Assembly: GCA_029942545.1 (NCBI GenBank)
Contig: GCA_029942545.1_4114.1
Length of the DNA stretch: 64,000 bases
From: a phage
Reading direction: 5' to 3' (one strand)
The position numbers were made by a program, and so were the translations under genes. Of the stretch, positions 1 to 64,000 are shown piece by piece; position 1 is the stretch's first letter; each line of letters begins with the position of its first letter. The notes below the pieces were generated by a model. The model saw only the letters and a list, made by a program, of their open reading frames with translations, did no database searches and was not told the DNA's origin.

Positions 1-25
1 TCTCCCCGATACTAGGAGAATCAAA

Positions 26-178
26 ATGAAACAATACAACGCTCGGTTTGATGTTACTATCGGCAACGGCAAAGGTCAATTTTCTTTCAGTACTCGTAGG
101 AGTTATACAGAAAACTTCCTGCGTAATTGTGCACTGACAGCCGCACAAATTAAACATTACTTTCAGGCTAAAAAATGA
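26..178 (+). CDS. small hypothetical protein (50 aa)
   Basis: ATG at 26 with AGGAG at 14-18; stop TGA 176-178; below ORF-track cutoff; overlaps next ORF by 4 nt (ATGA). Confidence 0.35.
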   Translation: MKQYNARFDVTIGNGKGQFSFSTRRSYTENFLRNCALTAAQIKHYFQAKK

Positions 179-264
179 AATCATTAGCTTATTACAGTTC
201 GGCCCTGGTCGGTGCATTGATCGCGGCATTGTTAGTAACCTATCTATTCTTTATGGTGATTTAA
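175..264 (+). CDS. small hydrophobic peptide (29 aa), possible membrane peptide
   Basis: ATG 175 overlapping upstream stop; translation MKSLAYYSSALVGALIAALLVTYLFFMVI; stop TAA 262-264. Confidence 0.25.
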   Translation: MKSLAYYSSALVGALIAALLVTYLFFMVI

Positions 265-402
265 ATGAATCCTAACGGTTTAATTTACAGTACTCCTAAA
301 ACGAAAGCAGATAAAGCGAAAGCACGTAAAGCGAAAGTAAAGGAGTACATCAAGCAAGGCATGACGCGAAAGGCGGCGATTCTGAAAGCTAAAAATAAAT
401 GA
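265..402 (+). CDS. small basic hypothetical protein (45 aa)
   Basis: ATG 265 directly after upstream stop; lysine-rich product; stop TGA 400-402. Confidence 0.3.
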   Translation: MNPNGLIYSTPKTKADKAKARKAKVKEYIKQGMTRKAAILKAKNK

Positions 403-605
403 AAAAGTGGTTGACTTCGGTCAGCCATTTTGCTATTATATATTCATTGAGAGATAGCTCACTAGCCCACAGGGTGCAGGAGTGTATCTATTGTATAATG
501 ATTGAGTACAGAAAACTATTTTAAAGTATTTGATAAAAAGTACTTGCATACTATCTCAATAGGCGTATAATGTTTTACATCGCAAGGGGAAACGGTTTCC
601 CCTGG
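401..605 (+). repeat. intergenic cassette R, copy 1 (terminator-like hairpin / promoter-like TTGACT-N17-TATTAT, conserved box AGCCCACAGGGTGCA, second promoter, 5' hairpin)
   Basis: A-run + hairpin TGGTTGAC/GTCAGCCA 408-427 + T-rich tract; box 464-478; near-identical copies at ~2091, 4096, 7238, 9163. Confidence 0.6.
544..571 (+). promoter_or_regulatory. sigma70-type promoter (TTGCAT-N16-TATAAT)
   Basis: -35 544-549, -10 566-571; followed by hairpin 586-602 and RBS AAGGAAA before ATG 623. Confidence 0.55.
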
Positions 606-622
606 TAATAAGGAAACGAATC

Positions 623-964
623 ATGACTATTGCAATTGCTCAATCTAACTTTGAAAACGAAATCATCGCTCAGGTACTGCGTTTAAATGATGGTCGGGCC
701 GAAATCAATTACGGTTTCAATAGTGGTGGATGTGAAAAATATCAGTACTTTATAACTGCTGATGGCGGTGTCCTGGGCATCAATACCGTTATTGTAAACA
801 TTCAGAAAATTAATTTCAATGATCCAGACGATAGCCAGTTTTACATCACGGGCGTAGACGTGAACTATGAGGATGACTCACTAACTGATGATCACACTGG
901 TGAGAAGTTAGAAAGTGCATACGGTGAAGATGATTATCAGTCCGGTCCAGAAGATTTCGAATAA
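623..964 (+). CDS. hypothetical protein (113 aa)
   Basis: ORF track; RBS AAGGAAA 6 nt upstream; own promoter and 5' hairpin. Confidence 0.7.
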   Translation: MTIAIAQSNFENEIIAQVLRLNDGRAEINYGFNSGGCEKYQYFITADGGVLGINTVIVNIQKINFNDPDDSQFYITGVDVNYEDDSLTDDHTGEKLESAYGEDDYQSGPEDFE

Positions 965-978
965 TATTAAAAAATAGT

Positions 979-1006
979 TTGACAATAGTTTTTAGTACTG
1001 TATAAT
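979..1006 (+). promoter_or_regulatory. sigma70-type early promoter (TTGACA-N16-TATAAT)
   Basis: -35 979-984, -10 1001-1006; AGTACTG in spacer; conserved TTTACAT downstream. Confidence 0.6.
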
Positions 1007-1018
1007 AGTTTACATGAA

Positions 1019-1038
1019 GGGGAGAAATGATTCTCCCC
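1019..1038 (+). other. conserved 5'-UTR hairpin (GGGGAGAA-ATGA-TTCTCCCC)
   Basis: perfect 8-bp inverted repeat just downstream of -10; recurs with compensatory changes before many early genes. Confidence 0.55.
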
Positions 1039-1056
1039 ACTAAGAGGAAAAACAAA

Positions 1057-1269
1057 ATGGCTAATATCCGCACTGTACTGAAAAATGCAAAACAAGTTTT
1101 ATTTTCTGATCATGAAAATTTCAACAAGGATATCACAGGTGTTCGGAATATCAAAGATGTAAAAAGTGTTATGGGTATCTATTGCAATATGAAACGTGTT
1201 GGCACGTTCGGCGATAAAGTACTATACCAGGCAGGGGATTACAATTTTACACTGACTATCATTAACTAA
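1057..1269 (+). CDS. hypothetical protein (70 aa)
   Basis: track ORF 1027 starts inside the hairpin loop; ATG 1057 has RBS AAGAGG upstream, so start moved. Confidence 0.6.
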   Translation: MANIRTVLKNAKQVLFSDHENFNKDITGVRNIKDVKSVMGIYCNMKRVGTFGDKVLYQAGDYNFTLTIIN

Positions 1270-1288
1270 AAATATTATCACAGTACTA

Positions 1289-1317
1289 TTGACAACGTTT
1301 GATAGTACTGGCATAAT
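1289..1317 (+). promoter_or_regulatory. sigma70-type promoter (TTGACA-N17-CATAAT)
   Basis: -35 1289-1294, -10 1312-1317. Confidence 0.55.
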
Positions 1318-1360
1318 AACTTTTATCAAGACAACGCATATTAATTTAAGGAATACTAAA

Positions 1361-1540
1361 ATGGCTATTATCGCAAAAACTGAAATCATCGGCCTGGATT
1401 CTATCATCATGACGTTTGAAGATCAAAAAGGGATGTATGTAGTTTCCTATGGTGATTATGTTCGGGAGTATGAAACGGTAGACGAAGCCTTTGAAAGTTA
1501 CATTCGCCAGGTGAATAAAGCATACGACGACTACCGCTAA
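1361..1540 (+). CDS. hypothetical protein (59 aa)
   Basis: in-frame ATG 1361 preceded by AAGGAA; track start 1289 lies in the promoter (non-ATG codon). Confidence 0.55.
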   Translation: MAIIAKTEIIGLDSIIMTFEDQKGMYVVSYGDYVREYETVDEAFESYIRQVNKAYDDYR

Positions 1541-1567
1541 AATATATTACCAGTACTATTAAATCTA

Positions 1568-1595
1568 TTGACAATGATTGATAGTACTGTATAAT
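1568..1595 (+). promoter_or_regulatory. sigma70-type promoter (TTGACA-N16-TATAAT)
   Basis: -35 1568-1573, -10 1590-1595. Confidence 0.6.
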
Positions 1596-1639
1596 AAGTT
1601 TTATAAACAGTAGTTAACTTAACCTAAGAGAGAAACAAA

Positions 1640-1783
1640 ATGATCGCACTGGATTCATTCATCGACGCAGTACTGGCAAAAACTGGCGAGGATCTGACCG
1701 CAGAACAATACGCGATGATCGAGCAATGCCAGCAAAACGGTAAATCGGTGAAAGATACTGTTAAGATTATCCGCAAGATGTAA
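1640..1783 (+). CDS. small hypothetical protein (47 aa)
   Basis: ATG 1640 with AGAGAGAAA upstream; stop TAA 1781-1783; followed by hairpin terminator. Confidence 0.45.
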   Translation: MIALDSFIDAVLAKTGEDLTAEQYAMIEQCQQNGKSVKDTVKIIRKM

Positions 1784-1790
1784 GAATATA

Positions 1791-1820
1791 GCCCACTGGT
1801 TAACGCTGGTGGGCTTTAAT
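1791..1820 (+). terminator. putative intrinsic terminator
   Basis: GCCCAC...GTGGGC stem followed by TTTAATCATTT. Confidence 0.45.
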
Positions 1821-1888
1821 CATTTACCCTATACAATGCCAGTACTAAACCGTTTAACTCGTTAGAATGCATTACAGGACGTTTAACA

Positions 1889-2086
1889 ATGATTAGCATG
1901 AAATCAGTACAAAAACAAATTGATACATTATCAAAAATTAAACGTAAACAGTACTCATTAGAATATACAATCAATGGTAACTATCATCTAATGAAAGAAA
2001 ATAATTTTATAGTCATTGATGAATCATTGCAGATCATTAGTATAGTACTGAAAGCATTAATCAATGACAGAAAAAAGTTAAAATAA
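1889..2086 (+). CDS. hypothetical protein (65 aa)
   Basis: ORF track; weak RBS. Confidence 0.4.
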   Translation: MISMKSVQKQIDTLSKIKRKQYSLEYTINGNYHLMKENNFIVIDESLQIISIVLKALINDRKKLK

Positions 2087-2090
2087 TCTA

Positions 2091-2234
2091 TTGACAAATT
2101 ATGCCAGTACTGGCATAATACTTACATCAAGACGAGAACGTCACTAACCCATAGGGTGCACAAATGTAGCTGTCTAATATTGATCAAAAAATGATCTGAT
2201 CAATACTTGATCAATTTGCGTAAAGTAGTATAAT
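2091..2234 (+). repeat. intergenic cassette R, copy 2 (variant: promoter TTGACA-N17-CATAAT, box AACCCATAGGGTGCA, GATC cluster, second promoter TTGATC-N16-TATAAT)
   Basis: box 2146-2160; four GATC within 2182-2212; second promoter 2207-2234. Confidence 0.5.
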
Positions 2235-2417
2235 TCTATGCAGTTGGTTAGACGAAAGGTTATGATTAGTAGTGGAAGTGTATAAAAATTTTCATGGTGT
2301 GGTGATCCGCACATATGGGGATGAATATGTCGTGTCGTATGGATTGGAAAAAGTAAGAACAAGTAATATACTTGTCGCGTTACAGTACTATAGTATTTTT
2401 ATAATGAGGTTAAAATA

Positions 2418-2675
2418 ATGGCTGTAGGATTCACGAAAGATGGGGCCGAGCAAGACGAGATTAACGCAGTGATTCAGGCCGCTGTTAACCACGCTAGAAC
2501 GCAAATTAACGCACAAATAGAATCACTGATACATTGCCTCGACTGCGGCGATAAAATCCCTGAGAATCGCCGCCAGGCAGTTAAGGGGTGTAAGTACTGC
2601 ATCACTTGCCAGGCTGATCATGATAGCATATTCAAACGCAATCCCCGTAATTGTTGGCATAGATCTATGAGATAA
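2418..2675 (+). CDS. DksA/TraR-family C4 zinc-finger protein
   Basis: CLDCGDKIPENRRQAVKGCKYCITCQ matches the TraR pattern Cx2C-N17-Cx2C with conserved IPExRR; RBS GAGG. Confidence 0.75.
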   Translation: MAVGFTKDGAEQDEINAVIQAAVNHARTQINAQIESLIHCLDCGDKIPENRRQAVKGCKYCITCQADHDSIFKRNPRNCWHRSMR

Positions 2676-2681
2676 AAAGTA

Positions 2682-2709
2682 TTGACAGTGCTGTTAGTTA
2701 GTGTATAAT
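2682..2709 (+). promoter_or_regulatory. sigma70-type promoter (TTGACA-N16-TATAAT)
   Basis: -35 2682-2687, -10 2704-2709. Confidence 0.55.
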
Positions 2710-2738
2710 ATTTTATATCTTAACTGAGGATTGAAATC

Positions 2739-3095
2739 ATGGGTATACAACATATCACGCGTACTACTGACAATGGTGAAATCACTGGTTATCAAGTACA
2801 AGGCAAAGTAGCACAATTGCAGTACTGGTTTGTTAAACGTGGCATTGTCGCACCAGATCTTGATTATGATCGTGTAGCGTTTATTGATTCTCTTTATGTT
2901 GATCCCGATAATCGCGGTAACGGTGAAGGTACTGAATTAATGAATGCCTTTATTGATGCCGCCGATGATTCAGATTGTATCATCTTAGAATGCGATACGG
3001 GAGAAGATAACGCATTTAATCTTAAAGAATGGTATGAAAGTTTTGGTTTTGAAGTACTGATGGACTGCGAATATCCTATAATGATTTTATCCTAG
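2739..3095 (+). CDS. GNAT-like N-acetyltransferase (small)
   Basis: LYVDPDNRGNGEGTELMNAFI fits GNAT motif A (R-x-x-G-x-G after a beta strand); RBS GAGGA. Confidence 0.55.
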   Translation: MGIQHITRTTDNGEITGYQVQGKVAQLQYWFVKRGIVAPDLDYDRVAFIDSLYVDPDNRGNGEGTELMNAFIDAADDSDCIILECDTGEDNAFNLKEWYESFGFEVLMDCEYPIMILS

Positions 3096-3098
3096 TAC

Positions 3099-3126
3099 TT
3101 GCAATTAGTTTTAAGTACTGTATAAT
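3099..3126 (+). promoter_or_regulatory. sigma70-type promoter (TTGCAA-N16-TATAAT)
   Basis: -35 3099-3104, -10 3121-3126; hairpin 3139-3157 follows. Confidence 0.55.
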
Positions 3127-3174
3127 AGTTTACATGAAGGGGAGAATAGTTCTCCCCACTACAAGGAAAGACAA

Positions 3175-3363
3175 ATGCAAAACTTATCAAGTATTTTAGT
3201 ACAAGATGATTTCGGTAATCCTGGAAGTGCTATCATTGTTCGGGGCAATAAGGCAACGTTTGTTATTGCTGGTGGACCTGTACAGCGTAGCATTAAAAAC
3301 AATGCAGTTACAATCAATAATGTTCGCTATCGCTTAGATAAAGAATTGATTCATAAACTTTAA
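3175..3363 (+). CDS. hypothetical protein (62 aa)
   Basis: ORF track; promoter + GGGGAGAA hairpin + RBS AAGGAAAG upstream. Confidence 0.6.
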   Translation: MQNLSSILVQDDFGNPGSAIIVRGNKATFVIAGGPVQRSIKNNAVTINNVRYRLDKELIHKL

Positions 3364-3371
3364 AAAAGTAT

Positions 3372-3399
3372 TTGACAAAGCATTATAGTACTGTATAAT
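3372..3399 (+). promoter_or_regulatory. sigma70-type promoter (TTGACA-N16-TATAAT)
   Basis: -35 3372-3377, -10 3394-3399; hairpin 3412-3431. Confidence 0.6.
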
Positions 3400-3448
3400 A
3401 GTTTACATGAAGGGGAGAAATGATTCTCCCCACTAAGAGGAAAGAAAC

Positions 3449-3661
3449 ATGCAAGGTCAACTAATCGTTCGTAAATGGTCTGATACTAACGAAAAACCGT
3501 GGGATGTTCAATATATCGGACCGGACGGTGTTTCACGTTATCAACCTGGCGTAACGCATAGTACTGAGCAATATGCCGCCGCTCACCGTGAACGCCTGTT
3601 AGAATCTATGAAACAGGGATTCTGTGAAAAATTCATTCAAGATCATTGGCTGAAAGATTAA
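3449..3661 (+). CDS. hypothetical protein (70 aa)
   Basis: ORF track; RBS AAGAGGAAAG. Confidence 0.6.
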   Translation: MQGQLIVRKWSDTNEKPWDVQYIGPDGVSRYQPGVTHSTEQYAAAHRERLLESMKQGFCEKFIQDHWLKD

Positions 3662-3678
3662 TAGAAGGAGTACAGCTT

Positions 3679-3771
3679 ATGCAAATGAATCCGATGATTA
3701 TTGTTTTAGCTGTACTTATGAACATTCATGCAATAGTAGAAGTATTAACGCAATCAGGAGTAATAAAATGA
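3679..3771 (+). CDS. small hydrophobic peptide (30 aa)
   Basis: RBS AGAAGGAG 8 nt upstream of ATG 3679; below track cutoff. Confidence 0.3.
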   Translation: MQMNPMIIVLAVLMNIHAIVEVLTQSGVIK

Positions 3772-3941
3772 TCCAAGTAGAATTATCAGTACTGAAAGAT
3801 CTGTTTTATCGGTTAGGTACTAATGGCGAGTATCCTAAAAGTGATACCGCAAAACTTTTTGTATCACTCGACTTATGGCAACGCGAACAATTAGTAATGT
3901 CCTGGCGTAAAGGTAAAGCAGATAGCGAGGTGAAAGCATGA
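3768..3941 (+). CDS. small hypothetical protein (57 aa)
   Basis: ATGA overlap with upstream ORF; contains RLGTNGEY, reminiscent of the family A motif. Confidence 0.4.
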   Translation: MIQVELSVLKDLFYRLGTNGEYPKSDTAKLFVSLDLWQREQLVMSWRKGKADSEVKA

Positions 3942-4087
3942 AAGAATTCTTATTCGAAGTAGTGTTTCAAGGTGTCGGTAGCAACCAACTGATTCGCTCA
4001 AGTGGTTACAATGTTAACCAGGCATGGAATAACATTAAACAAATGTACCCGAACGCTATCACCTATCGCAACCCGAAACAAGTTTAA
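3938..4087 (+). CDS. small hypothetical protein (49 aa)
   Basis: ATGA overlap; stop TAA 4085-4087; followed by cassette R copy 3. Confidence 0.4.
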   Translation: MKEFLFEVVFQGVGSNQLIRSSGYNVNQAWNNIKQMYPNAITYRNPKQV

Positions 4088-4095
4088 AAATAATT

Positions 4096-4263
4096 GAAAA
4101 AGGGATTGACTCCGGTCAGTCCCTTTGCTATTATATACGCATAGAAACAAATCAGCCCACAGGGTGCATAAATGTATCTATTATATGCTGGTGGCTAGTA
4201 CTATCAAGTACTGAAAACTATTTTATAAAAAGTACTTGCAAAGTATCACGATAAGCGTATAAT
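4096..4263 (+). repeat. intergenic cassette R, copy 3
   Basis: hairpin GGGATTGAC-TCCG-GTCAGTCCC 4102-4123 + T-rich; box AGCCCACAGGGTGCA 4154-4168; promoter TTGCAA-N16-TATAAT 4236-4263. Confidence 0.6.
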
Positions 4264-4351
4264 GTTTTACATCAGGACGGGGAACGAAATAAGTAACCCC
4301 GTTAAGTAGTCCAGGAGTAAGACATACGAAAACCTCCCCTGATAAAATAGT

Positions 4352-4379
4352 TTGACAATAGAAATTAAACGAGTATAAT
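4352..4379 (+). promoter_or_regulatory. sigma70-type promoter (TTGACA-N16-TATAAT)
   Basis: -35 4352-4357, -10 4374-4379. Confidence 0.55.
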
Positions 4380-4409
4380 ACTTACATCAACCACAAAGAG
4401 GAATACAAA

Positions 4410-4610
4410 ATGAAACATTTTACTTTCGGTGTAGTAGGCTTTACAGTATCCAGCGGCGTTTATAAATCAGAACGCGGTGCTAAAAATGCAGCAAGTCGGG
4501 CGTATGGTTCACAGCGTGACTTACAGGTCGGTTATATTAGTAACATTAATAACATGTTTATTCCTGTTGCACAGCGTAAAGCGGGTAACATGAAATGGGA
4601 AACAATTTGA
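4410..4610 (+). CDS. hypothetical protein (66 aa)
   Basis: ORF track; RBS AAGAGGAA. Confidence 0.6.
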   Translation: MKHFTFGVVGFTVSSGVYKSERGAKNAASRAYGSQRDLQVGYISNINNMFIPVAQRKAGNMKWETI

Positions 4611-4619
4611 TAAAATAGT

Positions 4620-4647
4620 TTGACAATAGTTTTTAGTACTGTATAAT
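4620..4647 (+). promoter_or_regulatory. sigma70-type promoter (TTGACA-N16-TATAAT)
   Basis: near-identical to promoter 979-1006. Confidence 0.6.
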
Positions 4648-4677
4648 AGTTTACATCTTAATTAATAAGGAAACATC

Positions 4678-4812
4678 ATGAAAGCAGCAAACAACACTAA
4701 AAAAGCAACCAATCCCCTGGCTGGCTGGAAGTTAGATTTATCCGATGAAGTGGTTTGCACAAATCGTAATGTAGTTGAAGCTGAAAAGAAATTACGAAAA
4801 GAAAACAAATAA
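4678..4812 (+). CDS. small hypothetical protein (44 aa)
   Basis: RBS TAAGGAAA before ATG 4678; promoter upstream; the overlapping minus-strand track ORF 4662-4988 is rejected. Confidence 0.4.
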   Translation: MKAANNTKKATNPLAGWKLDLSDEVVCTNRNVVEAEKKLRKENK

Positions 4813-4815
4813 GTA

Positions 4816-4843
4816 TTGACAAAGTATCTTAGTACTGTATAAT
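4816..4843 (+). promoter_or_regulatory. sigma70-type promoter (TTGACA-N16-TATAAT)
   Basis: -35 4816-4821, -10 4838-4843; hairpin GAGGGGAA/TTCCCCTC 4858-4876. Confidence 0.6.
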
Positions 4844-4899
4844 AGTTTACATCAAGTGAGGGGAATGGTTCCCCTCCTAACAAAAAGAGAGAAATTAAA

Positions 4900-5223
4900 A
4901 TGACTATGTTCCTTACCCAGAAAGTAGAAATGAAAATTGTAACTTCCTTTGACATTAAAGTTAATCGGTGGACTGATAGCCACGGCAATACTTACCACTC
5001 ATGCTACGTGTCTGCATTGATTGGTGACCGCTGGGAAGACCTGGGACATGAAACCTTTACTTACGGTTACGGTACACAAGGCGAATACACGGGCTTGGAG
5101 ATCATTAAAGAAACCGTTATAGGTTTCAACCCGAAAGAGAAAGTACTACACAGAATTGAGAAAGAGATCAACAAAGAAATTACAGTTCGATACTACGATG
5201 TAAAACGTAAGAAAGACATGTAA
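4900..5223 (+). CDS. hypothetical protein (107 aa)
   Basis: ORF track; RBS AAGAGAGAAA. Confidence 0.6.
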   Translation: MTMFLTQKVEMKIVTSFDIKVNRWTDSHGNTYHSCYVSALIGDRWEDLGHETFTYGYGTQGEYTGLEIIKETVIGFNPKEKVLHRIEKEINKEITVRYYDVKRKKDM

Positions 5224-5245
5224 TAGAATCCATTTAAAGTACTAT

Positions 5246-5274
5246 TTGACATTGCCCAGATAGTACTTTATAAT
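5246..5274 (+). promoter_or_regulatory. sigma70-type promoter (TTGACA-N17-TATAAT)
   Basis: -35 5246-5251, -10 5269-5274. Confidence 0.55.
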
Positions 5275-5322
5275 AGACTCTAACTTGTAGTACTAATTAA
5301 CTTAACTAATAGGATGTACACC

Positions 5323-5718
5323 ATGATTACTAAATTCTTCGCTACCCGTGAACAAGCTCGCATCGTTGCCCGTGAAGAAGGTGAAACATTTAAAGACATG
5401 GGCAAAGATGCACCGAAAGGACAACGCTGGGCGGTACAGTTCAAAGAGATCTCTGATATTGTGAATTCACCTGAGCCTGTACTTACAGCAGCAGAACTAA
5501 AGCAAGCTCAAGAACTGGCTGAAGTACTGAACGCTCAAGATGACTTTTTGAAAGGTTCTGATATTGAAGTTACAGTTAACGCAAATGCATGGACTCACGC
5601 GGATCACCTGGCAAACCTTAAGCGTCCAAGTGAACTGATTCGTAACCAGAAAGAGATCCGTCATGACCGTAAAGGAAACCGTGTAACAGTATACAGTAAA
5701 CGCCGCCAGGTTATCTAA
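5323..5718 (+). CDS. hypothetical protein (131 aa)
   Basis: AGGA 5311-5314 is 8 nt upstream of ATG 5323; track ATG 5314 sits too close to the RBS; alternative start 5314. Confidence 0.6.
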   Translation: MITKFFATREQARIVAREEGETFKDMGKDAPKGQRWAVQFKEISDIVNSPEPVLTAAELKQAQELAEVLNAQDDFLKGSDIEVTVNANAWTHADHLANLKRPSELIRNQKEIRHDRKGNRVTVYSKRRQVI

Positions 5719-5741
5719 TAACTTTGCAGTACTAACAACAC

Positions 5742-5766
5742 GGCGGGAACTATTCCCGCCTTTTTT
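5742..5766 (+). terminator. intrinsic terminator
   Basis: GGCGGGAA-CTA-TTCCCGCC followed by TTTTTT. Confidence 0.8.
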
Positions 5767-5780
5767 ATAGGATAAACAAA

Positions 5781-6035
5781 ATGATTAAGGTTCAACTATC
5801 AAACGATAATGTATTACGGGTACACTATAAAGCCCCACAGAGAATCATCACAAAGGCCGTACAGCTTGCTAATGAGTTTATTAATGGTAGTCTATTGCCT
5901 AGGAAGTTAAGCAACGGGAAACTACGTGTTATCGATGTAGACACTAACAATAGAATAGTGATCGAGAGTACTGGAAAAATTAATCTATATGAACACCAAC
6001 AATACAATAAAAAAATAAAACTAATATCACGTTGA
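5781..6035 (+). CDS. hypothetical protein (84 aa)
   Basis: ORF track; weak RBS. Confidence 0.45.
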   Translation: MIKVQLSNDNVLRVHYKAPQRIITKAVQLANEFINGSLLPRKLSNGKLRVIDVDTNNRIVIESTGKINLYEHQQYNKKIKLISR

Positions 6036-6060
6036 CAGTACTCAAATGTTTTAGTATTAT
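6032..6060 (+). promoter_or_regulatory. sigma70-type promoter (TTGACA-N17-TATTAT)
   Basis: -35 6032-6037, -10 6055-6060. Confidence 0.55.
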
Positions 6061-6093
6061 GTATCTATACCAACACAGAGAGAGAGAAACAAA

Positions 6094-6312
6094 ATGAAAT
6101 TATCTAAAATCGAAAAGAAAACTATTGATGAAGCAGTGAAGCACGGTTATACCTTTCGTAATGATTCACACTTCACTAGTTTTCAACAGGGAAACCGTAC
6201 CATCAAAAAACTCATTGATAAAGGTTTACTCACTAAGGTTGATAACGGGAACGGTGTAGAATATCAACCGACAGAAGACGCATTATCACTAAAGAAATAT
6301 TCTATTATCTAA
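6094..6312 (+). CDS. hypothetical protein (72 aa)
   Basis: ORF track; leader duplicated before the next gene. Confidence 0.55.
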   Translation: MKLSKIEKKTIDEAVKHGYTFRNDSHFTSFQQGNRTIKKLIDKGLLTKVDNGNGVEYQPTEDALSLKKYSII

Positions 6313-6341
6313 TTGACAGTACTCAAATGTTTTAGTACTAT
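6313..6341 (+). promoter_or_regulatory. sigma70-type promoter (TTGACA-N17-TACTAT), duplicate of 6032-6060
   Basis: same 17-nt spacer GTACTCAAATGTTTTAG as the upstream promoter. Confidence 0.5.
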
Positions 6342-6369
6342 GAATGCATACCAACACGGGGAAAACAAA

Positions 6370-6597
6370 ATGATTACTTTAGAAAAACGTATCAAAGAGA
6401 CTACCACGCTGGTGGAACTGTTAACCGTTCTTAAATGCCGGGTAACTCCATTCAGTACACCGGACTTTATCAACATGGTGGACGTTAACGGTCGCTATCG
6501 TATTGCGGTCGAACAAGGTACGGCAAAAGTATTCAGTACTAAAAATACGCGTGAAGTATTCCACGCAGTTCAAGTAAAAAAAAGTAGTTGCCATTGA
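6370..6597 (+). CDS. hypothetical protein (75 aa)
   Basis: ATG 6370 with leader CGGGGAAAACAAA; track start 6313 lies inside the promoter. Confidence 0.55.
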   Translation: MITLEKRIKETTTLVELLTVLKCRVTPFSTPDFINMVDVNGRYRIAVEQGTAKVFSTKNTREVFHAVQVKKSSCH

Positions 6598-6644
6598 TAG
6601 TAAAGTACTGTAATATAGTTTCATTAACTCAAGGAGTCAACACA

Positions 6645-7229
6645 ATGCGTAACTATACTAAATTCATCCGTTCACTTCATGCAATGGAAACCAACAAAGA
6701 GATCCTTTCAGCTTGTCGGTTAGCTGGACTGGAGATCGTCGGTGCGGGTTCTTCCCGTATTGTATTCGCTTTAAATGATCGGTTAGTGATTAAGGTCGCG
6801 AATTGTGATGCGGGTGTAGAACAAAATGAAACTGAATGTAAGGTATGGAATTTTTTAGATTATGACCGTCCGCACCTTAAACAGTTCTTTGCTAAAGTGC
6901 ATATGCATTTATGCGATCCTGATAATCTGTTTATTGTTATGGATCGTTTGAGTACTGCAAGCAAAGGCAGTGTAAAGCATGTAAACGCGTGCAATGAGTT
7001 AAAGTACAATATTAAACGTAACACTATTGAACGCCATCACCATTTCGCTGATGCTCTCAATCACGTTGATGATACATTATCCACACTAACGATAAGAGAT
7101 ATCAGAAAACAGAATATCGGCCAGGATCGCAACGGCTTGATTAAAGTACTTGATTACGGTTTAACCCGCAATATCTGGAATCAGTACTATAAAAAACGTG
7201 ATGTTAATGCGATAACTATAACACGATAA
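6645..7229 (+). CDS. protein-kinase-like protein (putative Ser/Thr kinase)
   Basis: Gly-rich loop IVGAGSSRIVF, VIKV lysine, catalytic-loop-like RDIRKQNIG, DYG in place of DFG; RBS AAGGAG before ATG 6645. Confidence 0.55.
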   Translation: MRNYTKFIRSLHAMETNKEILSACRLAGLEIVGAGSSRIVFALNDRLVIKVANCDAGVEQNETECKVWNFLDYDRPHLKQFFAKVHMHLCDPDNLFIVMDRLSTASKGSVKHVNACNELKYNIKRNTIERHHHFADALNHVDDTLSTLTIRDIRKQNIGQDRNGLIKVLDYGLTRNIWNQYYKKRDVNAITITR

Positions 7230-7237
7230 AAAAGATT

Positions 7238-7398
7238 AAAAAAGGGATTGACTCCAGTCAGTCCCTTTGCTATTATATATTCATTGAGAGATAACTCACT
7301 GACCCATAGGGTGCGGAAGTGTATCTATTATATAAGTATTCAGTACTGAAAACTATTTGATAAAAAGTACTTGCAAACTATCTCAATGAGCGTATAAT
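7238..7398 (+). repeat. intergenic cassette R, copy 4
   Basis: hairpin GGGATTGAC-TCCA-GTCAGTCCC 7244-7265; box ACCCATAGGGTGC 7302-7314; promoter TTGCAA-N16-TATAAT 7371-7398. Confidence 0.6.
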
Positions 7399-7453
7399 GT
7401 TTTATATCGAGAGGGGGAAATGGTTCTCCCTGGTACTAAAAGGAATCAAGACG

Positions 7454-7675
7454 ATGACTACTATGACCTGCGTTCACGCTTCAAATCTTCTGAATGATGC
7501 AGCATTTAAAGCAGGTGAAGAATATCAATGCTATCGGGATGAAAATAAAAAAGTTTTCGTCGTTGATGCTAACGGTTTCCATATTGAATTACAATCCGGC
7601 TTCACTGGTGTTGATGGTAAATCAGTATGGGGCGTACAGGATGATAACGGTACATATCATTTTAAACGTAATTAA
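7454..7675 (+). CDS. hypothetical protein (73 aa)
   Basis: ATG 7454 preceded by AAAGGAA; track start 7397 is upstream, before the leader hairpin. Confidence 0.55.
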   Translation: MTTMTCVHASNLLNDAAFKAGEEYQCYRDENKKVFVVDANGFHIELQSGFTGVDGKSVWGVQDDNGTYHFKRN

Positions 7676-7678
7676 GTA

Positions 7679-7706
7679 TTGACAAAGTATATCAGTACTG
7701 TATAAT
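7679..7706 (+). promoter_or_regulatory. sigma70-type promoter (TTGACA-N16-TATAAT)
   Basis: -35 7679-7684, -10 7701-7706; hairpin 7719-7737. Confidence 0.6.
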
Positions 7707-7759
7707 AGTTTACATCAAGGGGAGAATAGCTCTCCCCACCAATAAAAGGAAACAAAATT

Positions 7760-8032
7760 ATGTCCAGCTACTCCGCTACTATGATTATTAAAGATATGAA
7801 CGGTAATCCTACTTCTGCTGGTGGATCATTTGGTAACATTAACTTAGATGGTCGGTTATCAATTGAATCAGCCATCAATGCCGCGAAAGAAGTTTTTAAG
7901 AATGAATGTACTGTAAGCAAGCTGGATTATATGGGCTTCGCTATCGAGAAAACTAATCGTTTTGTGGACTACAAAAAACCACTGATGATTGATACTAACC
8001 TGAAAGCAAACGAAGTGGAATACTTATTATGA
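7760..8032 (+). CDS. hypothetical protein (90 aa)
   Basis: ORF track; RBS AAAGGAAA. Confidence 0.6.
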   Translation: MSSYSATMIIKDMNGNPTSAGGSFGNINLDGRLSIESAINAAKEVFKNECTVSKLDYMGFAIEKTNRFVDYKKPLMIDTNLKANEVEYLL

Positions 8033-8220
8033 CAGTAGAAGAAGTTAAAAAAGTACTGGCAGTACTACGCTATCATAATCATTGTAAGGTGAAGAATGAT
8101 CCTGATTATCTTGATTCATCGCTGGAAGAGGATACACTACAAGCAATAAGCCATATGCAAAAAATGCTTAAGCGTATGACCGAAAAGAACAGGCCGGACT
8201 ATATCGGAAATAAAATTTAA
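8029..8220 (+). CDS. hypothetical protein (63 aa)
   Basis: ATGA overlap with upstream gene. Confidence 0.5.
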   Translation: MTVEEVKKVLAVLRYHNHCKVKNDPDYLDSSLEEDTLQAISHMQKMLKRMTEKNRPDYIGNKI

Positions 8221-8227
8221 AAAGTAC

Positions 8228-8255
8228 TTGCATTGTAAGTAAAACAAAGTATAAT
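8228..8255 (+). promoter_or_regulatory. sigma70-type promoter (TTGCAT-N16-TATAAT)
   Basis: -35 8228-8233, -10 8250-8255. Confidence 0.55.
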
Positions 8256-8303
8256 GTTTTGCATAGGGGGAGATATCCTCCCCCACTAATAAGGAGTACT
8301 AAA

Positions 8304-8528
8304 ATGGCTAACTTTGATGAACTGATGCGGGAAGTAGCTACCCTGGCAGAAGAGAAGAAATCATTTGATTCTATCTATAACACCGCTTACAGTGATTCAG
8401 TACTGGCATGTACTCAGGATCAAAAAGATGAACTGATCGCCACCTATCATGAAGCATGGAAGTACTACCGCCAATGGGAGAAAGAAGAAAGCGAGTCTAC
8501 CATCAACGGCATCAATAATCTAATCTAA
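8304..8528 (+). CDS. hypothetical protein (74 aa)
   Basis: ATG 8304 with RBS AAGGAG; track start 8259 falls in the leader hairpin. Confidence 0.55.
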   Translation: MANFDELMREVATLAEEKKSFDSIYNTAYSDSVLACTQDQKDELIATYHEAWKYYRQWEKEESESTINGINNLI

Positions 8529-8602
8529 AGTTTTATTTCAGTACTATTGACAATGCGTGATAGTACTGATGTGATAACTTTACTAACTAAAGGGGAAACA
8601 TA

Positions 8603-8860
8603 ATGGAACAGTTTAAAACGTATCGGGTAAATCCAATCGCTACAGCCTACGTAGAAGACCATAAAACATTACCAGTACAGACACCAATCAAAGGCCGTAT
8701 CTATCGTGCTATGCAGTGGAATAACGCCTATAATGGCTATAAAGCGGTAGCGGCTGCAATGTACTTAGGGGATGGCGAATGGTTTGATCCAAATAATCCT
8801 GGTGCACTCGATAGTACTGAACAAATGACATGGGCCGACTATATCGAAGATATTTCATAA
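8603..8860 (+). CDS. hypothetical protein (85 aa)
   Basis: ORF track; RBS AAGGGGAAA. Confidence 0.6.
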   Translation: MEQFKTYRVNPIATAYVEDHKTLPVQTPIKGRIYRAMQWNNAYNGYKAVAAAMYLGDGEWFDPNNPGALDSTEQMTWADYIEDIS

Positions 8861-8867
8861 AAACTAT

Positions 8868-8895
8868 TTGACAGTACTACAAGATAATGTATAAT
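8868..8895 (+). promoter_or_regulatory. sigma70-type promoter (TTGACA-N16-TATAAT)
   Basis: -35 8868-8873, -10 8890-8895. Confidence 0.55.
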
Positions 8896-8948
8896 GTTTT
8901 ACATAGAGCGGGGGAATAGTTCTCCCGCACCTTTAGGAGTAAAACATT

Positions 8949-9149
8949 ATGTCAATCGCTAACGAATTGGTTGCAGTACTGAATGAAGCAAAAGCCAACT
9001 GCATCGATGTACAGATCAAAGAGCTTGGCAATGGCTTGATCGGCTGTACTTGTACAGTGCAAACGGCTACCGATTATCGGGAAGTGGAATCACTCGAATC
9101 ACTGGTACGGTATATTAAAATCCTGGTAGAAGATTGGAGAATCATCTAA
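8949..9149 (+). CDS. hypothetical protein (66 aa)
   Basis: ORF track; RBS TAGGAG. Confidence 0.55.
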   Translation: MSIANELVAVLNEAKANCIDVQIKELGNGLIGCTCTVQTATDYREVESLESLVRYIKILVEDWRII

Positions 9150-9162
9150 CAAAAAAGAATAA

Positions 9163-9352
9163 AAAAAAGGGATTGACTCCGGTCAGTCCCTTTGCTATTA
9201 TATACGCATAGACAAAAACTAGCCCACAGGGTGCAGAGAAGTATCTATAAGATAGTTAATAACGGTGAGTAACTATCTGCTGGTGGATGTAATGCCAGTA
9301 CTCAAAACTATTTCAAAAAAGTATTGACAAAGTATATCAGTACTGAGATAAT
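9163..9352 (+). repeat. intergenic cassette R, copy 5
   Basis: hairpin GGGATTGAC-TCCG-GTCAGTCCC 9169-9190; box AGCCCACAGGGTGCA 9221-9235; promoter TTGACA-N17-GATAAT 9324-9352. Confidence 0.6.
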
Positions 9353-9406
9353 GTATCTCGTAGGGCGGCAATAGTGCAGCCCACCTCCAAAAGAGCGAGA
9401 TATAAA

Positions 9407-9622
9407 ATGGCGTTAACCAAACAAGAAATTATCGACCGTATCAAAGAGTCAACTGGCTGGTATGTTGGGGACCGTTTAATTGTTAAAGTTCTCGATTATT
9501 CAAATAATCCTCTTGCACCGGAACCAGTGGCATACAAATTATCCTGGATATCTGCGTTTAGCGGTAAGCGTGAAAGATGTGTGTACTATCCGAACACAGT
9601 CGGGCTACAGTTCTGTAAATAA
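9407..9622 (+). CDS. hypothetical protein (71 aa)
   Basis: ATG 9407 after leader; track start 9374 lies in the leader hairpin. Confidence 0.55.
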   Translation: MALTKQEIIDRIKESTGWYVGDRLIVKVLDYSNNPLAPEPVAYKLSWISAFSGKRERCVYYPNTVGLQFCK

Positions 9623-9640
9623 ATTTTAATAGAAAAAGTA

Positions 9641-9669
9641 TTGACAAAGTATATCAGTACTGCAATAAT
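9641..9669 (+). promoter_or_regulatory. sigma70-type promoter (TTGACA-N17-AATAAT), duplicate of 9324-9352
   Basis: promoter and leader (GTAGGGCGGCAAT...) duplicated for two consecutive genes. Confidence 0.5.
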
Positions 9670-9722
9670 GTATCTCGTAGGGCGGCAATGGTGCGACGGC
9701 CCACAAAGTTAGGAGATTCACC

Positions 9723-10049
9723 ATGAGTACTTCAATCGCTATCGTTAAAGCTTTCATCCGTACCAATTTCGACCGCATTACTGTTGATGGTAATGATCGG
9801 GAAGTAGAATACTCTTTCATTGTTGCACAAACCGCAAACGGTGCACGCTATATCTTAAACGATAGTGAAGCTAACCACTACTTCTATAATAAAGGATTAC
9901 ACTACATCCCTAGCGAAGTAGTCTACAGTAAGATGAATAAGCTGGTAGACAAGATTAACGCTAAAGGTACTATCGATTTACAGTACTGGACCGAAACCGA
10001 TCCAGAATACGGATCACATCGTTACCTGAATCCAGGAATTAAAATGTAA
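9723..10049 (+). CDS. hypothetical protein (108 aa)
   Basis: ORF track; RBS AGGAG. Confidence 0.6.
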   Translation: MSTSIAIVKAFIRTNFDRITVDGNDREVEYSFIVAQTANGARYILNDSEANHYFYNKGLHYIPSEVVYSKMNKLVDKINAKGTIDLQYWTETDPEYGSHRYLNPGIKM

Positions 10050-10056
10050 AAAGTAC

Positions 10057-10084
10057 TTGCATTGTACTTAGAATCAAGTATAAT
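10057..10084 (+). promoter_or_regulatory. sigma70-type promoter (TTGCAT-N16-TATAAT)
   Basis: -35 10057-10062, -10 10079-10084; leader hairpin follows. Confidence 0.55.
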
Positions 10085-10138
10085 GTTTTACATAGAGAGG
10101 GGGAAATGGTTCTCCCTCCTAAATTAAGGAGTTTTATC

Positions 10139-10540
10139 ATGACCTTCTCAATCACTTCCTTCGCTGACGTTTTAGTACTGGCTCGGACTTTTGGTAAAGA
10201 TGCACTGGAGTACGCTGTAAGTAATGGTACTCTCCAACCGGAACAATGCCGCATCATTGGAAACTGCAAACGTTGGGCGGTATCCAATACTATTGCACTA
10301 GAAAACTTCAACGATGGTAACAATGAGTATTCAGTTGATGCAGTATTCGAAGCCGTTGATCTTGGCGGTATCTATAACACTAACCTAAATGATGTGCGTA
10401 TCGTTCGCACGGGGTTCGGTGCTTATGATGTATCTATCCGTGAAGCTATGAACACCGGATACATTAGTAAGGACTTACTTGCTCACATCATGCAGCTATG
10501 GACGGAACGTAACGAAGCACGCACTATCTTAGGACTATAA
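10139..10540 (+). CDS. hypothetical protein (133 aa)
   Basis: ATG 10139 with RBS AAGGAG; track start 10106 is inside the leader hairpin. Confidence 0.6.
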   Translation: MTFSITSFADVLVLARTFGKDALEYAVSNGTLQPEQCRIIGNCKRWAVSNTIALENFNDGNNEYSVDAVFEAVDLGGIYNTNLNDVRIVRTGFGAYDVSIREAMNTGYISKDLLAHIMQLWTERNEARTILGL

Positions 10541-10564
10541 GCATTACACATCACCAAACATCAT

Positions 10565-10584
10565 AGGCCGCTCTCTAGCGGCCT
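10565..10584 (+). terminator. hairpin, possible terminator or 3' stabiliser
   Basis: AGGCCGCT-CTCT-AGCGGCCT perfect 8-bp stem; weak U tract. Confidence 0.4.
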
Positions 10585-10608
10585 TAACTATATCAGGAGG
10601 GCATACAT

Positions 10609-10818
10609 ATGTTCTATACAGTATACAGCGTTCTAGGTACGATTGCTGGCGTACATGATAATGTCAGTGATGCTATGCGTACAGTACTGCAACAGGTTCC
10701 ACTAAAGCCTAAGACCATTAAGCAGATGACAGCACGACTAACCAGGGCGACGGCTGGCGTGGAAGTATGGCAGGACTATGGGGATACACAGATAATCGTA
10801 AGCGTAACGAAGGATTAA
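10609..10818 (+). CDS. hypothetical protein (69 aa)
   Basis: ORF track; RBS AGGAGG. Confidence 0.55.
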   Translation: MFYTVYSVLGTIAGVHDNVSDAMRTVLQQVPLKPKTIKQMTARLTRATAGVEVWQDYGDTQIIVSVTKD

Positions 10819-11067
10819 TGCGTAAAAGGATTTAGTACTGATTCAGAAAAAAGTCAAGGCGTTTTTAAAATTATGCGTTAAAAAAATGCATAGGTAATCC
10901 CTTGACTTTTTTGAAATAAAAGGGATTGGACTATGGCAAAATGCGTAGGGGGCTAAAGGGCGGGTAACCTTAGCGACTTCGATAAAGGGGTATTACGAAT
11001 AAAATGTTATTGACTTTTTATATGAATCGTATAAAATATGATCGATAATAATTTTAAGGGAGTCCCT
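10817..11067 (+). promoter_or_regulatory. non-coding junction with iteron-like ATGCGT(A/T) repeats and a 13-bp inverted repeat
   Basis: ATGCGTA at 10818, 10941, 11068 and ATGCGTT at 10873; AAAAAAGTCAAGG 10847-10859 is the reverse complement of 10900-10912. Confidence 0.4.
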
Positions 11068-11265
11068 ATGCGTATTTTAACTAAAGAACAGCACCACGAA
11101 AGACTTATCAATAACATGGCTATGATAATGTATAAGTCCCATGACCGTGGTATTGCCTATAAGCGTGAATTAATTATGGCACTATTCATTGGAACTAACT
11201 TTCAGGAAAGGTATGTCAACGATTGGATTTGGTATTTAATTGAAGATATAACGAGTAAACTATGA
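11068..11265 (+). CDS. family A small paralog (LGTNYQ-motif protein)
   Basis: motif FIGTNFQERYV; RBS AAGGGA; first member of the tandem array. Confidence 0.65.
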   Translation: MRILTKEQHHERLINNMAMIMYKSHDRGIAYKRELIMALFIGTNFQERYVNDWIWYLIEDITSKL

Positions 11266-11462
11266 AAATGCGTATTTTAAATAAAGAAGAATATCAATCA
11301 CTGTTACGTAAAAACTTCACAAAGATTTATAATACAGACACACACGTAGAACGAATGGAGTTATACCTTTTGATTACATTGGGAACAAACTATCAGGGTA
11401 GATGGGTGTGGCAATATATGGATACATTGAAAAATAAAATATTGTCCACGAGGAAACAATGA
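11262..11462 (+). CDS. family A small paralog
   Basis: motif LGTNYQGRWV; ATGA overlap. Confidence 0.65.
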   Translation: MKMRILNKEEYQSLLRKNFTKIYNTDTHVERMELYLLITLGTNYQGRWVWQYMDTLKNKILSTRKQ

Positions 11463-11668
11463 AAACTATAACACGAACCCAATCATACGGTCTTATCTTG
11501 AAATACATGGACTTAATGGTGGATATCAGCAAAGACCTGCCTAAAACTGAAATTGAAGTTGCAAGAGCAGAGATCCGCATGTTGGCTGTACTGAACACAA
11601 ACCATCAGGAAGATTATGTTGAAGAATGGATTCGATTTTTAATTCAAGATATAAAGAGTAAATTATGA
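11459..11668 (+). CDS. family A small paralog
   Basis: motif LNTNHQEDYV; ATGA overlap. Confidence 0.65.
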   Translation: MKTITRTQSYGLILKYMDLMVDISKDLPKTEIEVARAEIRMLAVLNTNHQEDYVEEWIRFLIQDIKSKL

Positions 11669-11880
11669 TTATTATAGAAAACTCATATCAATATACTGAA
11701 CGCATCGCTGCCAGACAACTTGAAATCCTCATAATATACGAAGAGACTTCTGATTTAAACTTAGCCGAGGTATTGGAAAATGAAATACTTTTGGGTGCAT
11801 TCTTGGGAACAGACTATCAGGAGTATTATGAGGAAAAGTATTTGTCATCTCTTGAGAAATACATCAGGAGCAAATTATGA
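11665..11880 (+). CDS. family A small paralog
   Basis: motif LGTDYQEYYE; ATGA overlap. Confidence 0.65.
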   Translation: MIIIENSYQYTERIAARQLEILIIYEETSDLNLAEVLENEILLGAFLGTDYQEYYEEKYLSSLEKYIRSKL

Positions 11881-12089
11881 TTATATTAACACCTGAAGAA
11901 TATAAGAAACGTTTTAATTCTGTCCAGACTGAAATATTACTTATATACCTTTCAAATGCAGACCTTAACTTATCAAGGGCAATGGAGAAGGATTTACTTA
12001 TGGGTGCATTTTTGGATACAGACTTTCAGGTGTATTATGTAGGGGAATACTTAATTGCACTCCAGAATTACATTAGGAGTAAACTATGA
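11877..12089 (+). CDS. family A small paralog
   Basis: motif LDTDFQVYYV; ATGA overlap. Confidence 0.65.
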   Translation: MIILTPEEYKKRFNSVQTEILLIYLSNADLNLSRAMEKDLLMGAFLDTDFQVYYVGEYLIALQNYIRSKL

Positions 12090-12304
12090 AACATTTAAGT
12101 AATATTGAGAAGATGAGAATTATCATTGATGCATTAAACAAATACGATACCCTTTTACAAATAAAAGGTTTAACTCGATTGGAACACAAGATAAACACCA
12201 CCGATGTACGCATGTTGGCTGTACTGGGGACGAACTTTCAGGAAGAGTATGTTGTTGCACACATAGTTGCCCTCACTGATCTAATAAGGGACAAATGTAA
12301 ATGA
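12086..12304 (+). CDS. family A small paralog
   Basis: motif LGTNFQEEYV; ATGA overlap. Confidence 0.65.
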   Translation: MKHLSNIEKMRIIIDALNKYDTLLQIKGLTRLEHKINTTDVRMLAVLGTNFQEEYVVAHIVALTDLIRDKCK

Positions 12305-12558
12305 AACACTTAACTGATGATGAATTTGAAACTATAATTCGTAAACTAACCCCCATCACAAGGATAGTCTACGGTGACCCCAGCCTTACATGGAACCAAA
12401 TGCGAGCTAAAGTTAATGAGCTATGGTTGCTGTACTTTATGGGGACTCAATATCAAGATAAGTTTTGCACAGAATATATCGAACAATTAACGAATGTTAT
12501 ACAGGATAAACTAGATGATTATTTGCTCACAAAACATGAAGACTTTATCAGGAGTTGA
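12301..12558 (+). CDS. family A small paralog
   Basis: motif MGTQYQDKF; ATGA overlap. Confidence 0.65.
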   Translation: MKHLTDDEFETIIRKLTPITRIVYGDPSLTWNQMRAKVNELWLLYFMGTQYQDKFCTEYIEQLTNVIQDKLDDYLLTKHEDFIRS

Positions 12559-12787
12559 GTATCAAACTGCCCTATTCTCTTTAATCCATACCCTTAGAAA
12601 AAACAATGCCTTACATGGTGCACCTGAAGTGGATGTTATCAACGGTGAACTTTATCTTATGAAATTCATTGGAACAAACTATCAAGATCTGTTCATTCAA
12701 CGATACTTATCCGCATTAAGAAACCAAATCCAATATAAAACCATCAAGGCCAAAAAAGAATGGAATAAACAATGCGACACAGACTAA
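12536..12787 (+). CDS. family A small paralog
   Basis: motif IGTNYQDLF; start uncertain (12515 or 12536), overlaps upstream gene. Confidence 0.55.
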   Translation: MKTLSGVEYQTALFSLIHTLRKNNALHGAPEVDVINGELYLMKFIGTNYQDLFIQRYLSALRNQIQYKTIKAKKEWNKQCDTD

Positions 12788-13020
12788 ATCACAAAATGTA
12801 TTGTAAACTATTGCAGACACTGGCACAGAAACACTATGACACGGTATCTGAAATATTACCCTATGATATCATGCGTTTACTTCACTGTGAGGCCGAGATG
12901 CTTGTACTGATGACAGGCACTGATAAAACAGCAATCGCCAGATCGATAGAGCAATATATTGATGCACACTGCCAACACATGAGAACCGAAATCTGGAGGA
13001 AAGAGAATGATAATTCTTAA
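12772..13020 (+). CDS. family A small paralog (divergent)
   Basis: same size and position in array; motif degenerate (MTGTDKTAIA). Confidence 0.55.
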   Translation: MRHRLNHKMYCKLLQTLAQKHYDTVSEILPYDIMRLLHCEAEMLVLMTGTDKTAIARSIEQYIDAHCQHMRTEIWRKENDNS

Positions 13021-13222
13021 TGAGTATCAGTATCATTGGAGGTTACAAACTATCAAATCAAAAGTGTATAGTATTGTGTTAAACAAATCTATTGCACAAG
13101 AGGACAAATGTGTTATAATAGCTGAAATGAAGTTGGGTGTATTCGTAGGGACAAACTATCAAAACATCTACACTGACGTATTATTAAGTTCCTTACGTAA
13201 CAAGGTGGTATCCAAAATATGA
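13007..13222 (+). CDS. family A small paralog
   Basis: motif VGTNYQNIY. Confidence 0.65.
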   Translation: MIILNEYQYHWRLQTIKSKVYSIVLNKSIAQEDKCVIIAEMKLGVFVGTNYQNIYTDVLLSSLRNKVVSKI

Positions 13223-13437
13223 GAAATTTACAAGGCTTTGAATACATCAGACTCCTGAAAACATGTGGAAGGAGAAGGAGAATGATATCAAGCGATAAGA
13301 GCATCCAAGCTAACCTTAAGCACGCACTAGTAACTGAACTCTATGTAGGTGCACTCTTAGGCACAAACTATCAACAAATGTATGTAGAACTATGGATTGA
13401 CGCTCTACAGAAAGAGGTTAAAAGTAAATGCAAATGA
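13219..13437 (+). CDS. family A small paralog
   Basis: motif LGTNYQQMYV; ATGA overlap. Confidence 0.65.
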   Translation: MRNLQGFEYIRLLKTCGRRRRMISSDKSIQANLKHALVTELYVGALLGTNYQQMYVELWIDALQKEVKSKCK

Positions 13438-13646
13438 TTAATTTAAGTAAAGACGAATTTTATGTTATACTGGCGAAAACTTATCCAGCACGTAAGGCCG
13501 TTTATGATAGTCACATTATTGAACCCTCAAAGAAGTTGATTTTAGTAAATGAGATAAAGATGCTTTCAGTCTTAGGAACAAACTATCAAGAGAATGCTGT
13601 ACTGATGTTAATTGATGCCCTCCAGCGAGAGGTTAAACGTAAATGA
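13428..13646 (+). CDS. family A small paralog
   Basis: motif LGTNYQENAV. Confidence 0.65.
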   Translation: MQMINLSKDEFYVILAKTYPARKAVYDSHIIEPSKKLILVNEIKMLSVLGTNYQENAVLMLIDALQREVKRK

Positions 13647-13873
13647 AAATGATTAATTTAACTTACCATGAATATCAAAAACGTTTAAATGCATCCAGAG
13701 ATATAAGGATTCAAATATTCAATAACAAAAGATTGAAGCCTGATATCAGGAAAATCAAAATCATAGAAGCCGTGTTGTGCAACTTCCTAGGGACTAACTA
13801 TCAGGAAGGTAAGGTAGAAAACTATCTTATAGAACTCATGAATAGTATTGAAAATAAATGTAAGGGTAATTAA
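13643..13873 (+). CDS. family A small paralog
   Basis: motif LGTNYQEGKV; ATGA overlap. Confidence 0.65.
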   Translation: MKMINLTYHEYQKRLNASRDIRIQIFNNKRLKPDIRKIKIIEAVLCNFLGTNYQEGKVENYLIELMNSIENKCKGN

Positions 13874-13874
13874 C

Positions 13875-14114
13875 ATGAAAATGATTAAATTATCTCAAGC
13901 AAAATATAAAGAACGCCTGGTGAAAATTGCACCTGGACTTAATGAAATCCATCACGGAGAAGTCATTAAACACGGAAATAAGATGATTAAGAAACTTGAG
14001 TTAAAGGTGGGTGCATTCATAGGAACAAACTATCAGGAGTATTATGTAGATGAATACATAATCGCACTTAAGAGATACATTGGAAGAAAACTATATCTAC
14101 AAACTAAAGAATAG
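13875..14114 (+). CDS. family A small paralog
   Basis: motif IGTNYQEYYV; ATG 13875 chosen by homology (MKMIKL); track start 13848 is upstream. Confidence 0.6.
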   Translation: MKMIKLSQAKYKERLVKIAPGLNEIHHGEVIKHGNKMIKKLELKVGAFIGTNYQEYYVDEYIIALKRYIGRKLYLQTKE

Positions 14115-14137
14115 TATTGAAAATAAATGTGAGGTTG

Positions 14138-14407
14138 ATGAACATGCAAATGATCAATTTAAGTAAAGATGAATATACCGAGCGTATGACAAAAATTACG
14201 CACAAACGTAATACAATCTATCACAACCCAGAAATTCAACACAGTAAGAAAATGATTATGATGCGTGAGTTAAAGATGGGTGTATTCTTAGGAACAAACT
14301 ATCAAGATACAGAAGTAAATCGCTTAATCGCGGAGTTACTACTGGAAATCAGAGGTAAGCTGTACTTTCATCAAATGACCCAACCACTGAGGTGTACTAA
14401 GAAATGA
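14138..14407 (+). CDS. family A small paralog
   Basis: motif LGTNYQDTEV; GAGGT RBS 8 nt before ATG 14138 (alternative 14144); track start 14117 is TTG. Confidence 0.6.
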   Translation: MNMQMINLSKDEYTERMTKITHKRNTIYHNPEIQHSKKMIMMRELKMGVFLGTNYQDTEVNRLIAELLLEIRGKLYFHQMTQPLRCTKK

Positions 14408-14619
14408 TCAACATCACATTGCAAGAAAGATTCATCCGAATCAACTATGCAATTACCAAATTAGATGCTACTATAGGATTCCAAAGTCTACCATACAAAA
14501 CCAGATTGTTATTAGAGTGTGAAGCTAAGTTGGGTGTACTGTTAGGGACGCAACACCAACAACGATATGTGGAAATCTGGATTGACCTTTTAACCCAAAA
14601 TATATATGAGAGAATGTAA
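14404..14619 (+). CDS. family A small paralog
   Basis: motif LGTQHQQRYV; ATGA overlap. Confidence 0.65.
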   Translation: MINITLQERFIRINYAITKLDATIGFQSLPYKTRLLLECEAKLGVLLGTQHQQRYVEIWIDLLTQNIYERM

Positions 14620-14850
14620 ATGCAAAATGAAATGATATACTTAACGAATGAAGAATTTCAAGAGAAGATGTTAAAAACCAAAAACATTACTCTTAAGTTC
14701 GTTCCAAATCAATCAATATCTGAAGTATCTGCAAATGTATTGTTTCAGAAGCTACCATACGTTCTTGGAACTGATAAACAAGAATTTATGGTTCAAAATA
14801 TGATTGAACATCTTATAATGAGTATTAAGGAAAAAGTTAATGCAAAATGA
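14620..14850 (+). CDS. family A small paralog
   Basis: motif LGTDKQEFMV. Confidence 0.65.
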   Translation: MQNEMIYLTNEEFQEKMLKTKNITLKFVPNQSISEVSANVLFQKLPYVLGTDKQEFMVQNMIEHLIMSIKEKVNAK

Positions 14851-15094
14851 AATGATATACTTAACCTATAATGAATACGTCGAGAGATTAGTTCGTGCCA
14901 AGAGATATACCAATAAACGTCCAATTGACCTAAACCAAACCCCAGCAGAAAGGAGTGCAGAAGTATTATTCCAATCACTACCATATCTTCTGGGAACTGA
15001 TAGACAAGAGGAATATGTTGCACGTATGATTAGATATCTTAAAATCACTATTAAGGAAAAAGTAAATGCAAATGAAATACTTAACAGACGATGA
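14840..15094 (+). CDS. family A small paralog
   Basis: motif LGTDRQEEYV; N-terminus MQNEMIYLT duplicated from the previous gene. Confidence 0.65.
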   Translation: MQNEMIYLTYNEYVERLVRAKRYTNKRPIDLNQTPAERSAEVLFQSLPYLLGTDRQEEYVARMIRYLKITIKEKVNANEILNRR

Positions 15095-15317
15095 GTTAAA
15101 AGAACGACTAATTAAATCAAGAAAACATACAAATCAACTTCCAAACGACACAAACAAGTCTCCAGCGGAAAGGAGTGCAGAAGTTTTATACATTCAACTC
15201 ATGTACTTTCTTGGCACTGACAGACAAGAGTATTACATTGAAAGTATGCTTCGATATCTTAAATTCTCTATAAAGGAAAAGATACATGATCAAGTATTTA
15301 AAAATCCTAACAGTTAA
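15066..15317 (+). CDS. family A small paralog
   Basis: motif LGTDRQEYYI. Confidence 0.65.
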   Translation: MQMKYLTDDELKERLIKSRKHTNQLPNDTNKSPAERSAEVLYIQLMYFLGTDRQEYYIESMLRYLKFSIKEKIHDQVFKNPNS

Positions 15318-15528
15318 TGAATATCATAAGATTGTAATGAAAACTAATAGTGATTACGCTAAAAAATCAAACCCAAAGTACATACTGGAACACACATTTG
15401 AAGAACGTCAATTAGCTTTAGTTGAAGCAAAACTTCTTGCACTATTAGGAACAAACTATCAGGAAGAATACAATAGAAAACTAATATACCTTTTAACTAA
15501 ACATATAAGAAAAAGAAAAAATGCATGA
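15286..15528 (+). CDS. family A small paralog
   Basis: motif LGTNYQEEYN. Confidence 0.65.
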   Translation: MIKYLKILTVNEYHKIVMKTNSDYAKKSNPKYILEHTFEERQLALVEAKLLALLGTNYQEEYNRKLIYLLTKHIRKRKNA

Positions 15529-15755
15529 AACACTTGACAGATGATGAACATGGGCTTATAGTAATGGATGTAATCAACATCGAATACAAAAAGTTGATAC
15601 GCTATCGTTGTTATGAAGATAAGCAACTCGTTCTAGCAGAACAGAAGTTGTTTCGACTCTTAAACACAAACTTCCAAGCACAATACGAAGAATCGTATAT
15701 GTACCTTTTGGCGAGGAAAGCAAAAAGAGATTATGAAAATTTTAAGCAAAGGTGA
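15525..15755 (+). CDS. family A small paralog
   Basis: motif LNTNFQAQYE; ATGA overlap. Confidence 0.65.
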   Translation: MKHLTDDEHGLIVMDVINIEYKKLIRYRCYEDKQLVLAEQKLFRLLNTNFQAQYEESYMYLLARKAKRDYENFKQR

Positions 15756-15954
15756 TTCAGTAATATTACTTATAGAGAGTTCAAGTAAATTCTTAAACAT
15801 AACACTGTCTGATATAGATGAAGATGATAAAGAAGTACTGAGAGCAGATTTAAGAGTACTGTTACATATCGGAACAAACCTACAAGAAGAATATGTAGAG
15901 TGCTACATCAATGAACTTAAAGAATCAGTACTGAGAAAATGCAAATGCAAATGA
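15733..15954 (+). CDS. family A small paralog
   Basis: motif IGTNLQEEYV. Confidence 0.65.
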   Translation: MKILSKGDSVILLIESSSKFLNITLSDIDEDDKEVLRADLRVLLHIGTNLQEEYVECYINELKESVLRKCKCK

Positions 15955-16172
15955 AAATCATTACCGATGTAGAATACCTAACAATCATAAATGGACTGTT
16001 TTTGAAGCTCTTCGTCATTAACACATCAGATATACCAGATATGGATAAAATTATTAAGAGAAATGAAGTCTATGTTCTAGCTACCCTTGGAACGAACTAT
16101 CAAGAACACGACATTAAAGATTATATTAATACACTTAAACGAGCTATTGAACTAAAATGCCAAAACCACTAG
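15939..16172 (+). CDS. family A small paralog
   Basis: motif LGTNYQEHDI. Confidence 0.65.
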   Translation: MQMQMKIITDVEYLTIINGLFLKLFVINTSDIPDMDKIIKRNEVYVLATLGTNYQEHDIKDYINTLKRAIELKCQNH

Positions 16173-16372
16173 GAACAGCAGAATACATTGAACTCATGGG
16201 ATTACACTTCTCATCCTTTCAGAAACTTATGCGAGAATCAAAGAATGATTTAGAATATACCATCAGAGGTTCCGATTTAAGAATGCTTCTCACCCTAGAC
16301 ACAGATTCCCAAGAGCGATTTGTCAATGAGCATATTAGAGCACTTTTAATGGAAATTAAAAGTAAACTATGA
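16157..16372 (+). CDS. family A small paralog
   Basis: motif LDTDSQERFV. Confidence 0.65.
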   Translation: MPKPLGTAEYIELMGLHFSSFQKLMRESKNDLEYTIRGSDLRMLLTLDTDSQERFVNEHIRALLMEIKSKL

Positions 16373-16584
16373 AGATAATATCAAACCAAGAGTACTTGGC
16401 ACTATTCAGGAAGAATAATCACAAATATATGGCACTTGATTCAAGAACTGATATAAGTGAACTTGAAAAAAATCTTTTGCGTTCAGATATGATAGTACTG
16501 ACACTCTTAGGAACACAGCATCAAGAGAGAACTGTTAATTCATACATAGGTATTCTTATACAGATAGTACAGGAAAAGATATGA
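16369..16584 (+). CDS. family A small paralog
   Basis: motif LGTQHQERTV; ATGA overlap. Confidence 0.65.
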   Translation: MKIISNQEYLALFRKNNHKYMALDSRTDISELEKNLLRSDMIVLTLLGTQHQERTVNSYIGILIQIVQEKI

Positions 16585-16802
16585 GAATCATAACACAACA
16601 AGATATTCTTAAGTTCACAAGGGTTCATGCATCTGAATTTGATGCTATATTATCAAAAAGTTACAACAACCCTTATACAGAAGATGTACACTACAATGAA
16701 TTATGGATGTATATACTTTTAGGTACAAATAAGCAAGAGCAAGCCGTACAGAAGTATTTGACAGCTTTACGTGATGCTACAGCTAATGGAGTATGTGTTT
16801 AA
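16581..16802 (+). CDS. family A small paralog
   Basis: motif LGTNKQEQAV; ATGA overlap. Confidence 0.65.
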   Translation: MRIITQQDILKFTRVHASEFDAILSKSYNNPYTEDVHYNELWMYILLGTNKQEQAVQKYLTALRDATANGVCV

Positions 16803-16803
16803 T

Positions 16804-17046
16804 ATGAAAGTACTGACAGAACTAGAAATGTATCATAGATTTAATAAGTACTATCATTTACTTAAACCTATACAGAGGATTAAGTGTCCCTTTGTAGTGA
16901 AACAGGTATTAATTTATGAGCATAAGTTATTTGTATCATTAGGTACGAATGAACAAGAGTATTATTTGAAGTTGTACTTGATTACATTAATAGATTTAAT
17001 TCACTATAAAACCAAACAAGCTAATAAAGAGAAATATGAAAACTAA
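16804..17046 (+). CDS. family A small paralog
   Basis: motif LGTNEQEYYL; ATG 16804 directly after upstream stop; track start 16771 is upstream. Confidence 0.6.
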   Translation: MKVLTELEMYHRFNKYYHLLKPIQRIKCPFVVKQVLIYEHKLFVSLGTNEQEYYLKLYLITLIDLIHYKTKQANKEKYEN

Positions 17047-17377
17047 TATTCAACTCAATGTATACAGTTCAGAAGAACATACATATATAAAATGCAGTCT
17101 ATGTAAAGATGTAATGGACTACAAGGGTAAGCCATTCACAATTACTTATGATTCTTATGTTAATGATTTATATATATCATTTCTTAATTACGAAAAGAAA
17201 ATATACAAGCACGTTGATATTAAAGATTTAAGTACTTTATCAGCAGAGGAATACTTTCAGGAATCGTTAGTATGGGATTTGGAGTTTCCTATGCCATTAG
17301 TACACAAAATGGTGGTCCTAATGAAAGAAGCTAAACCGGAGTTTAATGGTTATGAAGAACACATTATTGAGTACTGA
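17036..17377 (+). CDS. family B paralog (FQxS-motif protein)
   Basis: motif SAEEYFQESLVWD; first member of the array. Confidence 0.65.
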   Translation: MKTNIQLNVYSSEEHTYIKCSLCKDVMDYKGKPFTITYDSYVNDLYISFLNYEKKIYKHVDIKDLSTLSAEEYFQESLVWDLEFPMPLVHKMVVLMKEAKPEFNGYEEHIIEY

Positions 17378-17388
17378 TACAAATTATC

Positions 17389-17417
17389 TTGACAGTACGG
17401 TAAGGTAGTGCTATAGT
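17389..17417 (+). promoter_or_regulatory. sigma70-type promoter (TTGACA-N17-TATAGT)
   Basis: -35 17389-17394, -10 17412-17417. Confidence 0.55.
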
Positions 17418-17457
17418 ACTTTCACATTTAATGTACGTTCAATAAAGGGTAGATATT

Positions 17458-17703
17458 ATGTTAAATTTTTTAAATTTCCTTATCGTCTTGTGTATTGTTC
17501 TTGGAATTGCACCGTTTGTATTAGCGTATCTGGATTCAGATGAAATGCAGAAGATGAATTGCACAAAGACAGGACAGAGTAGAGAAGAGACGGTTATGAT
17601 GCCTGTAACGGTTATTGTGAATAACATACCAATTACGAACATGATTCCTACCCTAACGACAACGTACCAGTACTCTTGTGCAGACGGAGAGAGGTGGAGA
17701 TGA
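17458..17703 (+). CDS. small membrane protein (81 aa)
   Basis: hydrophobic N-terminus LNFLNFLIVLCIVLGIAPFVLAYL; own promoter. Confidence 0.55.
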   Translation: MLNFLNFLIVLCIVLGIAPFVLAYLDSDEMQKMNCTKTGQSREETVMMPVTVIVNNIPITNMIPTLTTTYQYSCADGERWR

Positions 17704-18020
17704 AATTTAATATAGCAAAAACATCTAATGTATGTATATTTGGTTATGCTGATGAGTTAGGTGATCTTGACATTCTATTGTACAAAAAGGATGGTGTTAT
17801 GCATTTCAAGTACCAGGATGAAGAGGCAGACAATTATCCTTTACCTAATTTAGTACAAATGCAGGAAGAGGAATTATTCCAGTACAGCTTAGTATATGAC
17901 ATTGATATTTGCACGATGCCAGTACTAATTAATATTCAAAAAGTGATGCTCGATGTGTTTGATAGGCTAATACAAGGCACACAAGGAAGAACCATATATG
18001 TCAATGTACAAGACAATTAA
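17700..18020 (+). CDS. family B paralog
   Basis: motif QEEELFQYSLVYD; ATG 17700 overlaps upstream stop (ATGA); track start 17676 is upstream. Confidence 0.6.
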   Translation: MKFNIAKTSNVCIFGYADELGDLDILLYKKDGVMHFKYQDEEADNYPLPNLVQMQEEELFQYSLVYDIDICTMPVLINIQKVMLDVFDRLIQGTQGRTIYVNVQDN

Positions 18021-18213
18021 TCAAGAATGGAAGACCCAAAAGTACAGGGAATTCAGTACTAGTTTAACAAAAGATGAATTGAATTTAAAAAGAACAGAGT
18101 TTGATATGTTTATTTTTCTTGGAACACGTTCACAGGAACAATACATTCATTATTATATAAGTTCATTGCGAACGGAGATCGTATGCAAAACACAGGGTAT
18201 TATAAAAAAGTAA
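17998..18213 (+). CDS. family A small paralog (interspersed in family B array)
   Basis: motif FLGTRSQEQYI. Confidence 0.6.
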   Translation: MSMYKTINQEWKTQKYREFSTSLTKDELNLKRTEFDMFIFLGTRSQEQYIHYYISSLRTEIVCKTQGIIKK

Positions 18214-18449
18214 ACCAATATTTGTACGCATCGAAGTACAGGGATTTTTGTTTAAAGGGTGGTGATGAAGATTTTTCTTTGCGATTATCAGAATTTAATC
18301 TGTTATTTTATCTTGGTACATCGGAACAAGAAGAAATGGCACAGAAATTTATCAAGCACCTTGAACAAAAAATTCATATGCAAATTTTGATGCTTAAGGT
18401 ACATAATGAGATAAACAAATATGAACCCAACAATAGTACAGGATCTTAA
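18183..18449 (+). CDS. family A small paralog (interspersed)
   Basis: motif YLGTSEQEEMA. Confidence 0.6.
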   Translation: MQNTGYYKKVNQYLYASKYRDFCLKGGDEDFSLRLSEFNLLFYLGTSEQEEMAQKFIKHLEQKIHMQILMLKVHNEINKYEPNNSTGS

Positions 18450-18810
18450 ACAAGTAATATTCCTTTTGAATACAAGAAGTGAAATGTATACAGAGTTTAA
18501 AGAGATTAATGCATTTTATCAGAATTTTGTAATTCAAGAGTTCAGTGATTTAATTACAGATGCATTATTTGAATTATCGGAAAAATACAAAGGAACAGAG
18601 TTCAGTGTTAAAAATGTATTACGTTCTTTATCAACGCGTATAATAAAATTAGATCATTTTACATTTGACAATAAAGATTTATTCAGTCACAATCCAAGTA
18701 CAGCTTTATATTTTATTCCTGATTCAGACAAAAATCATCCTATTCATTACGGATGGATTTTGTCGTACATAGTACAAGGAAAGGAGTATCCTATTAAATG
18801 GAACGATTAG
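18421..18810 (+). CDS. hypothetical protein (129 aa)
   Basis: ORF track; no family motif. Confidence 0.5.
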   Translation: MNPTIVQDLKQVIFLLNTRSEMYTEFKEINAFYQNFVIQEFSDLITDALFELSEKYKGTEFSVKNVLRSLSTRIIKLDHFTFDNKDLFSHNPSTALYFIPDSDKNHPIHYGWILSYIVQGKEYPIKWND

Positions 18811-18958
18811 GGCGATTAGATTATTACACAATTAATACAAATTATTTGTTGCGTAATATAAAATCCGATTACAAAATATGGATAAAGAACAGAGATAGTA
18901 TGTGTTATGAATTTTATTTAGATTATGCCATCAAACGCTTTTTAAGAGAAGAACATTA

Positions 18959-19150
18959 ATGCACACCACGCACACAGAGCACAAAAATACAAAAACGATA
19001 AATGTTTTAAATGATTCTTTATTGGTGAGTATAAATTTATATTATAAAATTCATTTAAATGGTGGTATTGAAAATTTTAGTTATTATTTGAGTACAATAT
19101 CGCAAGAGCATTTAATATACCAAGATCATTTATTGCACCCGAATCCATAA
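18959..19150 (+). CDS. hypothetical protein (63 aa)
   Basis: ORF track; no RBS seen. Confidence 0.35.
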   Translation: MHTTHTEHKNTKTINVLNDSLLVSINLYYKIHLNGGIENFSYYLSTISQEHLIYQDHLLHPNP

Positions 19151-19158
19151 GGCAAATT

Positions 19159-19710
19159 ATGAATGATATAGAATTATTAGCACACAAGATTAGTACAATA
19201 ATGCTTATCCTCAATAACAACCATCCTATATCGAAGATAGATGGAATCCTGAGTCAGAGGACAGGTGGTAGTTTATATTTGACATTAACAGAGGTTATCG
19301 CAAGGAATTACATTGATATTGAAATCGAGAACAGTGATGCATCAGGAAAGGTTAATGTAGGTGCAGGTGCATTAATCAGTTCAAATCCAGTATCAGCATC
19401 CCCATTAACCAAAGGTGTTAGTACAGGATTCGAAGGGTATTTGTGGTACAATACCAATGATGATTATTTTATATATCAGAAGTCAAATACCAATTACGAT
19501 GAAGATAAGTTTTATTTTATAAACCCCAACGATGAAGCTGAAGTATTTCAAAAATCATTAATTTTAACCCATCATCAGATGTTATATCTAATGTTATTCA
19601 GTACAATGCATTTGAATCCATTAATTAAAGGTTTAAAATTTTATATTCAATTGAAATTAGTCCATGTAGTTTATGATTTATTAATGCAAGGATATAGTTA
19701 TGAAGTATAA
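19159..19710 (+). CDS. family B paralog
   Basis: motif DEAEVFQKSLILT. Confidence 0.65.
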   Translation: MNDIELLAHKISTIMLILNNNHPISKIDGILSQRTGGSLYLTLTEVIARNYIDIEIENSDASGKVNVGAGALISSNPVSASPLTKGVSTGFEGYLWYNTNDDYFIYQKSNTNYDEDKFYFINPNDEAEVFQKSLILTHHQMLYLMLFSTMHLNPLIKGLKFYIQLKLVHVVYDLLMQGYSYEV

Positions 19711-20011
19711 AATGCTGTATACCCCAGATATGATTTATGTTGAATTAGAAGATGATGACGATGGGTGGAATTTGATTTATTCAAGAAGTTCAGGTTGGTA
19801 CATGGCACATTTAAATGATTCGATAGTTACAGATTATTTTTTAGATTTCAATACATTATCCGATGAAGAATTGTTCCAACAGCAATTAGTGATTGACACG
19901 GGTGGTTATGATGTCTTATTATTAAAAAAGATACAGAAAGCTGTTATTGATTTTAAGCCCATGATATGGCAAAGGAAATATTATGACCTCGAAGTACCGT
20001 ACCAGCAATGA
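19700..20011 (+). CDS. family B paralog
   Basis: motif DEELFQQQLVID. Confidence 0.65.
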   Translation: MKYKMLYTPDMIYVELEDDDDGWNLIYSRSSGWYMAHLNDSIVTDYFLDFNTLSDEELFQQQLVIDTGGYDVLLLKKIQKAVIDFKPMIWQRKYYDLEVPYQQ

Positions 20012-20549
20012 AATTCAGTACACCTACGCTAATGCAATCCTTATGGGACAAAAGTTAGCTTGTATTGTTGCAGCCTTATATAATGCCCAGAAATATCACA
20101 AGCGTCATTTCCACAAATGTATTGGTATTATTCCATCGAAGTACAATACATATATTGCGTGCACGAGTCATTTTGATAAACGATTCAATACACCTGATAC
20201 CCCAAATGCCAGTAGTGTTATTGGTCTTTTGGATTTCGCACCTGGTGCTGTTATTGGAAAGAATGATTTAGAGTACACATGGTATAATAAAAATGCCCCG
20301 TTAGTAATGGTAAAATATGATACAGAAACGAATAAAACAATAGAGTACAATACATATAAATCAGAGGAAGAATTTTTCCAAGGTTCATTGCTTGTGCCAG
20401 TGCGTTTGTTGTTTTATAATGTCCTTATTAGTACAGTACACAATAGTCCATTACACAAGAATCACAAAATTAATTTCAATTTTTGTGCTTATGCGATTGA
20501 TGGTGTGTATGAGTGTTTAATGGAGGTATTGAGTTATGAAGCTGAATAA
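19983..20549 (+). CDS. family B paralog
   Basis: motif SEEEFFQGSLLVP. Confidence 0.65.
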   Translation: MTSKYRTSNEIQYTYANAILMGQKLACIVAALYNAQKYHKRHFHKCIGIIPSKYNTYIACTSHFDKRFNTPDTPNASSVIGLLDFAPGAVIGKNDLEYTWYNKNAPLVMVKYDTETNKTIEYNTYKSEEEFFQGSLLVPVRLLFYNVLISTVHNSPLHKNHKINFNFCAYAIDGVYECLMEVLSYEAE

Positions 20550-20877
20550 TACATTTGATATTAATAAGTTAAGAGAATGGTTTTATAGTATTGAAATTGA
20601 AGCCATCCCGTATCATAGATATGAACAATATAATTTAACCAGTATTGATATCAGTGAGTTGTACGCGTATTATCAAAGTGCATTAGAGATGCATAAGTTA
20701 TTTTTGAGTACAGATTTTGTTCTAAATTACAATTTTGAGGAATTTAATAATTATAATTTAGTACAGAAATATGTAGTAGCAAAGTATATGTACCTTCAAG
20801 GAATTACAAGTAATTTGGAATTCAATACAGTCCTTGCTTTAGTTGAGGTAATTTTATGCAGTACATGTATGATTTAG
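20536..20877 (+). CDS. hypothetical protein (113 aa)
   Basis: ORF track; in array but no clear motif. Confidence 0.5.
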   Translation: MKLNNTFDINKLREWFYSIEIEAIPYHRYEQYNLTSIDISELYAYYQSALEMHKLFLSTDFVLNYNFEEFNNYNLVQKYVVAKYMYLQGITSNLEFNTVLALVEVILCSTCMI

Positions 20878-21362
20878 AGTTCAGCTTAGATGCTGCATTT
20901 AAATATGTTCACAAGATAGAAACAATATACAGTACATTATGTGCAATAAAATCAGTAACAGAAGAGCTTGATGTTGGTGAAAAATATCAGGTATGGAATA
21001 ATACATTTCTAAACAAAGAACGTTGCTCTACGGGGTTTAATATTTTAACATTTAATCCCAGCAATTGTTACCCAGAGAAGCATGAACGTTATCCGAATGA
21101 CGACATGTGGTTTGATTACACAAAAGATGGTGATATGTCATCCCTTGTAGTTCCTGATGATTTTAATGCCGAAGATTTAACGGAAGAGTGGTGGTTTCAA
21201 CAGAATTTAGTACACGATGATATTGATTTATTTTTTTATGTAGTATTTAAAATGCTTTACCACAACAATATATTAAAAGATAGTGTGTTTTTTTCATGTC
21301 TATATATTGATGATTTGTACAATGAAATCCAAATCAACATACCCAGAACGCCTGTATCGTAA
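20856..21362 (+). CDS. family B paralog
   Basis: motif TEEWWFQQNLVHD. Confidence 0.65.
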   Translation: MQYMYDLEFSLDAAFKYVHKIETIYSTLCAIKSVTEELDVGEKYQVWNNTFLNKERCSTGFNILTFNPSNCYPEKHERYPNDDMWFDYTKDGDMSSLVVPDDFNAEDLTEEWWFQQNLVHDDIDLFFYVVFKMLYHNNILKDSVFFSCLYIDDLYNEIQINIPRTPVS

Positions 21363-21387
21363 GATATGGGCTTTTTTCGTTTTGGTA

Positions 21388-21416
21388 TTGACAAAGAAGT
21401 GCAAAGCTGTTATCAT
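21388..21416 (+). promoter_or_regulatory. internal sigma70-type promoter (TTGACA-N17-TATCAT)
   Basis: -35 21388-21393, -10 21411-21416; followed by RBS AAGGAG and a GTG start. Confidence 0.5.
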
Positions 21417-21444
21417 GTGTAATCATTTTAAAGGAGAACATATA

Positions 21445-21957
21445 GTGAGTTTCATAATCCCTAGTACATACGAAGATGCATCAAGTGCAGTTCATAAGAT
21501 TCATTATATTTTTAATTTAATTATTAGATCTGCAAAAATTAAAATGTATGCACCTCTTGTGGAATACGATAAAAATGAGGAAATTTTTGTTAGCACAGAC
21601 CAAATTATTTTTCCATATTTCAATGAAGATAGATTGTGGTTCATGCATTTAGCTGCATTACAAAAATATAAAATGTCAATTCGTAATAATTTGGATATAC
21701 CGTTATATCATCCTGATATTGGAGAGGATGAATATTTTCAGTACAGTACAGTACACCGCCATGAAGATATCTTTGTTGCTATGCTTATTGCTAAATTGAA
21801 TACCGTTGATTTGGAGCAGTACAAATACAATAATAAATCATGTAAGATCATAATCCCTGCATTCATAGCTCTTTATGATTATGTGGTGCATAACAAAAAA
21901 GATGATACATATGCTTTCAATGAAGAGTATTTGAATTTTTTTAAGGAGAACATATGA
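21445..21957 (+). CDS. family B paralog (GTG start)
   Basis: motif GEDEYFQYSTVHR; GTG 21445 is 8 nt after AAGGAG; track start 21283 lies upstream of the promoter. Confidence 0.6.
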   Translation: MSFIIPSTYEDASSAVHKIHYIFNLIIRSAKIKMYAPLVEYDKNEEIFVSTDQIIFPYFNEDRLWFMHLAALQKYKMSIRNNLDIPLYHPDIGEDEYFQYSTVHRHEDIFVAMLIAKLNTVDLEQYKYNNKSCKIIIPAFIALYDYVVHNKKDDTYAFNEEYLNFFKENI

Positions 21958-22481
21958 GCAGTGAAGTGCTGAAATCAATGACATTCAATGAAATTGGTAC
22001 ATTTAAAGATAAGATCATTGATTGCATTGAATACATGATTTGTAGTAATATCGAAAGTATCGAGATATTTAACAAGACAAATCGCTCTTACCATATGATG
22101 TACATTGCAAACAATAATGGTATCATTCCATTTATTTCGGATAGTACAATATGGTACGCATGTGATACGAAAAAAACCACAATAGGTTTACATTCATTTG
22201 AGACACATTATGATCTAATTATTCCTGAACATTGTATGCAAGAAGAAGAATATTTTCAAATGCAATGTATACATTCACCATTAGTGTTGTTTAGTTTATA
22301 TATTATACCTTATATCACCAAATGTGTTCATGAGAATAAAGCTCCGTGGAATCATGAATTTGTATCGTTGAAGTTATTGTATAATGTATTAGTAGAATAT
22401 TATGATTACAGGCACAATGGTACAATCAGTGATGTATGGGATTTTGAATCGCTAAGGGTGAAAACATACACAGGTGAATGA
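21954..22481 (+). CDS. family B paralog
   Basis: motif QEEEYFQMQCIHS; RBS AAGGAG. Confidence 0.65.
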   Translation: MSSEVLKSMTFNEIGTFKDKIIDCIEYMICSNIESIEIFNKTNRSYHMMYIANNNGIIPFISDSTIWYACDTKKTTIGLHSFETHYDLIIPEHCMQEEEYFQMQCIHSPLVLFSLYIIPYITKCVHENKAPWNHEFVSLKLLYNVLVEYYDYRHNGTISDVWDFESLRVKTYTGE

Positions 22482-22482
22482 T

Positions 22483-23097
22483 ATGACCAGAATTAAAATG
22501 TATGATTTGATGCTGTACAGTAAAATTGCCATTCCAGTGCTTAATAAAGTGCTGGATGCATTCATTGCCAAATACCCTGAGAATTCAGTGTTATGTATTC
22601 CATTTAGTGTTCCAGATAAAGATGATATATTCCAAGTGAATGTCAGTACACGTGGTATTACATTGCAGCAGAAATATATGGATACGGAATATTATGGAAT
22701 AAAGTTGGATTCAGTACAGGGTTCTAAATCAGCCTATGATTTTTTTGTTCCTAATAACATCGAGTCATGGGAAACAAACATTTCAAAGAAAGATGAAAAT
22801 GATGTTCCTATTAGTGGTGTGTTCAACAATAAAGTTTTTTATTATTACGAAACCGACAAATTCCCTGAAGAGTTATATTACAATTCAGAAATGAATGAAG
22901 ATGTAGATGCATTCATGTTTCAATTATCGTTAGTACATGATATCATTGATGTTCAAGAGTTAAGAGCAGAAATCAATTTAGCTAAAGAGTTATCGGACAT
23001 GCTCCCACCGTTTAGTATGCTTTTTTGTGAAGGAGGTTATTTTTCAAAAGAAGTGTTTGAACATTTCGTAGATGTTGTAAAAGGGTTGGATATATAG
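22483..23097 (+). CDS. family B paralog
   Basis: motif VDAFMFQLSLVHD; ATG 22483 with AGGTGA RBS; track start 22474 is GTG (alternative). Confidence 0.6.
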   Translation: MTRIKMYDLMLYSKIAIPVLNKVLDAFIAKYPENSVLCIPFSVPDKDDIFQVNVSTRGITLQQKYMDTEYYGIKLDSVQGSKSAYDFFVPNNIESWETNISKKDENDVPISGVFNNKVFYYYETDKFPEELYYNSEMNEDVDAFMFQLSLVHDIIDVQELRAEINLAKELSDMLPPFSMLFCEGGYFSKEVFEHFVDVVKGLDI

Positions 23098-23098
23098 T

Positions 23099-23293
23099 AT
23101 GCTTATAATTGATATTAAACAAAAATACCGTAAGTTTGATTGGTTCACCGATAGTTTCCAGCTTGAATTATTACATATGAATATCAGTGAAACATTATGT
23201 GCAGAAACACAAGATGAATTTGATGATAGAGTGATGAACATAGTAATGCTTTCTTGCTTTAAACATTTTGGTTATTTTTTCGGACAGAATTGA
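23099..23293 (+). CDS. hypothetical protein (64 aa)
   Basis: ORF track; degenerate FQLELL. Confidence 0.45.
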   Translation: MLIIDIKQKYRKFDWFTDSFQLELLHMNISETLCAETQDEFDDRVMNIVMLSCFKHFGYFFGQN

Positions 23294-23301
23294 GGTAAAA
23301 A

Positions 23302-23817
23302 ATGCATCAACACAAGCATCATTCATATGATTTTGCAATTAACATTATGAAGTTCATTCGAGCGTTGGAGGATGGGAAGCTTAGTCATAAGTACAGGAAA
23401 GAGGGTAACAATTGGTTCAGAAATGATTCCGAGTTCAGTTGTCATAAAATCGTGTATAGTAATCAGTACAGTGCCAATTACCTACAAGATGTAGTGATGT
23501 GTTTTGAATACGTGTTGCAGTTCAGGGGTTCAATCCAAGATGAGTTGATGGAGAACATGTACATCCGATACCTTCCAATGCTCAAAGATGAAAATGTATT
23601 ATTAAATTCAATATACCAACGAGTTCGTGAAATTGAGTGCAGGGATATATTAGATACAGAAGAATCGTATTTCCAGCAATCCCTGATTTATTCACCTGAT
23701 TTATTACAGGTACATAATTTGTTTAATACATTACGTCAGAACATCAGTACAGACATATTTTTGTCATTATCGGATTATGATACATTTGTCAAAGATTTAG
23801 AGGAAATAGGTTTATGA
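23302..23817 (+). CDS. family B paralog
   Basis: motif TEESYFQQSLIYS. Confidence 0.65.
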   Translation: MHQHKHHSYDFAINIMKFIRALEDGKLSHKYRKEGNNWFRNDSEFSCHKIVYSNQYSANYLQDVVMCFEYVLQFRGSIQDELMENMYIRYLPMLKDENVLLNSIYQRVREIECRDILDTEESYFQQSLIYSPDLLQVHNLFNTLRQNISTDIFLSLSDYDTFVKDLEEIGL

Positions 23818-24155
23818 GTCGATTTTCGGTTTGTGTGGTAAACATAAAAAGTGATGGTAGTTTAATTGAATTAGATGTATATGATGATGATAATGCATAT
23901 GGTATTAAAGTACAGGACAATGATGTGCAGTTCAGTTCAAGAACAAATTTTGAAAATCCAGTCCAAGTTCCTAATTTCATAGAAGATGAAGCAGCACGTT
24001 TCCAATACGAAACGGCATATGACAATGTACATATGCATATTATTATGCAACAAAGTTTAGTTCAATTAGTTCCTTTGTTCAGACAAAATATATATGTACA
24101 TGAATTGTCGATCAATGACGTTCGCAGTTCCGTATTGTTCGATACAAATATGTAA
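23814..24155 (+). CDS. family B paralog
   Basis: motif EAARFQYETAYD; ATGA overlap. Confidence 0.6.
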   Translation: MSRFSVCVVNIKSDGSLIELDVYDDDNAYGIKVQDNDVQFSSRTNFENPVQVPNFIEDEAARFQYETAYDNVHMHIIMQQSLVQLVPLFRQNIYVHELSINDVRSSVLFDTNM

Positions 24156-24165
24156 GGAAAGTACA

Positions 24166-24708
24166 ATGAGTTTATTAGATACATTAGAAAAAGACAGAAG
24201 TGCAATTAAGCGTTTAAAAGAGCAAGTACAAAAGATTGTATACAACGTTGATAAGTTTGAGGTTCCCGGAAGATTTGGTGATATTTCCCATACGGAGATC
24301 AAATCCCTTAAGTCAGATTTGTTGATTAAAAATAAAAATGGGTTGATTTTAGTTTTGAGTTCAGATATGATGGGGGCAACACATAGTTATAATGCCGTAT
24401 CGGTGCGTTCAGAGTGTGAAGGTATATATCTATCACAGGGTTTCAATAGCGAGACACAGGTTTGTTTTTGTGATGCAGTACATGACCCTATGAAGTTCAC
24501 GAGAAGTGAAGCCCAAGCGTTATTAGAGCTATCAGACGAGAGTTTGTTTCAGTACAGTACAATGTATGACAATGATAAGCTTCGTTGTATGTACGCTGTA
24601 AAGCATTATACACAGGAGTTTTCTGGATTTGCATACCTTTTAGTTAGAACCAATACCAGATATATTGATATGTTAGAAGATTACATCGATAAAGTTGTTA
24701 ATGTATGA
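24166..24708 (+). CDS. family B paralog
   Basis: motif SDESLFQYSTMYD; ATG 24166 after RBS TAAGGAAA; track start 24094 is upstream. Confidence 0.6.
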   Translation: MSLLDTLEKDRSAIKRLKEQVQKIVYNVDKFEVPGRFGDISHTEIKSLKSDLLIKNKNGLILVLSSDMMGATHSYNAVSVRSECEGIYLSQGFNSETQVCFCDAVHDPMKFTRSEAQALLELSDESLFQYSTMYDNDKLRCMYAVKHYTQEFSGFAYLLVRTNTRYIDMLEDYIDKVVNV

Positions 24709-24723
24709 TTATGTGATGGGATA

Positions 24724-24891
24724 ATGCTGATGAAAGAGTTATTTGAAGATCAGTTCAATACATATGTGGATAATATTCTTTATTCCAGCCGTGCTAGTCA
24801 ACGAGGAAATCGTGCTTACAATATAGATTACCTATTAGTGGTGCTGAGTTCACAGTACACCTACGCTGTACAGAGGACATATTATGAATAA
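24724..24891 (+). CDS. small hypothetical protein (55 aa)
   Basis: ATG 24724 to TAA 24889-24891; fills a gap; below track cutoff. Confidence 0.3.
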   Translation: MLMKELFEDQFNTYVDNILYSSRASQRGNRAYNIDYLLVVLSSQYTYAVQRTYYE

Positions 24892-25087
24892 TTTTAGAGA
24901 TGTTGCTAAGGAGAAGTTCAAGTGCAGTTTAGATTTTGGGTTAAATGATTTTCTGACATGCACAATGTACAGGAATGATGATTATGAGCAATCCGTAATT
25001 TCGTTGCACAGATATTTCGAAATAATTTACGCAAGATATCTTAGAAGGTTAGAGGGAATAGGGGATTGGAATTATGATTACGTTTGA
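24884..25087 (+). CDS. hypothetical protein (67 aa)
   Basis: ORF track. Confidence 0.45.
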   Translation: MNNFRDVAKEKFKCSLDFGLNDFLTCTMYRNDDYEQSVISLHRYFEIIYARYLRRLEGIGDWNYDYV

Positions 25088-25298
25088 AGAGCCGGAAGTG
25101 GCATATTGCTTTAGTGTGAAAGGTTTTGAATTCATGATGGATTCTATTTTGAAGGATACATATTTGGTTCAGATTGCAGTTGCAGATAATACAGATAATG
25201 CATTACAGCGAGTATTGAATATATACGAGAGGACGAGTCGAAGGCTTTGTGCAATGAAAAGGATTGAAGAAATCAAGGTTTCTAGGCTGAATAAATAG
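25074..25298 (+). CDS. hypothetical protein (74 aa)
   Basis: ORF track. Confidence 0.45.
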   Translation: MITFEEPEVAYCFSVKGFEFMMDSILKDTYLVQIAVADNTDNALQRVLNIYERTSRRLCAMKRIEEIKVSRLNK

Positions 25299-25504
25299 AG
25301 ACGTTTCATTTTGACAGGCCGCAGGGGGGGGTCAAAAAAATTTCCGCTGAAAAACATGCTAAGGTATATGTTTAATATAAAGTTTTATATTGTGTTTTTC
25401 AGAGTACAGTTCATGTTTCCTTAAACAAAAAAATACCCCGCCGCTGCTACGTGCTCCTTATATTGGAGTTTACCTTATTAATTACAGTAGAGATTACAAT
25501 TGAA

Positions 25505-25888
25505 ATGAAGATGCAAATAAAATATAATGAATTTTGTGCAAGGACATTCATGTACACAGGTGAAATGGCGACGCATTGTAATTTGTTTAAAGGTGACTTA
25601 AACTACGCTAGGGACAAGATTTTAAAGTACTGGAATGCTAACTTTTATTTGATGGATTTTAGTACTGGGTTTCATGGGATATCTATCGAGATGCCGGACT
25701 ATACAGTACTTGATGATGCTGCACTGTTTCAGGAGGCATTAGTATTTGATAAGAAGTACATCTGTACATTAGAAGAGATGATTGAATTACAGCGTAGAAT
25801 TAAATGTATTCACAGGGAATGTATAGATATCTGGTGCAGTACTGGTGAAGATGATTTTTGTAATCATTTCAATCTAGGGGAAGAGTGA
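25505..25888 (+). CDS. family B paralog
   Basis: motif MPDYTVLDDAALFQEALVFDKKYICT; ATG 25505 (MKMQIKY); track start 25451 is upstream. Confidence 0.6.
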   Translation: MKMQIKYNEFCARTFMYTGEMATHCNLFKGDLNYARDKILKYWNANFYLMDFSTGFHGISIEMPDYTVLDDAALFQEALVFDKKYICTLEEMIELQRRIKCIHRECIDIWCSTGEDDFCNHFNLGEE

Positions 25889-26112
25889 TGGAATTTGATT
25901 TTTTAATATCAGTACATACGGTCAAGGGTGCACCTCAGTACCTTTGTAATTTAAACAAAGGTGATTTGATTATGGATACAGATACAGAGGTTGTATACAG
26001 TTCTAATGTTCTGTGCAAGGAATTTCAGAATTCGAAAATGCTTGAGTTATTGTGCATTGCTGATTGTAATATTCTGTACAAATTCAGTACTAATCTGAAG
26101 GAGATTTTATGA
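25888..26112 (+). CDS. truncated family B-related protein
   Basis: N-terminus MEFDFLISVH...CNLNKGDL near-identical to gene 26477 but lacks the FQxS half. Confidence 0.5.
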   Translation: MEFDFLISVHTVKGAPQYLCNLNKGDLIMDTDTEVVYSSNVLCKEFQNSKMLELLCIADCNILYKFSTNLKEIL

Positions 26113-26477
26113 AAAAAGAAATTAGAATCCAATTCGGTATGAGGAAAAAAGAGGTCATCTGTACACTGAATCATGCGGACGTGGAAATGGGTGGTGCATT
26201 ACAAAAATTCTCACATTTTGTTCTTGTACTATATGAAAATGGGTCTTTTAAAATCTTCACATATGATGATTCAAAAAATTACCGTAATGATTTTGTAAAT
26301 CTTACAGTACTGTCAGAAGAGGAATTCTTTCAGGAAAGTACTGTCTGGAATTTACAAGGAGCACCAATTGAATACGTCCGTGCTACACAGGTAGAGATGA
26401 TCAAAACAATGCAGAACTATCCAGAAGATTATATGACTAAGTTTCCTGAATCTTTTAATGTAGAGGTTGAGTACTGA
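26109..26477 (+). CDS. family B paralog
   Basis: motif SEEEFFQESTVWN. Confidence 0.65.
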   Translation: MKKEIRIQFGMRKKEVICTLNHADVEMGGALQKFSHFVLVLYENGSFKIFTYDDSKNYRNDFVNLTVLSEEEFFQESTVWNLQGAPIEYVRATQVEMIKTMQNYPEDYMTKFPESFNVEVEY

Positions 26478-26833
26478 TGGAATTTGATTTTTTAATATCA
26501 GTACATTCTTTTAAGCACAGTTTTCAGTACTTTTGTAATTTAAACAAAGGTGATTTAATGCACAGTGCGAATGAGTATATTCATTTTACTGATGGTAAAT
26601 TCTCATTTATTGATTACAGTTCATTAGATTTTCCATACACTGATATGCCGGACTATACATTGATGGATGCTGGTGAACTATTTCAAGCTGAATTAGTATT
26701 TGACAAGAAGTACATCTGTACATTTGAAGAAGTAATTACTATACAAAATGAAATGAAGGTGTATGCATCGTTGAATAAACCTAATGAATGTATTAATCAA
26801 GAATACAAATTCAATATAGGAATTCCAAAATGA
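26477..26833 (+). CDS. family B paralog
   Basis: motif MPDYTLMDAGELFQAELVFDKKYICT. Confidence 0.65.
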   Translation: MEFDFLISVHSFKHSFQYFCNLNKGDLMHSANEYIHFTDGKFSFIDYSSLDFPYTDMPDYTLMDAGELFQAELVFDKKYICTFEEVITIQNEMKVYASLNKPNECINQEYKFNIGIPK

Positions 26834-27189
26834 CATATGATTATTCTATGTACTATTATAAGTTGCCTAAAGGATGGGACTTGTGCTGTAATCTTATTAA
26901 GGGAGACTCGGAACATGAGTTGAGTTTATATATGCACTACAAAGATTCTTGTTTTAAATTTATTCATGTATTACATGATGGCTATGACTATGAATCTGAG
27001 AGTCTTATAGATTATACAGTACTGGACGATGGTGAACTATTTCAGGAAGCATTAGTGTTTGATAAGAATAAGTACTCCTGTACATTTGAAGAAATGGTTT
27101 CTTTGCAAAACGAAATGAAGAGATTTGAAAAAGAAAACGTATTTAATCCATCCCCATCAAGAACGAATAATTATTATTTCAATATATGA
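26830..27189 (+). CDS. family B paralog
   Basis: motif DYTVLDDGELFQEALVFDKNKYSCT. Confidence 0.65.
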   Translation: MTYDYSMYYYKLPKGWDLCCNLIKGDSEHELSLYMHYKDSCFKFIHVLHDGYDYESESLIDYTVLDDGELFQEALVFDKNKYSCTFEEMVSLQNEMKRFEKENVFNPSPSRTNNYYFNI

Positions 27190-27198
27190 GATTATAAA

Positions 27199-27693
27199 AT
27201 GACATTACAGAGTTCATTGGAAAAAGCAAAGAAGATTCATGAGTACATGAATATGGCAAAAGAAGGTTCAGTTTACGGTGTTTTCAAAGACACAAGTACT
27301 CAATATTATGTGCCGGATAACCTCCTTTATAATGACTGCTCAGATACAGAAACGTGCGTACTGGATACAGAAACATGCATACTAGATACCGACCCTAATG
27401 ATTATGAATGTTTCATTGATATGCATAATGAGTACATGGTCTATATTAATGATGCAGATATTACCATATACAGTACTGACAGCGATTCCGATGACATTAT
27501 AATTCCGAGTGAAGTACTAGAAGGTCCGTGGGATAGTGAAGAGTATTACTTCCAACAAAGTACTGTATACGATGATGAAGTACTTGATGTTATTATAATT
27601 ATGTGGTACTTTAAAAGTATTGGTTCTGGGAACTTCTATTTCGATTACAAATACGTAAAGAAAACTGTAGATAACGGTATTAACAGGGGTTGA
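27199..27693 (+). CDS. family B paralog (MSLxxALE subfamily)
   Basis: motif SEEYYFQQSTVYDDEVLDVIIIMWYFKSIG. Confidence 0.7.
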   Translation: MTLQSSLEKAKKIHEYMNMAKEGSVYGVFKDTSTQYYVPDNLLYNDCSDTETCVLDTETCILDTDPNDYECFIDMHNEYMVYINDADITIYSTDSDSDDIIIPSEVLEGPWDSEEYYFQQSTVYDDEVLDVIIIMWYFKSIGSGNFYFDYKYVKKTVDNGINRG

Positions 27694-27694
27694 A

Positions 27695-28165
27695 ATGAGT
27701 TTAGAAAGAGCATTAGAGATTGCGAAGTTAATTGATTTATGCAGCAAAGAAATTGTAGCAAATTGTCTCAATGGATATCTATTCAAGGAAGGTAAATCTT
27801 ATTGTCGAATGAGATACGATGACAGTAGTGAGTACATTCACATGTACGATGAAAACTTAGATTCTTCTGAAACAACACTCAATGGGTGTGATGTTAATTT
27901 GGAAGATAATTACATGTACTTCTGTCGTGATGCTGATATTTTAATACAAGATTCTGACATTCTAACTGGTGGTGAAGAGAAACATCTTCCGTATTCAGTA
28001 CTGGATAATAACTGGGGTAGTGAAGATTACTATTTCCAGCAGAGTACTATATATAATGAAGATATACTTGACAAACTTGTTATTTCTTGGTACTTTCATA
28101 ACACGGATTATAGTAGCTTCTACATAGACTTGGATCTACTAAGAGTACTTAAAGAGGATATATGA
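27695..28165 (+). CDS. family B paralog (MSLxxALE subfamily)
   Basis: motif SEDYYFQQSTIYNEDIL. Confidence 0.7.
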   Translation: MSLERALEIAKLIDLCSKEIVANCLNGYLFKEGKSYCRMRYDDSSEYIHMYDENLDSSETTLNGCDVNLEDNYMYFCRDADILIQDSDILTGGEEKHLPYSVLDNNWGSEDYYFQQSTIYNEDILDKLVISWYFHNTDYSSFYIDLDLLRVLKEDI

Positions 28166-28602
28166 GTTTAGAAAAAGCACTAGAACTAGCCAACAAAATA
28201 CATCAGTACCATGATAAAATAAAAAGTGGGTTCTATGCTGATAAAGTACATGCATATGGGAATGAATATTACCTCACTGGAGTAAAGAGATACTCTAATG
28301 ATATTTTACTTATGGGTCATGATAAAGACAATAATATACAGTACTCTTCATGTAGTCAATATACTAGTTTTATGGTATATATTCCTGGTACTAAGATTAC
28401 TTTTGACACATCAAATACACCTGTTGACTTCGGAGTACTTGATGGCCCGTGGGGTACTGAAGAGTATTACTTCCAACAGAGTCTCATTTTTAACCAAGAA
28501 ATGCTTGATTCCTTGGTTGTGTTGTGGTACTTTAAGGAATTGAATTTTGAACCATTCTTTCTTGACTGGGGATCATGTGAGTATTTAATTTCAGGGGAAT
28601 AA
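28162..28602 (+). CDS. family B paralog (MSLxxALE subfamily)
   Basis: motif TEEYYFQQSLIFNQEML. Confidence 0.7.
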   Translation: MSLEKALELANKIHQYHDKIKSGFYADKVHAYGNEYYLTGVKRYSNDILLMGHDKDNNIQYSSCSQYTSFMVYIPGTKITFDTSNTPVDFGVLDGPWGTEEYYFQQSLIFNQEMLDSLVVLWYFKELNFEPFFLDWGSCEYLISGE

Positions 28603-28604
28603 TA

Positions 28605-29093
28605 ATGTCATTACAAAGTGCGTTGAAAGAAGCAAAGAAGATTCATGAGTACATGATTATGGTACAGGAAGGTTCAGTACCAGGTGTATACAAAACATCA
28701 GATACGGAATTCTTCGTTAAGGATAGAGATGATTATGACGATTCAGAGGTATGTGCAGAAACATTAGTACTGCACACTGATACTGGTGACAGTGATAACT
28801 GTGAATATCATATGTACAATCAGTACATTAGTTATTGCCGTAATGAAGATATTACCATCTACAACACAGATAGTGATGCTGATGACACTATCATTCCTTA
28901 TTCAGTACTGGAAGGTCAGTGGGATAGTGAAGAATATTACTTCCAGAATAGTACTATCTACAATGAAGAAGAACTGGATGTTATTGTGATTATGTGGTAT
29001 TTCAAAAGTATTGACTCCAGTAGTTTCTATTTTGATTATGAATATGTAGAGAATACAGTAGGAGAAGGTAATGTCATTACAAAGTGCTCTTGA
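28605..29093 (+). CDS. family B paralog (MSLxxALE subfamily)
   Basis: motif SEEYYFQNSTIYNEEEL. Confidence 0.7.
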   Translation: MSLQSALKEAKKIHEYMIMVQEGSVPGVYKTSDTEFFVKDRDDYDDSEVCAETLVLHTDTGDSDNCEYHMYNQYISYCRNEDITIYNTDSDADDTIIPYSVLEGQWDSEEYYFQNSTIYNEEELDVIVIMWYFKSIDSSSFYFDYEYVENTVGEGNVITKCS

Positions 29094-29523
29094 AAAAGCA
29101 AAAGAACTACATGGATACTTTGAAGATATAAAGGCCGGAAAGTTCAAAGAAGTGTACAAAGCCGAGAACGGTAACTACTACAAAGATGAAATGTATAATA
29201 ACTCCGTTGGTGTAAGGGTTATTCTTGGGTTGAATTCCAATAGTCCTATATCGTTTTCTGAATACAATAGAGATGCAGAATTTATTAGTTATGTTGAAAA
29301 TGGTAGCATTCGTTTTATTAATAGACAAAAACCATTAATTTTGAATTATGAAGTACTGGATGGTCAGTGGGATAGTGAAGAGTATTACTTCCAAAACAGT
29401 ACTGTATATGATGATGAAGTACTTGAAGCATTAGTTATTATGTGGTACTTCAAGAGTATTAGCTTCCCTCGATTTTATTTGGATTTCGAAGATCTTCGTA
29501 AAGATCCAGAAGGTATAGAATGA
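29071..29523 (+). CDS. family B paralog (MSLxxALE subfamily)
   Basis: motif SEEYYFQNSTVYDDEVL. Confidence 0.7.
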   Translation: MSLQSALEKAKELHGYFEDIKAGKFKEVYKAENGNYYKDEMYNNSVGVRVILGLNSNSPISFSEYNRDAEFISYVENGSIRFINRQKPLILNYEVLDGQWDSEEYYFQNSTVYDDEVLEALVIMWYFKSISFPRFYLDFEDLRKDPEGIE

Positions 29524-29834
29524 AAAACTTATTCAGTGTTCAGTACGTTCCTGGTGAAATTGGTTTATTGTATCTATTTGACCATGATAATTCATTATTA
29601 CTAGTAGTGAAGAAATGCCAAGCTAGTTCGTTTGTTGAATACATTCACGATAGTGAATACATTCCTGATTTCCTAGAGTGTGATTATCACGATGAACATG
29701 AATCATTTATTTTTCAGGAATCACTAGTATGGGATAAATCGATCAACTTCTTTACGTTAATTGAATTACAAAAGCAGGTGAAGTATTATTGGGATTACTT
29801 AATTACACAGGATTACATTGAGATTGAAACATAA
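29520..29834 (+). CDS. family B paralog
   Basis: motif HESFIFQESLVWD. Confidence 0.65.
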   Translation: MKNLFSVQYVPGEIGLLYLFDHDNSLLLVVKKCQASSFVEYIHDSEYIPDFLECDYHDEHESFIFQESLVWDKSINFFTLIELQKQVKYYWDYLITQDYIEIET

Positions 29835-30142
29835 TGACAAAAAATGAATTTGATTCACTTTGTACGGTTTATAATTCATTGACAGAAATACCTGACTTTA
29901 TTAATTACGTTTCAGCTTTAAATCAAATTATGAATAGTTTTGAACAATCGTTTGAAGAGAAATATGCAGGTAGAAAAGTTCTATGTCATATGTCAATGTA
30001 CTTGGGAGATGGTGAGCCTTACACTACCAGTACTACATGTGAAATAAAAAAATATAATATATTATTGGGCACGATAGAATTCACAGTATCCAATGGTGGT
30101 AGTTATATGTACTTTAGAGATGGAGTGGTTGAATTATTATGA
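29834..30142 (+). CDS. hypothetical protein (102 aa)
   Basis: ORF track; no family motif. Confidence 0.5.
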   Translation: MTKNEFDSLCTVYNSLTEIPDFINYVSALNQIMNSFEQSFEEKYAGRKVLCHMSMYLGDGEPYTTSTTCEIKKYNILLGTIEFTVSNGGSYMYFRDGVVELL

Positions 30143-30588
30143 GTTACGAAAGTGCAATCAAGAAAGCAAATGATATTCTAAAAGTTGTTCAGTTCTTCAA
30201 AGAAAATCCTGAATACTTAGCTGATGAAAACCATGATCACGATGAGAGATTGAGACGAAAAATTGTCGCTTTATTTGACACTAATGCGGATAATTATAGT
30301 CTAATTGAGTTAGCATACGATTATATTTCATTGAACCGAAACGGACATTTAGTTAATATAGAAAGACATGCGAGTGAAGAATCTTTTAAAATTTCAGACA
30401 TTTTATCCCTGAGTACTGAAGAAGGGTACTTCCAGGGTAGTACTGTTTATGAACAAGGGACACTTGACAATCTATGCACATTCAGTGTAATATATCAGAA
30501 ATCAGTACTGGATGTATTTTATCTTGACACTGCTGAACTGGATACACTAATCAATTTTGTTACTACTGAAGAGGCCACATTTGAGTGA
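30139..30588 (+). CDS. family B paralog
   Basis: motif TEEGYFQGSTVYE. Confidence 0.65.
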   Translation: MSYESAIKKANDILKVVQFFKENPEYLADENHDHDERLRRKIVALFDTNADNYSLIELAYDYISLNRNGHLVNIERHASEESFKISDILSLSTEEGYFQGSTVYEQGTLDNLCTFSVIYQKSVLDVFYLDTAELDTLINFVTTEEATFE

Positions 30589-31121
30589 TGAAAGTTAACA
30601 TCAATGACTTTGATGCATTACAAGATTTATCAAAAAAGATTCGTATCATCGTACCAGTACTCAAAAAATGTAGTACTGGTTTAATTGATCCTAGTACTGT
30701 TGTTAATGAGAAGTACAATTTTCATCGTGTATTACAGGGTACAGGTGCATTTCAGAAGTGTGATGTACGTGAGAAACACGTAATTGATACCTCATTGTTT
30801 TCTATTGGTGCACCTGTGTCGAATAATTCTATTTTCCTGGATAACGCAGGAAATATTCAACAATTAACATTTAAGAAAAGGAAAAAGAACAATAACATTG
30901 GTGTGTACGCGATGAAGTGGGGTCAACCTGATTTGAAGCGTGAAATTCACATCCCTAAGTACAATTACAATGCATTTGACGAACAGTGTTTTCAACTATC
31001 GTGTACTGACCCTGACTATGCAATCATTCAGTTCTATATGGAATTGCAGATAGCATTTAACAGTAATTTATATATTAACTTGTTGGCAATGAACATCGAT
31101 GAAGTATTCAAAAACATTTAA
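30588..31121 (+). CDS. family B paralog
   Basis: motif FDEQCFQLSCTDP; ATG 30588 overlaps upstream stop; track start 30585 is GTG. Confidence 0.6.
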   Translation: MKVNINDFDALQDLSKKIRIIVPVLKKCSTGLIDPSTVVNEKYNFHRVLQGTGAFQKCDVREKHVIDTSLFSIGAPVSNNSIFLDNAGNIQQLTFKKRKKNNNIGVYAMKWGQPDLKREIHIPKYNYNAFDEQCFQLSCTDPDYAIIQFYMELQIAFNSNLYINLLAMNIDEVFKNI

Positions 31122-31317
31122 TCGAATTGAATACATGAGAACTGTGAGTGCAGTGTGGGATATATGGTTCACTACTAAACCAAAAATGGATTACCATGAC
31201 TTTAAGCTCTTGTTCTTCGTTGGCTCTAACAAACAGGATGTTGCAATGAAGGGTTATATTCAGCACTTACAGGAACTAATTCAGAAGAGGGTTAATGAAA
31301 ATAATAGACCAAGATGA
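31099..31317 (+). CDS. family A small paralog (interspersed)
   Basis: motif FFVGSNKQDVAMKGYI. Confidence 0.6.
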   Translation: MKYSKTFNRIEYMRTVSAVWDIWFTTKPKMDYHDFKLLFFVGSNKQDVAMKGYIQHLQELIQKRVNENNRPR

Positions 31318-31486
31318 TATTGCTAAACTATTCAATATATATTCTACTAGAATGATGCAAACAGACTCATATAGTACTGAATTCAAAGAGTTGAAAGTAT
31401 TGATGTACTTGGGAACCCAATATCAGGAACAAGTTATTTTGGAATATATTAATTCGTTGAAGAAGGATATCCGTTATGTACGATGA
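31295..31486 (+). CDS. family A small paralog (interspersed)
   Basis: motif YLGTQYQEQVI. Confidence 0.6.
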   Translation: MKIIDQDDIAKLFNIYSTRMMQTDSYSTEFKELKVLMYLGTQYQEQVILEYINSLKKDIRYVR

Positions 31487-32036
31487 TTTAGATCTTGCGT
31501 TTGAACGTATGGTAATTTTAATGCAATGTGCAGAAATGCATGAAACAATCCGTCGCACCAAAGGGATTGAATATACAAGTAAACTATTCTCATACGAAAG
31601 TCGTCGAGGGATGGATCATTTTTACTGCACTGATTGTTCAAAGTTTTCAGTACTGAAATATTATCATCCTACTGTTTCCAATAATAGTTTAATATCCACA
31701 TATGACGGTGATCTGTTTAGTGTAATGTATGACACATTACATCCATCAATTTCAATCTATAAAGATTGCGATAGTAGTTTATCGTATATAATTGAAGATT
31801 ACTTATCTCCTAATACTGAAGAGAATATTTTTCAGAACAGTGTGTTGCATGATGAATTAAGTATAAAATGCATCTATATGTTCAATAAGTTAAAAGAGTA
31901 CGCCGATAATAATTACTTCATTGATGATTTAGCGGTATTGTCTGTTTCCGTTTTTAATACAAATGATATTGATATGAAATACTATAATGAGATTTGTAAA
32001 GTACATCATATGTATAAGGAACTATTATGTCAATAA
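31476..32036 (+). CDS. family B paralog
   Basis: motif TEENIFQNSVLHD. Confidence 0.65.
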   Translation: MYDDLDLAFERMVILMQCAEMHETIRRTKGIEYTSKLFSYESRRGMDHFYCTDCSKFSVLKYYHPTVSNNSLISTYDGDLFSVMYDTLHPSISIYKDCDSSLSYIIEDYLSPNTEENIFQNSVLHDELSIKCIYMFNKLKEYADNNYFIDDLAVLSVSVFNTNDIDMKYYNEICKVHHMYKELLCQ

Positions 32037-32629
32037 ATGCAAATAAATGTTGTAGTGCAGATGTGCATTTGTTTTTTAAGAAATTAGCAAATGATATTAT
32101 ATATATGCAGGAAATGATTTATCACAAACGAGCGGATTTAGAAAAAGCATTAGTACAGTTCTCATTTATGCTTGATGGTGATATATTTCTAGAGAGTGAT
32201 GCATTGCGAATAGTATTAGACAAAAATGCTAAAAGATTTTTATTTCATATAGATAATAAATTATGTTCCTCCGTATGTCGTACTTTTTATAATCGTGATT
32301 CGGACTTATATCAATTCCTTTATTCTAAAGGTGCAGTAGAAGCATCATATGGTGATGGTTATGCCCTAGGAAAGAGTATTCCATTTATGAAATCATTTAA
32401 AATAGAACACATCAGTACTGATGAAGATGCAATGTTCACAAATGATATAACTATGGGACGTGAAGATGCAATGCGATATATTACAAATTCTATGTATACA
32501 TTCTTTCAACGAACAGAATTTGATAATGTATATATATCAAATGTAAATATTTTCAATGACCTGTGTCAGTACTTGAGAAGTGTTTGTAATTTCGATGAAA
32601 GCTATTGTAAGCTATATACTGAGGTATAA
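32027..32629 (+). CDS. hypothetical protein (200 aa), possibly divergent family B
   Basis: ORF track; only a weak TFFQRTEF. Confidence 0.5.
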   Translation: MSINANKCCSADVHLFFKKLANDIIYMQEMIYHKRADLEKALVQFSFMLDGDIFLESDALRIVLDKNAKRFLFHIDNKLCSSVCRTFYNRDSDLYQFLYSKGAVEASYGDGYALGKSIPFMKSFKIEHISTDEDAMFTNDITMGREDAMRYITNSMYTFFQRTEFDNVYISNVNIFNDLCQYLRSVCNFDESYCKLYTEV

Positions 32630-32634
32630 AACAA

Positions 32635-32997
32635 ATGAACACATTAAGTATTACATACTATACAACTAAAAAATTAGTTACTTGTTTAATATCTTTGAAG
32701 ACAAACCATGATGATATGTTTGATATGGCTGCATATGAATTAGAATTATCAGAAGATGGCTTCAAGAGCTATGAAGTATATAGCTATGTCCGTGAAGATG
32801 TAATTGACACTACACTAATGCAAGAGGATGAGTTATTCCAAGAAAGTTTAGTATGGGATAATAAGTACGATTGTAACTTTGATTTCTTATGTTTAATCCA
32901 GAAAGAAATGAAAAGAATCTTTGATAATTATCCAATCAAACGTTTCAGTACTGCACCTGAGCAATATAAAAGGATTATATTCACCTATGAAGATTGA
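32635..32997 (+). CDS. family B paralog
   Basis: motif QEDELFQESLVWD. Confidence 0.65.
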   Translation: MNTLSITYYTTKKLVTCLISLKTNHDDMFDMAAYELELSEDGFKSYEVYSYVREDVIDTTLMQEDELFQESLVWDNKYDCNFDFLCLIQKEMKRIFDNYPIKRFSTAPEQYKRIIFTYED

Positions 32998-33364
32998 ATT
33001 TGAAGTTATTACATATAGTATAGGTGATGGTATCCGTTGCTATGTACAAGCAAGGCATATGGTTCCTGATGATAAACTGTCACCCAAAAGCTTCTGTATC
33101 ACACAAGATCTCTTAGATATCAACGGAGAGTACAAGTACATATATTATCTTACTAAGGGTTATTGTAGTACACGCGGTTTTAATATTGTAGCTGTTTCTA
33201 GAGATGAAATTGATGATTTAACTGAGTACGGGGAAGAAGAGATGTTCCAGTACAGTACTGTTTTTAATGAACTGGATGTGTTTCTGTTACGAAAAATACA
33301 ACACATTATGCAAGAATGTTTGCATCATAAGAGAGGTATGGTATGCGACGTGAATCTGAATTAG
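32987..33364 (+). CDS. family B paralog
   Basis: motif GEEEMFQYSTVFN; ATG 32987; track start 32921 is TTG. Confidence 0.6.
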   Translation: MKIEFEVITYSIGDGIRCYVQARHMVPDDKLSPKSFCITQDLLDINGEYKYIYYLTKGYCSTRGFNIVAVSRDEIDDLTEYGEEEMFQYSTVFNELDVFLLRKIQHIMQECLHHKRGMVCDVNLN

Positions 33365-33684
33365 TTAAAGTAATGTACGCTACTCATATTAAACTACTAC
33401 TTGTTAAATTTGATTATAATAAAAAACATAATGATTTCTATACTTTAATTCGTGATGAAAATACATTCTCCTTGCGATGCAACAATATACCCTTGAAGAT
33501 AAATGATTTTACTTCACTTGACGAGGGGGAATTATTTCAAGAATCATTAGTTTTTAATAGTAATATAAAAATTGATATAGAAGTTATTAAAAAATACCAG
33601 ATTCTATTGAACAAAATTATGAATTGTTATCCATGTGAAATAGGTGGTCATATGCAGTTCAAATCAAAAATGTATGAATTATGA
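33343..33684 (+). CDS. family B paralog
   Basis: motif DEGELFQESLVFN. Confidence 0.65.
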   Translation: MRRESELVKVMYATHIKLLLVKFDYNKKHNDFYTLIRDENTFSLRCNNIPLKINDFTSLDEGELFQESLVFNSNIKIDIEVIKKYQILLNKIMNCYPCEIGGHMQFKSKMYEL

Positions 33685-33691
33685 GGTTTAT

Positions 33692-34228
33692 ATGTTAGAT
33701 AAAAAAATGAACTCTGGAACCCAATATAATCATCTTAAGTTGGATACATTCGAATCAGCTATCAGTACAGCACAAGATATAATTGATATTATCAAGTTCA
33801 TTAAAGAAGATAAGTTCAAATGTTTGAAAATACTAAATCGTTCAATGTACCGTGATAAAAATATTCATGTATCAGTACGTAGACCGAAAGATCAAGAAAG
33901 TGGGAGAGATTTCTATAACAACAGTGAGCAGTTCGAATGTGAATATGATCCAGAATTTAGAGGTGGTTTCATGTGTTACAGTATGAAGGATACCTCACAC
34001 ATTGAGATACGTTCATCGAAAGGTGGCATACGTACATTAGAGTTTATTGATATAGTTTTAAATCAGGAATACTACTTTCAACTATCATTATTGTTTCCTG
34101 CATACGATTTAGGAGTTCTATTCATGTATAAGTACTTTCATGAGCACTGGAATGAAGACTTCTATCTGGACTTAGAAGATTACCAATTAGTTTGGAAAGA
34201 AATGGTAGAACTTCGCAACCCATCTTGA
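33692..34228 (+). CDS. family B paralog
   Basis: motif NQEYYFQLSLLFP; ATG 33692 after GAGG; track start 33644 is upstream. Confidence 0.6.
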   Translation: MLDKKMNSGTQYNHLKLDTFESAISTAQDIIDIIKFIKEDKFKCLKILNRSMYRDKNIHVSVRRPKDQESGRDFYNNSEQFECEYDPEFRGGFMCYSMKDTSHIEIRSSKGGIRTLEFIDIVLNQEYYFQLSLLFPAYDLGVLFMYKYFHEHWNEDFYLDLEDYQLVWKEMVELRNPS

Positions 34229-34254
34229 CACCCTCCGATTCTTTGTGATATAAT
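34225..34254 (+). promoter_or_regulatory. internal sigma70-type promoter with extended -10 (TTGACA ... TGnTATAAT)
   Basis: -35 34225-34230, TG 34246-34247, -10 34249-34254. Confidence 0.6.
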
Positions 34255-34287
34255 CTCTTTATATTAATTGTAAAGGGTTATATCACA

Positions 34288-34764
34288 ATGTCCAAAGACC
34301 TATCATTTAGCAATGCACAAAAAATAGCAAAAGACATTATCAGGGTTTATAAATTCCTTACAAATGTTACTGAAGATTTTTCCGTAGGCAAACATACAGT
34401 CAAAAAACGAAATGGATACCTTTCCTTTATGGATGGGTTACTCTATAGTTCAGATGAATCAACTTGTAGTATTAGAGTGCTTGATGAAGTACCAAGTGGT
34501 GATTTTATTTCATACCATTTCCCAAGTTCAGATAATTTCAAATACTACAATCATCATCTTATAAATGAAGGATTTGATACGGCTGAAATTAACACTGAAG
34601 AAGAGTTCTTCCAGTACAGTACTGTGTATCCAGAGAGGATTGTTTTCAGTTCAGTGATTTACACTGCCCTTAAAAATGAACTAAATTCAGATAGTGATCA
34701 TTTCTACTTGGACCTGAACAATCTCGATTGTATTATTGAGTACCTGGAGAAAAATGGTTTATGA
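34288..34764 (+). CDS. family B paralog
   Basis: motif TEEEFFQYSTVYP. Confidence 0.65.
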   Translation: MSKDLSFSNAQKIAKDIIRVYKFLTNVTEDFSVGKHTVKKRNGYLSFMDGLLYSSDESTCSIRVLDEVPSGDFISYHFPSSDNFKYYNHHLINEGFDTAEINTEEEFFQYSTVYPERIVFSSVIYTALKNELNSDSDHFYLDLNNLDCIIEYLEKNGL

Positions 34765-35255
34765 TTACTACAGAATATGATTACGATGGTGTTTTAGAAT
34801 TTGCAGAAAATATCTATCGCATTGCAAAGGAGTTCAGAAGTCCTGACCCATTTGGTGGTATGTTCGAATACGATGAGTTTAGTTCATCCAAAGGAAGACT
34901 TGCGTTTACTAATGAAAGAGGTAATCAAATCTATGCCGAGTACTTTGATGACAATGACTTTCATTACAAAGCCGGATACATTTCATATTGCCCTGGGTCT
35001 GATTTGAAGATTAATATTGACAATTATAGAGAAGCAGTATTTGTTAAGTATGATGATTTAGTGTTCATGTCAGAGGAAATGTACTTTCAGGGTTCTTGTA
35101 TTCATGATGTAAAAGTACTTAATGCTATGTTATTTTATGGTGCACTACTTCATCATTACAAATACAAACAACGATTCTTTTTAGATTTAGTAGTATACTA
35201 TAAATGCGTGGATTATTTGAATGAAAAATACGACAACAATTCAGTACATGACTGA
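34761..35255 (+). CDS. family B paralog
   Basis: motif SEEMYFQGSCIHD; ATGA overlap. Confidence 0.65.
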   Translation: MITTEYDYDGVLEFAENIYRIAKEFRSPDPFGGMFEYDEFSSSKGRLAFTNERGNQIYAEYFDDNDFHYKAGYISYCPGSDLKINIDNYREAVFVKYDDLVFMSEEMYFQGSCIHDVKVLNAMLFYGALLHHYKYKQRFFLDLVVYYKCVDYLNEKYDNNSVHD

Positions 35256-35583
35256 TGGTACTGAATACTTTGTTTCAAGATATGTAATCAACCACAACCA
35301 TTATGTGACCTATATTCCAGAATACAATCAATTTTATATCCAGATTTATCAATATAATGGAAAGATAAATGATATATATTCAGAAATAAAAATCCCTGAT
35401 TATAGTACTTTATCAGAAGAGGAATTGTTTCAGCAGAGCACTATCAGTACTGAAGATGTGTACGAAATAATGGAATACCAGAAGGTACTTAAACATTTTC
35501 ATGAAGCAAATGATATACAAATCGATATTGTTAAACCGTGGTGTTACAATACATATGAGGTAAATTATGTTAGAAATGATTAA
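35221..35583 (+). CDS. family B paralog
   Basis: motif SEEELFQQSTIST. Confidence 0.65.
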   Translation: MKNTTTIQYMTDGTEYFVSRYVINHNHYVTYIPEYNQFYIQIYQYNGKINDIYSEIKIPDYSTLSEEELFQQSTISTEDVYEIMEYQKVLKHFHEANDIQIDIVKPWCYNTYEVNYVRND

Positions 35584-35980
35584 AATTATGCAACGTTGTG
35601 TTGTTGACCAACACGGGATATATGGATATCGTTTAAGTGCTCCTATTGACAAAAATAAAACAACCTATGTAAGCTATAATGCTGTACAAGGATTTGATAT
35701 ATTCATTAGTACTAATTATCAAATCAAACAAGCTAAAGATGTGTCTATAATGACCCCTGATGAGTTATTTCAGTACAGCTTAGTCTTTCCTACATGTATC
35801 GATTTACAACGTCTAGGAGCGATACAGAAGGTTTTACGCGAACATAAAGTACAACCCAATAAAGTCACACACATTCCAGAAACAATCTTCAAAACCATAG
35901 AAGTAGAAACTCCTGATTATATGTTAAGTGATGATGAGTACTACGAGAAACACTTCCCTGGTAAAGTTTGGAGAGACTAA
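35567..35980 (+). CDS. family B paralog
   Basis: motif TPDELFQYSLVFP. Confidence 0.65.
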   Translation: MLEMIKIMQRCVVDQHGIYGYRLSAPIDKNKTTYVSYNAVQGFDIFISTNYQIKQAKDVSIMTPDELFQYSLVFPTCIDLQRLGAIQKVLREHKVQPNKVTHIPETIFKTIEVETPDYMLSDDEYYEKHFPGKVWRD

Positions 35981-36471
35981 TGAACCGAAAGTACAGAGAA
36001 ACTATGAAGTTCGCTAGGGAGTGTTTAGAAGTGTTTGAGTTCATCAATGCTCATAAAGATTTACTCCATAGATACATTGCAATCAGTGAGACAGATGACC
36101 ATAGGTACATATGTTCTCGAATTCAAGATAAGATATATAAGATTGTGTTCTCGGAAACATACACAGATACATCTAATTCACTATATGATTTTGCACGTAC
36201 TGATTACGTTTCATACAAATCTTGGTCTGATAGTATTAAAATTGTGCACAAGCAAAATACATTTTATTCTTTTCTTACGGACATTTCCGAAGAAAGTTAC
36301 TTTCAAAACAGTTTAATTTATACAGAAAAAGAACTCAAAATGTTATATATTATGTCGTACTTTAAAAAGTACTGCAAATTTAATACATTATCTTTTGAGA
36401 TTTCTGCAATGAAAGTATTCATTAAAAATGTAAAAGAATTAAAGAGGGCTTTTAATGTACATAGAAAATGA
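35980..36471 (+). CDS. family B paralog
   Basis: motif SEESYFQNSLIYT; ATG 35980; track start 35968 is TTG. Confidence 0.6.
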   Translation: MNRKYRETMKFARECLEVFEFINAHKDLLHRYIAISETDDHRYICSRIQDKIYKIVFSETYTDTSNSLYDFARTDYVSYKSWSDSIKIVHKQNTFYSFLTDISEESYFQNSLIYTEKELKMLYIMSYFKKYCKFNTLSFEISAMKVFIKNVKELKRAFNVHRK

Positions 36472-36997
36472 GAATGTAAAATGCATTACTGAAATTTGTA
36501 TAAAATTAATGAAAATTTTCATTAACCCAAAATACAAAAAACGTTCATTACATCATAATATTGATGAGCATTGTACCATTAATATACTAGGTAGTATTCT
36601 TGATGTAAAATATGATGGTAGAATGTTATTTGGCATAAGAGAAGAGAAAATAGATGATGCATTCTTTTCCTGTAAAGATAAATTTGAACCTTCTGATTAT
36701 AAAGTAATTATTCGTGATGATAGCATCTACATTAGTAGTGATTATTCAAATTACTTCGATAAAATATACAATGAAAACGTTGACTACCATTATGAAATGA
36801 TAGATTTACCAGTAACAGACATTGATATGGAGAGAATCAAATTTTCATTATCAGATAATGAGTACTTAGGTATACAAACATATTATTCACTACAAGGAAA
36901 GATTCCACCTGCTATGTATATAAGGATTGAGATTGGTAATGTATTCAATGATAAGGTTATATCTATTGCTGATAAAATATTGAGGGTTGAATTATGA
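36455..36997 (+). CDS. hypothetical protein (180 aa), possibly divergent family B
   Basis: ORF track; motif not recognisable. Confidence 0.5.
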   Translation: MYIENENVKCITEICIKLMKIFINPKYKKRSLHHNIDEHCTINILGSILDVKYDGRMLFGIREEKIDDAFFSCKDKFEPSDYKVIIRDDSIYISSDYSNYFDKIYNENVDYHYEMIDLPVTDIDMERIKFSLSDNEYLGIQTYYSLQGKIPPAMYIRIEIGNVFNDKVISIADKILRVEL

Positions 36998-37557
36998 ATA
37001 TCAATGATTACCAATTTCATAGGCTTGAATTTCGTCATTGTGTTGCATTTGCAAAAACATTGATGTGCATCATTGACACTCTTTCATCCAAACAATTTCG
37101 TAAGGATAATGATTTATTTCTGAAAAAAGGTCGTGTAACATCAACCGATATCGGTATTGAACTATTTGTTGATATCAGTGTTGATACCGGAGACAGTACA
37201 AGGGTTGGTTGTATAGGTCATATTGGTACACATTGCTTCACATGGAATCCAAATACAAGTCAAGTACGAATTGATTATAGAAATTCACGTTGGGTTGATC
37301 TTAGTACTGAATCAGATTTAGAATCAGCTATGTTCCAGCTAAGTTTAATTCACAATCCTAATGAACTTCTTTACATTATTACTTTCAGTTATCTGTTACA
37401 AAACTACGATAATCCATCAGGATTTTTCATAGAATCAGATATAGATGAAATTATGGAAGAGATTCCAAGTTTAAAGAATATTCTCGAAGAAAAAGATTTC
37501 TATGAAGACTTCAGAGATTTATACGACATGCACTTGGAGTTATTTAAGAATGGATAA
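36994..37557 (+). CDS. family B paralog
   Basis: motif ESAMFQLSLIHN; ATGA overlap. Confidence 0.65.
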   Translation: MNINDYQFHRLEFRHCVAFAKTLMCIIDTLSSKQFRKDNDLFLKKGRVTSTDIGIELFVDISVDTGDSTRVGCIGHIGTHCFTWNPNTSQVRIDYRNSRWVDLSTESDLESAMFQLSLIHNPNELLYIITFSYLLQNYDNPSGFFIESDIDEIMEEIPSLKNILEEKDFYEDFRDLYDMHLELFKNG

Positions 37558-38068
37558 AGATGATATTCTAATTAGACTAATTAATAGTTTAATAAAGTTC
37601 TCAAATAATGATGTCGATACATACAAAGTGGGGGATATTGAATTTAAATCATTTGGTATGTACGGTGAGGATAAAACATATTATGCGTCAATGAAATTTC
37701 AAGATTTTCACGAGATGTTAATATCGTTATCATATGAAGATGTTGATCCAAGATGGAGTTCCAGTATTTCACTATCGAGAATGGTAATTCGTAGTAAGCA
37801 TCGTTATATTTCGTCAAAGAATACTCCTAACTTGATTAATATTGTGTTGAATGAAAATACAAATCCCCTATCTAAACATGATATCGTACCGTTAACCGAT
37901 GAAGTTATTTTTCAATTGAGTACCATTTGTGATGAAGATGTGATATCATGTATGAAAATTTATGAGAAGGTTGGGAGTGATATTCCCATGAACTATTACC
38001 TAACTATAGATGGAACGTACCTTCGAGATGAGGTTCTAGCGTACATCGACAGTGTTTTACCAAAATAA
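37550..38068 (+). CDS. family B paralog
   Basis: motif TDEVIFQLSTICD; ATG 37550; track start 37502 is upstream. Confidence 0.6.
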   Translation: MDKDDILIRLINSLIKFSNNDVDTYKVGDIEFKSFGMYGEDKTYYASMKFQDFHEMLISLSYEDVDPRWSSSISLSRMVIRSKHRYISSKNTPNLINIVLNENTNPLSKHDIVPLTDEVIFQLSTICDEDVISCMKIYEKVGSDIPMNYYLTIDGTYLRDEVLAYIDSVLPK

Positions 38069-38089
38069 AGACCCGTATGGGTCTTTTTG
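38066..38089 (+). terminator. intrinsic terminator
   Basis: AAAGACCC-GTAT-GGGTCTTT followed by T5. Confidence 0.8.
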
Positions 38090-38155
38090 TGTTTATGGCT
38101 TTACAAGAGCATTCAGGTGTGTTATACTTGATTTTAACTAGAGTTGGAGGAATCT

Positions 38156-38722
38156 ATGAGTACTGAATTAATTAAAGAAGTCACATTACTTCTGAAGCAT
38201 TGTTTTAAGTTCATTCCTGATACTGGCTCACGCCAGTACATTAAAGTTAATGAGAAATATAACATCAATATCCTTGTATCTGAAACTGCGAGCAGTTATG
38301 CAAACATTGAGTTGGATTCTGAAGAAAAATATACAGTATTACAAATCATAGCAGATGTACAACGTAAACAAGATTATCGTTCTTCATTTTACAACGATCA
38401 TCTGTGTGTTTGCTCAAACTTCAGTGAGAATAAAATTGTGTATAAGAATTTATACACACATGAAGTGATTGATACATATAATTATAAAATTTCATCTGAT
38501 GAATACAATGTTCTAATGTTCAACGCAAACCTTTTGTATGATGCCAGTACTGTACGCTGTTTAGAGTTAGCATATAAAATTCCAAAGATCATGGAAAGAA
38601 AAGATTTGATTCACTTTAAAACTATTTTAAAATACAGTACAAAAGAATTAGAGGATTTAGTACAGGCTCTTAAGAATTTCATTAATGAACATGTACCTGT
38701 TAAATTCGAGGATGCACAATGA
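38156..38722 (+). CDS. hypothetical protein (188 aa), possibly divergent family B
   Basis: RBS GGAGGA before ATG 38156; track start 38144 is TTG; degenerate LMFNANLLYD. Confidence 0.55.
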   Translation: MSTELIKEVTLLLKHCFKFIPDTGSRQYIKVNEKYNINILVSETASSYANIELDSEEKYTVLQIIADVQRKQDYRSSFYNDHLCVCSNFSENKIVYKNLYTHEVIDTYNYKISSDEYNVLMFNANLLYDASTVRCLELAYKIPKIMERKDLIHFKTILKYSTKELEDLVQALKNFINEHVPVKFEDAQ

Positions 38723-39303
38723 ACCATATCAGAACTAAAATTTTGAGACTCATGCATGACATTGCAGAACTTTCAGAGATTCATGACATTACAGAAATTG
38801 TTGAATTTGATGATTATCGACTGAAAATTGAAAACAAATCCAAACATCGTTTTGGATCAGTTCAGTTGGATGTATATAAAACTTATGAATTTTCTAAAAA
38901 AATTAAAAGTTCATGGGATACGATTACTATGTACATTCGCACATCCAGAAATCGTGAACGTATTGGTTCTATTTCTTCTAATATGGTATTTGCGAATGCA
39001 TTACATGAAAAAATGAATAAAATTGTAGAATCTAATTTCAGTGAAGATGATGGATTTATTGGGTTGGATGTTCCACCAGAATTAGACCAAAGTGAAGATA
39101 TTCGAGATGCATTCATTTTCCAGAAATCCTTGTTGGACAATTACAAAGAATTCGAGTACTTAATGCTTTGTTACGATACTGCAAAAATTCTTGATTGTGG
39201 TGAACTAGTTATGTACAATGATTTTATCAATTGCAAGACTGATGTTCTGAATACACTACTTCAAAATATAGAATCTGTTAAGGAAAAATATGAACGCTTA
39301 TAG
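38719..39303 (+). CDS. family B paralog
   Basis: motif RDAFIFQKSLLDN; ATGA overlap. Confidence 0.65.
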   Translation: MNHIRTKILRLMHDIAELSEIHDITEIVEFDDYRLKIENKSKHRFGSVQLDVYKTYEFSKKIKSSWDTITMYIRTSRNRERIGSISSNMVFANALHEKMNKIVESNFSEDDGFIGLDVPPELDQSEDIRDAFIFQKSLLDNYKEFEYLMLCYDTAKILDCGELVMYNDFINCKTDVLNTLLQNIESVKEKYERL

Positions 39304-39868
39304 TTATATGACAGAACGCCATCAGTTATTATATGATATCAGTAAAAAAATGCTATCAATTGTTGGTAGTGCGAAAGAAATTGAAAAACAATATCTCATC
39401 CGTGATGTATCAATTTCATCCAAATGTTGGTCAAATGAATATTACGACCACGGTATTCTTACTATTTCTGGGGCCAGAAATATTTGTATTGTAAAAAATA
39501 AAAGTAAAAGTAATGAAGAGTGTGAGATTAGAACCGATATACAAATTAAGGATGATGGAAGTTTTTCACACCACCCATTCCATATTAGTACTGTTGGTGT
39601 TTTATATAATATTAAAGTACTATTCGGTGATGAAGAGTATGTGTTAAAATCTATCAATCCAGATTCAAGTACAGTTGAAGAAGAACTGTTCCAGATGAGC
39701 ACTGTTATACCTGAAGAGGTTCTTAGTACTATTATTTTTTGTAGTTTAATTTATCATGAATACAAAAAGAACCAGTTCGATTTCCACATGTTAGGAACGT
39801 ACATCTTCAATAATTTGAATGTAGATCGTTTAAAAGCATTAAATGCAGCAATGGATAAGGTTATATAA
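39290..39868 (+). CDS. family B paralog
   Basis: motif VEEELFQMSTVIP. Confidence 0.65.
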   Translation: MNAYSYMTERHQLLYDISKKMLSIVGSAKEIEKQYLIRDVSISSKCWSNEYYDHGILTISGARNICIVKNKSKSNEECEIRTDIQIKDDGSFSHHPFHISTVGVLYNIKVLFGDEEYVLKSINPDSSTVEEELFQMSTVIPEEVLSTIIFCSLIYHEYKKNQFDFHMLGTYIFNNLNVDRLKALNAAMDKVI

Positions 39869-40296
39869 TGACAAGAGATGATTGTTTGTACATATGGGAT
39901 ATAATTGAAACTACACTTTCAAATCCAGAAAATTATAAAACAAAAAAAAGACAACGACACAAAATATGGATAGATTTGTTCGTTGAGGGCATACACGCAG
40001 TGACTATTTGGGATTCACCGAGGGCATCAGCATCTACTCTATTGGACAATGAATGCATTGATTGCATTAATTCCACTTTTCATCTCTACGGTACTACATT
40101 TTTCGGTACATTTCTGGATATTGAAAGTAAAGATGATATTGATTCACTTGCGTTACAATACCAAGTACTGTATAATACTAAATTAATTTACGATTTAGTA
40201 CTAGCTTCTTATGTGTATAAATTAATGATGAAATATAATCATATTTCTGTTTCAGTTTATACTAAGGATATTCTTTCATTAAGAGACAAAACATGA
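39868..40296 (+). CDS. hypothetical protein (142 aa)
   Basis: ORF track; no clear motif. Confidence 0.5.
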   Translation: MTRDDCLYIWDIIETTLSNPENYKTKKRQRHKIWIDLFVEGIHAVTIWDSPRASASTLLDNECIDCINSTFHLYGTTFFGTFLDIESKDDIDSLALQYQVLYNTKLIYDLVLASYVYKLMMKYNHISVSVYTKDILSLRDKT

Positions 40297-40802
40297 GTTT
40301 ATTAAATGCACGCGAATTAGTTGAGATGTATGAGATTTTGTCTTCATATAAAAATTCTCATGGAGATGTGATTCTCGACAAAAAGTTCCATGTCAGTGTT
40401 GAACATATATCAAATATAGATATGATTTCTTTGGTGGAAAGTAATAAGTCAGGTCTTGAACGCGATATCATGCGTTTGATTTATATTCCCAAACCATCAT
40501 ATACTAATGATAGTTCAATTAGTAATGAGACATTCATGTATAGTCCTGGTACGGATTCTACTATAGTATCGCTGTCCAATAAATCAATGGGTACTTTCCA
40601 ATTCATCTATACCAGTACTGATAACATTGAAGAAATTGAATTTCAAAACAATACATTAAGTCCATGTAGTAGTGTTATAACCTTTATGTCATATCTATGG
40701 TCAACTAAAACAAGTGCTGTTGTATATAGTTCAAATTATACACAAGATAGTATTGTTGAATCATATAAAGTTCTAAAGGAATACTATGAAAATAACAAAT
40801 GA
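40293..40802 (+). CDS. family B paralog (divergent)
   Basis: motif EEIEFQNNTLSP; ATGA overlap. Confidence 0.55.
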   Translation: MSLLNARELVEMYEILSSYKNSHGDVILDKKFHVSVEHISNIDMISLVESNKSGLERDIMRLIYIPKPSYTNDSSISNETFMYSPGTDSTIVSLSNKSMGTFQFIYTSTDNIEEIEFQNNTLSPCSSVITFMSYLWSTKTSAVVYSSNYTQDSIVESYKVLKEYYENNK

Positions 40803-41367
40803 TTTTATTAAAAGTGTAGTACACCCTATGCTTAGTATTATGAAAAAAATACAGAATCTACCGGAAGATAACGATTACAAGTTTAATCGTTTTGATTCAG
40901 ATGTGTTTTGTATTGAAATTGAAATTAATAACAATCGCAATTTACATTTAAAATTCAAAGAATCGTCAAGTCCGTACTACAACTTTGATATGAATTTTAA
41001 AATAGATACTGACATTGAAGAAAACGTAATATCAAATCATACTAGCAAAAATGGTTTTATGCATAGAACTACTATGTACAATAATAAAAATAGTATTATA
41101 TCTAAATGGAATCATCAATTCACTAAAATTTGTGAAATTGAATATAGTGATTTTGGTGAAGAGAATTACTTTCAGTTAAGTACAATTCATGAACTTCCAC
41201 CGTATGATTATGTTAAAACATGGTTTGATATTCATAATATAATTGATGATGCAATCAAACTTCCATTTGGTGTGTCAATATCATATACTGCTCCTAAAAC
41301 ATTTGTTTTTACTGAAGATATGATTATGAAAAAGATATGGGCAATTATCCCACTTATGATGGATTAA
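40786..41367 (+). CDS. family B paralog
   Basis: motif GEENYFQLSTIHE. Confidence 0.65.
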   Translation: MKITNDFIKSVVHPMLSIMKKIQNLPEDNDYKFNRFDSDVFCIEIEINNNRNLHLKFKESSSPYYNFDMNFKIDTDIEENVISNHTSKNGFMHRTTMYNNKNSIISKWNHQFTKICEIEYSDFGEENYFQLSTIHELPPYDYVKTWFDIHNIIDDAIKLPFGVSISYTAPKTFVFTEDMIMKKIWAIIPLMMD

Positions 41368-41372
41368 ATTCG

Positions 41373-41398
41373 TACCAGGGGTTGACTCTGGTATTTTT
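41373..41398 (+). terminator. intrinsic terminator
   Basis: TACCAG ... CTGGTA stem followed by T5. Confidence 0.7.
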
Positions 41399-41428
41399 GT
41401 ATGATACATTGTCCTAAAGGAGAATTTT

Positions 41429-41980
41429 ATGAACTACAATCATGATCTTTTTACATTATGTGCATCCAAATGTGTTGATGGATGGACAGATAAAATCAAT
41501 ACCATAATTCATCGATATCTGGTCTTTAGTTCTCGTGCACGAAGTGAGGGGGCTATGGATTTCAAATATACACTATCTATTGATGGTGTAACTATCCATG
41601 CAGACGAAGAACGTCTGAGCATTAATTTGTATGATTCCTGTGTATTTGCTATTCACCAAAAGATGGGGAAAGGATGGGGTTGTAATAACATTAACTCAAA
41701 AGCTATCTTTTGGGTTGGTCACCACCAGACAGTACTTGATCCTTCAATCAAATCTAATCTTTTATCCGATAATATGGTTTATGATTTATTGTACTCCGAA
41801 GAACAACATTTTCAGTTAAGTACATTACATGATCTGGCACAGTACGAGGATTGTTACAAAACATTAGAACTATGCCATTCCCTTGAACTTAAAGATAAAT
41901 TGATACAAGTTTACCCTTCATTCTTTCATGAAGAAGTACAAAGTACACTAGATCATATTTTATATGGATACGATAAATGA
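41429..41980 (+). CDS. family B paralog
   Basis: motif SEEQHFQLSTLHD; RBS AAAGGAG. Confidence 0.65.
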   Translation: MNYNHDLFTLCASKCVDGWTDKINTIIHRYLVFSSRARSEGAMDFKYTLSIDGVTIHADEERLSINLYDSCVFAIHQKMGKGWGCNNINSKAIFWVGHHQTVLDPSIKSNLLSDNMVYDLLYSEEQHFQLSTLHDLAQYEDCYKTLELCHSLELKDKLIQVYPSFFHEEVQSTLDHILYGYDK

Positions 41981-42579
41981 GAAAAAGTTATCAAGAAGCT
42001 ATTGACTTAATTCGTGAAGTTATCAAGGTGGCTCCTGCTGCTATTGAGTTCAAGAAGTCCATATACAAGAAGTATGGTTCAATGTCGAGTATGTGCTTTC
42101 AAAAGAAACGTAGAGCATTCACTACCCAGTACTGGAATGATTCTATCATCCTGAGCAATGAGACTCAGCGTATTTTAACACTAGAATCTGAACCTAATGA
42201 GTACGGGGAAGGGAACATTTGTGTACCTGATTATGATGAAATTAACTTCAACTGCGGTGATTTTGAAACAACATTATTACTTCATGAGGGTTATCCAGAA
42301 GGTGATGTATTAGCTGAGTACAATCCAAAAACTAAAATTCTCAAAAGAGGAATCCAGTTCACTATTAATAACAAAGATGATGTTCAAGCAGCACTGATGC
42401 AACTGAGTACAAGTGAACCTATCACTATTAGTGTAGAAGAGTTATGGGGAATTATTTCAGTACTCAATGAGTGCTACAAAGTAAAATCATTGCGTAAACA
42501 CAGCATTATATTACATACCAATATGGCAAATATAAAATGTAAGCACATTCAAGAAATGGTGGTTCCAGATGGACTTTAA
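41977..42579 (+). CDS. family B paralog (divergent)
   Basis: motif QAALMQLSTSEP; ATGA overlap. Confidence 0.55.
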   Translation: MRKSYQEAIDLIREVIKVAPAAIEFKKSIYKKYGSMSSMCFQKKRRAFTTQYWNDSIILSNETQRILTLESEPNEYGEGNICVPDYDEINFNCGDFETTLLLHEGYPEGDVLAEYNPKTKILKRGIQFTINNKDDVQAALMQLSTSEPITISVEELWGIISVLNECYKVKSLRKHSIILHTNMANIKCKHIQEMVVPDGL

Positions 42580-43153
42580 AGAAATTGAAAGTAAATTAAA
42601 GTACTTCAAAGATATCAAACTTCTTTGGAAAAAGTATAAAGTTGATTACAATTTCAGTGATGATGAGACAATAAAATACATTGAGATTAATATCAAAATC
42701 AAGTTCAAGAATAATAATTATGGTGAAGTAACCTTAAATCATACTGGTATATCACTCAAGGACTATGATGGTACAACACTCGCATATTTTGACTTCACAC
42801 CAGAACCAGGTGAAACACTACTTAGTGAGATAAATTCCTATGACATGGAAGTGTTCGGCGGGAATCCGTTACTGTTCCGACTTTCTGAAGAGTGGAGTGA
42901 AGAGTACTATACTTACAAAGATGGTGTAGTACTTGACATTCATGGAGAAGTTGTGAATGACTTGGAAGAACGTTTGTTCCAAGAATTGTGTGTTTCAAAT
43001 ACTTCATATGCATACAATCATATCCTTGACATGTTTGATTTATATAGTAAAATAGATGCTGAAATGAAGGCACATGGTATTCATTACCTTACAATTAACG
43101 ACTATGCTCAACTCGAAACCGCTGTGAAAGCATTGACTAAAGTACTGAAATAG
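42569..43153 (+). CDS. family B paralog
   Basis: motif LEERLFQELCVSN. Confidence 0.6.
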   Translation: MDFKEIESKLKYFKDIKLLWKKYKVDYNFSDDETIKYIEINIKIKFKNNNYGEVTLNHTGISLKDYDGTTLAYFDFTPEPGETLLSEINSYDMEVFGGNPLLFRLSEEWSEEYYTYKDGVVLDIHGEVVNDLEERLFQELCVSNTSYAYNHILDMFDLYSKIDAEMKAHGIHYLTINDYAQLETAVKALTKVLK

Positions 43154-43162
43154 GAATGAAAT

Positions 43163-43576
43163 ATGAAACTGTATCATGCGAGTACTGTAAAAATTGATAA
43201 CTTTTATATCCCGTATGGTGGTCTTCATATGGGAGGTAAACACAGTGCTTTGGAAGCTGCATTACGCAAGCTGAGAAGCCCACTGAACGTAGTAGACGCA
43301 TGTACAGTATACTTGCATACCTTAGAAGTTGATGTTGATAACGTGCTTCTGTGTGAAGATTTAGGCAGTGATGATGAGTGGCGTTCACTTATTGAGAATT
43401 GCACTGCTCAAGGTTATGATGCTGTTCAGTACAAAAATGACTACGAGCCTGATAATGTTCCTAGCTTTATGATTTGGGATGCATCTAAAGTTCGCATCAT
43501 TGAAGTTGATGCTATGCATATGGATGAAGCTGAAATGATTATCGAAGATTTTCTTGATGAATATGAAGGTGTATAA
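43163..43576 (+). CDS. hypothetical protein (137 aa), non-family insert
   Basis: ORF track; LYHAS...GGLHMGGKHSA; no family motif. Confidence 0.5.
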   Translation: MKLYHASTVKIDNFYIPYGGLHMGGKHSALEAALRKLRSPLNVVDACTVYLHTLEVDVDNVLLCEDLGSDDEWRSLIENCTAQGYDAVQYKNDYEPDNVPSFMIWDASKVRIIEVDAMHMDEAEMIIEDFLDEYEGV

Positions 43577-44112
43577 TGACTGACCCGATGGTAGCACTGG
43601 CACGTACTAAGTTACTATTAAAGATTGGTGAGATTTTTACGGTTCTTCTGTCCAATAATATTGATATTACTGAGCTAGATATTAAGCAACCGTGGGAAGT
43701 GACTATGTTCTCGGCGTTCCACCGATTGTCATATAAAGGTGAAAGTGTTCTTGATTTTAACCCTAAAGCAAAATTCATAGATTATGCTGCGTTGTACAGA
43801 GAGTTGCACCGAAATATTTATTCCGGTTGTATAACCAATAACTTCAAAGAAATTAAAGTTCAAACTGCATCACATGAGTTCAATGATTTACTTTATCCAG
43901 AATTTAATCTAACGGAAGAATTACTCTTTCAGTACTCGTTAATTCTCACAAATCTCGAAACACTAGAGTTCTACAAAGAGTTAGTAGATATTTTTATGAA
44001 TACACGACTTTCAAAAGATATTGTGATATTCTGGTATACAGAGCATGTTACGGAGGAATTGCTTACTGAATTTCTTCTAAATATGACAGCTATAAAGGAG
44101 AAGTTATGTTAG
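43576..44112 (+). CDS. family B paralog
   Basis: motif TEELLFQYSLILT. Confidence 0.65.
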   Translation: MTDPMVALARTKLLLKIGEIFTVLLSNNIDITELDIKQPWEVTMFSAFHRLSYKGESVLDFNPKAKFIDYAALYRELHRNIYSGCITNNFKEIKVQTASHEFNDLLYPEFNLTEELLFQYSLILTNLETLEFYKELVDIFMNTRLSKDIVIFWYTEHVTEELLTEFLLNMTAIKEKLC

Positions 44113-44579
44113 ATATTTTAGGAAACATCGATACTGCAAATTATTTTATCCAGGACGCACTGTTCAATACAGTTCAACAAGGATTAGAAGTTCGTCATAA
44201 CGTTTACCAAGGTGATGGTTATTTCGTTGATATTGTTGAGGCACGAAAGAATACGTTTAATGTTAACATTACAACACTGGGTAGACAGAACATTGCACGA
44301 ATTTTAGTAAGTAAAGATGAAATTGTATTGAGATACAGTGCTAAGTTTATGTTGACTTATAAGAAAAAAACTGATATGTTCAGTACTAATTTATTTGATG
44401 AGCCATTTGACCTTGAAGATATTGAAGCTACTTTCTTTACTCAAAGTACTATGGTAAAATACACTGATGTTCAATTTTCTGCTGATGTAATGTCAGAAAC
44501 ATTACAAATGATCAAGGTATTATTTTATGCATTTGAGCAATTTAGAGAAGAAAGAAACAAGGTTAACAACCACAGATGA
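44106..44579 (+). CDS. family B paralog (divergent)
   Basis: motif EATFFTQSTMVK. Confidence 0.55.
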   Translation: MLDILGNIDTANYFIQDALFNTVQQGLEVRHNVYQGDGYFVDIVEARKNTFNVNITTLGRQNIARILVSKDEIVLRYSAKFMLTYKKKTDMFSTNLFDEPFDLEDIEATFFTQSTMVKYTDVQFSADVMSETLQMIKVLFYAFEQFREERNKVNNHR

Positions 44580-44940
44580 ACTAATAGAGGCGATGACTAA
44601 GGAGTCAAAATACCACAAAGGGATTCGTCTATATTTTATAGATATTGGTTCAATGGAAGGCATATACATTTATGGTTCACAATCTTTATCTTATGATGTA
44701 ATGCCAAAAAAACATGTAAAAATCTTTTTAGGTTCAAATAAAAAAACTTTCTTGACAATTAATGATAAAAACGTTATTATGAATTCGTTGGGTCATGATA
44801 AGGTGGAAATTGATCTAAACACACTGGAGGATATTGATTTTTTTCAATACGAGTGTTTAGGTGTTGACTTACATGGCATTAGTAGCGATATGATAAAATC
44901 ATTAATCAAATATTTCGAAGGTGTTCATAAATGTATCTAA
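44527..44940 (+). CDS. family B paralog (divergent)
   Basis: motif EDIDFFQYECLG; start uncertain (ATG 44527 overlaps upstream gene by 53 nt; alternative ATG 44593). Confidence 0.5.
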   Translation: MHLSNLEKKETRLTTTDELIEAMTKESKYHKGIRLYFIDIGSMEGIYIYGSQSLSYDVMPKKHVKIFLGSNKKTFLTINDKNVIMNSLGHDKVEIDLNTLEDIDFFQYECLGVDLHGISSDMIKSLIKYFEGVHKCI

Positions 44941-45428
44941 CTAAATCAATGAAAAATTCATTTGATAAAATCAAGAGTTGTCTTGATGGGGAAAATATTA
45001 CAAGTGTTACACAAACTGCTGACCAAATTCAAAGCAGTTCAAGTGATTGCACTGTTATTTTTGGTTTACATAGTCTGCGTTTATCAATAGTAAATAATAT
45101 TGACAACACTGCTATTGTAATCACACCATGCAATATTCAAAATGAAAATGGTGTATATCTTCATCACATGGGAACAGTATTTCACATTTTCAATTCAAAC
45201 GAAAACATTGTTAAGGAATACAATACTCTTAATATTGATTCAGGTGAATTATTTCAAATGAGTACTTTGTACTCATGTAATTTTACAGATACTTCATGTA
45301 TTTTGCCATTTTTCTTGGAAATTATTAAGAAAATGGAAAATTTAAAACGTGAATACAATAAAGAAATGGTTCCTGAAGCTATATTAAATATTACTAATGC
45401 TATAGAGAAGTATAATGCAGTGACTTAA
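44931..45428 (+). CDS. family B paralog
   Basis: motif DSGELFQMSTLYS. Confidence 0.65.
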   Translation: MYLTKSMKNSFDKIKSCLDGENITSVTQTADQIQSSSSDCTVIFGLHSLRLSIVNNIDNTAIVITPCNIQNENGVYLHHMGTVFHIFNSNENIVKEYNTLNIDSGELFQMSTLYSCNFTDTSCILPFFLEIIKKMENLKREYNKEMVPEAILNITNAIEKYNAVT

Positions 45429-45470
45429 TAAAAACGCACATGGAGTGCATTAGAAGATCAAGGATAGATC

Positions 45471-45944
45471 ATGGAGATTAAAACTGTTGAAAATGGGAAA
45501 ATTGATGACATTTTAGAGTTGGACGCATTCAAAGTTCATGATATAATGTTTAATGTGAAGGACATTATTCAATGTCTATTTTTGTGTAGCAAGACAATGC
45601 ATGATTTTTTTCACAACCCAAATACTAACGTTTTTATACTAACAATCAGTACTGAAAACTCGTTTATCATGGGTATGCCTATGAGTACAAATGAACAATA
45701 TATTGATTGTGTTATTCGTAATAACGATAGTATTACGCCACAATCTGAAGTACGTAAAAAGAAAAACACCTACACAATCAAAGATGATAAAATTATGATG
45801 TGCTGTAGTAAAGGGTTTATATTAGATAATTTTATTGTAAAAGACAGTTATCACGACTTTAAAGTATCTGAAAATCAATCCAATGTAGTTCTTTATGCGA
45901 GTGACATAGAAAGTCTAACAGTTAAAGATCCCAGTTTGGAGTAA
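45471..45944 (+). CDS. hypothetical protein (157 aa)
   Basis: ORF track; RBS AAGGA. Confidence 0.55.
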   Translation: MEIKTVENGKIDDILELDAFKVHDIMFNVKDIIQCLFLCSKTMHDFFHNPNTNVFILTISTENSFIMGMPMSTNEQYIDCVIRNNDSITPQSEVRKKKNTYTIKDDKIMMCCSKGFILDNFIVKDSYHDFKVSENQSNVVLYASDIESLTVKDPSLE

Positions 45945-45946
45945 GT

Positions 45947-46078
45947 ATGGCTAAGAAAGTAAACAATTTCGTACAGAAACACATGAATGAGTTTAACAAG
46001 CCACAGACACATGTGGATCGTAAAAAAGAAATGAAAAATGGTAAAGTAAAACACAAGTCGAGATTTATTCTCGACTAA
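45947..46078 (+). CDS. small basic protein (43 aa)
   Basis: ATG 45947 two nt after upstream stop; K/R-rich; below track cutoff. Confidence 0.3.
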   Translation: MAKKVNNFVQKHMNEFNKPQTHVDRKKEMKNGKVKHKSRFILD

Positions 46079-46107
46079 TTTTTTGTCTAAATTTATGAGG
46101 ATTGTAT

Positions 46108-46956
46108 ATGTTAGACATTTCAGATTTTCTTAATTTTAAAAAGTATTCAGTACTTGAACATATCAACGAATTTCTGAATTCTACTACACCATTTGGTATC
46201 AGTACATCAGATGCATACGATGGATATACAATCTTCCCATACAATGACTTTCAAATTTCCGTCAAAAAAGGTTTTACAAAAGAAGTTGCAATTCGTGATG
46301 TAGTAATGTATAGCGATTCTTCTATTTCTTACTGTCATGACGTGAACAAGTTTGAATCTCTTGCAACACCTAATTGTTCATACTACAAATCCCATGACAC
46401 GATGATGTATAAAGAACAACATATCAATGGTGTTTCGTTCTATAAAACTAGCAGTGATAAATCATATACATCTAGAGATGATTTTGGAAAATACACATGT
46501 ACTATGCACACGGATAATGAAAAAACAAATTACACTCATTCATTCGAGTCCAAATTCCAAGAGAGTGAAGTTTCAAATATCACTATACAAGAACAGGTTT
46601 CAGAAGGCATTGTATATCGTAGCACTGCATTCTTTCGCATGAAAGATATTGTCACAGGCAGACCAATGATGTACAATATTGATATATACATGAAAGGTGA
46701 TATATCCGAAGTAGTGATTAGTACTGGTTATCGTGAAAAATATACAGTTACAATGGAATCACCAGATGCATCATTAGTTCACCTCTTTAACAATTTATAT
46801 ACATTCCAATTCGAACTTAGTTTCGATCCAAATGAATATCAAATATTTGATATATTAAAAAGTAATATTATTAATAAGTTAGAATATTACTACAAGTTAG
46901 GTGGTAAGATGTGCATAGTTAATACTATGTTACATAACATAAAAGAAACATTATAA
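46108..46956 (+). CDS. hypothetical protein (282 aa)
   Basis: RBS GAGGA before ATG 46108; track start 46102 is TTG. Confidence 0.6.
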   Translation: MLDISDFLNFKKYSVLEHINEFLNSTTPFGISTSDAYDGYTIFPYNDFQISVKKGFTKEVAIRDVVMYSDSSISYCHDVNKFESLATPNCSYYKSHDTMMYKEQHINGVSFYKTSSDKSYTSRDDFGKYTCTMHTDNEKTNYTHSFESKFQESEVSNITIQEQVSEGIVYRSTAFFRMKDIVTGRPMMYNIDIYMKGDISEVVISTGYREKYTVTMESPDASLVHLFNNLYTFQFELSFDPNEYQIFDILKSNIINKLEYYYKLGGKMCIVNTMLHNIKETL

Positions 46957-46972
46957 ATCTGGAGGATTTGGT

Positions 46973-47266
46973 ATGGATACTAAATTCAAAATTATTTTTA
47001 AAACTAAGCCGTATATTCCACATACAGCAGAACGTTTTATACCACATGGTGCTGAGGAAATTATTCACCAAGATGGTACTAAGTTATACCTTGTTCCTTG
47101 TTCTTATGAACGTGCAGTAGAAATGTTACTAATGAATGCTAGACTATGCAAAAACAAGTACATTAGTTACCTATACAATGAACATATTTTAGATTTCAAT
47201 GATGAAAATATGTTCATTCTAGCAATTGAGGATTTTGATAACTGGTACAATATTATTAAAATCTAA
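46973..47266 (+). CDS. hypothetical protein (97 aa)
   Basis: ORF track; RBS GGAGGA. Confidence 0.6.
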   Translation: MDTKFKIIFKTKPYIPHTAERFIPHGAEEIIHQDGTKLYLVPCSYERAVEMLLMNARLCKNKYISYLYNEHILDFNDENMFILAIEDFDNWYNIIKI

Positions 47267-47296
47267 TGAAAATAATGTGAACATATTAGATTCTTG

Positions 47297-47305
47297 TGAT
47301 ATAAT
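47297..47305 (+). promoter_or_regulatory. extended -10 promoter element (TGnTATAAT)
   Basis: TG 47297-47298, TATAAT 47300-47305. Confidence 0.4.
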
Positions 47306-47337
47306 GTTCACATCTTTTTTTGATAACGGAGATATAG

Positions 47338-47724
47338 ATGAATACAAGTTCAATCCTAAAAGCAATTGGTGGTGTTTTACTCATTGAAGTAAAAGGTGAG
47401 CCAAAGCTATGCTGTTTAGAAGATATGAAGAATACAAAACACTTCAGTACTGGTCAGATTTTCAATGCCATTCGTATTCTAAATGACAAATCCATTGCTG
47501 ATTATGGTAAAGTTTGGCCTGTATATCAAAATGCTGATGGTGATATCAGTACTGATTGGAAAACAATTGAGGCGGTACGACAAAGTTGTGAGAGTGATTG
47601 GGACTTCATTGTTGAAGTTTGTGATCAACTACAAGAAGATGTTCCAGAAATTGTCGAACGAAAAGAAGTCCTAGCACGACTTGAAAAATTCCGTCACGGA
47701 ACACTACAGTATGACACAATCTAA
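47338..47724 (+). CDS. hypothetical protein (128 aa)
   Basis: ORF track; RBS GGAGA. Confidence 0.6.
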   Translation: MNTSSILKAIGGVLLIEVKGEPKLCCLEDMKNTKHFSTGQIFNAIRILNDKSIADYGKVWPVYQNADGDISTDWKTIEAVRQSCESDWDFIVEVCDQLQEDVPEIVERKEVLARLEKFRHGTLQYDTI

Positions 47725-47773
47725 TCTGCTTATTAAAAATATCTAATTAACATTATATAAAAGGAATTTAAAA

Positions 47774-48079
47774 ATGGAAGACAATGGAATGAAATTTGAT
47801 ATGTTTGAAGGTGTACCAGAGTTCGATTTCAACAAACTTGAAGAAGGTGAGGAATCAGAACTAGTCAGTGTTACACTTAAAGCAGATTCTAAGAAGAAAT
47901 ATTCATCAGCAGTACGTTCACGTTCACAAGAAGAATACGAAACATTTATTGAAAGTATTCATTATGAAACATTCCATCATGCAGATGGAACTCCATATGA
48001 AGTACGTGTAACAGTACTGAAGCCTGAAGTAAATCCAATGGAAAATCTACGTCCTGTTTACTGCTGGGCAAGTCACTAA
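47774..48079 (+). CDS. hypothetical acidic protein (101 aa)
   Basis: ORF track; RBS AAAGGAA; terminator follows. Confidence 0.6.
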   Translation: MEDNGMKFDMFEGVPEFDFNKLEEGEESELVSVTLKADSKKKYSSAVRSRSQEEYETFIESIHYETFHHADGTPYEVRVTVLKPEVNPMENLRPVYCWASH

Positions 48080-48087
48080 TAAACCAA

Positions 48088-48119
48088 AGGACGGGATTTG
48101 TTATCTCGTCCTTTTTTTT
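48088..48119 (+). terminator. intrinsic terminator
   Basis: AGGACGGGA ... TCTCGTCCT stem followed by T8. Confidence 0.8.
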
Positions 48120-48131
48120 GTCTGGAGATGT

Positions 48132-48986
48132 ATGAAACTTTATCTAATCGTTGACTACAATAAGGATTATGCTGGTAACTTCACCGAAGATTCGGATGGA
48201 TATTGCACATCGACTAATGTCAATGTACGTAGCAGTAGTGCTCATGAACATGAATCTTGTAAAAATCTAAAAGATTTTATCGCATACCGAGCATTTGAAA
48301 AGAACTTCTGCCGCAGTAGATATTCGAAGTTTGAGTACCCGTTAATTGATGTTCCTGATGATTTAATGTTCCAGTTAATGCTAACTGGAGTTCAAGATTA
48401 TGATTACATAGCATATAATCATATTACTAAGAAAATTTATATTGGTACATCATCACATGACACTTCTATGTATGCATCATGCCCAGATGATCGAATGAAT
48501 GATAGAAAATCATACTATAGTGGATCAGTTGGTTTAAATGATTCATTAAATAAAAATATATTCTTTGAGTATGTTTATGATTACCATCATGAGAAAAAAG
48601 AACGTGAAGATTACTGTATAGCAATTGATAGTACTAATGGGTATGAAGACGTGAAAGAAGCACTTATGCCGTACATTATTGAAAAGTACTACAAAGATTT
48701 TCAGTACTGTAGTAATTTTCTAATCAGAAATTCTATTATAATCGGTCGCCAATCTAGTGCATACTCTCAGTACTATAATGATTCACCAGTAGCATCGGCA
48801 AATGAAATGTGTGATATTTTACAAATTCCACGTGAAGATATGGCATTCATTTTTACATCTTTTATTGAAGATGATGAATTGTACGTTAAAAATAAACACC
48901 GTTTAATGCCAAGTAAGATTGAAATTATTAGATGCGTAAGCGTTGATATACTGACAAATTTTACTGAAAAAACAGAATATAACTGA
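48132..48986 (+). CDS. hypothetical protein (284 aa), possible distant family B relative
   Basis: ORF track; RBS GGAGA; weak DDLMFQLMLTG. Confidence 0.6.
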   Translation: MKLYLIVDYNKDYAGNFTEDSDGYCTSTNVNVRSSSAHEHESCKNLKDFIAYRAFEKNFCRSRYSKFEYPLIDVPDDLMFQLMLTGVQDYDYIAYNHITKKIYIGTSSHDTSMYASCPDDRMNDRKSYYSGSVGLNDSLNKNIFFEYVYDYHHEKKEREDYCIAIDSTNGYEDVKEALMPYIIEKYYKDFQYCSNFLIRNSIIIGRQSSAYSQYYNDSPVASANEMCDILQIPREDMAFIFTSFIEDDELYVKNKHRLMPSKIEIIRCVSVDILTNFTEKTEYN

Positions 48987-49015
48987 GACAAAGAATAAGT
49001 TAATGATATAATGTA

Positions 49016-49048
49016 AGGTGACAGCAGATGTTGTTGTCACCTTTTTTT
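49016..49048 (+). terminator. intrinsic terminator (or 5' hairpin of a downstream non-coding transcript)
   Basis: AGGTGACA ... TGTCACCT stem followed by T7; an extended -10 (TGATATAAT 49004-49012) sits just upstream. Confidence 0.7.
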
Positions 49049-49588
49049 AATCCTGAAAGGTTCCCATAAGGAAATGATTAAAAGCCTAATCCACTCGAAA
49101 ATGTAGAGGGTAGATGAGTAGTCCTTTCAGTACGAACAGCAGATGAAACCCGTTAGATGATGGCATAGTTTGAACCACTCACGGCAATGCGGCTGTATAA
49201 AGAACTCCAATAGGATAAAGAGAGTTCCTCGATAGACATATAAGGATCGCACCTTACCAATTATCTAAGGGAGATTTCATAAGAAATATGCGGTCGGAAT
49301 TATACAATATAGTTGCGTCCAAATTTTGTGAAATCAAATACAAGTACTGGTCATATGGTATTTGTATTATGTGTCGGGATGTTTAAGACCGACGACCGTT
49401 GCTACAAGAACCGCGATAGAGAGAAACAGAGCAACCCGCTTTCGTCTCGTAAGAGAATTCGTGATATGAACTATGTGAAGGCCACCAGCGTCAAACTTTT
49501 TTGTTCTTTCCCCTGCGGGGGGATGAAATATGCTCAAGCAAACCCCGTCAATATTAATTAAAAGAAAATAGTACTTGTAGAATTAGAC
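49049..49588 (+). other. GC-elevated non-coding island, candidate structured RNA or foreign insert
   Basis: ~540 bp with no convincing ORF, visibly richer in G+C than flanks; several short stems (e.g. GTCGG ... CCGAC); no tRNA T-loop seen. Confidence 0.35.
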
Positions 49589-50209
49589 ATGCGTAGCATG
49601 GTAATTCTACTGATGTTGATGAAATCAACGTCACGTATATTCATTGATGTTTCCATAGGAATAATGATGGCATTTATTAGAAAACAAAAAACTTTTACCT
49701 ATAAGACTTTGGATTTTGTTGATTGTGAAAACCAATTACAAGATGAAGATAACTTTACAGGATTTGTTGTTATTAAAGAAAAAGGATGCATTTCGTACAT
49801 AAAGGAATTACAGAACGGCATTGAAGTTACTTCAGTCAAATTACTTCCTACACAAAAACCAACAATATTAAAAGCACAGTATGGTAATTATTTCGAGGAA
49901 AGATATAGTAATAATTTAATAAGTGTTAAGGCTTATATTATAAAAGGAGAACTAGAAGGAGAATATAGAAAATACAACCCACAAGGAAAATGTGTTTGGG
50001 TTAAATACTTCAATTCAGGAAATGATGTAACATCTGAAATAATTGAGTTTTTAGGTTTAACATGTACCCCTGAAACTCTTCATGATTACAAATTTAATAC
50101 TGAAGAAGAGTTTAATCTGATGATGCGTTATGGTTCACATTTTAAATTTTTGTATGAATATAACATTGACAGTAGTACTTTTGATAAGATAGTACAGAAC
50201 TGTCTATAA
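49589..50209 (+). CDS. hypothetical protein (206 aa)
   Basis: ORF track; alternative start ATG 49664/49667 after AGGA; C-terminal region weakly repeat-like (GEYRKYNPQGKCVWVKYFNSGN). Confidence 0.5.
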   Translation: MRSMVILLMLMKSTSRIFIDVSIGIMMAFIRKQKTFTYKTLDFVDCENQLQDEDNFTGFVVIKEKGCISYIKELQNGIEVTSVKLLPTQKPTILKAQYGNYFEERYSNNLISVKAYIIKGELEGEYRKYNPQGKCVWVKYFNSGNDVTSEIIEFLGLTCTPETLHDYKFNTEEEFNLMMRYGSHFKFLYEYNIDSSTFDKIVQNCL

Positions 50210-50225
50210 CAAAAGGATTTATAAC

Positions 50226-50747
50226 ATGTCGAAGAAGGATACTTCGAACAAACATTCAGTACACTTCAGTACTGGTAAAGATAACTGGACAACTCCAAAA
50301 GATTTCTTTGAAGAGTTAGATGAGTTATGGGGATTTACGCTTGATGCTGCTTGTGTTGATGAGACTGCATTATGTGAGAATTATTTTACACCAAATGATG
50401 ATTCTCTTTCACAGGATTGGGGAAAGAATATAGTTTGGTTGAACCCTCCATATAGTGATTTGAAAACATGGTTATCTAAAGCAGTAGATGCGTATAATAA
50501 AGGGGCAACTGTATTAATTCTTGTACCATCAAGAACGGATACTATAGCTTTTCAGGATTATGCTGCGAAAGTTTGTGATTGTATTTGTTTTATTAAGGGA
50601 AGGTTACGATTTGGTATCCCAGAAGAACCAGAGAAGAAAACAGATTCAGCACCATTTCCTTCGTGTCTGATAGTACTAGATAAGTACTTAACCACTGCTA
50701 AAATCAATTATCTTAAATCTCTTGGATTGGTGATGAAGAATTTATGA
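50226..50747 (+). CDS. phage-type DNA N6-adenine methyltransferase
   Basis: WTTP ... FTLDAAC ... NYFT ... WLNPPYS, with NPPY catalytic motif; typical small phage MTase size. Confidence 0.75.
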   Translation: MSKKDTSNKHSVHFSTGKDNWTTPKDFFEELDELWGFTLDAACVDETALCENYFTPNDDSLSQDWGKNIVWLNPPYSDLKTWLSKAVDAYNKGATVLILVPSRTDTIAFQDYAAKVCDCICFIKGRLRFGIPEEPEKKTDSAPFPSCLIVLDKYLTTAKINYLKSLGLVMKNL

Positions 50748-51277
50748 AAGAAACATGTATATTATCATTTATGAGATGTAACCCAGTCCACAATGGTCAT
50801 GGTTTAGTTTTTGAAAAGGCCAAAACATTACAAGAACAGTACAATGCAGATTTGAAAATATATCTAAGCACCAGTACTGATAATATAAAAAACCCGCTTC
50901 CTCCTGAATTAAAGATGTATTACACTGAGGGTTTCTATCCTTCGGTTCAAGAAAACATTTATACTGAAGATAATCTTTTTGATATAATGCGTGAATTAGA
51001 TGGAAAATATTTAGATGTATTTTTTATATGTGGTTCAGACCGTATTGATTCTTTTCAGAAAACACTTGACAGTTACAATGGGAAGTTGTATAATTTTTGT
51101 AATATAAAAGCAATTCAAGCAGGTATTGACCGCCAATCAAGTCAATATAGCTCAACACAAATGCGTAACTTCGCAAAAAATGAAGATTTTGATAGTTTTC
51201 GTGAGTTTTTACCTGGAAATGACGAGGACTTAAAAATACAATTATTTGAAGACGTTATAAAATACATGAGGAAATAA
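50744..51277 (+). CDS. cytidylyltransferase-like nucleotidyltransferase (possible NMN adenylyltransferase)
   Basis: N-terminal FMRCNPVHNGH (HxGH class) and C-terminal SSTQMR (ISSTxIR-like); ATGA overlap with the methyltransferase. Confidence 0.6.
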   Translation: MKETCILSFMRCNPVHNGHGLVFEKAKTLQEQYNADLKIYLSTSTDNIKNPLPPELKMYYTEGFYPSVQENIYTEDNLFDIMRELDGKYLDVFFICGSDRIDSFQKTLDSYNGKLYNFCNIKAIQAGIDRQSSQYSSTQMRNFAKNEDFDSFREFLPGNDEDLKIQLFEDVIKYMRK

Positions 51278-51279
51278 TT

Positions 51280-51573
51280 ATGTCAGTACTGTTCAAAACC
51301 AATCCAGTACTTTGGGATCAAAATGAGCAATCAGGATTTCGTTCCATCCATGTTGAATACAAAGGTAATACTGTAGTTGCAATTATTGCTAACAAAACTC
51401 TAGGAAACTGGACTGCACAGGTTGTTCCTATGGGATATTCTTACACATCTGATGAGGTTCAATTCCTGGCTGAACTATATCGTCAAGTGCCGTTTATCAT
51501 TAATGTACTAGAAGGTAATGATACATTATCACATGCAGATGTGATTAATTTTCTTGGAAACTTGCATGTGTGA
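51280..51573 (+). CDS. hypothetical protein (97 aa)
   Basis: ORF track; RBS GAGGAAA. Confidence 0.55.
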   Translation: MSVLFKTNPVLWDQNEQSGFRSIHVEYKGNTVVAIIANKTLGNWTAQVVPMGYSYTSDEVQFLAELYRQVPFIINVLEGNDTLSHADVINFLGNLHV

Positions 51574-51853
51574 TGAAATAAATCTTACAGGATATTTTTT
51601 ACAAGAATCAATGATTAAATTTAGTGATAAATTTTCAGTACTGGATGGTATCGAAATGTGGCATGTAAAACCACTGTTCCACACTTTCAGTAAAGAGCAC
51701 AAAATGTTATTGACTGAAGCGAGTAAATCAAATAACATATGTGAAATCAAAATTGGTGTAAATGTCTATAAAGGGATGGTTATCTTTTTTGACAATAACA
51801 GCAACTACTTTTATATTGTTAAGGAGCATTACGTTGACAAATACAAATACTAA
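51566..51853 (+). CDS. hypothetical protein (95 aa)
   Basis: first in-frame ATG 51566; track start 51554 is TTG. Confidence 0.5.
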   Translation: MCDEINLTGYFLQESMIKFSDKFSVLDGIEMWHVKPLFHTFSKEHKMLLTEASKSNNICEIKIGVNVYKGMVIFFDNNSNYFYIVKEHYVDKYKY

Positions 51854-52448
51854 TACATACTTCCGTTATCTTCGCTTAGGTCTTTCCCTACGTCCGATCC
51901 GTGGAAAGTGCGATTCACTCGCTGACCTTGACTATGCATATGCATTACATCATGAAGGTGTACAGTATGTATTGGGTGATTATGGTGAATTTGAAGAAAC
52001 AAATGACAGTACTGGAATTAATGCTGGTGTAGAAAATCTTAACAACATTGCTAACAGTTCTCGCCATGACATTGTGTTACAGATTCAAAACTTTATTGAG
52101 CAACACACAGGCAAACGTGTTTGGTGCTATGTCGGTACTGATGCACAAATGTCAATTTCATTCGGTAACGATGAAGGATATGTTGCACAGCTTATTATGG
52201 ATTTTGAATCTGAAGAGAAGTTTTTAGAATTCAAAGAAAAGATTATTCAGTCACTTGTTGATATGGGTATCCCCGAAGATAAAATGCCAGAAGTCCAAAA
52301 CATTGATGAATTTGTTTTGATTCCATCTGATGAGAAATATGATGCAATGTTTACTGCTCTTAATATTCCAGGAGTTATTGTGGAGTACTTTGATGATGGT
52401 GATGATAGTATCTATATCGATCTAGATGACGATGACGACGATGAATAA
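51834..52448 (+). CDS. hypothetical acidic-tailed protein (204 aa), TTG start
   Basis: AAGGAG 51821-51826 is 7 nt before TTG 51834; C-terminal DDGDDSIYIDLDDDDDDE; track start 51762 overlaps upstream gene. Confidence 0.5.
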   Translation: MTNTNTNTYFRYLRLGLSLRPIRGKCDSLADLDYAYALHHEGVQYVLGDYGEFEETNDSTGINAGVENLNNIANSSRHDIVLQIQNFIEQHTGKRVWCYVGTDAQMSISFGNDEGYVAQLIMDFESEEKFLEFKEKIIQSLVDMGIPEDKMPEVQNIDEFVLIPSDEKYDAMFTALNIPGVIVEYFDDGDDSIYIDLDDDDDDE

Positions 52449-52453
52449 TGTAC

Positions 52454-52482
52454 ATAGCCCGACATAAGTTCGGGCTATTTTT
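52454..52482 (+). terminator. intrinsic terminator
   Basis: ATAGCCCGA-CATAAGT-TCGGGCTAT followed by T5. Confidence 0.8.
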
Positions 52483-52494
52483 GTAAGGGGATAT

Positions 52495-52770
52495 ATGAAT
52501 TATAAAGTTCTACAATATACATACAGTGTTTTGTTTGATTTACATCACAATGGAAGATATCTCAATACAATACGAGAAAACACATTCACTCATACTATCT
52601 GGATTAATCACTTAATAATGATACGTGAATATTTTGTTAATAGTGAGATAATCATTCGTGGTAAAAAACAGAAGATAGAACAAGTTAATAGTTTTGGTGG
52701 TAAATTAGTACTATCATTTATAGATAGTAATACTAATGAAAGATATAGTATAGATTTGGTGGACATATGA
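52495..52770 (+). CDS. family C small paralog
   Basis: N-terminal MNYKVLQYTYSVLFDL; tandem with similar ORFs. Confidence 0.55.
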   Translation: MNYKVLQYTYSVLFDLHHNGRYLNTIRENTFTHTIWINHLIMIREYFVNSEIIIRGKKQKIEQVNSFGGKLVLSFIDSNTNERYSIDLVDI

Positions 52771-53033
52771 ATTATAAAGATTTCCTACTAACATACAAGA
52801 TTATTCGAGATTTAGCACACGACAATGATAGCCCTAGTCTAGAAGACACATGCACTGAAATGATTCATACGATTCGTGGTAAGATTAAAAAAAAATTCAG
52901 TACTGTTATTATTGGTGATGACCATGCAGAATTTTCTGATATAATCATTAGACGTGATGGTAAAGTTGAGGTTCAGTACTACACTGATTTTGGATTTACC
53001 AGTATTCCGTTGGAGATATTCCCTTGGGATTAA
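52767..53033 (+). CDS. family C small paralog
   Basis: MNYKDFLLTYKIIRDL; ATGA overlap. Confidence 0.55.
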   Translation: MNYKDFLLTYKIIRDLAHDNDSPSLEDTCTEMIHTIRGKIKKKFSTVIIGDDHAEFSDIIIRRDGKVEVQYYTDFGFTSIPLEIFPWD

Positions 53034-53335
53034 ATTTAAATGATATACAATTCACTTATAAGATCCTATATGATTTGTATGATGTATACCTTGTTAGTAA
53101 CAACATAGGTTCACATAACCGATCCAAAGAACAACCATTTATTGATTTATATATTGAGTACTTAGATTCAGTAGGTGAATATATAAAAAAGAATTACAGT
53201 ACTTTTATCGATGGAAATGATAAATTCGATTTCTATGGTGTGCAATCATATAATGGTATAATCCATGTTCAATTTCAGGAAATAACCGATAGGGGATTTA
53301 TCGAGATTAAAGTTGTGAAGTTGGTGAATTTATAA
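53024..53335 (+). CDS. family C small paralog (TTG start?)
   Basis: NLNDIQFTYKILYDLYD; no in-frame ATG near the 5' end. Confidence 0.45.
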   Translation: MGLNLNDIQFTYKILYDLYDVYLVSNNIGSHNRSKEQPFIDLYIEYLDSVGEYIKKNYSTFIDGNDKFDFYGVQSYNGIIHVQFQEITDRGFIEIKVVKLVNL

Positions 53336-53345
53336 GAGGTTACAT

Positions 53346-53657
53346 ATGTTATTAAATGATATACAATTCACATACAAATTTTTGTATATCCAATACGCTA
53401 CGGTTGATGCTGGCGAATATCTCTACAGTGAAATCTATCGTTCGGTATGGATAAAGTTTTTGGATGAATTACATGAATATTACCATGATTTGTGTATAGT
53501 TCGTGATAATAAAATATACAAATTCCGCGATATTGTTAGTCATAGCGGTAAGCTACGATTGGAATTAAGTACTGATAGTGATGTTGATTGGATTGGTGTA
53601 AATTTACTGGAGTTGGAGAATGAAAAACAACTTAAAGGAAATACAAGTATTTTATAA
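53346..53657 (+). CDS. family C small paralog
   Basis: MLLNDIQFTYKFLYIQY. Confidence 0.55.
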   Translation: MLLNDIQFTYKFLYIQYATVDAGEYLYSEIYRSVWIKFLDELHEYYHDLCIVRDNKIYKFRDIVSHSGKLRLELSTDSDVDWIGVNLLELENEKQLKGNTSIL

Positions 53658-53904
53658 ATTCTTATACTTATCATATGTAAAAGATGAGTACTATGAAAGT
53701 GTGTATTATTTTTTATGGCAACATTACCGTACTATAGTAAGAGATTTATATATAGGAAAATCTATCATATCCAATGGTGAAAAATGTACCTGTACGGATG
53801 TAGTTAGTTTTAATGGTTCTTTAACACTGTGTTTCAGATGCGATAATAATAGTGGGTCATTTTCATTAAACGTATATCAGTTAGAAGGAATAAATTTTGA
53901 ATAA
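53620..53904 (+). CDS. family C small paralog
   Basis: LKEIQVFYKFLYLSY. Confidence 0.5.
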   Translation: MKNNLKEIQVFYKFLYLSYVKDEYYESVYYFLWQHYRTIVRDLYIGKSIISNGEKCTCTDVVSFNGSLTLCFRCDNNSGSFSLNVYQLEGINFE

Positions 53905-54097
53905 ATGTCCATATTGTAACAGTACTCAATTAGCTCGTTTCCGTTTAGATTCAGACTGGGCGACTGGTGCTGGTGATTTCTTCCCTATTAATGATGATGC
54001 GGAATACACCGAAGAACAGCACAAAGATTTTGATAAATCATGGCGACCTGACATTGAGTGCATTTATTGCCTTAATTGTGAGCGTGTTCATGACTAA
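53897..54097 (+). CDS. zinc-ribbon protein (66 aa), TTG start
   Basis: CPYCNS ... CIYCLNC; AGGAA 7 nt before TTG 53897. Confidence 0.45.
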   Translation: MNKCPYCNSTQLARFRLDSDWATGAGDFFPINDDAEYTEEQHKDFDKSWRPDIECIYCLNCERVHD

Positions 54098-54353
54098 AGC
54101 TGAACTAATAGTTCATACATATAAAATGATATCAAGTACTGAGTTATCATATAGTGCAGATAATCCAGTACTGGATTATTTTGTTGAATTATTGAAAGAG
54201 CATTATATTGGTAAATCACTGAATATTAATAATATTAATTTCACTATAACGGATGTGGGACCAGGAAAAAACGTACTAATTGTATGTATTACTTCAACTG
54301 GTAACCCATTATACCCAATATCAGTAATTTTTGAGGTATTAGGTGATTTATGA
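54090..54353 (+). CDS. hypothetical protein (87 aa)
   Basis: ATG 54090 overlapping upstream stop; track start 53967 overlaps the previous gene. Confidence 0.45.
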   Translation: MTKAELIVHTYKMISSTELSYSADNPVLDYFVELLKEHYIGKSLNINNINFTITDVGPGKNVLIVCITSTGNPLYPISVIFEVLGDL

Positions 54354-54640
54354 ATATCATATTAATACAAAAAACATATACTCTACTGATGAAAGAATAT
54401 ACTAATACTTATGATGAAAAGTGCAGTGCAAATCATAATATGTATGAATTCATTACTCAAGAGTACAGGGATTATATATATGCTGTGTCAGTGGGTAGAT
54501 ATTTCAGTACTAGAAAATACCCAAAACTTCAAATAGTTGATGTTTCTTTTTATTTCAATGGTCATATTACTATTCATAGTTTAGACCAAGATTCAACAAC
54601 GTACTTAAACTTTTCATTTGATGAGGTAATATTTTTATGA
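54350..54640 (+). CDS. family C-like small paralog
   Basis: MNIILIQKTYTLLMKEY; ATGA overlap. Confidence 0.5.
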   Translation: MNIILIQKTYTLLMKEYTNTYDEKCSANHNMYEFITQEYRDYIYAVSVGRYFSTRKYPKLQIVDVSFYFNGHITIHSLDQDSTTYLNFSFDEVIFL

Positions 54641-54813
54641 GAACAGTATTTTTTATCTGGAGTCTTTTATCATTGGCAGTACTGACAGTATGTGGGATTT
54701 GTTTCCTTTCATCAATTAATACTTGGTATATCAATTTACTATTTCCATTTGTCGGTGTTGGTTTAGGGTTTACTTTGCATAGTGTATGTAAGGATTACAA
54801 TGAGAACAAATGA
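54637..54813 (+). CDS. small membrane protein (58 aa, two predicted TM helices)
   Basis: ATGA overlap; FFIWSLLSLAVLTVCGICFL and LLFPFVGVGLGFTL; below track cutoff. Confidence 0.4.
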   Translation: MRTVFFIWSLLSLAVLTVCGICFLSSINTWYINLLFPFVGVGLGFTLHSVCKDYNENK

Positions 54814-55078
54814 AGTACTTATTGCTGAAACAATGAAGATGATTTACAATATCACGTCAGCACAGAATATGCCCTATCCAACTAAGTCTTTATTGAGGAC
54901 TGTGTATCTGGGGATAGTACAGGAGTACTACAAATCCAAGCACAGAAGCATTATTAGTGTTTATCGTGATTATGAAAGGATTCGTATTTTATTCTGGAAC
55001 AAGAATCGAGTACGTTCTGAATGTGACCTAGTGGACTTTAAATTAGAGAATCTTTATTGCTATAAACAGGGACAATAG
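54800..55078 (+). CDS. hypothetical protein (92 aa)
   Basis: ATG 54800 after TAAGGA; track start 54782 is GTG. Confidence 0.5.
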   Translation: MRTNEVLIAETMKMIYNITSAQNMPYPTKSLLRTVYLGIVQEYYKSKHRSIISVYRDYERIRILFWNKNRVRSECDLVDFKLENLYCYKQGQ

Positions 55079-55136
55079 TTTAATTCATGATATAATAATG
55101 GGTAAGGAACAATAATTAACACAAGGAGTGTGTGAA

Positions 55137-55865
55137 ATGCTTGACCGTATCCGTTTCGCTACAGAGATGGCGAATGAATTAAACATGGCAAATTTCCAAA
55201 TGTTAACATCAGTAATGGCTGAACATGCATGTGCTTATTCTGTAAGTGGTGTGCAGTGTGGTCAGGAGAATATGTTAGCAGATGTTTATAGTGAAGTGCA
55301 AAGTAAGCAATATAGTGTAAAGACATATAAGGATAAGTTTGTTAGTCTTTATATGAACGAAGATATTGCCGAAGACCGTAAATTCACTGATTTTATTATT
55401 GAACGACGAGTATCAGGTGTATCTAATCCTAATGCATCAAGCGAGGAAGTTTTTGCAGAAGTACTGAAAGATATATACGAAAATGAATTAAAAAGTAAGA
55501 ATCATTACAATGTACGTGAAACTAACACAGTGCTCTTGGGATATGATGAAGACGAAGAATACTATTATTTTCGTATGACTGAAGTTCCTTTTGAATACAA
55601 ATCTCCATATACAACTACAGTGAAAGAATTTACTGAAAAAAGTAAAAACTTCATGAAGCATGAAGGAAATCGTTGTAGTATAAATGGTTATGACGAAAAT
55701 GGCATTCACATTTATGAATGGGTTCACCCAAATTGTCAGACATACACTCGTTGCTTGAAAAAACGTTATAATTTAGAAGAGCATGAATCATTCTATTTTA
55801 AAGTTAAGAAGCAAGGTTATACTCGCCCCGCCGATTCTGAATTGATGGGTATGATATATTTCTAA
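55137..55865 (+). CDS. hypothetical protein (242 aa)
   Basis: RBS AAGGAG 55123-55128 before ATG 55137; track start 55128 is GTG. Confidence 0.6.
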   Translation: MLDRIRFATEMANELNMANFQMLTSVMAEHACAYSVSGVQCGQENMLADVYSEVQSKQYSVKTYKDKFVSLYMNEDIAEDRKFTDFIIERRVSGVSNPNASSEEVFAEVLKDIYENELKSKNHYNVRETNTVLLGYDEDEEYYYFRMTEVPFEYKSPYTTTVKEFTEKSKNFMKHEGNRCSINGYDENGIHIYEWVHPNCQTYTRCLKKRYNLEEHESFYFKVKKQGYTRPADSELMGMIYF

Positions 55866-55875
55866 GGAAACTTCT

Positions 55876-56157
55876 ATGGATTTTTATCTACACACATGGA
55901 CATACGAACAATATATTACATTATATCTTGAAATTATTAACACAGAACCTAGGTGTGGTTGTAGGTTCGCAGATATCATAAAAGAGTATGCTGACGAGTT
56001 CGAGTTTGTGTATCTTGGGTCTGATATATTTGTAAAAAGTGTAGGTAAAACCGGACGAATCACTGATATAGATTACGACACTGTTAGTGTGAATTTCTAT
56101 GTTGATTTTCCTGATGCTGGCGTTGATGGTGTATATTGTCTTTATGAAATAATTTAA
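55876..56157 (+). CDS. hypothetical protein (93 aa)
   Basis: ORF track; RBS AAGGAAA; terminator follows. Confidence 0.55.
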   Translation: MDFYLHTWTYEQYITLYLEIINTEPRCGCRFADIIKEYADEFEFVYLGSDIFVKSVGKTGRITDIDYDTVSVNFYVDFPDAGVDGVYCLYEII

Positions 56158-56164
56158 ATTCTTA

Positions 56165-56188
56165 GGCCAGCGTTTGCTGGTCTTTTTT
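56165..56188 (+). terminator. intrinsic terminator
   Basis: GGCCAGC-GTTT-GCTGGTC followed by T6. Confidence 0.75.
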
Positions 56189-56201
56189 CGCAGGTACAAA
56201 G

Positions 56202-56504
56202 ATGTTCAGTATAGATTTAATTAACAGTACTATCAAAATGTTGGCTGATTTGGTGAGACAATCCAATGGAACTTTATATCCATCAATGTATAAAATGTTT
56301 GACCGATACATCAAGGATTGTAACATATCATTATATGGACTTGCTGTTGATATAGACGATTACTATGGAATTAATACTTCATATAAAACAGGAATTTTAA
56401 TTGGTATTAATATAAAGATGGGGTATTTACCTTATTACTGTATAGGATTACCAGATAATACTTTTGTAGAATATCCAGCCAGTACTATTAAATTAAGAGG
56501 ATAA
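56202..56504 (+). CDS. hypothetical protein (100 aa)
   Basis: ORF track. Confidence 0.5.
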   Translation: MFSIDLINSTIKMLADLVRQSNGTLYPSMYKMFDRYIKDCNISLYGLAVDIDDYYGINTSYKTGILIGINIKMGYLPYYCIGLPDNTFVEYPASTIKLRG

Positions 56505-56511
56505 AACTAAA

Positions 56512-57090
56512 ATGAATGTATTAGAATTAAGTACTAAGCTGATTAGTATGCGTAATGAGTGGTACGATTGGTTTTATAATGGTACTGATATGGATTTTTC
56601 AAAATATCCATTTATGGAATCAGGATGTGATGCAAGATACCGCTGGTTGAGCAAAGATTGTTCTGGTTTACATATTCTAGTTGACGATAGTGGTCAGGGA
56701 ATTATAAAAGATTTACTTCAAGTTGAACAACTCGTCCATGATAATTGGTGTGATAACGATCCATACCTTGGAAATATGATTTATGTAAGTGAAGATGATT
56801 GCATATTCGTTATCCAGCGTCATGGTAATTCTATGTTTTATGTAGCAGATAGCAGTACTCCAGAAGGTGCAGCAGCCGATGGACTTATGCCTAAGATTGA
56901 TATATTGGAATTTGGATTACCTGAGCACTTCCAGATTAGTACTTTATACGATATTCCACCACTTGAGTTCTTTGAAGAATTTAAATTGTACTACAATGAT
57001 CTTCAAAAATTGAGTACTGATCGACGCATTGAAATAACTGTTAAGTACATGGACGGAACGAAATTAACTGATACGGGGATAGAATTTTGA
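56512..57090 (+). CDS. family B paralog (outlying copy)
   Basis: motif LPEHFQISTLYD; RBS AAGAGG. Confidence 0.6.
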   Translation: MNVLELSTKLISMRNEWYDWFYNGTDMDFSKYPFMESGCDARYRWLSKDCSGLHILVDDSGQGIIKDLLQVEQLVHDNWCDNDPYLGNMIYVSEDDCIFVIQRHGNSMFYVADSSTPEGAAADGLMPKIDILEFGLPEHFQISTLYDIPPLEFFEEFKLYYNDLQKLSTDRRIEITVKYMDGTKLTDTGIEF

Positions 57091-57776
57091 TTAAAGATTT
57101 AGATAGAATTTTATATGTACTAAGGGGTGTAATTACATTACATCCACAAATCAATCGAATTGAAAGTACATTTCAGTTGGAGTCAAGAGAAACTCCATAT
57201 TCACATATATCAAATGTAGTTGGTTCACTCAGTACTGAAGACTCGTCTTACGATATTTGTGTATGTGAAGTACAACCAAGTTCGGATCTTGGATTTGCTA
57301 TTTTTGATAAAGATCAAAATCTCATTAGTATGTTTCAGTGCAATAATCCTTTTTGGAAAACATGCCTGTATCCAGAGTGGGCTATGCTTGATCCAACCAA
57401 GAGTACCATTAAAGTTTATGACTCTAAAAATGATGAAGTCGTTATTGATTTGGATGAGTCAATGTCAGAGGAAGAACACTTTCAGCTAATGATGATGCGT
57501 GCTATGCCGGAATACAATGCAATGATTAACACTGTGCAATACATTAAGGATACCATGCCAGCGTTGCGTACACATGAGTTTTGTCATCCGGTATTGTATG
57601 AACATCTAGATTTAGACTTCAGTACTATTAAATTTAAAGATAGTGTTAAAAAATATATTCAAGAGAATGTTAAATTTGATTTTATTAGTACTATGAACAA
57701 TAATCCAAAAACTAATTTTAGGCATCAGTACAATGAATCTTTGTCTAATGGACGTGATACCAGTTGGTGGAAATAA
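57087..57776 (+). CDS. family B paralog (outlying copy, TTG start?)
   Basis: motif SEEEHFQLMMMRA; only start candidate is TTG 57087 overlapping upstream stop. Confidence 0.5.
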   Translation: MIKDLDRILYVLRGVITLHPQINRIESTFQLESRETPYSHISNVVGSLSTEDSSYDICVCEVQPSSDLGFAIFDKDQNLISMFQCNNPFWKTCLYPEWAMLDPTKSTIKVYDSKNDEVVIDLDESMSEEEHFQLMMMRAMPEYNAMINTVQYIKDTMPALRTHEFCHPVLYEHLDLDFSTIKFKDSVKKYIQENVKFDFISTMNNNPKTNFRHQYNESLSNGRDTSWWK

Positions 57777-57777
57777 T

Positions 57778-58041
57778 ATGAATATTCAAGATAGATTACA
57801 ATTACTGTACACACTTGAACAGGCTGCTTATGATCTTGTTCGAAAAATCTCAGATGAACTACCTAAAGGAACTAAAGTTCGTGTACGTGAGATGAATTAT
57901 TTTTCTGGAGTAATTGAAGAACAAGTACTAACAGTGAATAAAGTAACATACTATGAATCTGAGTTGTCTATTCAGTGTGAATCTGATGATGGATTAATAT
58001 CATATTATGGAACTGATGTAGATATAGAGGTAATAAAATGA
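57778..58041 (+). CDS. family D small paralog (GK-x-V-R motif)
   Basis: LPKGTKVRVREMNYFSG; ATG 57778; track start 57733 is upstream. Confidence 0.5.
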   Translation: MNIQDRLQLLYTLEQAAYDLVRKISDELPKGTKVRVREMNYFSGVIEEQVLTVNKVTYYESELSIQCESDDGLISYYGTDVDIEVIK

Positions 58042-59180
58042 CCCTTTTGCAAATATATGAAGATTTAATGCACTTATGTAATACAAACGATGCATTCTTT
58101 TATGTGGATCATAAAAGTCCTGCTGGTGGCACGTATCGTGTATTCAGTTATCGTCTAGCATCATACACTGATTTCATGCAACCAAATGCGTTGGAAACCC
58201 GTGGCTCTATGTGGGAAATTGATGAAGAAGGTGAAATGATACGTTGTGCAGCACGTACAATGAAAAAGTTCTTCAATGCTTACGAGAATCCTGCTACAAT
58301 GTTCCCTGCTAACACCACATGCGATGACATTGCGGTAGTGATGCCTAAGTTGGATGGTTCGATTATCAGTACTTACCGTGATAATGATGGTGAGATTCGT
58401 TGTAAATCACATACTGCATTGTATTCTGACCATGCGATTAACAGTACTCGACTTATTAACGAGAACCAGAATTTGTATCAGTACATCGACGAAGCGGAAC
58501 GTTTAGGTTACACAGTTAATATGGAGTATACAAGCCCAGAGTACCGAATTGTATTACCATATCAGGTAGAACAACTGTTTGTACTGAACGTTCGTCATCG
58601 TGTGAGTGGTGAGTTGCTATGTGGTAAAGCACTACGTGATAAGTTTCCATGTCTTGCACAGTACAGTACTAATATGACTGGAAAAGATATTCATCACACT
58701 TTTCCGGTACGAAATACCTTCCGTGAAAGCGTGGAGGAAGTTCATAAAATGCTTGATATTGAGGGTTTTGTGTGCATCCTAAATAATGGGACAATGTGTA
58801 AAATAAAGACTGACTGGTACAGTTCATTACATCTTACAAAAGATAGTATTATTATTGATTCTCATTTATATGAAGCAGTATTAAATGGTTCAAGTGATGA
58901 TTTAAAACAATTGTTCAGTACTGATGAATATGCTATGCAAAAGATATTAAGAATGGAACAATTGGTATTTTCGTGCTATAATGCATTACAAGATGAAGTA
59001 GAAAGCTTCGTCAAGGAACACAAGCACTTGGAGCGAAAGGAATTCGCAATGAAGGTTCAGGAGTGTTTAACTAATGAACTGAATCGTCAGGGCTTGGCCT
59101 TTGCAATGTATAACAATAAGAAAGTTGATTACAAAGAGACTCTTATAAAATACATGAAAATTGTACTAAAGGATTTTTAG
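58038..59180 (+). CDS. rnlA: RNA ligase 1 (T4 RnlA-like)
   Basis: 380 aa; N-terminus and nucleotidyltransferase lysine motif VMPKLDGS align with T4 Rnl1 as recalled (from memory, no search); conserved C-terminal WYSSLH-like region. Confidence 0.85.
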   Translation: MTLLQIYEDLMHLCNTNDAFFYVDHKSPAGGTYRVFSYRLASYTDFMQPNALETRGSMWEIDEEGEMIRCAARTMKKFFNAYENPATMFPANTTCDDIAVVMPKLDGSIISTYRDNDGEIRCKSHTALYSDHAINSTRLINENQNLYQYIDEAERLGYTVNMEYTSPEYRIVLPYQVEQLFVLNVRHRVSGELLCGKALRDKFPCLAQYSTNMTGKDIHHTFPVRNTFRESVEEVHKMLDIEGFVCILNNGTMCKIKTDWYSSLHLTKDSIIIDSHLYEAVLNGSSDDLKQLFSTDEYAMQKILRMEQLVFSCYNALQDEVESFVKEHKHLERKEFAMKVQECLTNELNRQGLAFAMYNNKKVDYKETLIKYMKIVLKDF

Positions 59181-59210
59181 TACTATCTAGCCTAAGCACA
59201 AGGAGAAGTG

Positions 59211-59465
59211 ATGGCTAAACCTAAGTATAAAAATGACGGTTCCCTTTCTCCGACTGAGTTCAGGAAAATACAAGAAGAAATCGATGAATTACAGCACAAA
59301 CGCTCAATGAAAGGTGTGAAGATAAGTAAGAAACGAATCGAGAATACCTTCGGATGTAGTAGTACTGAATACAAGAAGAAAAGGAAACCAAAAGGTGTTA
59401 AGCCGAGAATACATGATGTAACTCGCTATACATCGAAACGTGAAAATAAATTTGACCCACTATAA
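59211..59465 (+). CDS. small basic protein (84 aa)
   Basis: RBS AAGGAG before ATG 59211; K/R-rich. Confidence 0.55.
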   Translation: MAKPKYKNDGSLSPTEFRKIQEEIDELQHKRSMKGVKISKKRIENTFGCSSTEYKKKRKPKGVKPRIHDVTRYTSKRENKFDPL

Positions 59466-59474
59466 GGAGTTCAT

Positions 59475-59711
59475 ATGAAAGTTGAAGTTCAGCATAGTAT
59501 TGTTCAGGATATGTCAGTAGTTAAATTTCTTTCCTTGAAAGATTATTTCAGATGTATCAAGTTCCTAGAAGAATCTCAATTACAGTGGACCCCATTAAAG
59601 TACAGTTCATCCAATGATACTGCTAGTATTCGTTGTGATGAATCTGTACTTGTGAAAATCTCCAAGCGATTTGGAGTTGGGAAATATAATGATAAACAAT
59701 GCACAAAGTAA
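59475..59711 (+). CDS. hypothetical protein (78 aa)
   Basis: ORF track; RBS AAGGAG. Confidence 0.55.
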   Translation: MKVEVQHSIVQDMSVVKFLSLKDYFRCIKFLEESQLQWTPLKYSSSNDTASIRCDESVLVKISKRFGVGKYNDKQCTK

Positions 59712-60000
59712 TTTACTATATATAAAGTCAGTAGAAGCTGAAATTAAAAATTCAGTACAAACTATCGTCGATGAAATGATTGACAAATACAAGAGCAATC
59801 TTATTGGGAAGAAAGTCAGATGTTGGGATTACACATTTAAACACTGGTACGATTCCGAGATTGTGAAAGTTGATGTGAATACTGATAGTAATGGTCTAAT
59901 TAATGGTATTGCGTATATTGGTGTTTTAATACGAAAGGGAACACCACAGGAATGGCTCACCTATCATAATATAGAGCATGTTAAATTTTTAGAGGATTAA
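59689..60000 (+). CDS. family D small paralog
   Basis: LIGKKVRCWDYTFKHWYD; ATG 59689. Confidence 0.5.
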   Translation: MINNAQSNLLYIKSVEAEIKNSVQTIVDEMIDKYKSNLIGKKVRCWDYTFKHWYDSEIVKVDVNTDSNGLINGIAYIGVLIRKGTPQEWLTYHNIEHVKFLED

Positions 60001-60003
60001 AGG

Positions 60004-60936
60004 ATGCCAACTATCACACTAACAGTTGGATTGCCTGGGTGTGGTAAAACTACATGGGCAGTGCAAGAGATTAAAAAAGCCAAATCCAAGACTATCAACA
60101 TCAACCGTGATGATATTCGTGAATCTATGGCTGGGTCACATGATGCTTACAAATTCAACGATGCTAATGAGCAGTACGTAGATAATTTACAGTTCAGTGC
60201 AGCAAATTCAGCAGCAGAGAATGGTTGGAACATCATAGTATCCGATACAAACCTTAAACCACATTTCCGTAATCTCTGGAAAGTATGGGCTACAGATAAT
60301 GGTTATGATTACAAAGAAAAGAACTTCTATGATGATTTTGTACCTAATGAAGACCGTGGTGCAGATGTTCATGAATTCTTTAAGATTAAAGAGTTCGTAA
60401 AACTTTGTAAGAAATATAACCTCCAGCGTGAGCGTTCAGTACCAGATGATATCATTGACAAAATGGCAGATACGTACTATTATAGTAAAGCATTACACAT
60501 TGGTTACTATGGTAATTCACGCGAAGCTGCTATCATCGTTGATATCGATGGAACTCTTGCTCATAAATGGGGTCGTAATCCTTACGATGAAAGTACTGTT
60601 CTTCAGGATACACCTGATGAAGAAGTTATTTTGTCTATTATCGCTGAAGCAGTTTTTCATAAACGCAAGATTATCGTCATGAGTGGGCGTACTGAAGGGT
60701 GTCGTGCGGATACCGAACAGTGGCTTAAGAATTGGGGTGTTCCTTACGATGCATTGTTTATGCGAGATATCGATGATAAACGTCCTGATGATGTTGTAAA
60801 ATTCGACCTGTACATGAAAAATGTGGTTGATCATTACGATGTTAAAAAGGTATATGATGACCGCGATCAAGTTGTATTCATGTGGCGTAAGCTACTTGGG
60901 TTGAAAGTTTTCCAAGTGGCTGAAGGAAATTTCTAA
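60004..60936 (+). CDS. pnk: polynucleotide 5'-kinase / 3'-phosphatase (T4 Pnk-like)
   Basis: N-terminal P-loop GLPGCGKTT; C-terminal phosphatase motif VDIDGTLA (DxDGT); 310 aa; directly downstream of RNA ligase. Confidence 0.85.
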   Translation: MPTITLTVGLPGCGKTTWAVQEIKKAKSKTININRDDIRESMAGSHDAYKFNDANEQYVDNLQFSAANSAAENGWNIIVSDTNLKPHFRNLWKVWATDNGYDYKEKNFYDDFVPNEDRGADVHEFFKIKEFVKLCKKYNLQRERSVPDDIIDKMADTYYYSKALHIGYYGNSREAAIIVDIDGTLAHKWGRNPYDESTVLQDTPDEEVILSIIAEAVFHKRKIIVMSGRTEGCRADTEQWLKNWGVPYDALFMRDIDDKRPDDVVKFDLYMKNVVDHYDVKKVYDDRDQVVFMWRKLLGLKVFQVAEGNF

Positions 60937-60940
60937 TACA

Positions 60941-60967
60941 AAAGGGATCATATATTGGTCCCTTTTT
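60941..60967 (+). terminator. intrinsic terminator
   Basis: AAAGGGATCA-TATAT-TGGTCCCTTT with T-rich tail. Confidence 0.75.
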
Positions 60968-61003
60968 CTTTTAAGGTACATTATAGTGAATGTAACAACA
61001 CAG

Positions 61004-61162
61004 ATGTTATTACAAAAAGACTACTTAGAAAATATAGAACGATACTATAGATTGTCTTTGTATGAAAATAAGCATAAAAATTATAGTTTTGATAAACTAC
61101 TAAATTCCAGTACTGATGATTATCTATTTTCATCAATGTTTTATGTGAGAGGTTTATTATAA
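61004..61162 (+). CDS. small hypothetical protein (52 aa)
   Basis: ATG 61004; stop overlaps next start (TAATG); below track cutoff. Confidence 0.3.
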   Translation: MLLQKDYLENIERYYRLSLYENKHKNYSFDKLLNSSTDDYLFSSMFYVRGLL

Positions 61163-61422
61163 TGGATAAATTTCACACAGATATAACACAGATAGGTAAT
61201 CTTATCAATAGTCTAATTACTGATTTAGAAGAAAAGTACTTAGGTCGAAATGTATACGTAGAAATGTATGAAACATATGGTGTTATTGATATGATTTATT
61301 ACAGTGCATTGAAGTGTGAAATACGTTTAACAGTATGTTTGTTTGAAAAAAATACATTCAACAGAAGTACTGCAATTCGCCAAGTTGGAGTTGATGATAT
61401 AGAATTATACGAGGAACAATGA
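61162..61422 (+). CDS. family D small paralog
   Basis: LEEKYLGRNVYVEMYETYG. Confidence 0.5.
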   Translation: MDKFHTDITQIGNLINSLITDLEEKYLGRNVYVEMYETYGVIDMIYYSALKCEIRLTVCLFEKNTFNRSTAIRQVGVDDIELYEEQ

Positions 61423-61673
61423 TGTTTGAGCAGGACTTAGAGATATTCAAAAGTCATATTGATTACTTGACTATATTAGAAAATGATTTAACTACAAAGT
61501 ACAAAGGCATTCGTGTTCTGTGCTGGTATGATGATTGGGATTATAAACGTGAACTCACGATTGATCGAATTTATTTCAGTGACGGTGTACTAAATGTACA
61601 TGGTGTAAATGATTTTGGTCATTCATATACATATTCTAATAATGCTAAATTTAAAAGGATCTACAATGAATGA
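61419..61673 (+). CDS. family D small paralog
   Basis: LTTKYKGIRVLCWYDDWDY; ATGA overlap. Confidence 0.5.
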   Translation: MMFEQDLEIFKSHIDYLTILENDLTTKYKGIRVLCWYDDWDYKRELTIDRIYFSDGVLNVHGVNDFGHSYTYSNNAKFKRIYNE

Positions 61674-61968
61674 ATATTATCATAATTTATTCGATTACAT
61701 AAAACTAATAGATGATCTTTCTTTTGAATTTCTCAGTACTGAAAAAGTTCTTGAACCTCTCTATTATGATTGTATTAGTTCACTATGTTTAGATGAAAAA
61801 GAGATATTAGCAAACAACTTACCATCCACGGTCTGTACAATCAATGGTTCCAAGGCTTTAGTGTGCGAGGTTAATTTTCATAAATCACTTAATACAATTG
61901 TTTACAAGTTCGATAACACTTGGGTAAATCATGTAACCAGTAATATTAAATCTGTGAGATTTTTATGA
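61666..61968 (+). CDS. hypothetical protein (100 aa)
   Basis: ATG 61666 (MNEYYHNLF); track start 61609 is upstream. Confidence 0.5.
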   Translation: MNEYYHNLFDYIKLIDDLSFEFLSTEKVLEPLYYDCISSLCLDEKEILANNLPSTVCTINGSKALVCEVNFHKSLNTIVYKFDNTWVNHVTSNIKSVRFL

Positions 61969-62261
61969 ATATAAAAAAATTATTTGAACAAGTAAATTTA
62001 TTGTACTGGTGTTCAGACGGGTCAGATAAAGAAAATAGTGAAGCTTTTTTAGAATTATTCAGAAATGAAATACACATAATTAGAAGATACTTAATTGATA
62101 ATAAAACTGAAGTAAAAGTTAGATACCATAATGGTACTTTAAAGAATGGTGTAATTATTGGATTGATAGTTACACGAATGTCTAATAATATTAAAGTTGC
62201 AGTTAGATTAATGACTGATGATGGTGTCTACACAATAGAAGCTAGTGAGATTATATATTAA
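61965..62261 (+). CDS. family D-like small paralog
   Basis: NKTEVKVRYHNGTLKNGVIIG; ATGA overlap. Confidence 0.5.
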   Translation: MNIKKLFEQVNLLYWCSDGSDKENSEAFLELFRNEIHIIRRYLIDNKTEVKVRYHNGTLKNGVIIGLIVTRMSNNIKVAVRLMTDDGVYTIEASEIIY

Positions 62262-62567
62262 ATGGATATACAAACATTCAATAAACTTAAGTACTATGAT
62301 GATGGTTTTGCATTAATAATTAACGAACTTGATGGAATACCATACGAATATCATAATCAAGTAATGAAGATAATAAAATGTATATGTGAAGAATTAAAAA
62401 GTATATTTAAAAATGAATATGTTTATGATTTAGGTAATAATAGCAAAAAACTATACATAAAGAAATTCTGGGGAACGCATTGCGGTTTGATGGTCGATTT
62501 AGGTTTAAGTTTAGACGATAATTCTGAATCATGTTCATTATATATAGATGAAATGCGAATATCATGA
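62262..62567 (+). CDS. hypothetical protein (101 aa)
   Basis: ORF track. Confidence 0.5.
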   Translation: MDIQTFNKLKYYDDGFALIINELDGIPYEYHNQVMKIIKCICEELKSIFKNEYVYDLGNNSKKLYIKKFWGTHCGLMVDLGLSLDDNSESCSLYIDEMRIS

Positions 62568-62624
62568 GACGTATCAGAATTCGGTGATATAATTTGATTA
62601 CATCACCAATAGGGAGAAGTTGAA

Positions 62625-62951
62625 GTGAATGGTTCGTTTTTAACAATATTAGAAAAGACAACCGAGATGCTTTCTAGCTCGTTAATGCAGATTTTCAGTA
62701 CTAATAATTTATACAATACCCAGGTGTTAGATTCAATTAATAATAACTATGTGGTAAGTATATCTGATGAAATATGTCCATTTAACGCGTATTCAATTTA
62801 TAGTGTAGAAGAGTTTCATATATCCGAGATTCGATGTGGTTTTGGTGCTTGGTTAGTTCTAAATGAACGTTCAGGGTTGTCTTTATACATCGAAGAAGTT
62901 AGTAAATTTATATACAAAGGAGTAGAATATGTTAACCCCAATTATTCTTAG
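62625..62951 (+). CDS. hypothetical protein (108 aa), GTG start
   Basis: AGGGAG 62611-62616 is 8 nt before GTG 62625; the nearby ATG is out of frame. Confidence 0.5.
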   Translation: MNGSFLTILEKTTEMLSSSLMQIFSTNNLYNTQVLDSINNNYVVSISDEICPFNAYSIYSVEEFHISEIRCGFGAWLVLNERSGLSLYIEEVSKFIYKGVEYVNPNYS

Positions 62952-63570
62952 CAGTGCATATGTAATCGGTATTATTATTTCTGGTATGCTTGCATATAAC
63001 TATAACCGAAGTGTTCTAGGTTATGTAGTACTTGGTACAGTACTAAGTCCAGTGATTGCCATTGGTCTTCTTGTTATGCTAGGTGAGAAAAATACAAGCT
63101 TCTTTATTACTAAAGAACTTGATAAAATCACTCCAGCACCAGAAACAGTTATTCCAGAAGTTAAAGAAGAAGTTAAAGAAGAAGTTAAAGAAGTTGAAGT
63201 TCAAATGCAAGTTAAAGTGTATAATACACTTGAAGAAACTGATTCTAAAGTTGTAGTGAATGTAGTTCCAGTCGTTGAAGATGTGAAACCAAAAGCTCCT
63301 AAAGTACAGAAAAATACTAAAACTGCAAAGAAAGCTCGTTACACTAAAGGTAAGAACAAAGGTAAATCTAAGGATGAACCACAACTAGGTGTTCATGACC
63401 ATACTGCACAAATTGCAACGGCAGCGACCGCAGCAGCAATCGTAACATCACCAATCTACAACAATGATGATTACAGTGATTATAGCCGTCACAGCAGTTC
63501 TTCCTCTGATTCTTGTTCCTATGATAGCTCTAGTTCTGATTCAAGTTCATCGTCTGGAAGTTGTGATTAA
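62929..63570 (+). CDS. membrane protein with EVKEEVKEEVKEVEV repeat and Ser-rich C-terminal tail
   Basis: two N-terminal hydrophobic segments; low-complexity repeat; SSSSSDSCSYDSSSSDSSSSSGSCD tail; RBS AAAGGAG. Confidence 0.6.
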   Translation: MLTPIILSSAYVIGIIISGMLAYNYNRSVLGYVVLGTVLSPVIAIGLLVMLGEKNTSFFITKELDKITPAPETVIPEVKEEVKEEVKEVEVQMQVKVYNTLEETDSKVVVNVVPVVEDVKPKAPKVQKNTKTAKKARYTKGKNKGKSKDEPQLGVHDHTAQIATAATAAAIVTSPIYNNDDYSDYSRHSSSSSDSCSYDSSSSDSSSSSGSCD

Positions 63571-63899
63571 TGTCAATGAAACCACTAATTCAACATAATA
63601 TTTTTTATAGGTCATTATTCAAAATTCAAGATGATTTTTATCAGACGTTGAGTAATGATCTTATAGGTAAAACTGTACGATATTCGGAACAATACATCAA
63701 ACGTATGACAAGTGAGTATATTGACCCTGAATACGAATACGACATTGAACACATTAATCCCAATACTAGAATGAAAATCATTGAGATATTTAAGAATGGG
63801 AGAACTATAGGTGCTGAAATTGAGTACTTGAATTGTGATTGTTACATAGATACCGAGTTAAGTTTGGATTATCTTGTTTTAGTGGATGATGAGGAATAA
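63570..63899 (+). CDS. family D small paralog
   Basis: LIGKTVRYSEQY; ATGA overlap. Confidence 0.5.
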   Translation: MSMKPLIQHNIFYRSLFKIQDDFYQTLSNDLIGKTVRYSEQYIKRMTSEYIDPEYEYDIEHINPNTRMKIIEIFKNGRTIGAEIEYLNCDCYIDTELSLDYLVLVDDEE

Positions 63900-63901
63900 T
63901 T

Positions 63902-64000
63902 ATGATAACATTTTTTGCAATATATGGTTTTGTAGCATTTGTTACATTTATAACCAACTTTCTAGTACTTAATTGGGGTTGTTTTAAAGATGAAATCATG
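63902..64000 (+). CDS. hypothetical membrane protein (5' partial, runs past window end)
   Basis: ATG 63902; hydrophobic MITFFAIYGFVAFVTFITNFLVL; no stop inside the window. Confidence 0.4.
   Translation, partial: MITFFAIYGFVAFVTFITNFLVLNWGCFKDEIM

Follow-up and report, generated by a model that had tools for sequence, protein, structure and literature searches.

Evidence for a family of large, highly structured noncoding RNAs in Rak2-like jumbo phages and enterobacterial chromosomal islands

What does a phage genome keep in an interval of 540 nt that is richer in G+C than its surroundings and holds no convincing gene? We asked this of positions 49049 to 49588 of a stretch of 64,000 nt, here called the window, from contig GCA_029942545.1_4114.1 (assembly GCA_029942545.1). 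The window shares 99.6% identity with Escherichia phage UB and 95% with 121Q, and its sequence places it in an Asteriusvirus (121Q/UB-like) jumbo phage. Our answer is that the island is very probably paralogue A of a stand-alone gene family for a large, highly structured noncoding RNA. This answer is drawn from sequence, and there are no expression data for any member.

Results

Windowed comparison bore out the G+C elevation that a preliminary description had noted: 40% in the island against 29.7% on both sides (0.400 at 49049-49588 and 0.42 in the core, 49080-49550; 0.297 in each of the flanks, 48500-49048 and 49589-50140). Beyond position 12000, only 0.7% of 540-nt segments equal the island (z about 3). 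When segments from all of the window are counted, the island stands out less, with 4.3% of them equaling it (z = 1.9), owing to the higher G+C content of the first 11 kb. The same description had placed the island between a terminator and a methyltransferase operon. The terminator stands, but the first gene downstream encodes a 181-amino-acid protein of unknown function (phrog_16210; 49664-50209, + strand), and the methyltransferase gene, beginning at 50226, comes second. To judge from the PHROG profile and the ribosome-binding site, the 181-amino-acid gene probably does not begin at ATG 49589. ATG 49664 fits the family profile, since with this shorter start the match spans profile positions 10-189 of 191, and the AGGA at 49656-49659 suits it well. 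With the probable start at 49664, the noncoding stretch would run from about 49049 to 49663.

Four paralogous copies of the island are present in 121Q, all on the + strand in CDS-free gaps at 90.3, 192.8, 247.5, and 326.7 kb, and a covariance model of the family found exactly these four and nothing further in the window or in 121Q. Asteriusvirus records hold four copies, those of Mimasvirus, Eneladusvirus, 7t3-like phages, and CBB hold five, and RaK2-like phages hold at least two. The copies are spaced 54-112 kb apart and, in 121Q, GAP32, and BF, all lie on one strand regardless of local gene orientation; in the pEa_SNUABM_12 record, one copy is on the opposite strand. Orthologous copies hold their genomic position across genera: in 121Q, GAP32, BF, and an uncultivated phage, copy B has the EndoVII gene on one side and the baseplate hub gene on the other, and in both 121Q and RaK2, copy C comes after a gene for an RNA polymerase sigma factor. 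Only - strand genes adjoin the B copies, which argues that the RNA gene is stand-alone. The island is 100% identical in phages SHEFM2K, CRJP21, E9.1, and ECO103 4-12-1, whose flanks differ by about 12%; an 851-nt query that included 305 nt of flanking sequence gave 95.5-97.3% identity in the same four. An identical island between diverged flanks points to purifying selection. We also scanned with the pattern GACCGTN{14,22}TARNNNGAAAYMGRNNRACCCGC, which matches all known family members, and obtained 58 IMG/VR loci and 9 bacterial loci. One of the nine, Planctomycetaceae locus L089, had no nhmmer match and was set aside as a chance match.

Bacterial genomes, which the preliminary description had suggested searching, do carry full-length homologues. 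These homologues are chromosomal, each within a small integrative island, and occur in the Enterobacterales Serratia, Silvania, Enterobacter, Buttiauxella, and E. coli. They score 274-309 bits over their full length and adjoin tyrosine or serine integrases. A copy in E. coli that lay outside the seed alignment scored 116 bits. Besides the RNA, the bacterial islands hold an integrase and variable cargo. The 8-18 kb that were read contain no replication gene, and the gene next to the RNA converges on it. No copy was found on any of 72,556 plasmids by blastn in its distant mode.

Covariation carried the case for RNA structure. We used 52 nonredundant members (<95% identity) and a model of 16 helices with 75 base pairs and two pseudoknots. 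Helices were admitted if their canonical pairing was no lower than 75-88%, and they were tested afterward; they replaced a fold from RNAalifold with ribosum scoring on a 783-column alignment, which gave partly implausible long-range closures. Across the 52 members, 97.3% of cells were canonically paired, compared with 74% in shuffled and 39-45% in slid controls, and compensatory double changes occurred in 58 of the 75 pairs. The covariation score was 0.614, against 0.197 for shuffled and 0.08-0.11 for slid controls, and none of 500 shuffles attained 0.614. One alignment served both to derive the structure and to count its pairs, which inflates the paired percentage. However, this circularity does not generate double changes, and it does not touch the out-of-seed E. 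coli copy. The functional strand is the + strand: the frequent G-U pairs (e.g., UG in 43 of 52 and GU in 32 of 52) are compatible with that strand only. Thermodynamic folding of the window copy gave a minimum free energy no better than that of shuffles (z = -0.73 for the + strand and -0.01 for the - strand) and was uninformative. Of the possibilities raised in the preliminary description, a structured noncoding RNA gained strong support, from covariation over 75 base pairs that include two pseudoknots. What is conserved in the sequence is RNA secondary and tertiary structure, with at least 16 helices.

The predicted RNA is roughly 480 nt long, with a core at 49086-49470 and a 3' module that extends to about 49551; all features given here are on the + strand. 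A short 5' leader hairpin, P0 (UUCC/GGAA, 49062-49074), covaries by eye in columns 20-45 of alignment A4 and was not formally counted. Its variants include GACCTTG..CAAGG and GATAGGGG..CCCCTA; other phage copies have a longer version of this hairpin, and bacterial copies have none. P1 (49086-49113; strands 49086-88/49111-13 and 49094-96/49106-08, helices 1-2) has an invariant GAAA in its loop, is 92-94% paired, and shows double changes in five of six pairs. P2 (49118-49133, helix 3), preceded by a near-invariant GAUGAG, is 100% paired with a middle pair that is UA, AU, or CG. P3 (49136-40/49192-96) and P3a (49150-53/49181-84), which form helices 4-5 at 49136-49196, surround a variable insertion and contain the conserved segments GAAACCCGU and CACGGCAAUGCGGC; they are 100% paired, and five of their nine pairs show double changes. 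All five pairs of P4 (49202-49227, helices 6-7) covary. P5 (UAAGG/CCUUA, 49241-49256) covaries by eye in A4, reading UAGG/CCUA in GAP32, UGAG/CUCA in the L053 group, and CAGG/CCUG in Serratia; gaps in this part of the alignment kept it out of the formal count. A single-stranded AAGGGAG follows at 49267-49273. Alignments A3 and A4 show no variation in its first six nucleotides (225-230 in the numbering of the first sequence), and the final G is replaced by A or U in a few members. P6 (49273-49335; strands 49273-77/49331-35, helix 8), with covariation in five of five pairs, surrounds a movable module (about 49297-49328, UUAUACAAUAUAGUUGCGUCCAAAUUUUG) that is found within P6 in A-, B-, and C-type copies; D-type copies and others have it in the loop of P13.

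The 3' part of the core contains both pseudoknots. P8 (49337-49368, helix 9) is a 13-bp hairpin in which all 12 counted pairs covary, and the nucleotides of its loop at 49350-49356 pair with 49464-49470 to form PK1 (helix 10, seven pairs). PK1 is 99.7% paired, has double changes in six of seven pairs, and is retained in the out-of-seed E. coli island copy. After hairpin P9 (49372-49394, helix 11; covariation in four of five pairs), PK2 (49398-49435, helix 12) joins GUUGC (49398-49402) to GCAAC (49431-49435) of the 15-nt P12 loop. It is 100% paired, and three of five pairs show double changes, one being CG in 32 members and UA in 19. P11 (49412-16/49459-63) is built around P12 (49419-23/49439-43, loop AAACAGAGCAACCCG) and P13 (49446-48/49453-55); together these helices (13-15, 49412-49463) are 97-100% paired, with covariation in 11 of 13 pairs. 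The two predicted pseudoknots make a compact 3' domain. Beyond it, hairpin P14 (UCCCC-UGCG-GGGGG, 49509-49522, helix 16) is 99% paired but without compensatory proof, because its changes are only between G-C and G-U. The conserved part of the family ends with the 3' tail CAAACCCCGUCAA (49539-49551), whose columns in A4 are invariant or nearly so. A long-range pairing of GAUGAG (about 49115) with CUCGUCA of the tail was rejected, since by eye the variants GUUGAG and CCUUCA are uncompensated. We also rejected a promoter within P14 and the tail: sigma-70 -35 and -10 elements would have to be separated by 21 nt, a MotA-box-like reading is off-spaced, and the B copies have no downstream gene. A hammerhead-like CUGAUGA was discarded because the actual motif is CAGAUGAG and Rfam ribozyme models gave no match.

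We then considered whether the island might be a gene or a gene remnant. That it codes for protein, through the 82-amino-acid open reading frame at 49313-49561, or is decaying foreign DNA can be set aside with near certainty. The reading frame is present in the window copy, and the G+C content is unlike that of the flanks. However, the frame starts with TTG, no ribosome-binding site was seen in the preliminary description, and the frame is not conserved: in 50 of the 52 members, the homologous segment has at least one stop, typically two to four, in every frame. The preliminary description had found no convincing open reading frame here, had named a conserved protein-coding homologue as what would overturn its view, and had listed a horizontally acquired remnant among its candidates. 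The first of these points is upheld, no such homologue appeared across the 52 members, and the remnant is rejected. The island keeps a syntenic position in five or more phage genera, purifying selection acts on it more strongly than on the neighboring genes, its sequence is more conserved than theirs, and its base pairs are kept by compensatory changes. On this sequence evidence, the RNA is not translated.

The RNA family is new and absent from Rfam 15. At the gathering threshold there were zero matches across the whole window, and at E<=10 the region 48900-49750 gave only three chance-level matches (E 2.4-9.1) to unrelated small RNAs. The same relaxed search gave no consistent match on 12 other phage copies and none on the RNA of the nine bacterial loci. 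Families without a match include GOLLD, ROOL, HEARO, OLE, raiA, RNase P, group I and II introns, pRNA, 6S, and RNAI, and ARAGORN found no tRNA or tmRNA gene in the window. Full-text literature searches found no description of the RNA, and two of the four noncoding RNAs that RNA-seq has defined in the related phage PA5oct, lncRNA002 and lncRNA004, were not homologous by nhmmer --max or by the covariance model with filters off. Short segments, ACAGAGCAACCCGCUUUCG and AGUGCGAACAGCA..GAAACCCG, resemble parts of E. coli M1 RNA. An RNase P RNA was nevertheless rejected: these segments form the P12 loop with PK2 and P3a rather than a P4-like helix, and no RNase P model matched at E<=10. Group I and group II introns were excluded since every copy lies between genes and has a promoter of its own, and neither intron model (Intron_gpI, Intron_gpII) matched, and a ColE1-type RNA II plasmid origin was excluded by the plasmid search above and the missing RNAI match.

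Next, we examined the ends of the transcript. A consensus scan recovered the two elements earlier placed at the 5' edge, the extended -10 at 49004-49012 and the hairpin. The promoter (48983-49012) combines a -35-like CTGAGA/GAGACA with the extended -10 TGATATAAT and matches at 10 of 12 positions with the TG. TGnTATAAT lies at equal distance in all four 121Q paralogues and in nearly all of 18 inspected family members; in the window it occurs 12 times on the + strand and not at all on the - strand. The hairpin (49015-49043), with a T-run to 49050, is the terminator of the upstream 284-amino-acid gene and begins 3-5 nt after the -10, which places the start site of the RNA probably inside the terminator stem. 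The same order of promoter and hairpin, with different stem sequences, is found in the A-type copies of GAP32, XbC2, and 7t3. We infer that host RNA polymerase would initiate at the TGATATAAT promoter, just within that stem. The copies of GAP32, BF, and Yen9-04 have a -35 of TGAAAC/TGGAAC and a -10 of TGGTATAAT, whereas 121Q-type copies have TGAGAC/GGGACA instead. In phage CBB, the TGAAAC(-35)/TATAAT promoter class has been reported upstream of DNA-synthesis genes (PMC5259590). Its expression timing is unmeasured, so whether the RNA copies belong to a middle class is unsettled.

At the 3' side, a conserved CCACCAGCGUCAAA and a U-run (49484-49503; alignments A3 and A4) mark the site at which B-, D-, and E-type paralogues have a covarying intrinsic-terminator hairpin. 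This hairpin is absent from the window copy. Without a terminator of its own, the window transcript probably reads through P14 and the tail into two accessory hairpins at 49577-49629. One, GTAGAATTA..TAATTCTAC (49577-49610), encloses CATGC-GTA-GCATG, and the other is GTTGAT-GAA-ATCAAC (49615-49629). Long hairpins with C-GNA-G triloops also lie 3' of the core in GAP32, XbC2, 7t3, RaK2, and others. The accessory hairpins may extend the transcript at its 3' end or may instead form the 5' untranslated region of the next gene; their membership in the RNA is inferred.

Discussion

How might such an RNA act? We tentatively favor, at a little under even confidence, a trans-acting folded RNA that binds a conserved partner or catalyzes a reaction. 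This is an inference, as no partner, ligand, or activity is known. The pseudoknotted core would present invariant unpaired motifs, namely, GAAA, GAUGAG, AAGGGAG, GACCGUUG, and GAAAC.G..CAACCCGC. Because the same RNA occurs in virulent jumbo phages and in chromosomal islands, we propose that the partner is a host or helper-phage component. The double-pseudoknot core might also be a large ribozyme of a new kind or an assembly of RNA alone; neither is excluded. Two observations sit uneasily with a trans-acting RNA. In three paralogue types an intrinsic terminator precedes P14 and the tail, yet both are conserved, which a purely trans-acting RNA leaves unexplained. An origin also accounts at least equally well for the even copy spacing, the shared strand, and the presence in gene-poor islands.

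A cis-acting leader, that is, a long 5' untranslated region controlling the genes from 49664 on, including the methyltransferase gene, by termination/antitermination or ligand sensing, is very improbable. The window copy has no terminator before the next gene, only the hairpins at 49577-49629, and the fixed terminator position in B, D, and E types is attenuator-like. However, the B copies have no co-oriented downstream gene in 121Q, GAP32, BF, and Munch, the next gene in the bacterial islands converges on the RNA, downstream genes vary among paralogues, and about 480 nt with two pseudoknots far exceeds known leaders. The main rival to a trans-acting RNA is instead a transcription-primed replication origin, which we regard as possible though unlikely. 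The RNA would be a structured preprimer, as are ColE1 RNA II and the T4 ori(uvsY)/ori(34) transcripts, and its 3' part (the terminator/U-run site, P14 with its C4/G6 stem, and the tail) would persist as an RNA-DNA hybrid from which the leading strand is primed. The four to five copies would be the phage origins. Each bacterial island would be a satellite that has copied one of them and is replicated by the helper and packaged as concatemers. The preliminary suggestion of a replication or packaging element is thus not excluded and survives in this form, without direct proof.

Several features fit an origin: the spacing of 54-112 kb on one strand in 121Q, GAP32, and BF (one pEa_SNUABM_12 copy being the exception), the conservation of P14 and the tail even past the terminator, as for a DNA-level or hybrid-forming element, and islands that lack a replication gene in the 8-18 kb read. 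Kreuzer and Alberts reportedly showed in the 1980s that plasmids with a T4 origin replicate and are packaged upon T4 infection, and ColE1 R-loop formation relies on contact between a G-run and a C-run. In addition, the GAP32, BF, and Yen9-04 copies use the promoter class that precedes the CBB DNA-synthesis genes (PMC5259590), and minimal satellites packaged as concatemers (PICMI) exist (PMC10803314). The island RNA shares with the ColE1 and T4 transcripts a length of several hundred nucleotides, a sigma-70-type promoter, a fold that matters, and a G-run/C-run near the 3' end, and T4-type genomes likewise have several dispersed sites. However, the invariant unpaired nucleotides and the double pseudoknot exceed the known needs of hybrid formation, the tertiary structure is far more conserved than in those transcripts, and the intrinsic terminator of B, D, and E types, which lies upstream of the proposed hybrid site, would abort the primer; most paralogues contain such an internal terminator. 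There is no copy on 72,556 plasmids and no antisense partner of the Rfam RNAI type, and neither replication data nor a mapping of replication starts stands behind the claim. No change in GC or AT skew occurs at any of the four 121Q sites, which is weak evidence because skew there follows transcription. In its fullest form, this reading would make the RNA the specificity element of jumbo-phage origins, a pseudoknotted preprimer at four to five sites per 350-kb genome, and the islands a new class of minimal satellites, headful-packaged by Rak2-like phages; this is doubtful but not excluded.

Large bacterial and phage RNAs with complex folds proven by covariation are rare (RNase P, group I and II introns, tmRNA, OLE, GOLLD, ROOL, HEARO, and raiA), and every established class has so far opened new biochemistry. 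Here, an RNA of about 0.5 kb is kept as four to five nonredundant copies, or about 2.5 kb of genome, throughout the Rak2-like jumbo phages, in which most genes still lack a functional assignment (83% in phAPEC6). For cultivable phages (121Q, PBECO4, phAPEC6, GAP32, and RaK2) and for sequenced strains that carry the islands, there are now exact coordinates, a secondary structure tested by covariation, and a pattern with which to search. That small chromosomal islands share the RNA points to an RNA-centered phage-satellite or phage-defense relationship. The bacterial islands resemble PICMIs and other minimal satellites in their size of roughly 5-11 kb and in having an integrase, regulators, and variable, partly defense-like cargo, and dependence on a virulent helper is conceivable, although there are no infection data. 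PICMIs differ in that they encode AlpA and a primase, and a large RNA has not been reported for them (PMC10803314).

The phi29 pRNA, too, is a structured RNA encoded by a phage, in which a loop-loop pairing covaries, and its five motor copies recall the five paralogues. The island RNA is about three times longer and does not match the Rfam pRNA model. We know of no RNA requirement for T4-type terminases. The PK1 strands are complementary within each molecule, and sequence alone cannot separate pairing in cis from homo-oligomeric pairing; since they match within and not between paralogues, a hetero-ring is not indicated. In kind, a trans-acting island RNA would most resemble the large phage-associated RNAs GOLLD and ROOL (RF01998 and RF03087). 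These are stand-alone RNAs of 0.5-0.8 kb with many covarying helices, pseudoknots, and no known function, carried by phages or mobile DNA and unlinked to any single protein gene. Both are reported to form multimers, as seen by cryo-EM (bioRxiv 10.1101/2024.12.08.627333). The island RNA matches neither model in sequence or structure. GOLLD and ROOL belong to Lactobacillales and to rumen and lake organisms, whereas the island RNA belongs to jumbo phages of Enterobacterales and forms a family of four to five diverged paralogues per genome.

The island is G+C rich and contains no protein-coding gene

The preliminary description had marked 49049-49588 as a G+C-rich stretch without a convincing ORF. 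The G+C elevation was confirmed in sliding 540-nt windows: the island has 40.0% G+C (42% in its core, 49080-49550) versus 29.7% in the 550 nt flanking it on each side and 32.1% in the 30- to 64-kb part of the window. Only 0.7% of the 540-nt windows past position 12000 reach this value (z of about 3). The z is lower, 1.9, with the whole window as the reference, because the first 11 kb is richer in G+C. At about 58117-58660 lies the sole other 540-nt stretch past 12 kb that is as rich in G+C as the island (0.42).

The only sizeable ORF in the island, 49313-49561, begins at TTG and would encode 82 aa. In 50 of 52 relatives, the homologous segment has stops in every frame. Thus, this ORF is not conserved, and the conserved protein-coding gene that would have overturned the earlier description was not found among the 52 relatives. 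The possibility that the island is coding or junk DNA is refuted.

The protein begun at ATG 49664 matches phrog_16210 from profile position 10, and AGGA lies 4 nt upstream of this ATG. Therefore, the noncoding gap extends over about 49049-49663. ATG 49589 is unlikely to be a gene start; judged from sequence, the ORF listed from it and the 121Q annotation of gp416, whose start corresponds to ATG 49598, probably both begin too far upstream. The extra N terminus from the early start (49589-49663) overlaps conserved RNA hairpins.

Four other stretches of 500 to 1200 nt (1541-2417, 3662-4899, 8861-9373, and 10541-11037) have no ORF of 70 aa or more on the + strand, and G+C in some of them is 36-41%. 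All four fall where the 121Q annotation has many tiny genes, and the RNA family described below has no match in them.

The island encodes a structured RNA with a pseudoknotted core

A structured noncoding RNA had been among the candidates proposed for the island, and covariation bore this out. In an 18-member alignment, 43 of 65 RNAalifold pairs had compensatory changes. Scans added 58 IMG/VR loci and 8 bacterial loci to the family. The set comprises 79 distinct sequences, which cluster into 54 groups at 94% identity and 22 at 78%. We aligned 52 representatives, chose helices by canonical pairing, and then counted. The resulting structure has 75 pairs in 16 helices, two pseudoknots among them, and 58 of the pairs show changes on both sides. 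Standard pairs fill 97.3% of 3757 cells, compared with 74.1% when partners were shuffled and 39-45% when they were slid by 1-3 columns. The covariation score is 0.614 versus 0.197 (shuffled) and 0.08-0.11 (slid), and none of 500 shuffles reached the observed value on any measure. That the structure was picked on the alignment on which it was counted favors the paired percentage; double changes do not arise in this way. A copy from E. coli that was not in the seed is free of this bias; it scores 116 bits and keeps the first pseudoknot, PK1. The abundant G-U pairs fit the + strand only. Single-sequence folding energy of the window copy is undistinctive (z = -0.73).

P8 is a 13-bp hairpin, and PK1 joins 49350-56 in its loop with 49464-70 (7 bp, 99.7% paired, six covarying). 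It reads CAUAU/AUAUG in the window copy, UGUAU/AUACA in paralogue B, and UCGAAU/AUUCGA in paralogue D. The second pseudoknot, PK2, pairs GUUGC (49398-402) with GCAAC (49431-35) in the 15-nt loop of P12 and is 100% paired; one position is CG in 32 members and UA in 19. Invariant unpaired motifs lie between the helices: GAAA (P1 loop), GAUGAG, GAAACCCGU, CACGGCAAUGCGGC, GAUAGA, AAGGGAG, GACCGUUG, and GAAAC.G..CAACCCGC. A module of roughly 30 nt, UUUGUACAAUAUAGAUCCGUCCAAAAUUUG, is found at one peripheral site in some paralogues and at a second such site in others. Large ribozymes are known to swap peripheral elements in this way.

The covariance-model search called for by the preliminary description identified no known family. 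Rfam returned nothing for the whole window at gathering thresholds and only three chance-level matches to small RNAs in the island region at an E value of ≤10. There was no consistent Rfam match on twelve other phage copies and none on the RNA of the bacterial copies, and ARAGORN found no tRNA or tmRNA. Segments resembling RNase P RNA are part of different helices in this family, and none of the RNase P models gave a match. We did not find the RNA described in full-text literature searches. The finding is real, and the family forms a new class among large structured RNAs.

Transcription signals and the 3' part

The extended -10 element TGATATAAT (49004-49012) and the T-run hairpin (49015-49050) reported at the 5' edge are real. 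TGnTATAAT precedes nearly every copy that we inspected. It occurs 12 times on the + strand of the window (13111, 20280, 34246, 45539, 47297, 49004, 50980, 52937, 53254, 55088, 58974, and 62585) and is absent from the - strand, the expectation being about 5 for either strand; these motifs are, as putative promoters, a strand-specific set. In the GAP32, BF, and Yen9-04 copies, a TGAAAC/TGGAAC -35 element also lies 17 nt upstream. By their motifs, the latter promoters are of the "divergent RpoD-like" class of phage CBB, which was found mainly upstream of DNA synthesis genes (PMC5259590). In A-type copies, to which the window copy belongs, the terminator hairpin of the upstream gene starts 3-5 nt after the -10 element. 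We therefore infer that the RNA start, about 7 nt past the -10 element, would fall inside the terminator stem.

In the B, D, and fifth paralogue types, a covarying hairpin with U6-8 directly follows the conserved CAUCGUCAGA, where a U-run (49498-49503) is all that the window copy has. Every member has P14, a C4/G6 hairpin, and the tail CAAAnCnCGUCA (49509-49551, + strand). Their conservation downstream of a terminator in the B, D, and fifth types is unexplained. After the RNA core, at 49577-49629, are hairpins with C-GAA-G or C-GUA-G triloops; these and a ACGAAGUGA-like motif recur after the core in many copies (loci L009-L022). Hairpins of the GCGAAGC type are unusually stable as DNA.

The RNA gene is retained in several copies across jumbo phages

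Identity in this region is 99.6% with Escherichia phage UB and about 95% with 121Q, PBECO4, and further jumbo phages of Asteriusvirus, whose genomes are about 350 kb. In 121Q, the island lies between gp415 and gp416, in a gap without an annotated feature; gp417 is annotated as a DNA methyltransferase. By blastn, the island alone matched 71 phage records, at four places per genome in Asteriusvirus and five in Mimasvirus (GAP32 and XbC2), Eneladusvirus (BF, Yen9-04, and pEa_SNUABM), 7t3/Munch-like phages, and CBB. RaK2/K64-1-like phages gave shorter matches.

The four 121Q copies are all on the + strand and within CDS-free gaps. Copy A (192.8 kb) is the counterpart of the window copy, copy B (326.7 kb) lies between EndoVII and a small gene adjoining the baseplate hub, with all neighbors on the - strand, copy C (90.3 kb) directly follows an RNA polymerase sigma factor gene, and copy D is at 247.5 kb. 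Searched with a 3'-domain covariance model, 121Q yielded exactly these four and the window one copy. Copy B also adjoins EndoVII in GAP32, BF, and an uncultivated phage, and in RaK2, too, the sigma factor gene precedes copy C. The copy positions are orthologous across genera; therefore, the duplications are old and each paralogue has been retained. A gap of roughly 2 kb without an annotated CDS at 135194-137161 of the 121Q record (35194-37161 of the fetched locus L004) has no match to the family.

Selection on the island is directly visible. SHEFM2K, CRJP21, E9.1, and ECO103 4-12-1 carry the 546-nt island with 100% identity to the window; when 305 nt of flanking coding sequence is included (851-nt query), identity in these phages is only 95.5-97.3%. 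Thus, all of the roughly 23-38 differences are in the flanks.

Homologues reside in small bacterial islands

The family is common to Rak2-like jumbo phages and rare enterobacterial islands. Full-length bacterial members score 274-309 bits. Carriers are Serratia fonticola GTA-SR07 (complete chromosome), Serratia sp. 2723, Silvania hatchlandensis, Enterobacter chinensis, Enterobacteriaceae RIT714, a Buttiauxella MAG, an Enterobacteriaceae MAG, and a 2.8-kb contig labeled Clostridium. Among complete E. coli genomes, 2 of 5,426 have a copy, and we found none among 72,556 plasmids. The bacterial copies group with the copy that one phage lineage, XaC1/L032, has at position B.

In four loci, a large serine recombinase is followed 390-680 nt downstream by the RNA; in two more, a tyrosine integrase takes its place. 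Also next to the RNA are a CI-type HTH/S24 repressor and a Ner-like protein. S. fonticola differs in having two ParB/RepB-like proteins as the neighbors, adjoining a duplicated rof gene. The near-identical rof copies (87 aa; 4775-5038 and 5227-5490 of chromosomal locus L088) suggest an attachment site that duplicates rof. In E. coli LR-29-1, the island (NZ_AP027515, locus L092, 4959-15303) lies between ffs and ybaA and contains a tyrosine integrase disrupted by IS3, the RNA (at about 9000-9560, within an unannotated 1.4-kb gap), the candidate defense genes PDC-M45A and PDC-M45C with DUF4326, and a small recombinase. The flanks of the bacterial loci are ordinary chromosomal genes (tilS, thiM/thiD, cysQ, and ffs). 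Therefore, these loci are small integrative islands rather than jumbo prophages. In several copies, a 9- to 11-bp inverted repeat overlaps the -35/spacer region of the RNA promoter (just upstream of the RNA in bacterial loci L085, L086, and L088, e.g., GGGTAATGA..TCATTACCC and AAGATAAATTA..TAATTTATCTT). We infer that the neighboring CI-like repressor may use these repeats as its operator.

How the RNA might act

These data show a stand-alone, strand-specific, nontranslated, multicopy gene family whose product is an RNA of roughly 0.5 kb with a pseudoknotted core; there are no expression data for any member. We tentatively favor a folded RNA that would act in trans as a binding scaffold or catalyst, because it has dense invariant unpaired nucleotides and tertiary pairings, as do the large phage-associated RNAs of the GOLLD/ROOL type. 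Binding and catalysis are themselves inferred.

Alternatively, the RNA could be a structured preprimer at a replication origin, which we consider possible but rather unlikely. Such a role would fit the presence of four to five copies spaced evenly along one strand, the promoter class in common with replication genes, and the conserved 3' DNA/RNA element. Plasmids with a T4 origin exploit the replisome and headful packaging of the helper phage, and the gene-poor islands could do likewise; PICMI satellites exploit their helper's packaging (PMC10803314). However, the internal terminators, the lack of a skew shift at the 121Q copy sites, and a structure more sophisticated than hybrid formation is known to need all speak against an origin. 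That the RNA is a cis-acting leader is very improbable, being disfavored by the B copies and by the island copies.

Several GenBank annotations (JP4, E9.1, SHEFM2K, WPEC3/5, and SD-*_S* phages) place 4-6 "hypothetical protein" CDS on the RNA gene. These are most likely false gene calls.

Follow-up and report, generated by a model that had tools for sequence, protein, structure and literature searches.

A Dam-family methyltransferase gene and an overlapping HIGH-superfamily nucleotidyltransferase gene in an Asteriusvirus-type jumbo coliphage

The window, a stretch of 64,000 nt of phage DNA, comes from an Asteriusvirus-type jumbo coliphage and is 99.9% identical to published genomes of this type, in which the gene pair described here is already labelled "DNA methyltransferase / cytidyltransferase". 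Identical or near-identical copies of the 177-aa product of the second gene have also been deposited, with the label cytitidyltransferase. The two open reading frames (ORFs), 50226-50747 and 50744-51277, both lie on the plus strand and share an ATGA tetranucleotide, which confirms the overlap observed in the initial annotation. The locus is composed of the following features:

49015..49043, + strand: terminator-like hairpin with a 13-bp stem and a T run, closing the upstream unit (pattern scan)
49589..50209, + strand: ORF of phrog_16210, of unknown function, first of the unit (the E9.1 annotation starts at 49667)
50226..50747, + strand: Dam-family DNA N6-adenine methyltransferase, 173 aa (Pfam, PHROG, NCBIfam)
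50744..50747, + strand: ATGA start/stop overlap (read from the sequence itself)
50744..51277, + strand: stand-alone HIGH-superfamily nucleotidyltransferase, 177 aa, PHROG 3041/395
50768..50800, + strand: motif 1, FMRCNPVHNGH, the HxGH NTP phosphate-binding loop (consensus F-G-R-F-N-P-P-[TH]-x-G-H)
50888..50914, + strand: K-N-P-L-x4-K motif, residues 49-57 (column statistics)
51032..51082, + strand: G-S-D-R (residues 97-100) and Y-N-G (residues 111-113), family-specific, presumed acceptor-binding region
51122..51166, + strand: G-x-x-R (residues 127-130) and S-S-T-x-x-R (residues 136-141), the C-terminal phosphate-binding motif of HIGH nucleotidyltransferases
51280..51573, + strand: 97-aa ORF of phrog_14956, of unknown function, directly 3' of the pair and syntenic in relatives
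52454..52478, + strand: terminator-like hairpin that ends the unit (pattern scan)

The two hairpins, which presumably act as terminators, bracket the unit that holds both genes, and the pattern scan found five such sites against 1.2 expected. The two genes are probably co-transcribed. The ORF at 49589..50209 has no Pfam match, no tRNA was found in the window, and Rfam gave no match in 48000-52500, the 600-nt upstream gap included.

The first gene of the pair encodes a clear member of the phage orphan Dam methyltransferases (PF05869 / TIGR01712), a group of ~170 aa with the NPPY motif, from which it differs in nothing notable. It scores 111.1 bits against Pfam PF05869 (gathering score 28.1; E 6e-32), matches phrog_111 with an E of 6e-57 and narrowly misses the TIGR01712 equivalog (93.1 bits versus a cut-off of 97.05). 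The catalytic NPPY is located at residues 73-76 (nt 50442-50453), and the gene has a dN/dS of 0.10-0.13. The Pfam score and the NPPY motif bear out the DNA adenine methyltransferase that the initial annotation had recognised. The GATC site is mildly depleted in the window, with 121 copies observed versus 193 expected.

The 177-aa, 20-kDa protein belongs to the HIGH superfamily, as it possesses a Rossmann-like alpha/beta fold with a parallel sheet and both phosphate-binding motifs. Over its full length it matches phrog_3041 (E 1.2e-55) and phrog_395 (E 3.2e-23), and a HMMER search of the whole library gave 3,690 family clusters at 50% identity. This large family is specific to phages and is the one labelled "cytitidyltransferase" in T4-like cyanophages. 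Both H16-N-G-H19 and S136-S-T-Q-M-R141 are present, and they are conserved in 267-268 of 269 relatives. The HxGH nucleotidyltransferase proposed at the outset therefore stands on fold, motifs and family membership.

Column statistics for the motifs were computed from the 269 retrieved family members. In motif 1, the consensus residues G10, R11, P14, G18 and H19 are found in 250, 263, 264, 262 and 267 members, respectively; the window protein departs from this consensus with M10 for G, shared by 8/269 members, and C12 for F/M, shared by 13/269. The columns of the K-N-P-L-x4-K motif are similarly uniform (K49 239, N50 252, P51 262, L52 256 and K57 266 members). This motif aligns to KNPMF...ER of Helicobacter pylori PPAT, and its spacing equals that of NPFTAGER in the archaeal NMNAT MJ0541. 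In the central region, G97 (266), D99 (265), R100 (266), Y111 (265) and N112 (263) dominate their columns, and no counterpart of G-S-D-R or Y-N-G was scored in the NMNAT, PPAT or GCT models; Y111-N112 are candidate residues of a pyridine-nucleotide pocket, by position only. The C-terminal columns comprise G127 (264), R130 (268), S136 (267) and R141 (268), and S-S-T-x-x-R aligns to ISSSIVR of PPAT. All the family-invariant residues (R11, H19, N50, K57, D99-R100, Y111-N112, R130, S136 and R141) are kept in the window protein, which is predicted from its motifs to be catalytically intact. In addition, the gene is under purifying selection, with a dN/dS of ~0.08 (0.075 against G10-type orthologues). 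One orthologue of the G10 type is gp393 of phAPEC6. A pseudogene reading was rejected because of this ratio and the intact motifs.

Assignment to a subfamily was examined against curated models, PDB sequences and structures. On this evidence the 177-aa protein could not be placed with NadD, NadM, NadR or PPAT, nor with the glycerol/choline-phosphate cytidylyltransferases. Its top two NCBIfam matches are both NadD models, TIGR00482 at 18.7 bits (cut-off 112.45) and NF000840 at 19.2 bits (cut-off 150), and nothing was found against TIGR01527, TIGR01526, PRK01153 or TIGR01510 at E<=1. PF01467 reached 15.9 bits, under its cut-off of 21. The GCT/CCT signature motifs RTxGISTT and RYVDEV were not found in the 177-aa sequence, and the protein as a query against PDB sequences gave no match at E<=10. 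The HxGH and SSTxxR motifs are not diagnostic of an NMNAT, being common to PPAT, NadD, NMNAT, FAD synthetase and cytidylyltransferases. Given the NadD scores and the missing PDB relative, the NMN/NaMN adenylyltransferase that the initial annotation had read from these motifs was not supported in that form. Structure comparison, which it had proposed as a check, supported the superfamily fold and singled out no subfamily: the fold is about equally like those of PPAT, NMNAT, sugar/polyol-phosphate cytidylyltransferases and ArgRS and is thus not discriminating, and a Foldseek search of BFVD returned matches (E 1e-11 to 1e-28) to its own unnamed family only.

The family profile, searched against PDB sequences, matched H. 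pylori PPAT (E 5e-6), NadD (1.5e-3), the MJ0541 NMNAT (2e-3) and NadM (3e-3), the PPAT value showing relatedness, not membership; the GCT structure 1coz scored 14.6 bits, through the HxGH loop only. Weak NCBIfam matches among 39 members were to NadD TIGR00482 (29/39), NMNAT PRK01153 (18/39), NadR-NMNAT (15/39), PPAT (12/39) and FAD synthetase (10/39), with no TagD/CCT-type model among the 25 matches listed for these members. As NMN/NaMN models are the commonest weak matches and TagD/CCT models are absent from those listed, the best match is not to a sugar- or glycerol-phosphate cytidylyltransferase, the result that the initial annotation had named as telling against it. Compared with the NMNATs of phage CBB, the family HMM scored 16.9 bits for NadM-Nudix and 15.2 bits for the NadR-like enzyme, over the N-terminal 70 residues only, and blastp gave E values of 0.02-0.06 for these two proteins.

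Depleting NAD+ is one of the main ways in which bacteria resist phages, and phages are known to rebuild it by three pathways. NARP2 consists of Nampt and Nmnat (bioRxiv 10.1101/2024.02.11.579819), and NARP3 of PnuC and a NadR-like bifunctional enzyme (PMC13464706). Our search for such partners covered the complete relative EC22.5-2 (96.7% DNA identity over a 3-kb region), the window and 82 kb of E9.1 (a 99.9% relative). Using CBB Nampt, tblastn gave no match at E<=10 in any of the three, in agreement with the earlier remark that no phosphoribosyltransferase partner is visible in the window; a Nampt or Nudix partner elsewhere in the genome, which had been thought worth looking for, was not found in the complete relative either. 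No NadM-Nudix homologue was found in the complete genome of the Asteriusvirus-type group, and queries with the NadR-like and PnuC proteins of CBB (CBB_361, CBB_362) gave no homologue there, with no match better than E 4.6. The site syntenic to the NadM-Nudix/Nampt cluster of relatives holds protease and HslV genes in this group, in which a Sir2 gene is kept. Neither the gene pair of NARP2 nor that of NARP3 was found in the complete genome, and the gene context gives no support for a known NAD+ reconstitution pathway.

NadM-Nudix lies beside Nampt in Eneladusvirus and other Rak2-like relatives (fHe-Yen9-04, SE_PL, KP13-7, XbC2 and pEa_SNUABM_12). Relatives with these genes still carry the nucleotidyltransferase gene, ~25 kb away, and a further NMNAT in such genomes would look redundant; CBB possesses the NadR-like/PnuC pair as well as NadM-Nudix and Nampt, which shows that two NMNATs can coexist in phages of this kind. 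The nucleotidyltransferase family is also present in a phage of the genus of PA5oct. One infection study reports that a host NAD-biosynthesis operon, pncA-pncB1-nadE, is the most strongly up-regulated during PA5oct infection (PMC7318152).

The family has its main reservoir in cyanophages. It occurs in 559 phage records, of which ~80% are from cyanophages (assigned to Synechococcus or Prochlorococcus, or simply named Cyanophage); Pseudomonas and enterobacterial jumbo phages carry it too. Nampt matches are uncommon in cyanophage records, with Synechococcus outside the ten commonest genera. Among the members, 174/269 have more than 60 extra residues, the largest being multi-module proteins of up to 1,200 aa, and many of the extended marine proteins bear an N-terminal leader resembling the T4 CTS and are found in virions. 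The conserved neighbour in marine phages encodes a ligase-like DUF6267 protein and is not a gene of NAD metabolism. Searching PDB with the DUF6267 profile found nothing, hhalign gave a probability of <1% against both the window RnlA and the E9.1 DNA ligase, and the AF2 model of DUF6267 was poor. No DUF6267-nucleotidyltransferase fusion was found among the 269 retrieved members, leaving the composite phrog_455 profile as the sole evidence of fusion; moreover, a Rosetta-stone comparison of the window neighbours (47338-53033) with the C-terminal modules of long members showed no similarity. No published activity was found for any member of the family, and surveys of polyvalent proteins and jumbo phages do not mention it. 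Cyanophage papers speculate on GCT or NMNAT roles, including NMNAT-like virion proteins (PMC9602691, PMC10665884).

Our tentative best guess is that the 177-aa protein may serve NAD+ synthesis as an NMN/NaMN adenylyltransferase acting alone, because the weak matches of its family are most often to NMN/NaMN models. The Sir2 gene kept by a phage group that lacks the NadM-Nudix/Nampt cluster of its relatives, the host response to PA5oct and the NMNAT-like role raised in cyanophage papers make this guess reasonable. Against this reading, no NMNAT cut-off is reached and true phage NMNATs score only 15-17 bits with the family HMM; the co-occurrence with NadM-Nudix in relatives, the scarcity of Nampt in cyanophages, their DUF6267 neighbour and the M10/C12 replacements also count against it. 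In the proposed mechanism, the orphan Dam-family methyltransferase, whose gene neighbours that of the nucleotidyltransferase in one early-style transcription unit, would methylate adenine in phage DNA. The nucleotidyltransferase would bind an NTP, most likely ATP, via the HxGH loop and SSTxxR. With K-N-P-L...K, G-S-D-R and Y-N-G keeping a small acceptor in place, it would transfer an NMP onto the phosphate of that acceptor and release pyrophosphate. The likeliest acceptor would be NMN or NaMN, yielding NAD+ or NaAD. A host-made mononucleotide (from PncB, NadR or LigA turnover) would provide the substrate, and the enzyme, acting alone, would boost the final committed reaction by which NAD+ is resynthesised, with no NARP2- or NARP3-type pathway formed. 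A wider and more doubtful proposal is that the whole family represents an unrecognised single-enzyme phage route to NAD+ (or another adenylylated cofactor) beyond NARP1-3: marine members would be packed into the capsid via the T4-like leader together with DUF6267, injected, and active before phage gene expression, members in jumbo enterobacterial phages would be free early proteins, and the Asteriusvirus-type copy would be the sole NAD+ synthetic enzyme left after the loss of Nampt/NadM-Nudix and NadR/PnuC.

An acceptor other than NMN or NaMN, such as 4'-phosphopantetheine, FMN, an ADP-ribose-related compound or a sugar/polyol phosphate, is possible but rather unlikely; the enzyme would then have no link to NAD+, and either the "cytidyltransferase" label would be nearer the truth or the substrate would be new to the superfamily. 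Curated PPAT, FADS and GCT models are likewise not reached, the most frequent weak matches point to NMN/NaMN adenylyltransferases, and no glycosyltransferase, CoA or flavin gene adjoins the gene in the contexts examined. In a different role, which we regard as improbable, the family and a nucleic-acid ligase-like enzyme would form an end-repair or end-modification kit. The family member would regenerate the nucleotide cofactor of the ligase or adenylylate a macromolecular end; the kit would be capsid-packed and injected in marine T4-like phages, and the jumbo-phage copy would be a free-standing remnant working together with the RnlA/Pnk or ligase that the phage itself encodes. As to the two replacements in motif 1, M10 for the near-invariant G10 and C12 for the usual F/M could alter activity, and their rarity in the family would fit an impaired window copy. 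Such impairment is extremely unlikely, given that the other invariant residues are all intact, that M10/C12 recurs in several related sequences (the window, EC22.5-2 and P0005) and that dN/dS measured against G10-type orthologues is 0.075.

The initial annotation had further proposed that the two genes form a compact, translationally coupled anti-defence operon. In such an operon, anti-restriction methylation and NAD+ replenishment would be kept at a fixed stoichiometry. The ATGA overlap is real, the two genes share one unit bracketed by terminator-like hairpins, and Rak2-like phages whose proteins are as little as 33% identical still have them side by side. However, the flanking ORFs are syntenic in these phages too, so that descent of the whole block explains the adjacency. 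A 4-nt overlap occurs at 13/79 nearby junctions, and as the commonest junction type here it was rejected as a sign of functional coupling. The junction itself varies: Yersinia phage fHe-Yen9-04 has an 8-nt gap, the genes of Salmonella phage SE_PL overlap by 8 nt, and in EC22.5-2 a 786-nt inserted mobile gene separates the methyltransferase from the nucleotidyltransferase. Moreover, no Dam gene lies beside a family member in the Pseudomonas, cyanophage or metagenomic contexts examined, and the NAD+ activity is itself putative. A dedicated coupled operon is therefore very unlikely; of the original proposal, the overlap and probable co-transcription remain, and the overlap appears to reflect dense gene packing and shared transcription, not a dedicated two-enzyme anti-defence module.

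For the window itself the practical message is modest, since the gene pair is known in public annotation and the anti-defence operon lacks support from context. The family, whose label has been uninformative and misspelt ever since cyanophage genomes were first published, is far more widespread than the known NAD+ pathways. Should it prove to be a stand-alone NMN/NaMN adenylyltransferase, the number of phages that manipulate NAD+ would be much larger than current counts, and the cyanophages would do so by injecting the enzyme. Otherwise, ocean cyanophages have among their core genes one that performs some other chemistry and is linked to a ligase-like partner.

Among known systems, the closest is the PHROG 3041/395 family itself (S-PM2, P-TIM68, S-SSM4 CYXG_00145, Serratia phage BF, PBECO4 and 121Q gp418; HMM E 1e-55), in which the window protein is a bare 177-aa domain, whereas most marine members have a C-terminal extension. 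NadD resembles the 177-aa protein in the G-[AS]-D that follows strand 4 and in I/Y-S-S-T-x-x-R; however, the 177-aa protein lacks the long insert before ISST, and no nicotinate-stacking W-Y pair can be recognised in it. Compared with CoaD (PPAT), R-G-L-R is replaced by G-S-D-R and there is no CoA context. In contrast to NadM and the archaeal NMNATs (MJ0541, Francisella tularensis NadM-Nudix, KVP40 NatV and the NARP2 Nmnat), the protein has no Nudix domain, and its G-S-D-R and Y-N-G are unrelated to the NadM central region. The NadR-like NMNAT/NR kinase of NARP3 (Bas30_86/87; PMC13464706) belongs to the same superfamily, but the 177-aa protein has neither a kinase domain nor an accompanying PnuC; what it may have in common with the NadR/PnuC system is the proposed biological theme of phage-encoded NAD+ rebuilding.

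ORF1 and ORF2 lie within a unit of ~3.4 kb, with the following features.

49015-49043: terminator-like hairpin (sequence pattern), left bracket of the unit
50226-50747, plus strand: ORF1, predicted Dam-family N6-adenine methyltransferase, 173 aa (PF05869, phrog_111, NPPY)
50744-51277, plus strand: ORF2, predicted HxGH nucleotidyltransferase, 177 aa (motifs, phrog_3041/phrog_395)
52454-52478: terminator-like hairpin (sequence pattern), right bracket of the unit

As the initial annotation held, ORF1 is clearly predicted to be a Dam-family N6-adenine methyltransferase, matching Pfam PF05869 with 111 bits and phrog_111 with an E-value of 6e-57, with NPPY at residues 73-76. Its stop codon overlaps the start of the 177-aa ORF2, as also described there, the two sharing the tetranucleotide ATGA in the sequence. 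Both genes are under purifying selection, with a dN/dS of 0.075 for ORF2 and 0.10-0.13 for ORF1. Over the 3-kb stretch 49500-52500, identity reaches 99.9% with Escherichia phage vB_EcoM_E9.1 and 94-99.8% with UB, JP4, PBECO4, 121Q and phAPEC6, all Asteriusvirus-type jumbo myoviruses. The gene pair is already present in public annotation: the records of these six phages label ORF1 "DNA methyltransferase" and ORF2 "cytidyltransferase" or "putative cytitidyltransferase". In the window (1-64000) of this phage, which has its own Dam-family methylase gene, GATC is mildly depleted: there are 121 sites, where base composition predicts ~193.

Since the hairpins bracket both genes, together with an ORF of unknown function (49589/49667-50209) and 97-aa and 228-aa ORFs, co-transcription of ORF1 and ORF2 is plausible. 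The ATGA junction is no special feature: in 32 kb of E9.1 annotation around the pair, 13 of 79 junctions are 4-nt overlaps, and more than half of the 79 overlap. Yersinia phage fHe-Yen9-04 has the same gene order at 33% protein identity, with an 8-nt gap, and Salmonella phage SE_PL has it at 51% identity, with an 8-nt overlap. Both also share the unknown flanking ORFs, so the conservation is block synteny within one phage lineage. Outside the Rak2-like lineage, no Dam gene adjoined the nucleotidyltransferase family in the contexts examined. In the closely related Escherichia phage EC22.5-2, a complete genome of the same phage group, another ORF lies exactly between the two genes.

OR845138.1 91669-92454 (L007:43669-44454, the retrieved EC22.5-2 locus): 261-aa ORF with CapR-homology and DUF723 zinc-ribbon domains

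Because ATGA junctions flank this ORF on both sides and dS is 0.63 in the adjoining nucleotidyltransferase versus 0.04 in Dam (~16-fold), the sequences suggest a mobile, homing-type gene with co-conversion. Altogether, the common ATGA overlaps, the block synteny, this insertion and the lack of an adjoining Dam gene in the contexts examined outside the lineage lend no support to the proposed anti-defence operon of methyltransferase and nucleotidyltransferase.

Several further features surround the pair. A perfect sigma-70 consensus (TTGACA, 17 nt, TATAAT; 12/12) lies inside the ORF2 coding sequence at 51066-51094 on the plus strand, overlying the Y-N-G motif codons, and could independently drive the downstream small ORFs. 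The ~600 nt at 48987-49588 lack a convincing ORF, begin with a strong terminator-like hairpin, contain unusually G+C-rich segments for a genome of 33% GC and have no tRNA or Rfam match; the E9.1 annotation places four tiny minus-strand ORFs in the matching region. At 52495-54640 on the plus strand, at least six paralogous ORFs, each 88-103 aa long, stand in tandem, with similar N-termini (e.g. LNDIQFTYKILYDLY, LNDIQFTYKFLYIQY and KEIQVFYKFLYLSY), several being joined by start/stop codon overlap. Two RNA-processing genes sit 7-9 kb downstream of ORF2.

58038-59180, plus strand: T4 Rnl1-type RNA ligase (RNA_lig_T4_1 and T4_Rnl1_C)
60004-60936, plus strand: polynucleotide kinase/phosphatase, Pnk (AAA_33 and HAD_PNKP)

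Judged by their domains, they resemble the tRNA-repair pair of T4. The 64-kb window contains no tRNA genes. The position of Pnk is offset by 273 nt relative to E9.1, indicating an indel between the two genomes.

The FMRCNPVHNGH and C-terminal SSTQMR motifs noted initially are indeed present in ORF2 (residues 9-19 and 136-141). ORF2 matches two PHROGs that bear the name "cytidyltransferase", phrog_3041 (E 1e-55) and phrog_395 (E 3e-23), and scores only 15.9 bits against Pfam CTP_transf_like (cut-off 21). In NCBIfam, NadD models take the top two places, one with 19.2 bits (cut-off 150) and one with 18.7 bits (cut-off 112), and no PDB relative was found by sequence. These searches confirm the HIGH superfamily without subfamily assignment. 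Positions that hardly vary among 269 family members are R11, P14, G18, H19, K49-N50-P51-L52 and K57 in the first half, and G97, D99-R100, Y111-N112, G127, R130, S136, R141 and F152 in the second. ORF2 retains all of them, its only departures being M10 (G in 250/269 members) and C12 (F/M in the family); it is thus predicted to be an intact enzyme, from a branch of the superfamily that is distinct and specific to phages. HMMER, run exhaustively over 1.84 billion representatives, yielded 3,690 relatives (2,454 with E<=1e-10), and tblastn located the gene family in 559 phage records (375 Synechococcus, 59 "Cyanophage" and 22 Prochlorococcus phages), the remainder including Rak2-like enterobacterial and PA5oct-like Pseudomonas jumbo phages. 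As phage enzymes go, the family is very abundant.

The family gene directly follows a DUF6267 (PF19782) gene, downstream of it, in cyanophages, in Methylophilales phage Melnitz and in metagenomic T4-like contigs. DUF6267 occurs in 410 phage records; the two match adjacent parts of a single profile, phrog_455.

L019:4673-5941, L022:4760-6004, L017:1323-2579, L002:2830-3753 (loci retrieved for comparison): DUF6267
Proteins P0021-P0389 (N-termini), L002:3740-4909, L017:2965-4917: leader examples

DUF6267 has >8,000 metagenomic relatives and conserved KWDG, EGFV and VKLVDR motifs. DNA and RNA ligases are over-represented among its weak structural matches; the protein, encoded always beside the nucleotidyltransferase gene, may represent a ligase-like activity that has gone unrecognised in T4-like cyanophages. 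In most marine members of the nucleotidyltransferase family the protein is extended at its C-terminus; the longest, at up to 1,200 aa, are lysine-rich and multi-module, with domains of the DUF5824 and P-loop kinase types. Many of the marine proteins open with a leader, for example MKTFKEFINEA or MKKYRQLVESLP. These leaders and the DUF6267 N-terminus (MLNFSGFLAEDK) resemble the sequence of 10 residues that targets T4 internal proteins to the capsid, with an [LI]-x-E protease site. In T4, targeting depends on positions 4 and 7 and cleavage on positions 8 and 10 (PMC9026906). Such leaders would explain the repeated detection of the family protein in virions of cyanophages S-SZBM1, S-SCSM1, S-CBWM1 and S-CREM2. 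ORF2 has no leader, and the available part of the phAPEC6 study does not mention its orthologue, gp393, among 62 virion proteins. A family role tied to the ligase-like partner or to nucleic-acid repair seems improbable to us.

The jumbo phage CBB, related to the Rak2-like group, carries NadM-Nudix (CBB_113) and Nampt (CBB_115) genes near Sir2, and a NadR-like NMNAT (CBB_361) adjoining PnuC (CBB_362) (PMC5259590), resembling NARP2 (Nampt plus Nmnat) and NARP3 (PnuC plus NadR-like) modules, respectively (bioRxiv 10.1101/2024.02.11.579819; PMC13464706). Five carriers of an ORF2 homologue (fHe-Yen9-04, SE_PL, KP13-7, XbC2 and pEa_SNUABM_12) have an adjacent NadM-Nudix/Nampt pair ~25 kb away, so the homologue there is not the NARP2 Nmnat. 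The initial annotation saw no partner phosphoribosyltransferase in the window; the wider tblastn search of the complete EC22.5-2 genome (352 kb), the window and 82 kb of E9.1 gave no match better than E 4.6 for Nampt, NadM-Nudix, NadR-like NMNAT or PnuC, while recovering Sir2 at 3e-64. Where CBB (L004, 52-61 kb) and GAP32 have NadM-Nudix and Nampt, the syntenic site of E9.1 (L005:9143-15700, 81.5-88.1 kb, outside the window) has protease and HslV-family peptidase genes, and retains Sir2 overlapping a separate Nudt16-like Nudix hydrolase gene, followed by PhoH. Thus, this phage group has lost the canonical NAD+ synthesis modules and kept an NAD+-consuming enzyme, Sir2, together with ORF2, which is equally compatible with a stand-alone NAD+-related role and with an unrelated function.

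The enzymes encoded by pncA, pncB1 and nadE constitute the Preiss-Handler route minus the NadD step. A host operon for NAD biosynthesis, given as pncA-pncB1-nadE in the summary of the study (PMC7318152), showed the strongest induction during PA5oct infection. The family is carried by a phage of the same genus as PA5oct, a circumstantial point in favour of the NAD+ reading of ORF2. Tentatively, at somewhat below even confidence, we propose that ORF2 is an ATP-dependent adenylyltransferase whose acceptor is a small phosphorylated molecule, NMN or NaMN being the likeliest, and which would work alone on mononucleotide made by the host. Use of a different small-molecule substrate is somewhat less likely. 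Of the original reading, the methyltransferase and the HxGH nucleotidyltransferase stand; NMN/NaMN adenylyltransferase is no more than the best available guess.

With the family profile, H. pylori PPAT comes first, at full length (E 5e-6), followed by NadD (1.5e-3), MJ0541 NMNAT (2e-3) and NadM (3e-3), whereas glycerol-3-phosphate cytidylyltransferase gives 14.6 bits at the HxGH loop only. When 39 members were scanned singly, none of the 25 NCBIfam families listed was a TagD/CCT-type model.

Sub-threshold NCBIfam matches among 39 family members
Generic adenylyl/cytidylyltransferase domain: 36/39
NadD TIGR00482: 29/39
NMNAT PRK01153: 18/39
NadR-type NMNAT: 15/39
PPAT: 12/39
FAD synthetase: 10/39
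Archaeal NMNAT: 9/39

Three motifs, G-R-F-N-P-x-[HT]-x-G-H, N-P-L-x4-K and Y-S-S-T-x-x-R, look by eye like those of archaeal NMNAT, whereas the central G-S-D-R ... Y-N-G is unique to the family, and genuine phage NMNATs (the NadM-Nudix and NadR-like proteins of CBB) score only 15-17 bits against the family HMM. Together, the profile scores and the 39-member scan place the family in the adenylyltransferase part of the superfamily, nearest to the NMN/NaMN adenylyltransferases and PPAT while belonging to neither.

Follow-up and report, generated by a model that had tools for sequence, protein, structure and literature searches.

Two clusters of small paralogous genes flank the RNA-repair genes

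The DNA that we analyzed, a stretch of 64,000 nucleotides hereafter called the window, comes from a jumbo coliphage of the genus Asteriusvirus and is 99% identical to phages UB and JP4 of the PBECO4/121Q group. It is an E. coli jumbo phage of the 350-kb genome type. Coding density is 94%, adjoining genes are translationally coupled via overlap, and the RNA-repair genes are flanked by two clusters of small, unannotated, quickly diverging duplicates. An original prediction, made from the sequence alone, had assigned these duplicates to two paralog families of an accessory region, C and D, tandem or clustered like two other amplified families of the window, A and B. This layout was upheld: when we searched another 150 kb of the near-identical phage UB, family C had no additional member there and family D just one, which lies immediately beyond the end of the window. 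The C and D proteins are 84-109 aa long and for the most part acidic, with a pI of 4.4-5.9 except for C1 (8.0) and the ORF at 61965 (6.7). The array of family C contains the following features.

52454-52478, plus strand: terminator-like hairpin immediately 5' of the C array; phage G17 has a terminator annotated at the same place
52495-52770, plus strand: C1 (91 aa); pairwise E 4e-7 to C5, first in leave-one-out (E 6.5e-9), in the converged C profile
52767-53033, plus strand: C2 (88 aa); pairwise E 5e-5 to C3, in the converged C profile
53024-53335, plus strand: C3 (103 aa); pairwise phmmer and converged C profile; structure predicted
53346-53657, plus strand: C4 (103 aa); pairwise E 5e-8 to C5, in the converged C profile
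53620-53904, plus strand: C5 (94 aa); pairwise, leave-one-out and converged C profile
53897-54097, plus strand: conserved zinc-ribbon gene (66 aa, CxxC...CxxC), within the array and outside the family
54090-54353, plus strand: C6 (87 aa; start taken at the annotated ATG 54090, not at GTG 53967); E 7e-4 from C5, joins the C profile in round 2 at E 6e-15
54350-54640, plus strand: C7 (96 aa); E 1.2e-3 with a five-member HMM, first in leave-one-out, joins the profile at E 4e-11

Family C is an old tandem array

Among the 164 ORFs of the window, C1-C5 (52495, 52767, 53024, 53346, and 53620) recognize one another in pairwise phmmer searches with E values of 1e-4 to 3e-8. An iterated HMM search of a pooled database with reversed decoys settles on exactly the seven ORFs proposed for 52495-54640, including 54090-54353 and 54350-54640, and recruits no decoys. 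In leave-one-out searches, six of the seven rank first, C6 ranking just fifth. Membership was therefore as predicted on both pairwise and profile evidence, and so was the N-terminal motif, in which the Y of TY(K/S/T) is the sole invariant column of the alignment (C5 reads FYK).

The predicted tandem layout also held. The C genes form a single array on one strand, with the zinc-ribbon gene as the only interruption, and the hairpin at 52454-52478, directly before the array, marks where a new transcription unit starts. The 5' ends of the genes retain DNA repeats with a spacing of 272-316 nt: C2, whose start lies in a 4-nt overlap with the C1 stop, has a 54-nt repeat in common with the 5' end of C1, and C4 and C3 share a 26-nt repeat with 92% identity, which is the best DNA remnant among duplicates whose proteins are only 13-27% identical. 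Judged from these repeats and alignments, C is a seven-gene head-to-tail array that arose by old tandem duplications of a unit of ~270-316 bp.

The gene embedded in the array encodes a protein that matches K64-1 gp587, annotated as "TFIIS-like", with E 7e-35 and 71% identity. Jumbo phages show lineage-specific expansions of small putative transcription factors (PMC7824862), and C and D could be expanded small transcription factors or DNA-binding regulators, comparable to the zinc-ribbon expansion reported for Bacillus phage G (~35 copies). We consider this very unlikely, because we detected no helix-turn-helix, zinc-binding, or other DNA-binding family in these proteins, and their net charge is 0 to -10, with one exception at +1.

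Family D is a looser cluster with a revised membership

The D genes and their neighbors are as follows.

29834-30142, plus strand: further member of D (102 aa), located within the array of family B and beyond the range originally proposed; pairwise and D profile
57778-58041, plus strand: D1 (87 aa); matches K64-1 ORF L002_11717_12004 at E 6e-5, joins the D profile at E 6e-7
58038-59180, plus strand: rnlA (RNA ligase 1), neighbor outside family D
59689-60000, plus strand: D2 (103 aa); first in leave-one-out, joins the D profile at E 1e-21; structure predicted
60004-60936, plus strand: pseT (polynucleotide kinase/phosphatase), neighbor
60940-60966: terminator-like hairpin after pseT
61162-61422, plus strand: D3 (86 aa); pairwise E 2e-4 to 29834, seed of the converged D profile
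61419-61673, plus strand: D4 (84 aa); joins the D profile at E 9e-4
61965-62261, plus strand: "D5" of the original prediction (98 aa); unsupported as D, weakly C-like
63570-63899, plus strand: D6 (109 aa), probable member by D-HMM (E 2e-3), hhalign, and shuffles

The original prediction expected significant pairwise alignments within each family, and for D this is not what we found: among the six ORFs proposed, phmmer returned no pairwise match at E < 1. In leave-one-out searches, only 59689 ranked first with significance, 63570 came 4th, and the other four 16th to 41st. The literal motif (L/K)xG(K/R)xV(R/Y) is matched exactly in 59689 and 63570 only, and an iteration started from D6 drew in decoys at E < 1e-3, a reminder that iterated searches can drift. 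These results would fit a reading in which only C is real and D is a chance grouping of unrelated small ORFs whose products share a helix-then-strand pattern and a loose G-K-x-V string. However, when orthologues from five related phages were used as intermediates, an iterated search seeded with 61162 united 61162, 61419, 59689, 57778, and 29834-30142 with no decoys, and this convergence on five window members runs through orthologues in three other phages. The D alignment has a consistent pattern along its full length, and D3, D4, and 29834 all match phrog_11429 (29834 belongs to it, D3 and D4 match weakly). The ORF at 63570 is borderline on the D-HMM, and its hhalign probability of 80% covers 31 columns only, but its score of 13.7 bits is matched by none of 2,000 shuffles. 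A chance grouping thus appears unlikely.

By these tests, the ORF at 61965 was rejected as a D member: its D-HMM score is reached by 64 of 2,000 shuffles versus 8 of 2,000 for the C-HMM, and hhalign versus C gives 28%.

On profile evidence, family D thus comprises 57778, 59689, 61162, 61419, and 29834 as firm members and 63570 as a probable one. The original listing was correct for four firm members and one probable one, had misassigned 61965, and had missed 29834 as well as two probable relatives described below. Rather than forming an array, the five or six D genes are loosely clustered, with rnlA, pseT, and further small genes lying between them.

C and D are probably distant relatives

Comparison of the C and D profiles by hhalign gave a probability of 72.7% (E 3e-5, 64 columns) versus 0.1% for reversed controls, although both profiles are shallow. 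The 19 best sub-threshold matches of the C-HMM before the first decoy include D4, "D5", and an ORF at 54800, together with D-family orthologues of related phages at the D3, D4, and D5 positions. The C-HMM score of D4 is reached by 3 of 2,000 shuffles. Structure searches of BFVD with the C and D models showed no overlap between the best 50 matches of each. Since the profile comparison suggests distant kinship, C and D are probably not independent, which makes it doubtful that the window holds four independent families as had been claimed. Two neighboring ORFs belong in this context.

54800-55078, plus strand: probable peripheral relative of C (92 aa, basic); hhalign versus C 27%, E 7e-4, 88 columns
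55876-56157, plus strand: possible peripheral relative of D (93 aa); D-HMM 11.1 bits, reached by 0 of 2,000 shuffles

The score of 54800 is reached by 1 of 2,000 shuffles, and for 55876 the hhalign probability is just 14.5%, close to the control maximum of 12%. C and D thus probably represent two remote branches of a single superfamily, with 54800, 55876, and 61965 probably as its peripheral members.

Predicted folds point to a helix followed by a small beta domain

AlphaFold2 predicted C3 with a pLDDT of 85.5 and a pTM of 0.75, with two helices (5-25 and 33-57) and then four strands. For D2, whose input alignment mixes putative paralogues, the model is of moderate quality (pLDDT 74.5, pTM 0.48) and has a helix at 4-38 followed by five strands. 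Both models have a helix and then a beta-meander, and the layout that C and D probably share combines helices at the N terminus, a pair in C and a single long one in D, with a G-(K/R)-x-V strand and a small beta domain of four to five strands.

Database searches offered few leads. No C or D protein matched Pfam above the gathering score, PDB sequences gave nothing above the family threshold (best profile E values of 0.085 and 0.023), and in PHROGs each member sits in its own family of unknown function, with no annotated PHROG matched. The good BFVD matches of the C model are proteins of the same phage group only. With Foldseek, the D model gave weak matches to Tudor/DUF1653-type small barrels (E 1e-3 to 3e-2, TM-scores 0.35-0.5). 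With its N-terminal helix and then five strands, the D2 model resembles the small SH3-like, Tudor, or Sm-type beta-barrel proteins of phages (Hva1_TUDOR, DUF1653). On the other hand, C and D have no sequence match to these Pfam families, the structural matches are weak, and in the C model a helical hairpin precedes four strands.

The Sm/Hfq (LSM) fold has an N-terminal helix and five bent strands, with Sm1 and Sm2 sequence motifs, and the moderate-quality D2 model, which has no LSM or Hfq match in Pfam, fits this fold in its order of secondary structure. Together with gene position, this raises the idea that D proteins serve RnlA and PseT as accessory subunits or RNA-binding partners, with Sm/SH3-like barrels recruiting or regulating the repair of cleaved tRNA: the D1 stop overlaps the rnlA start (ATGA), as does a D-like ORF in K64-1, and D2 lies directly 5' of pseT, ending 3 nt before it. 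We regard this as rather unlikely. Pfam LSM, Hfq, and other RNA-binding families gave no match even at E up to 10, the proteins are acidic, most D and all C members adjoin neither enzyme, and no ORF at the equivalent positions of GAP32, CBB, and Munch joined the D profile. Moreover, C and D evolve several times faster than the supposed partner enzymes, as shown below.

C and D are fast-evolving and lineage-restricted

Against phage vB_Ec-M-J, the C and D genes have dN/dS values of 0.05-0.43, which shows that the genes are real and points to purifying, though relaxed, selection on them. Within the genus, C and D proteins diverge ~3-10 times faster than the adjoining enzymes, and copy number varies. 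Compared with JNE01, C and D proteins show 23-57% identity or lack a detectable orthologue, whereas identity is 85% for rnlA, 78% for pseT, and 87% for a 245-aa protein. The corresponding dN values are 0.38-0.86 for C and D genes versus 0.09-0.17 for rnlA, pseT, and the 245-aa gene, in a comparison in which dS is saturated and the fast rate may partly come from genes having been replaced by paralogues instead of true orthologues having diverged. Before its zinc-ribbon gene, JNE01 has three C copies versus five here, and these are not one-to-one orthologues.

A search of 1.84 billion representative proteins returned only 12 matches at E <= 1e-3, and word-indexed searches found only unnamed metagenome proteins and proteins named from phage records of E. 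coli, Escherichia, or Salmonella. As far as these searches reach, C and D are restricted to this phage lineage. Position is conserved in K64-1, which has a C-like ORF just 5' of its zinc-ribbon gene and two borderline C-like ORFs 3' of it.

Many structural proteins of jumbo phages of this clade are uncharacterized (PMC7247149), and C and D might accordingly be virion or decoration proteins, or else spurious ORFs. Both options are scarcely credible. The region corresponds to gp364c-gp390c of phAPEC6, and none of the annotated genes of this region is among the 62 proteins of the mass-spectrometric virion proteome of phAPEC6, a table that is empty between gp347 and gp549. Spurious ORFs are at odds with dN/dS values well below 1, the high coding density, the overlap coupling, and the conserved orthologues.

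The amplified families fill about 45% of the window

By strict profile membership, family A has 30 genes (7.0 kb), B has 38 (18.0 kb), C has 7 (2.0 kb), and D has 5-6 (1.7 kb), together ~45% of the window. Counting loosely B-like ORFs with an FQxS motif raises the estimate to at most ~58%, so the original figure of over 60% was too high. Nor is the architecture unusual for this clade, as had been proposed: in the related phage RaK2, ~10% of the gene products were reported to be paralogues of one another (PMC3622015), and CBB has 22 paralogous ORFs (PMC5259590). Paralog clusters of this kind are already known in giant phages and are an ordinary feature of jumbo-phage genomes.

Discussion

The ORFan paralogues of RaK2-like and other jumbo phages are the closest parallel to C and D. 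They come from the same clade, form same-strand clusters of small hypothetical genes and, as here, resemble each other more than any database entry. In contrast, the C and D families are not delineated in the publications consulted, and PHROGs splits every member. The present analysis describes the likely link between C and D and their turnover within a genus.

Similar behavior is seen in the "genomic accordions" of poxviruses and the MGF genes of African swine fever virus (ASFV), multigene families that expand and diverge in host arms races. C and D share with them tandem paralogues in the same orientation, copy-number differences between close relatives, a probably non-structural nature, and protein evolution that is faster than that of core genes; in the JNE01 comparison, both copy-number variation and fast evolution are seen. 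Unlike in those viruses, C shows no recent high-identity amplification, its duplicates all being old, and a role against host factors is here only proposed. A second parallel is T4, in which small non-essential early genes are clustered around rnlA and pseT. There too, RNA ligase 1 and polynucleotide kinase are surrounded and separated by tightly packed, small unannotated ORFs on one strand, but these ORFs are mostly singletons rather than paralog families, and we detected no sequence relationship of C or D to them.

Overall, the explanation that we somewhat favor is that the fast-evolving C and D families are non-structural proteins for host interaction or counter-defense. They would be produced from same-strand operons that carry the RNA-repair genes and would act as small binding modules against host proteins, in host takeover or counter-defense. 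By analogy with other arms-race viral multigene families, duplication followed by divergence may have generated variants with different targets. A bolder version, which we put forward only tentatively, is that C, D, and most of the ~20 unannotated ORFs of 85-110 aa at 52.5-64.6 kb belong to a single, fast-diversifying superfamily of proteins with a helix plus a small barrel, in which every paralogue neutralizes a different host factor or defense system.

In RaK2-like jumbo phages, the majority of genes lack an assigned function, and ~83% of the gene products of phAPEC6 are unknown. Since PHROGs splits these paralogues into singletons, gene-content comparisons overstate the number of genes unique to these phages. 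The grouping proposed here would condense about twenty seemingly unrelated hypothetical proteins into a few testable units, and it would make the C array and the D cluster candidates for host-takeover or anti-defense screens. If the bolder version is true, the rnlA/pseT block would be a counter-defense island of RaK2-like jumbo phages, whose positions are kept across genera while its sequences have changed beyond recognition.

Genomic setting of families C and D

Positions 52000-64000 are 98-99% identical, at 97-100% coverage, to the Escherichia jumbo phages UB, JP4, PBECO4, phAPEC6 and their relatives and 96.7% identical to 121Q, a group that constitutes the genus Asteriusvirus, with genomes of ~350 kb. 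Every gene in the region harbouring the small paralog families C and D (52495-63899) lies on the + strand, and + strand open reading frames (ORFs) cover 94% of the window. Two enzyme genes are recognisable in this region, and all others are "hypothetical protein" in public records. These genes and the terminator-like hairpins are as follows.

52454-52478, + strand: terminator-like hairpin, directly upstream of the first C gene
56164-56183, + strand: terminator-like hairpin
58038-59180, + strand: rnlA, RNA ligase 1
60004-60936, + strand: pseT, polynucleotide kinase/phosphatase
60940-60966, + strand: terminator-like hairpin

A promoter scan showed no enrichment (68 found versus 79 expected from shuffles), and ARAGORN detected no tRNA or tmRNA genes in the entire window (1-64000). 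Directly 3' of rnlA, 59208-59465 encodes a highly basic, conserved 85-aa protein. The 213-aa product of 62929-63570 displays a hydrophobic N-terminal segment that is probably membrane-spanning, EVKE repeats and a serine-rich low-complexity tail.

Family C is an array of seven paralogs

Family C had been proposed as seven ORFs with an N-terminal TYK-type motif. In an all-against-all phmmer comparison of 164 + strand ORFs, those at 52495, 52767, 53024, 53346 and 53620 (C1 to C5) were linked at E values of 1e-4 to 3e-8. The five-member HMM matched 54350-54640 (C7) at E 1.2e-3, while C5 matched 54090-54353 (C6), taken from its annotated start at 54090, at E 7e-4. Iterated HMM search of a pooled database (ORFs of the window and of the K64-1, vB_Ec-M-J, Munch, GAP32, JNE01 and CBB regions, database orthologues, and reversed-sequence decoys) converged on exactly these seven window ORFs with no decoys. 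When each member was left out in turn, six of the seven ranked first among ~159 ORFs, with C6 at rank 5. The N-terminal motif is present in the alignment, where the sole invariant column is the Y of TY(K/S/T), C5 having FYK. Remnants of duplication are seen in the DNA at the 5' ends of C genes: 53036, 53352 and 53632 share 26 nt (92% and 77% identity), 52489 and 52761 have 54 nt in common (70% identity, ribosome-binding region included), and the repeats are spaced by 272-316 nt, i.e., one gene unit. Pairwise and profile matches, leave-one-out ranks, the N-terminal motif and the 5' DNA repeats thus confirm family C as proposed.

A conserved 66-aa zinc-ribbon gene (53897-54097) overlaps the end of C5 and the start of C6, and its product shares 71% identity with K64-1 gp587, which carries the annotation "TFIIS-like."

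Family D is recovered through orthologous intermediates

Family D had been put forward as six ORFs (57778, 59689, 61162, 61419, 61965 and 63570, or D1 to D6) to be refuted if alignments between its members were not significant; we found no pairwise matches among the six, and on that count the family as listed fails. With window sequences alone, leave-one-out placed 59689 at rank 1, 63570 at rank 4 and the other four at ranks 16-41. Since window-only iteration from 61162 and 29834 showed no growth, orthologue intermediates were needed. Both 57778 and 59689 match the ORF that directly precedes rnlA in K64-1 (E 6e-5 and 1.5e-4), and 61162 matches 29834-30142, located within the array of family B, at E 2e-4. 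Iterated search of the pooled database from 61162 converged on 61162, 29834, 61419, 59689 and 57778, with no decoys, and the aligned sequences follow one pattern from end to end, running from a helix through K-Y-x-G-K-x-V and strands to a terminal I-E-x-L/I.

The ORF at 63570 falls just outside the converged profile (E 2e-3), with an hhalign probability of 80% over 31 columns and a score reached by none of 2000 shuffles, and by these comparisons it is a probable member. An iterated search seeded with it took in reversed decoys at E < 1e-3, so this threshold alone is an unsafe criterion for such small, biased proteins. For 61965, the score against D was reached by 64 of 2000 shuffles, and the fit to C is better (8 of 2000 shuffles, hhalign 28%), leaving its membership of D unsupported. 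Family D therefore keeps 57778, 59689, 61162 and 61419 via intermediates and probably 63570, and loses 61965.

Over residues 11-70, the D4 product (61419-61673) is similar to the N-terminal part of a conserved 128-aa protein (47338-47724) found in every RaK2-like phage examined (CBB_66, GAP32_062); in the pooled database the E values are 3e-5 and 4e-4. The two may have a domain in common, or the D family may have originated from this protein.

Families C and D are probably related

The converged C and D profiles were aligned by hhalign with 72.7% probability (E 3e-5, 64 columns), compared with 0.1% for reversed profiles and a maximum of 12% for ~45 control ORFs, and the aligned columns take in the entire beta region together with the helix that precedes the G-K-x-V strand. 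The 19 best sub-threshold hits of the C HMM precede the first decoy and include D4, D5, D-family orthologues in related phages (D3, D4 and D5 positions), 54800, and orthologues of 61666 and 62625. On this sequence evidence C and D are probably not independent, which makes the description of four independent families in the window doubtful. Probable peripheral relatives by the same kind of comparison are 54800-55078, which is C-like (hhalign 27%, 1 of 2000 shuffles), and 55876-56157, which is D-like (hhalign only 14.5%, although none of 2000 shuffles reached its score). Neither hhalign nor shuffles gave anything significant for the ORFs at 56202 and 61666.

Structure prediction for C3 (53024; alignment of 31 sequences, pLDDT 85.5, pTM 0.75) gave helices at 5-25 and 33-57 followed by four strands, and that for D2 (59689; 16 sequences, pLDDT 74.5, pTM 0.48) gave one long helix at 4-38 followed by five strands, an order of elements that is presumably Sm-like. 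In the hhalign register, helix 2 of C corresponds to the sole helix of D, so the TYK motif of C would lie on an additional helix at the N-terminus. The two families may share a common fold, a claim that rests on secondary-structure order and hhalign. Foldseek searches of BFVD returned for the C model only uncharacterised proteins, encoded by RaK2 or by phages of this group, and for the D model its own orthologues and then weak matches to small Tudor/DUF1653-type barrels.

No C or D member has an above-threshold Pfam match, and no Pfam family recurs at an informative E value, the commonest, SPAN, appearing in 4 of 16 D rows (best E 0.091). PDB sequence searches found no relative of C or D, and word-indexed homologue searches returned only proteins of the same phage group. 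Each member sits in its own small PHROG of unknown function, and the weak cross-hits reproduce the family groupings described above. Searched exhaustively with the D alignment as profile, 1.84 billion representative proteins yielded 12 matches, every one an orthologue in this group of phages, and no distant relatives.

Extent of the families

We extended the scan to a further 150 kb of the near-identical phage UB (90-140 kb and 203.8-303.7 kb). Strict profile search found no further C members there or in the rest of the window, so C is a single array. Exactly one further D member was found in the UB sequence, an 83-aa gene immediately beyond the window end (G17_00471), so D forms one cluster at 57.8-64.6 kb with an outlier at 29.8 kb.

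Paralog families in the window under strict profile membership
Family, genes, length
A, 30, 7.0 kb
B, 38, 18.0 kb
C, 7, 2.0 kb
D, 5-6, about 1.7 kb

Together the four families make up about 45% of the window under strict membership and an estimated 58% or so when B is widened to ORFs carrying a loose FQxS motif, so the original figure of over 60% was an overestimate. The far larger families A and B fill most of 11-46 kb: A (11038-18449 and 31099-31486) comprises 30 genes of ~72 aa, and in B (17036-45428) the 38 strict members carry the motif EExFFQxS at the C-terminus. Elsewhere in the UB genome there are at least 11 more B members (106.5 kb, 254-292 kb) and none of A or C. Two larger ORFs in the C/D range, 56512-57090 and 57087-57776, resemble B, not C or D; the first matches 40786 at E < 1e-3, and the second bears an EEEHFQL motif.

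Fast divergence at conserved positions

Measured against vB_Ec-M-J, dN/dS is 0.05-0.43 for the small genes, which are therefore real coding genes under purifying selection, and this led us to reject the possibility that they are spurious ORFs; rnlA, pseT and a conserved 245-aa gene have values of 0.06-0.10. Compared with JNE01, from the same genus, identity is 85%, 78% and 87% for the rnlA, pseT and 245-aa proteins (dN 0.09-0.17), and 23-57% for C and D proteins (dN 0.38-0.86), when a counterpart is detectable at all. JNE01 has three C copies upstream of the zinc-ribbon gene versus five in the window, and a neighbour-joining tree supports 1:1 orthology of the window copies with vB_Ec-M-J but not with JNE01. 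Against vB_Ec-M-J, dS is patchy, at 0.05-0.17 in 53346-53904 and 59208-61422 (pseT 0.16, 60986 0.17) and 0.23-1.2 outside, except for 0.09 at 56512-57090, a pattern indicating recent recombination mosaicism within the genus.

Position outlasts sequence. In K64-1, whose rnlA is 64% identical to that of the window, the zinc-ribbon gene is again closely preceded by a C-like ORF and followed by two more that are borderline (best 4e-3), and the rnlA start is again overlapped by a D-like ORF. Gene content varies locally as well: vB_Ec-M-J has a 924-bp endonuclease gene inserted 5' of the 245-aa gene (L003 4639-5562), and G17 and JNE01 have an extra ~85-aa ORF, absent in the window, between the 59475 ORF and D2 (L001 8690-8944 and L006 13160-13414).

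Possible roles of C and D proteins

The C/D region corresponds to gp364c-gp390c of phAPEC6, and none of these is among the 62 virion proteins in the published table (PMC7247149). A structural role is therefore unlikely, and we rejected the reading of C and D as virion proteins on this proteome. Most members are acidic (pI 4.4-5.9), which argues against simple nucleic-acid binding, and the neighbourhood encodes a Dam-type methyltransferase, a nucleotidyltransferase, RNA ligase, polynucleotide kinase and Ser/Thr phosphatases. Because of the virion-table absence, the acidic pI and this enzyme neighbourhood, we favour the view that C and D proteins would be small, non-structural and directed at host factors, which they would bind in the service of takeover or counter-defence, and that they would diversify through duplication and divergence. 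In the chief rival reading, D-type proteins would instead be partners of RnlA and PseT: the D1 stop and the start codon of rnlA overlap within ATGA, in the window (58038-58041) as in K64-1 (L002 12001-12004), an arrangement that suggests conserved translational coupling, and D2 abuts pseT. Host-factor binding remains the favoured role for the two families.

Overall, the original observation holds for C and in part for D, and its interpretation is partly supported. Paralog-rich genomes are already documented for this jumbo phage clade, in literature where we found no specific description of C or D. These two families are thus a new instance, defined in finer detail, of a feature already known in jumbo-phage genomes.
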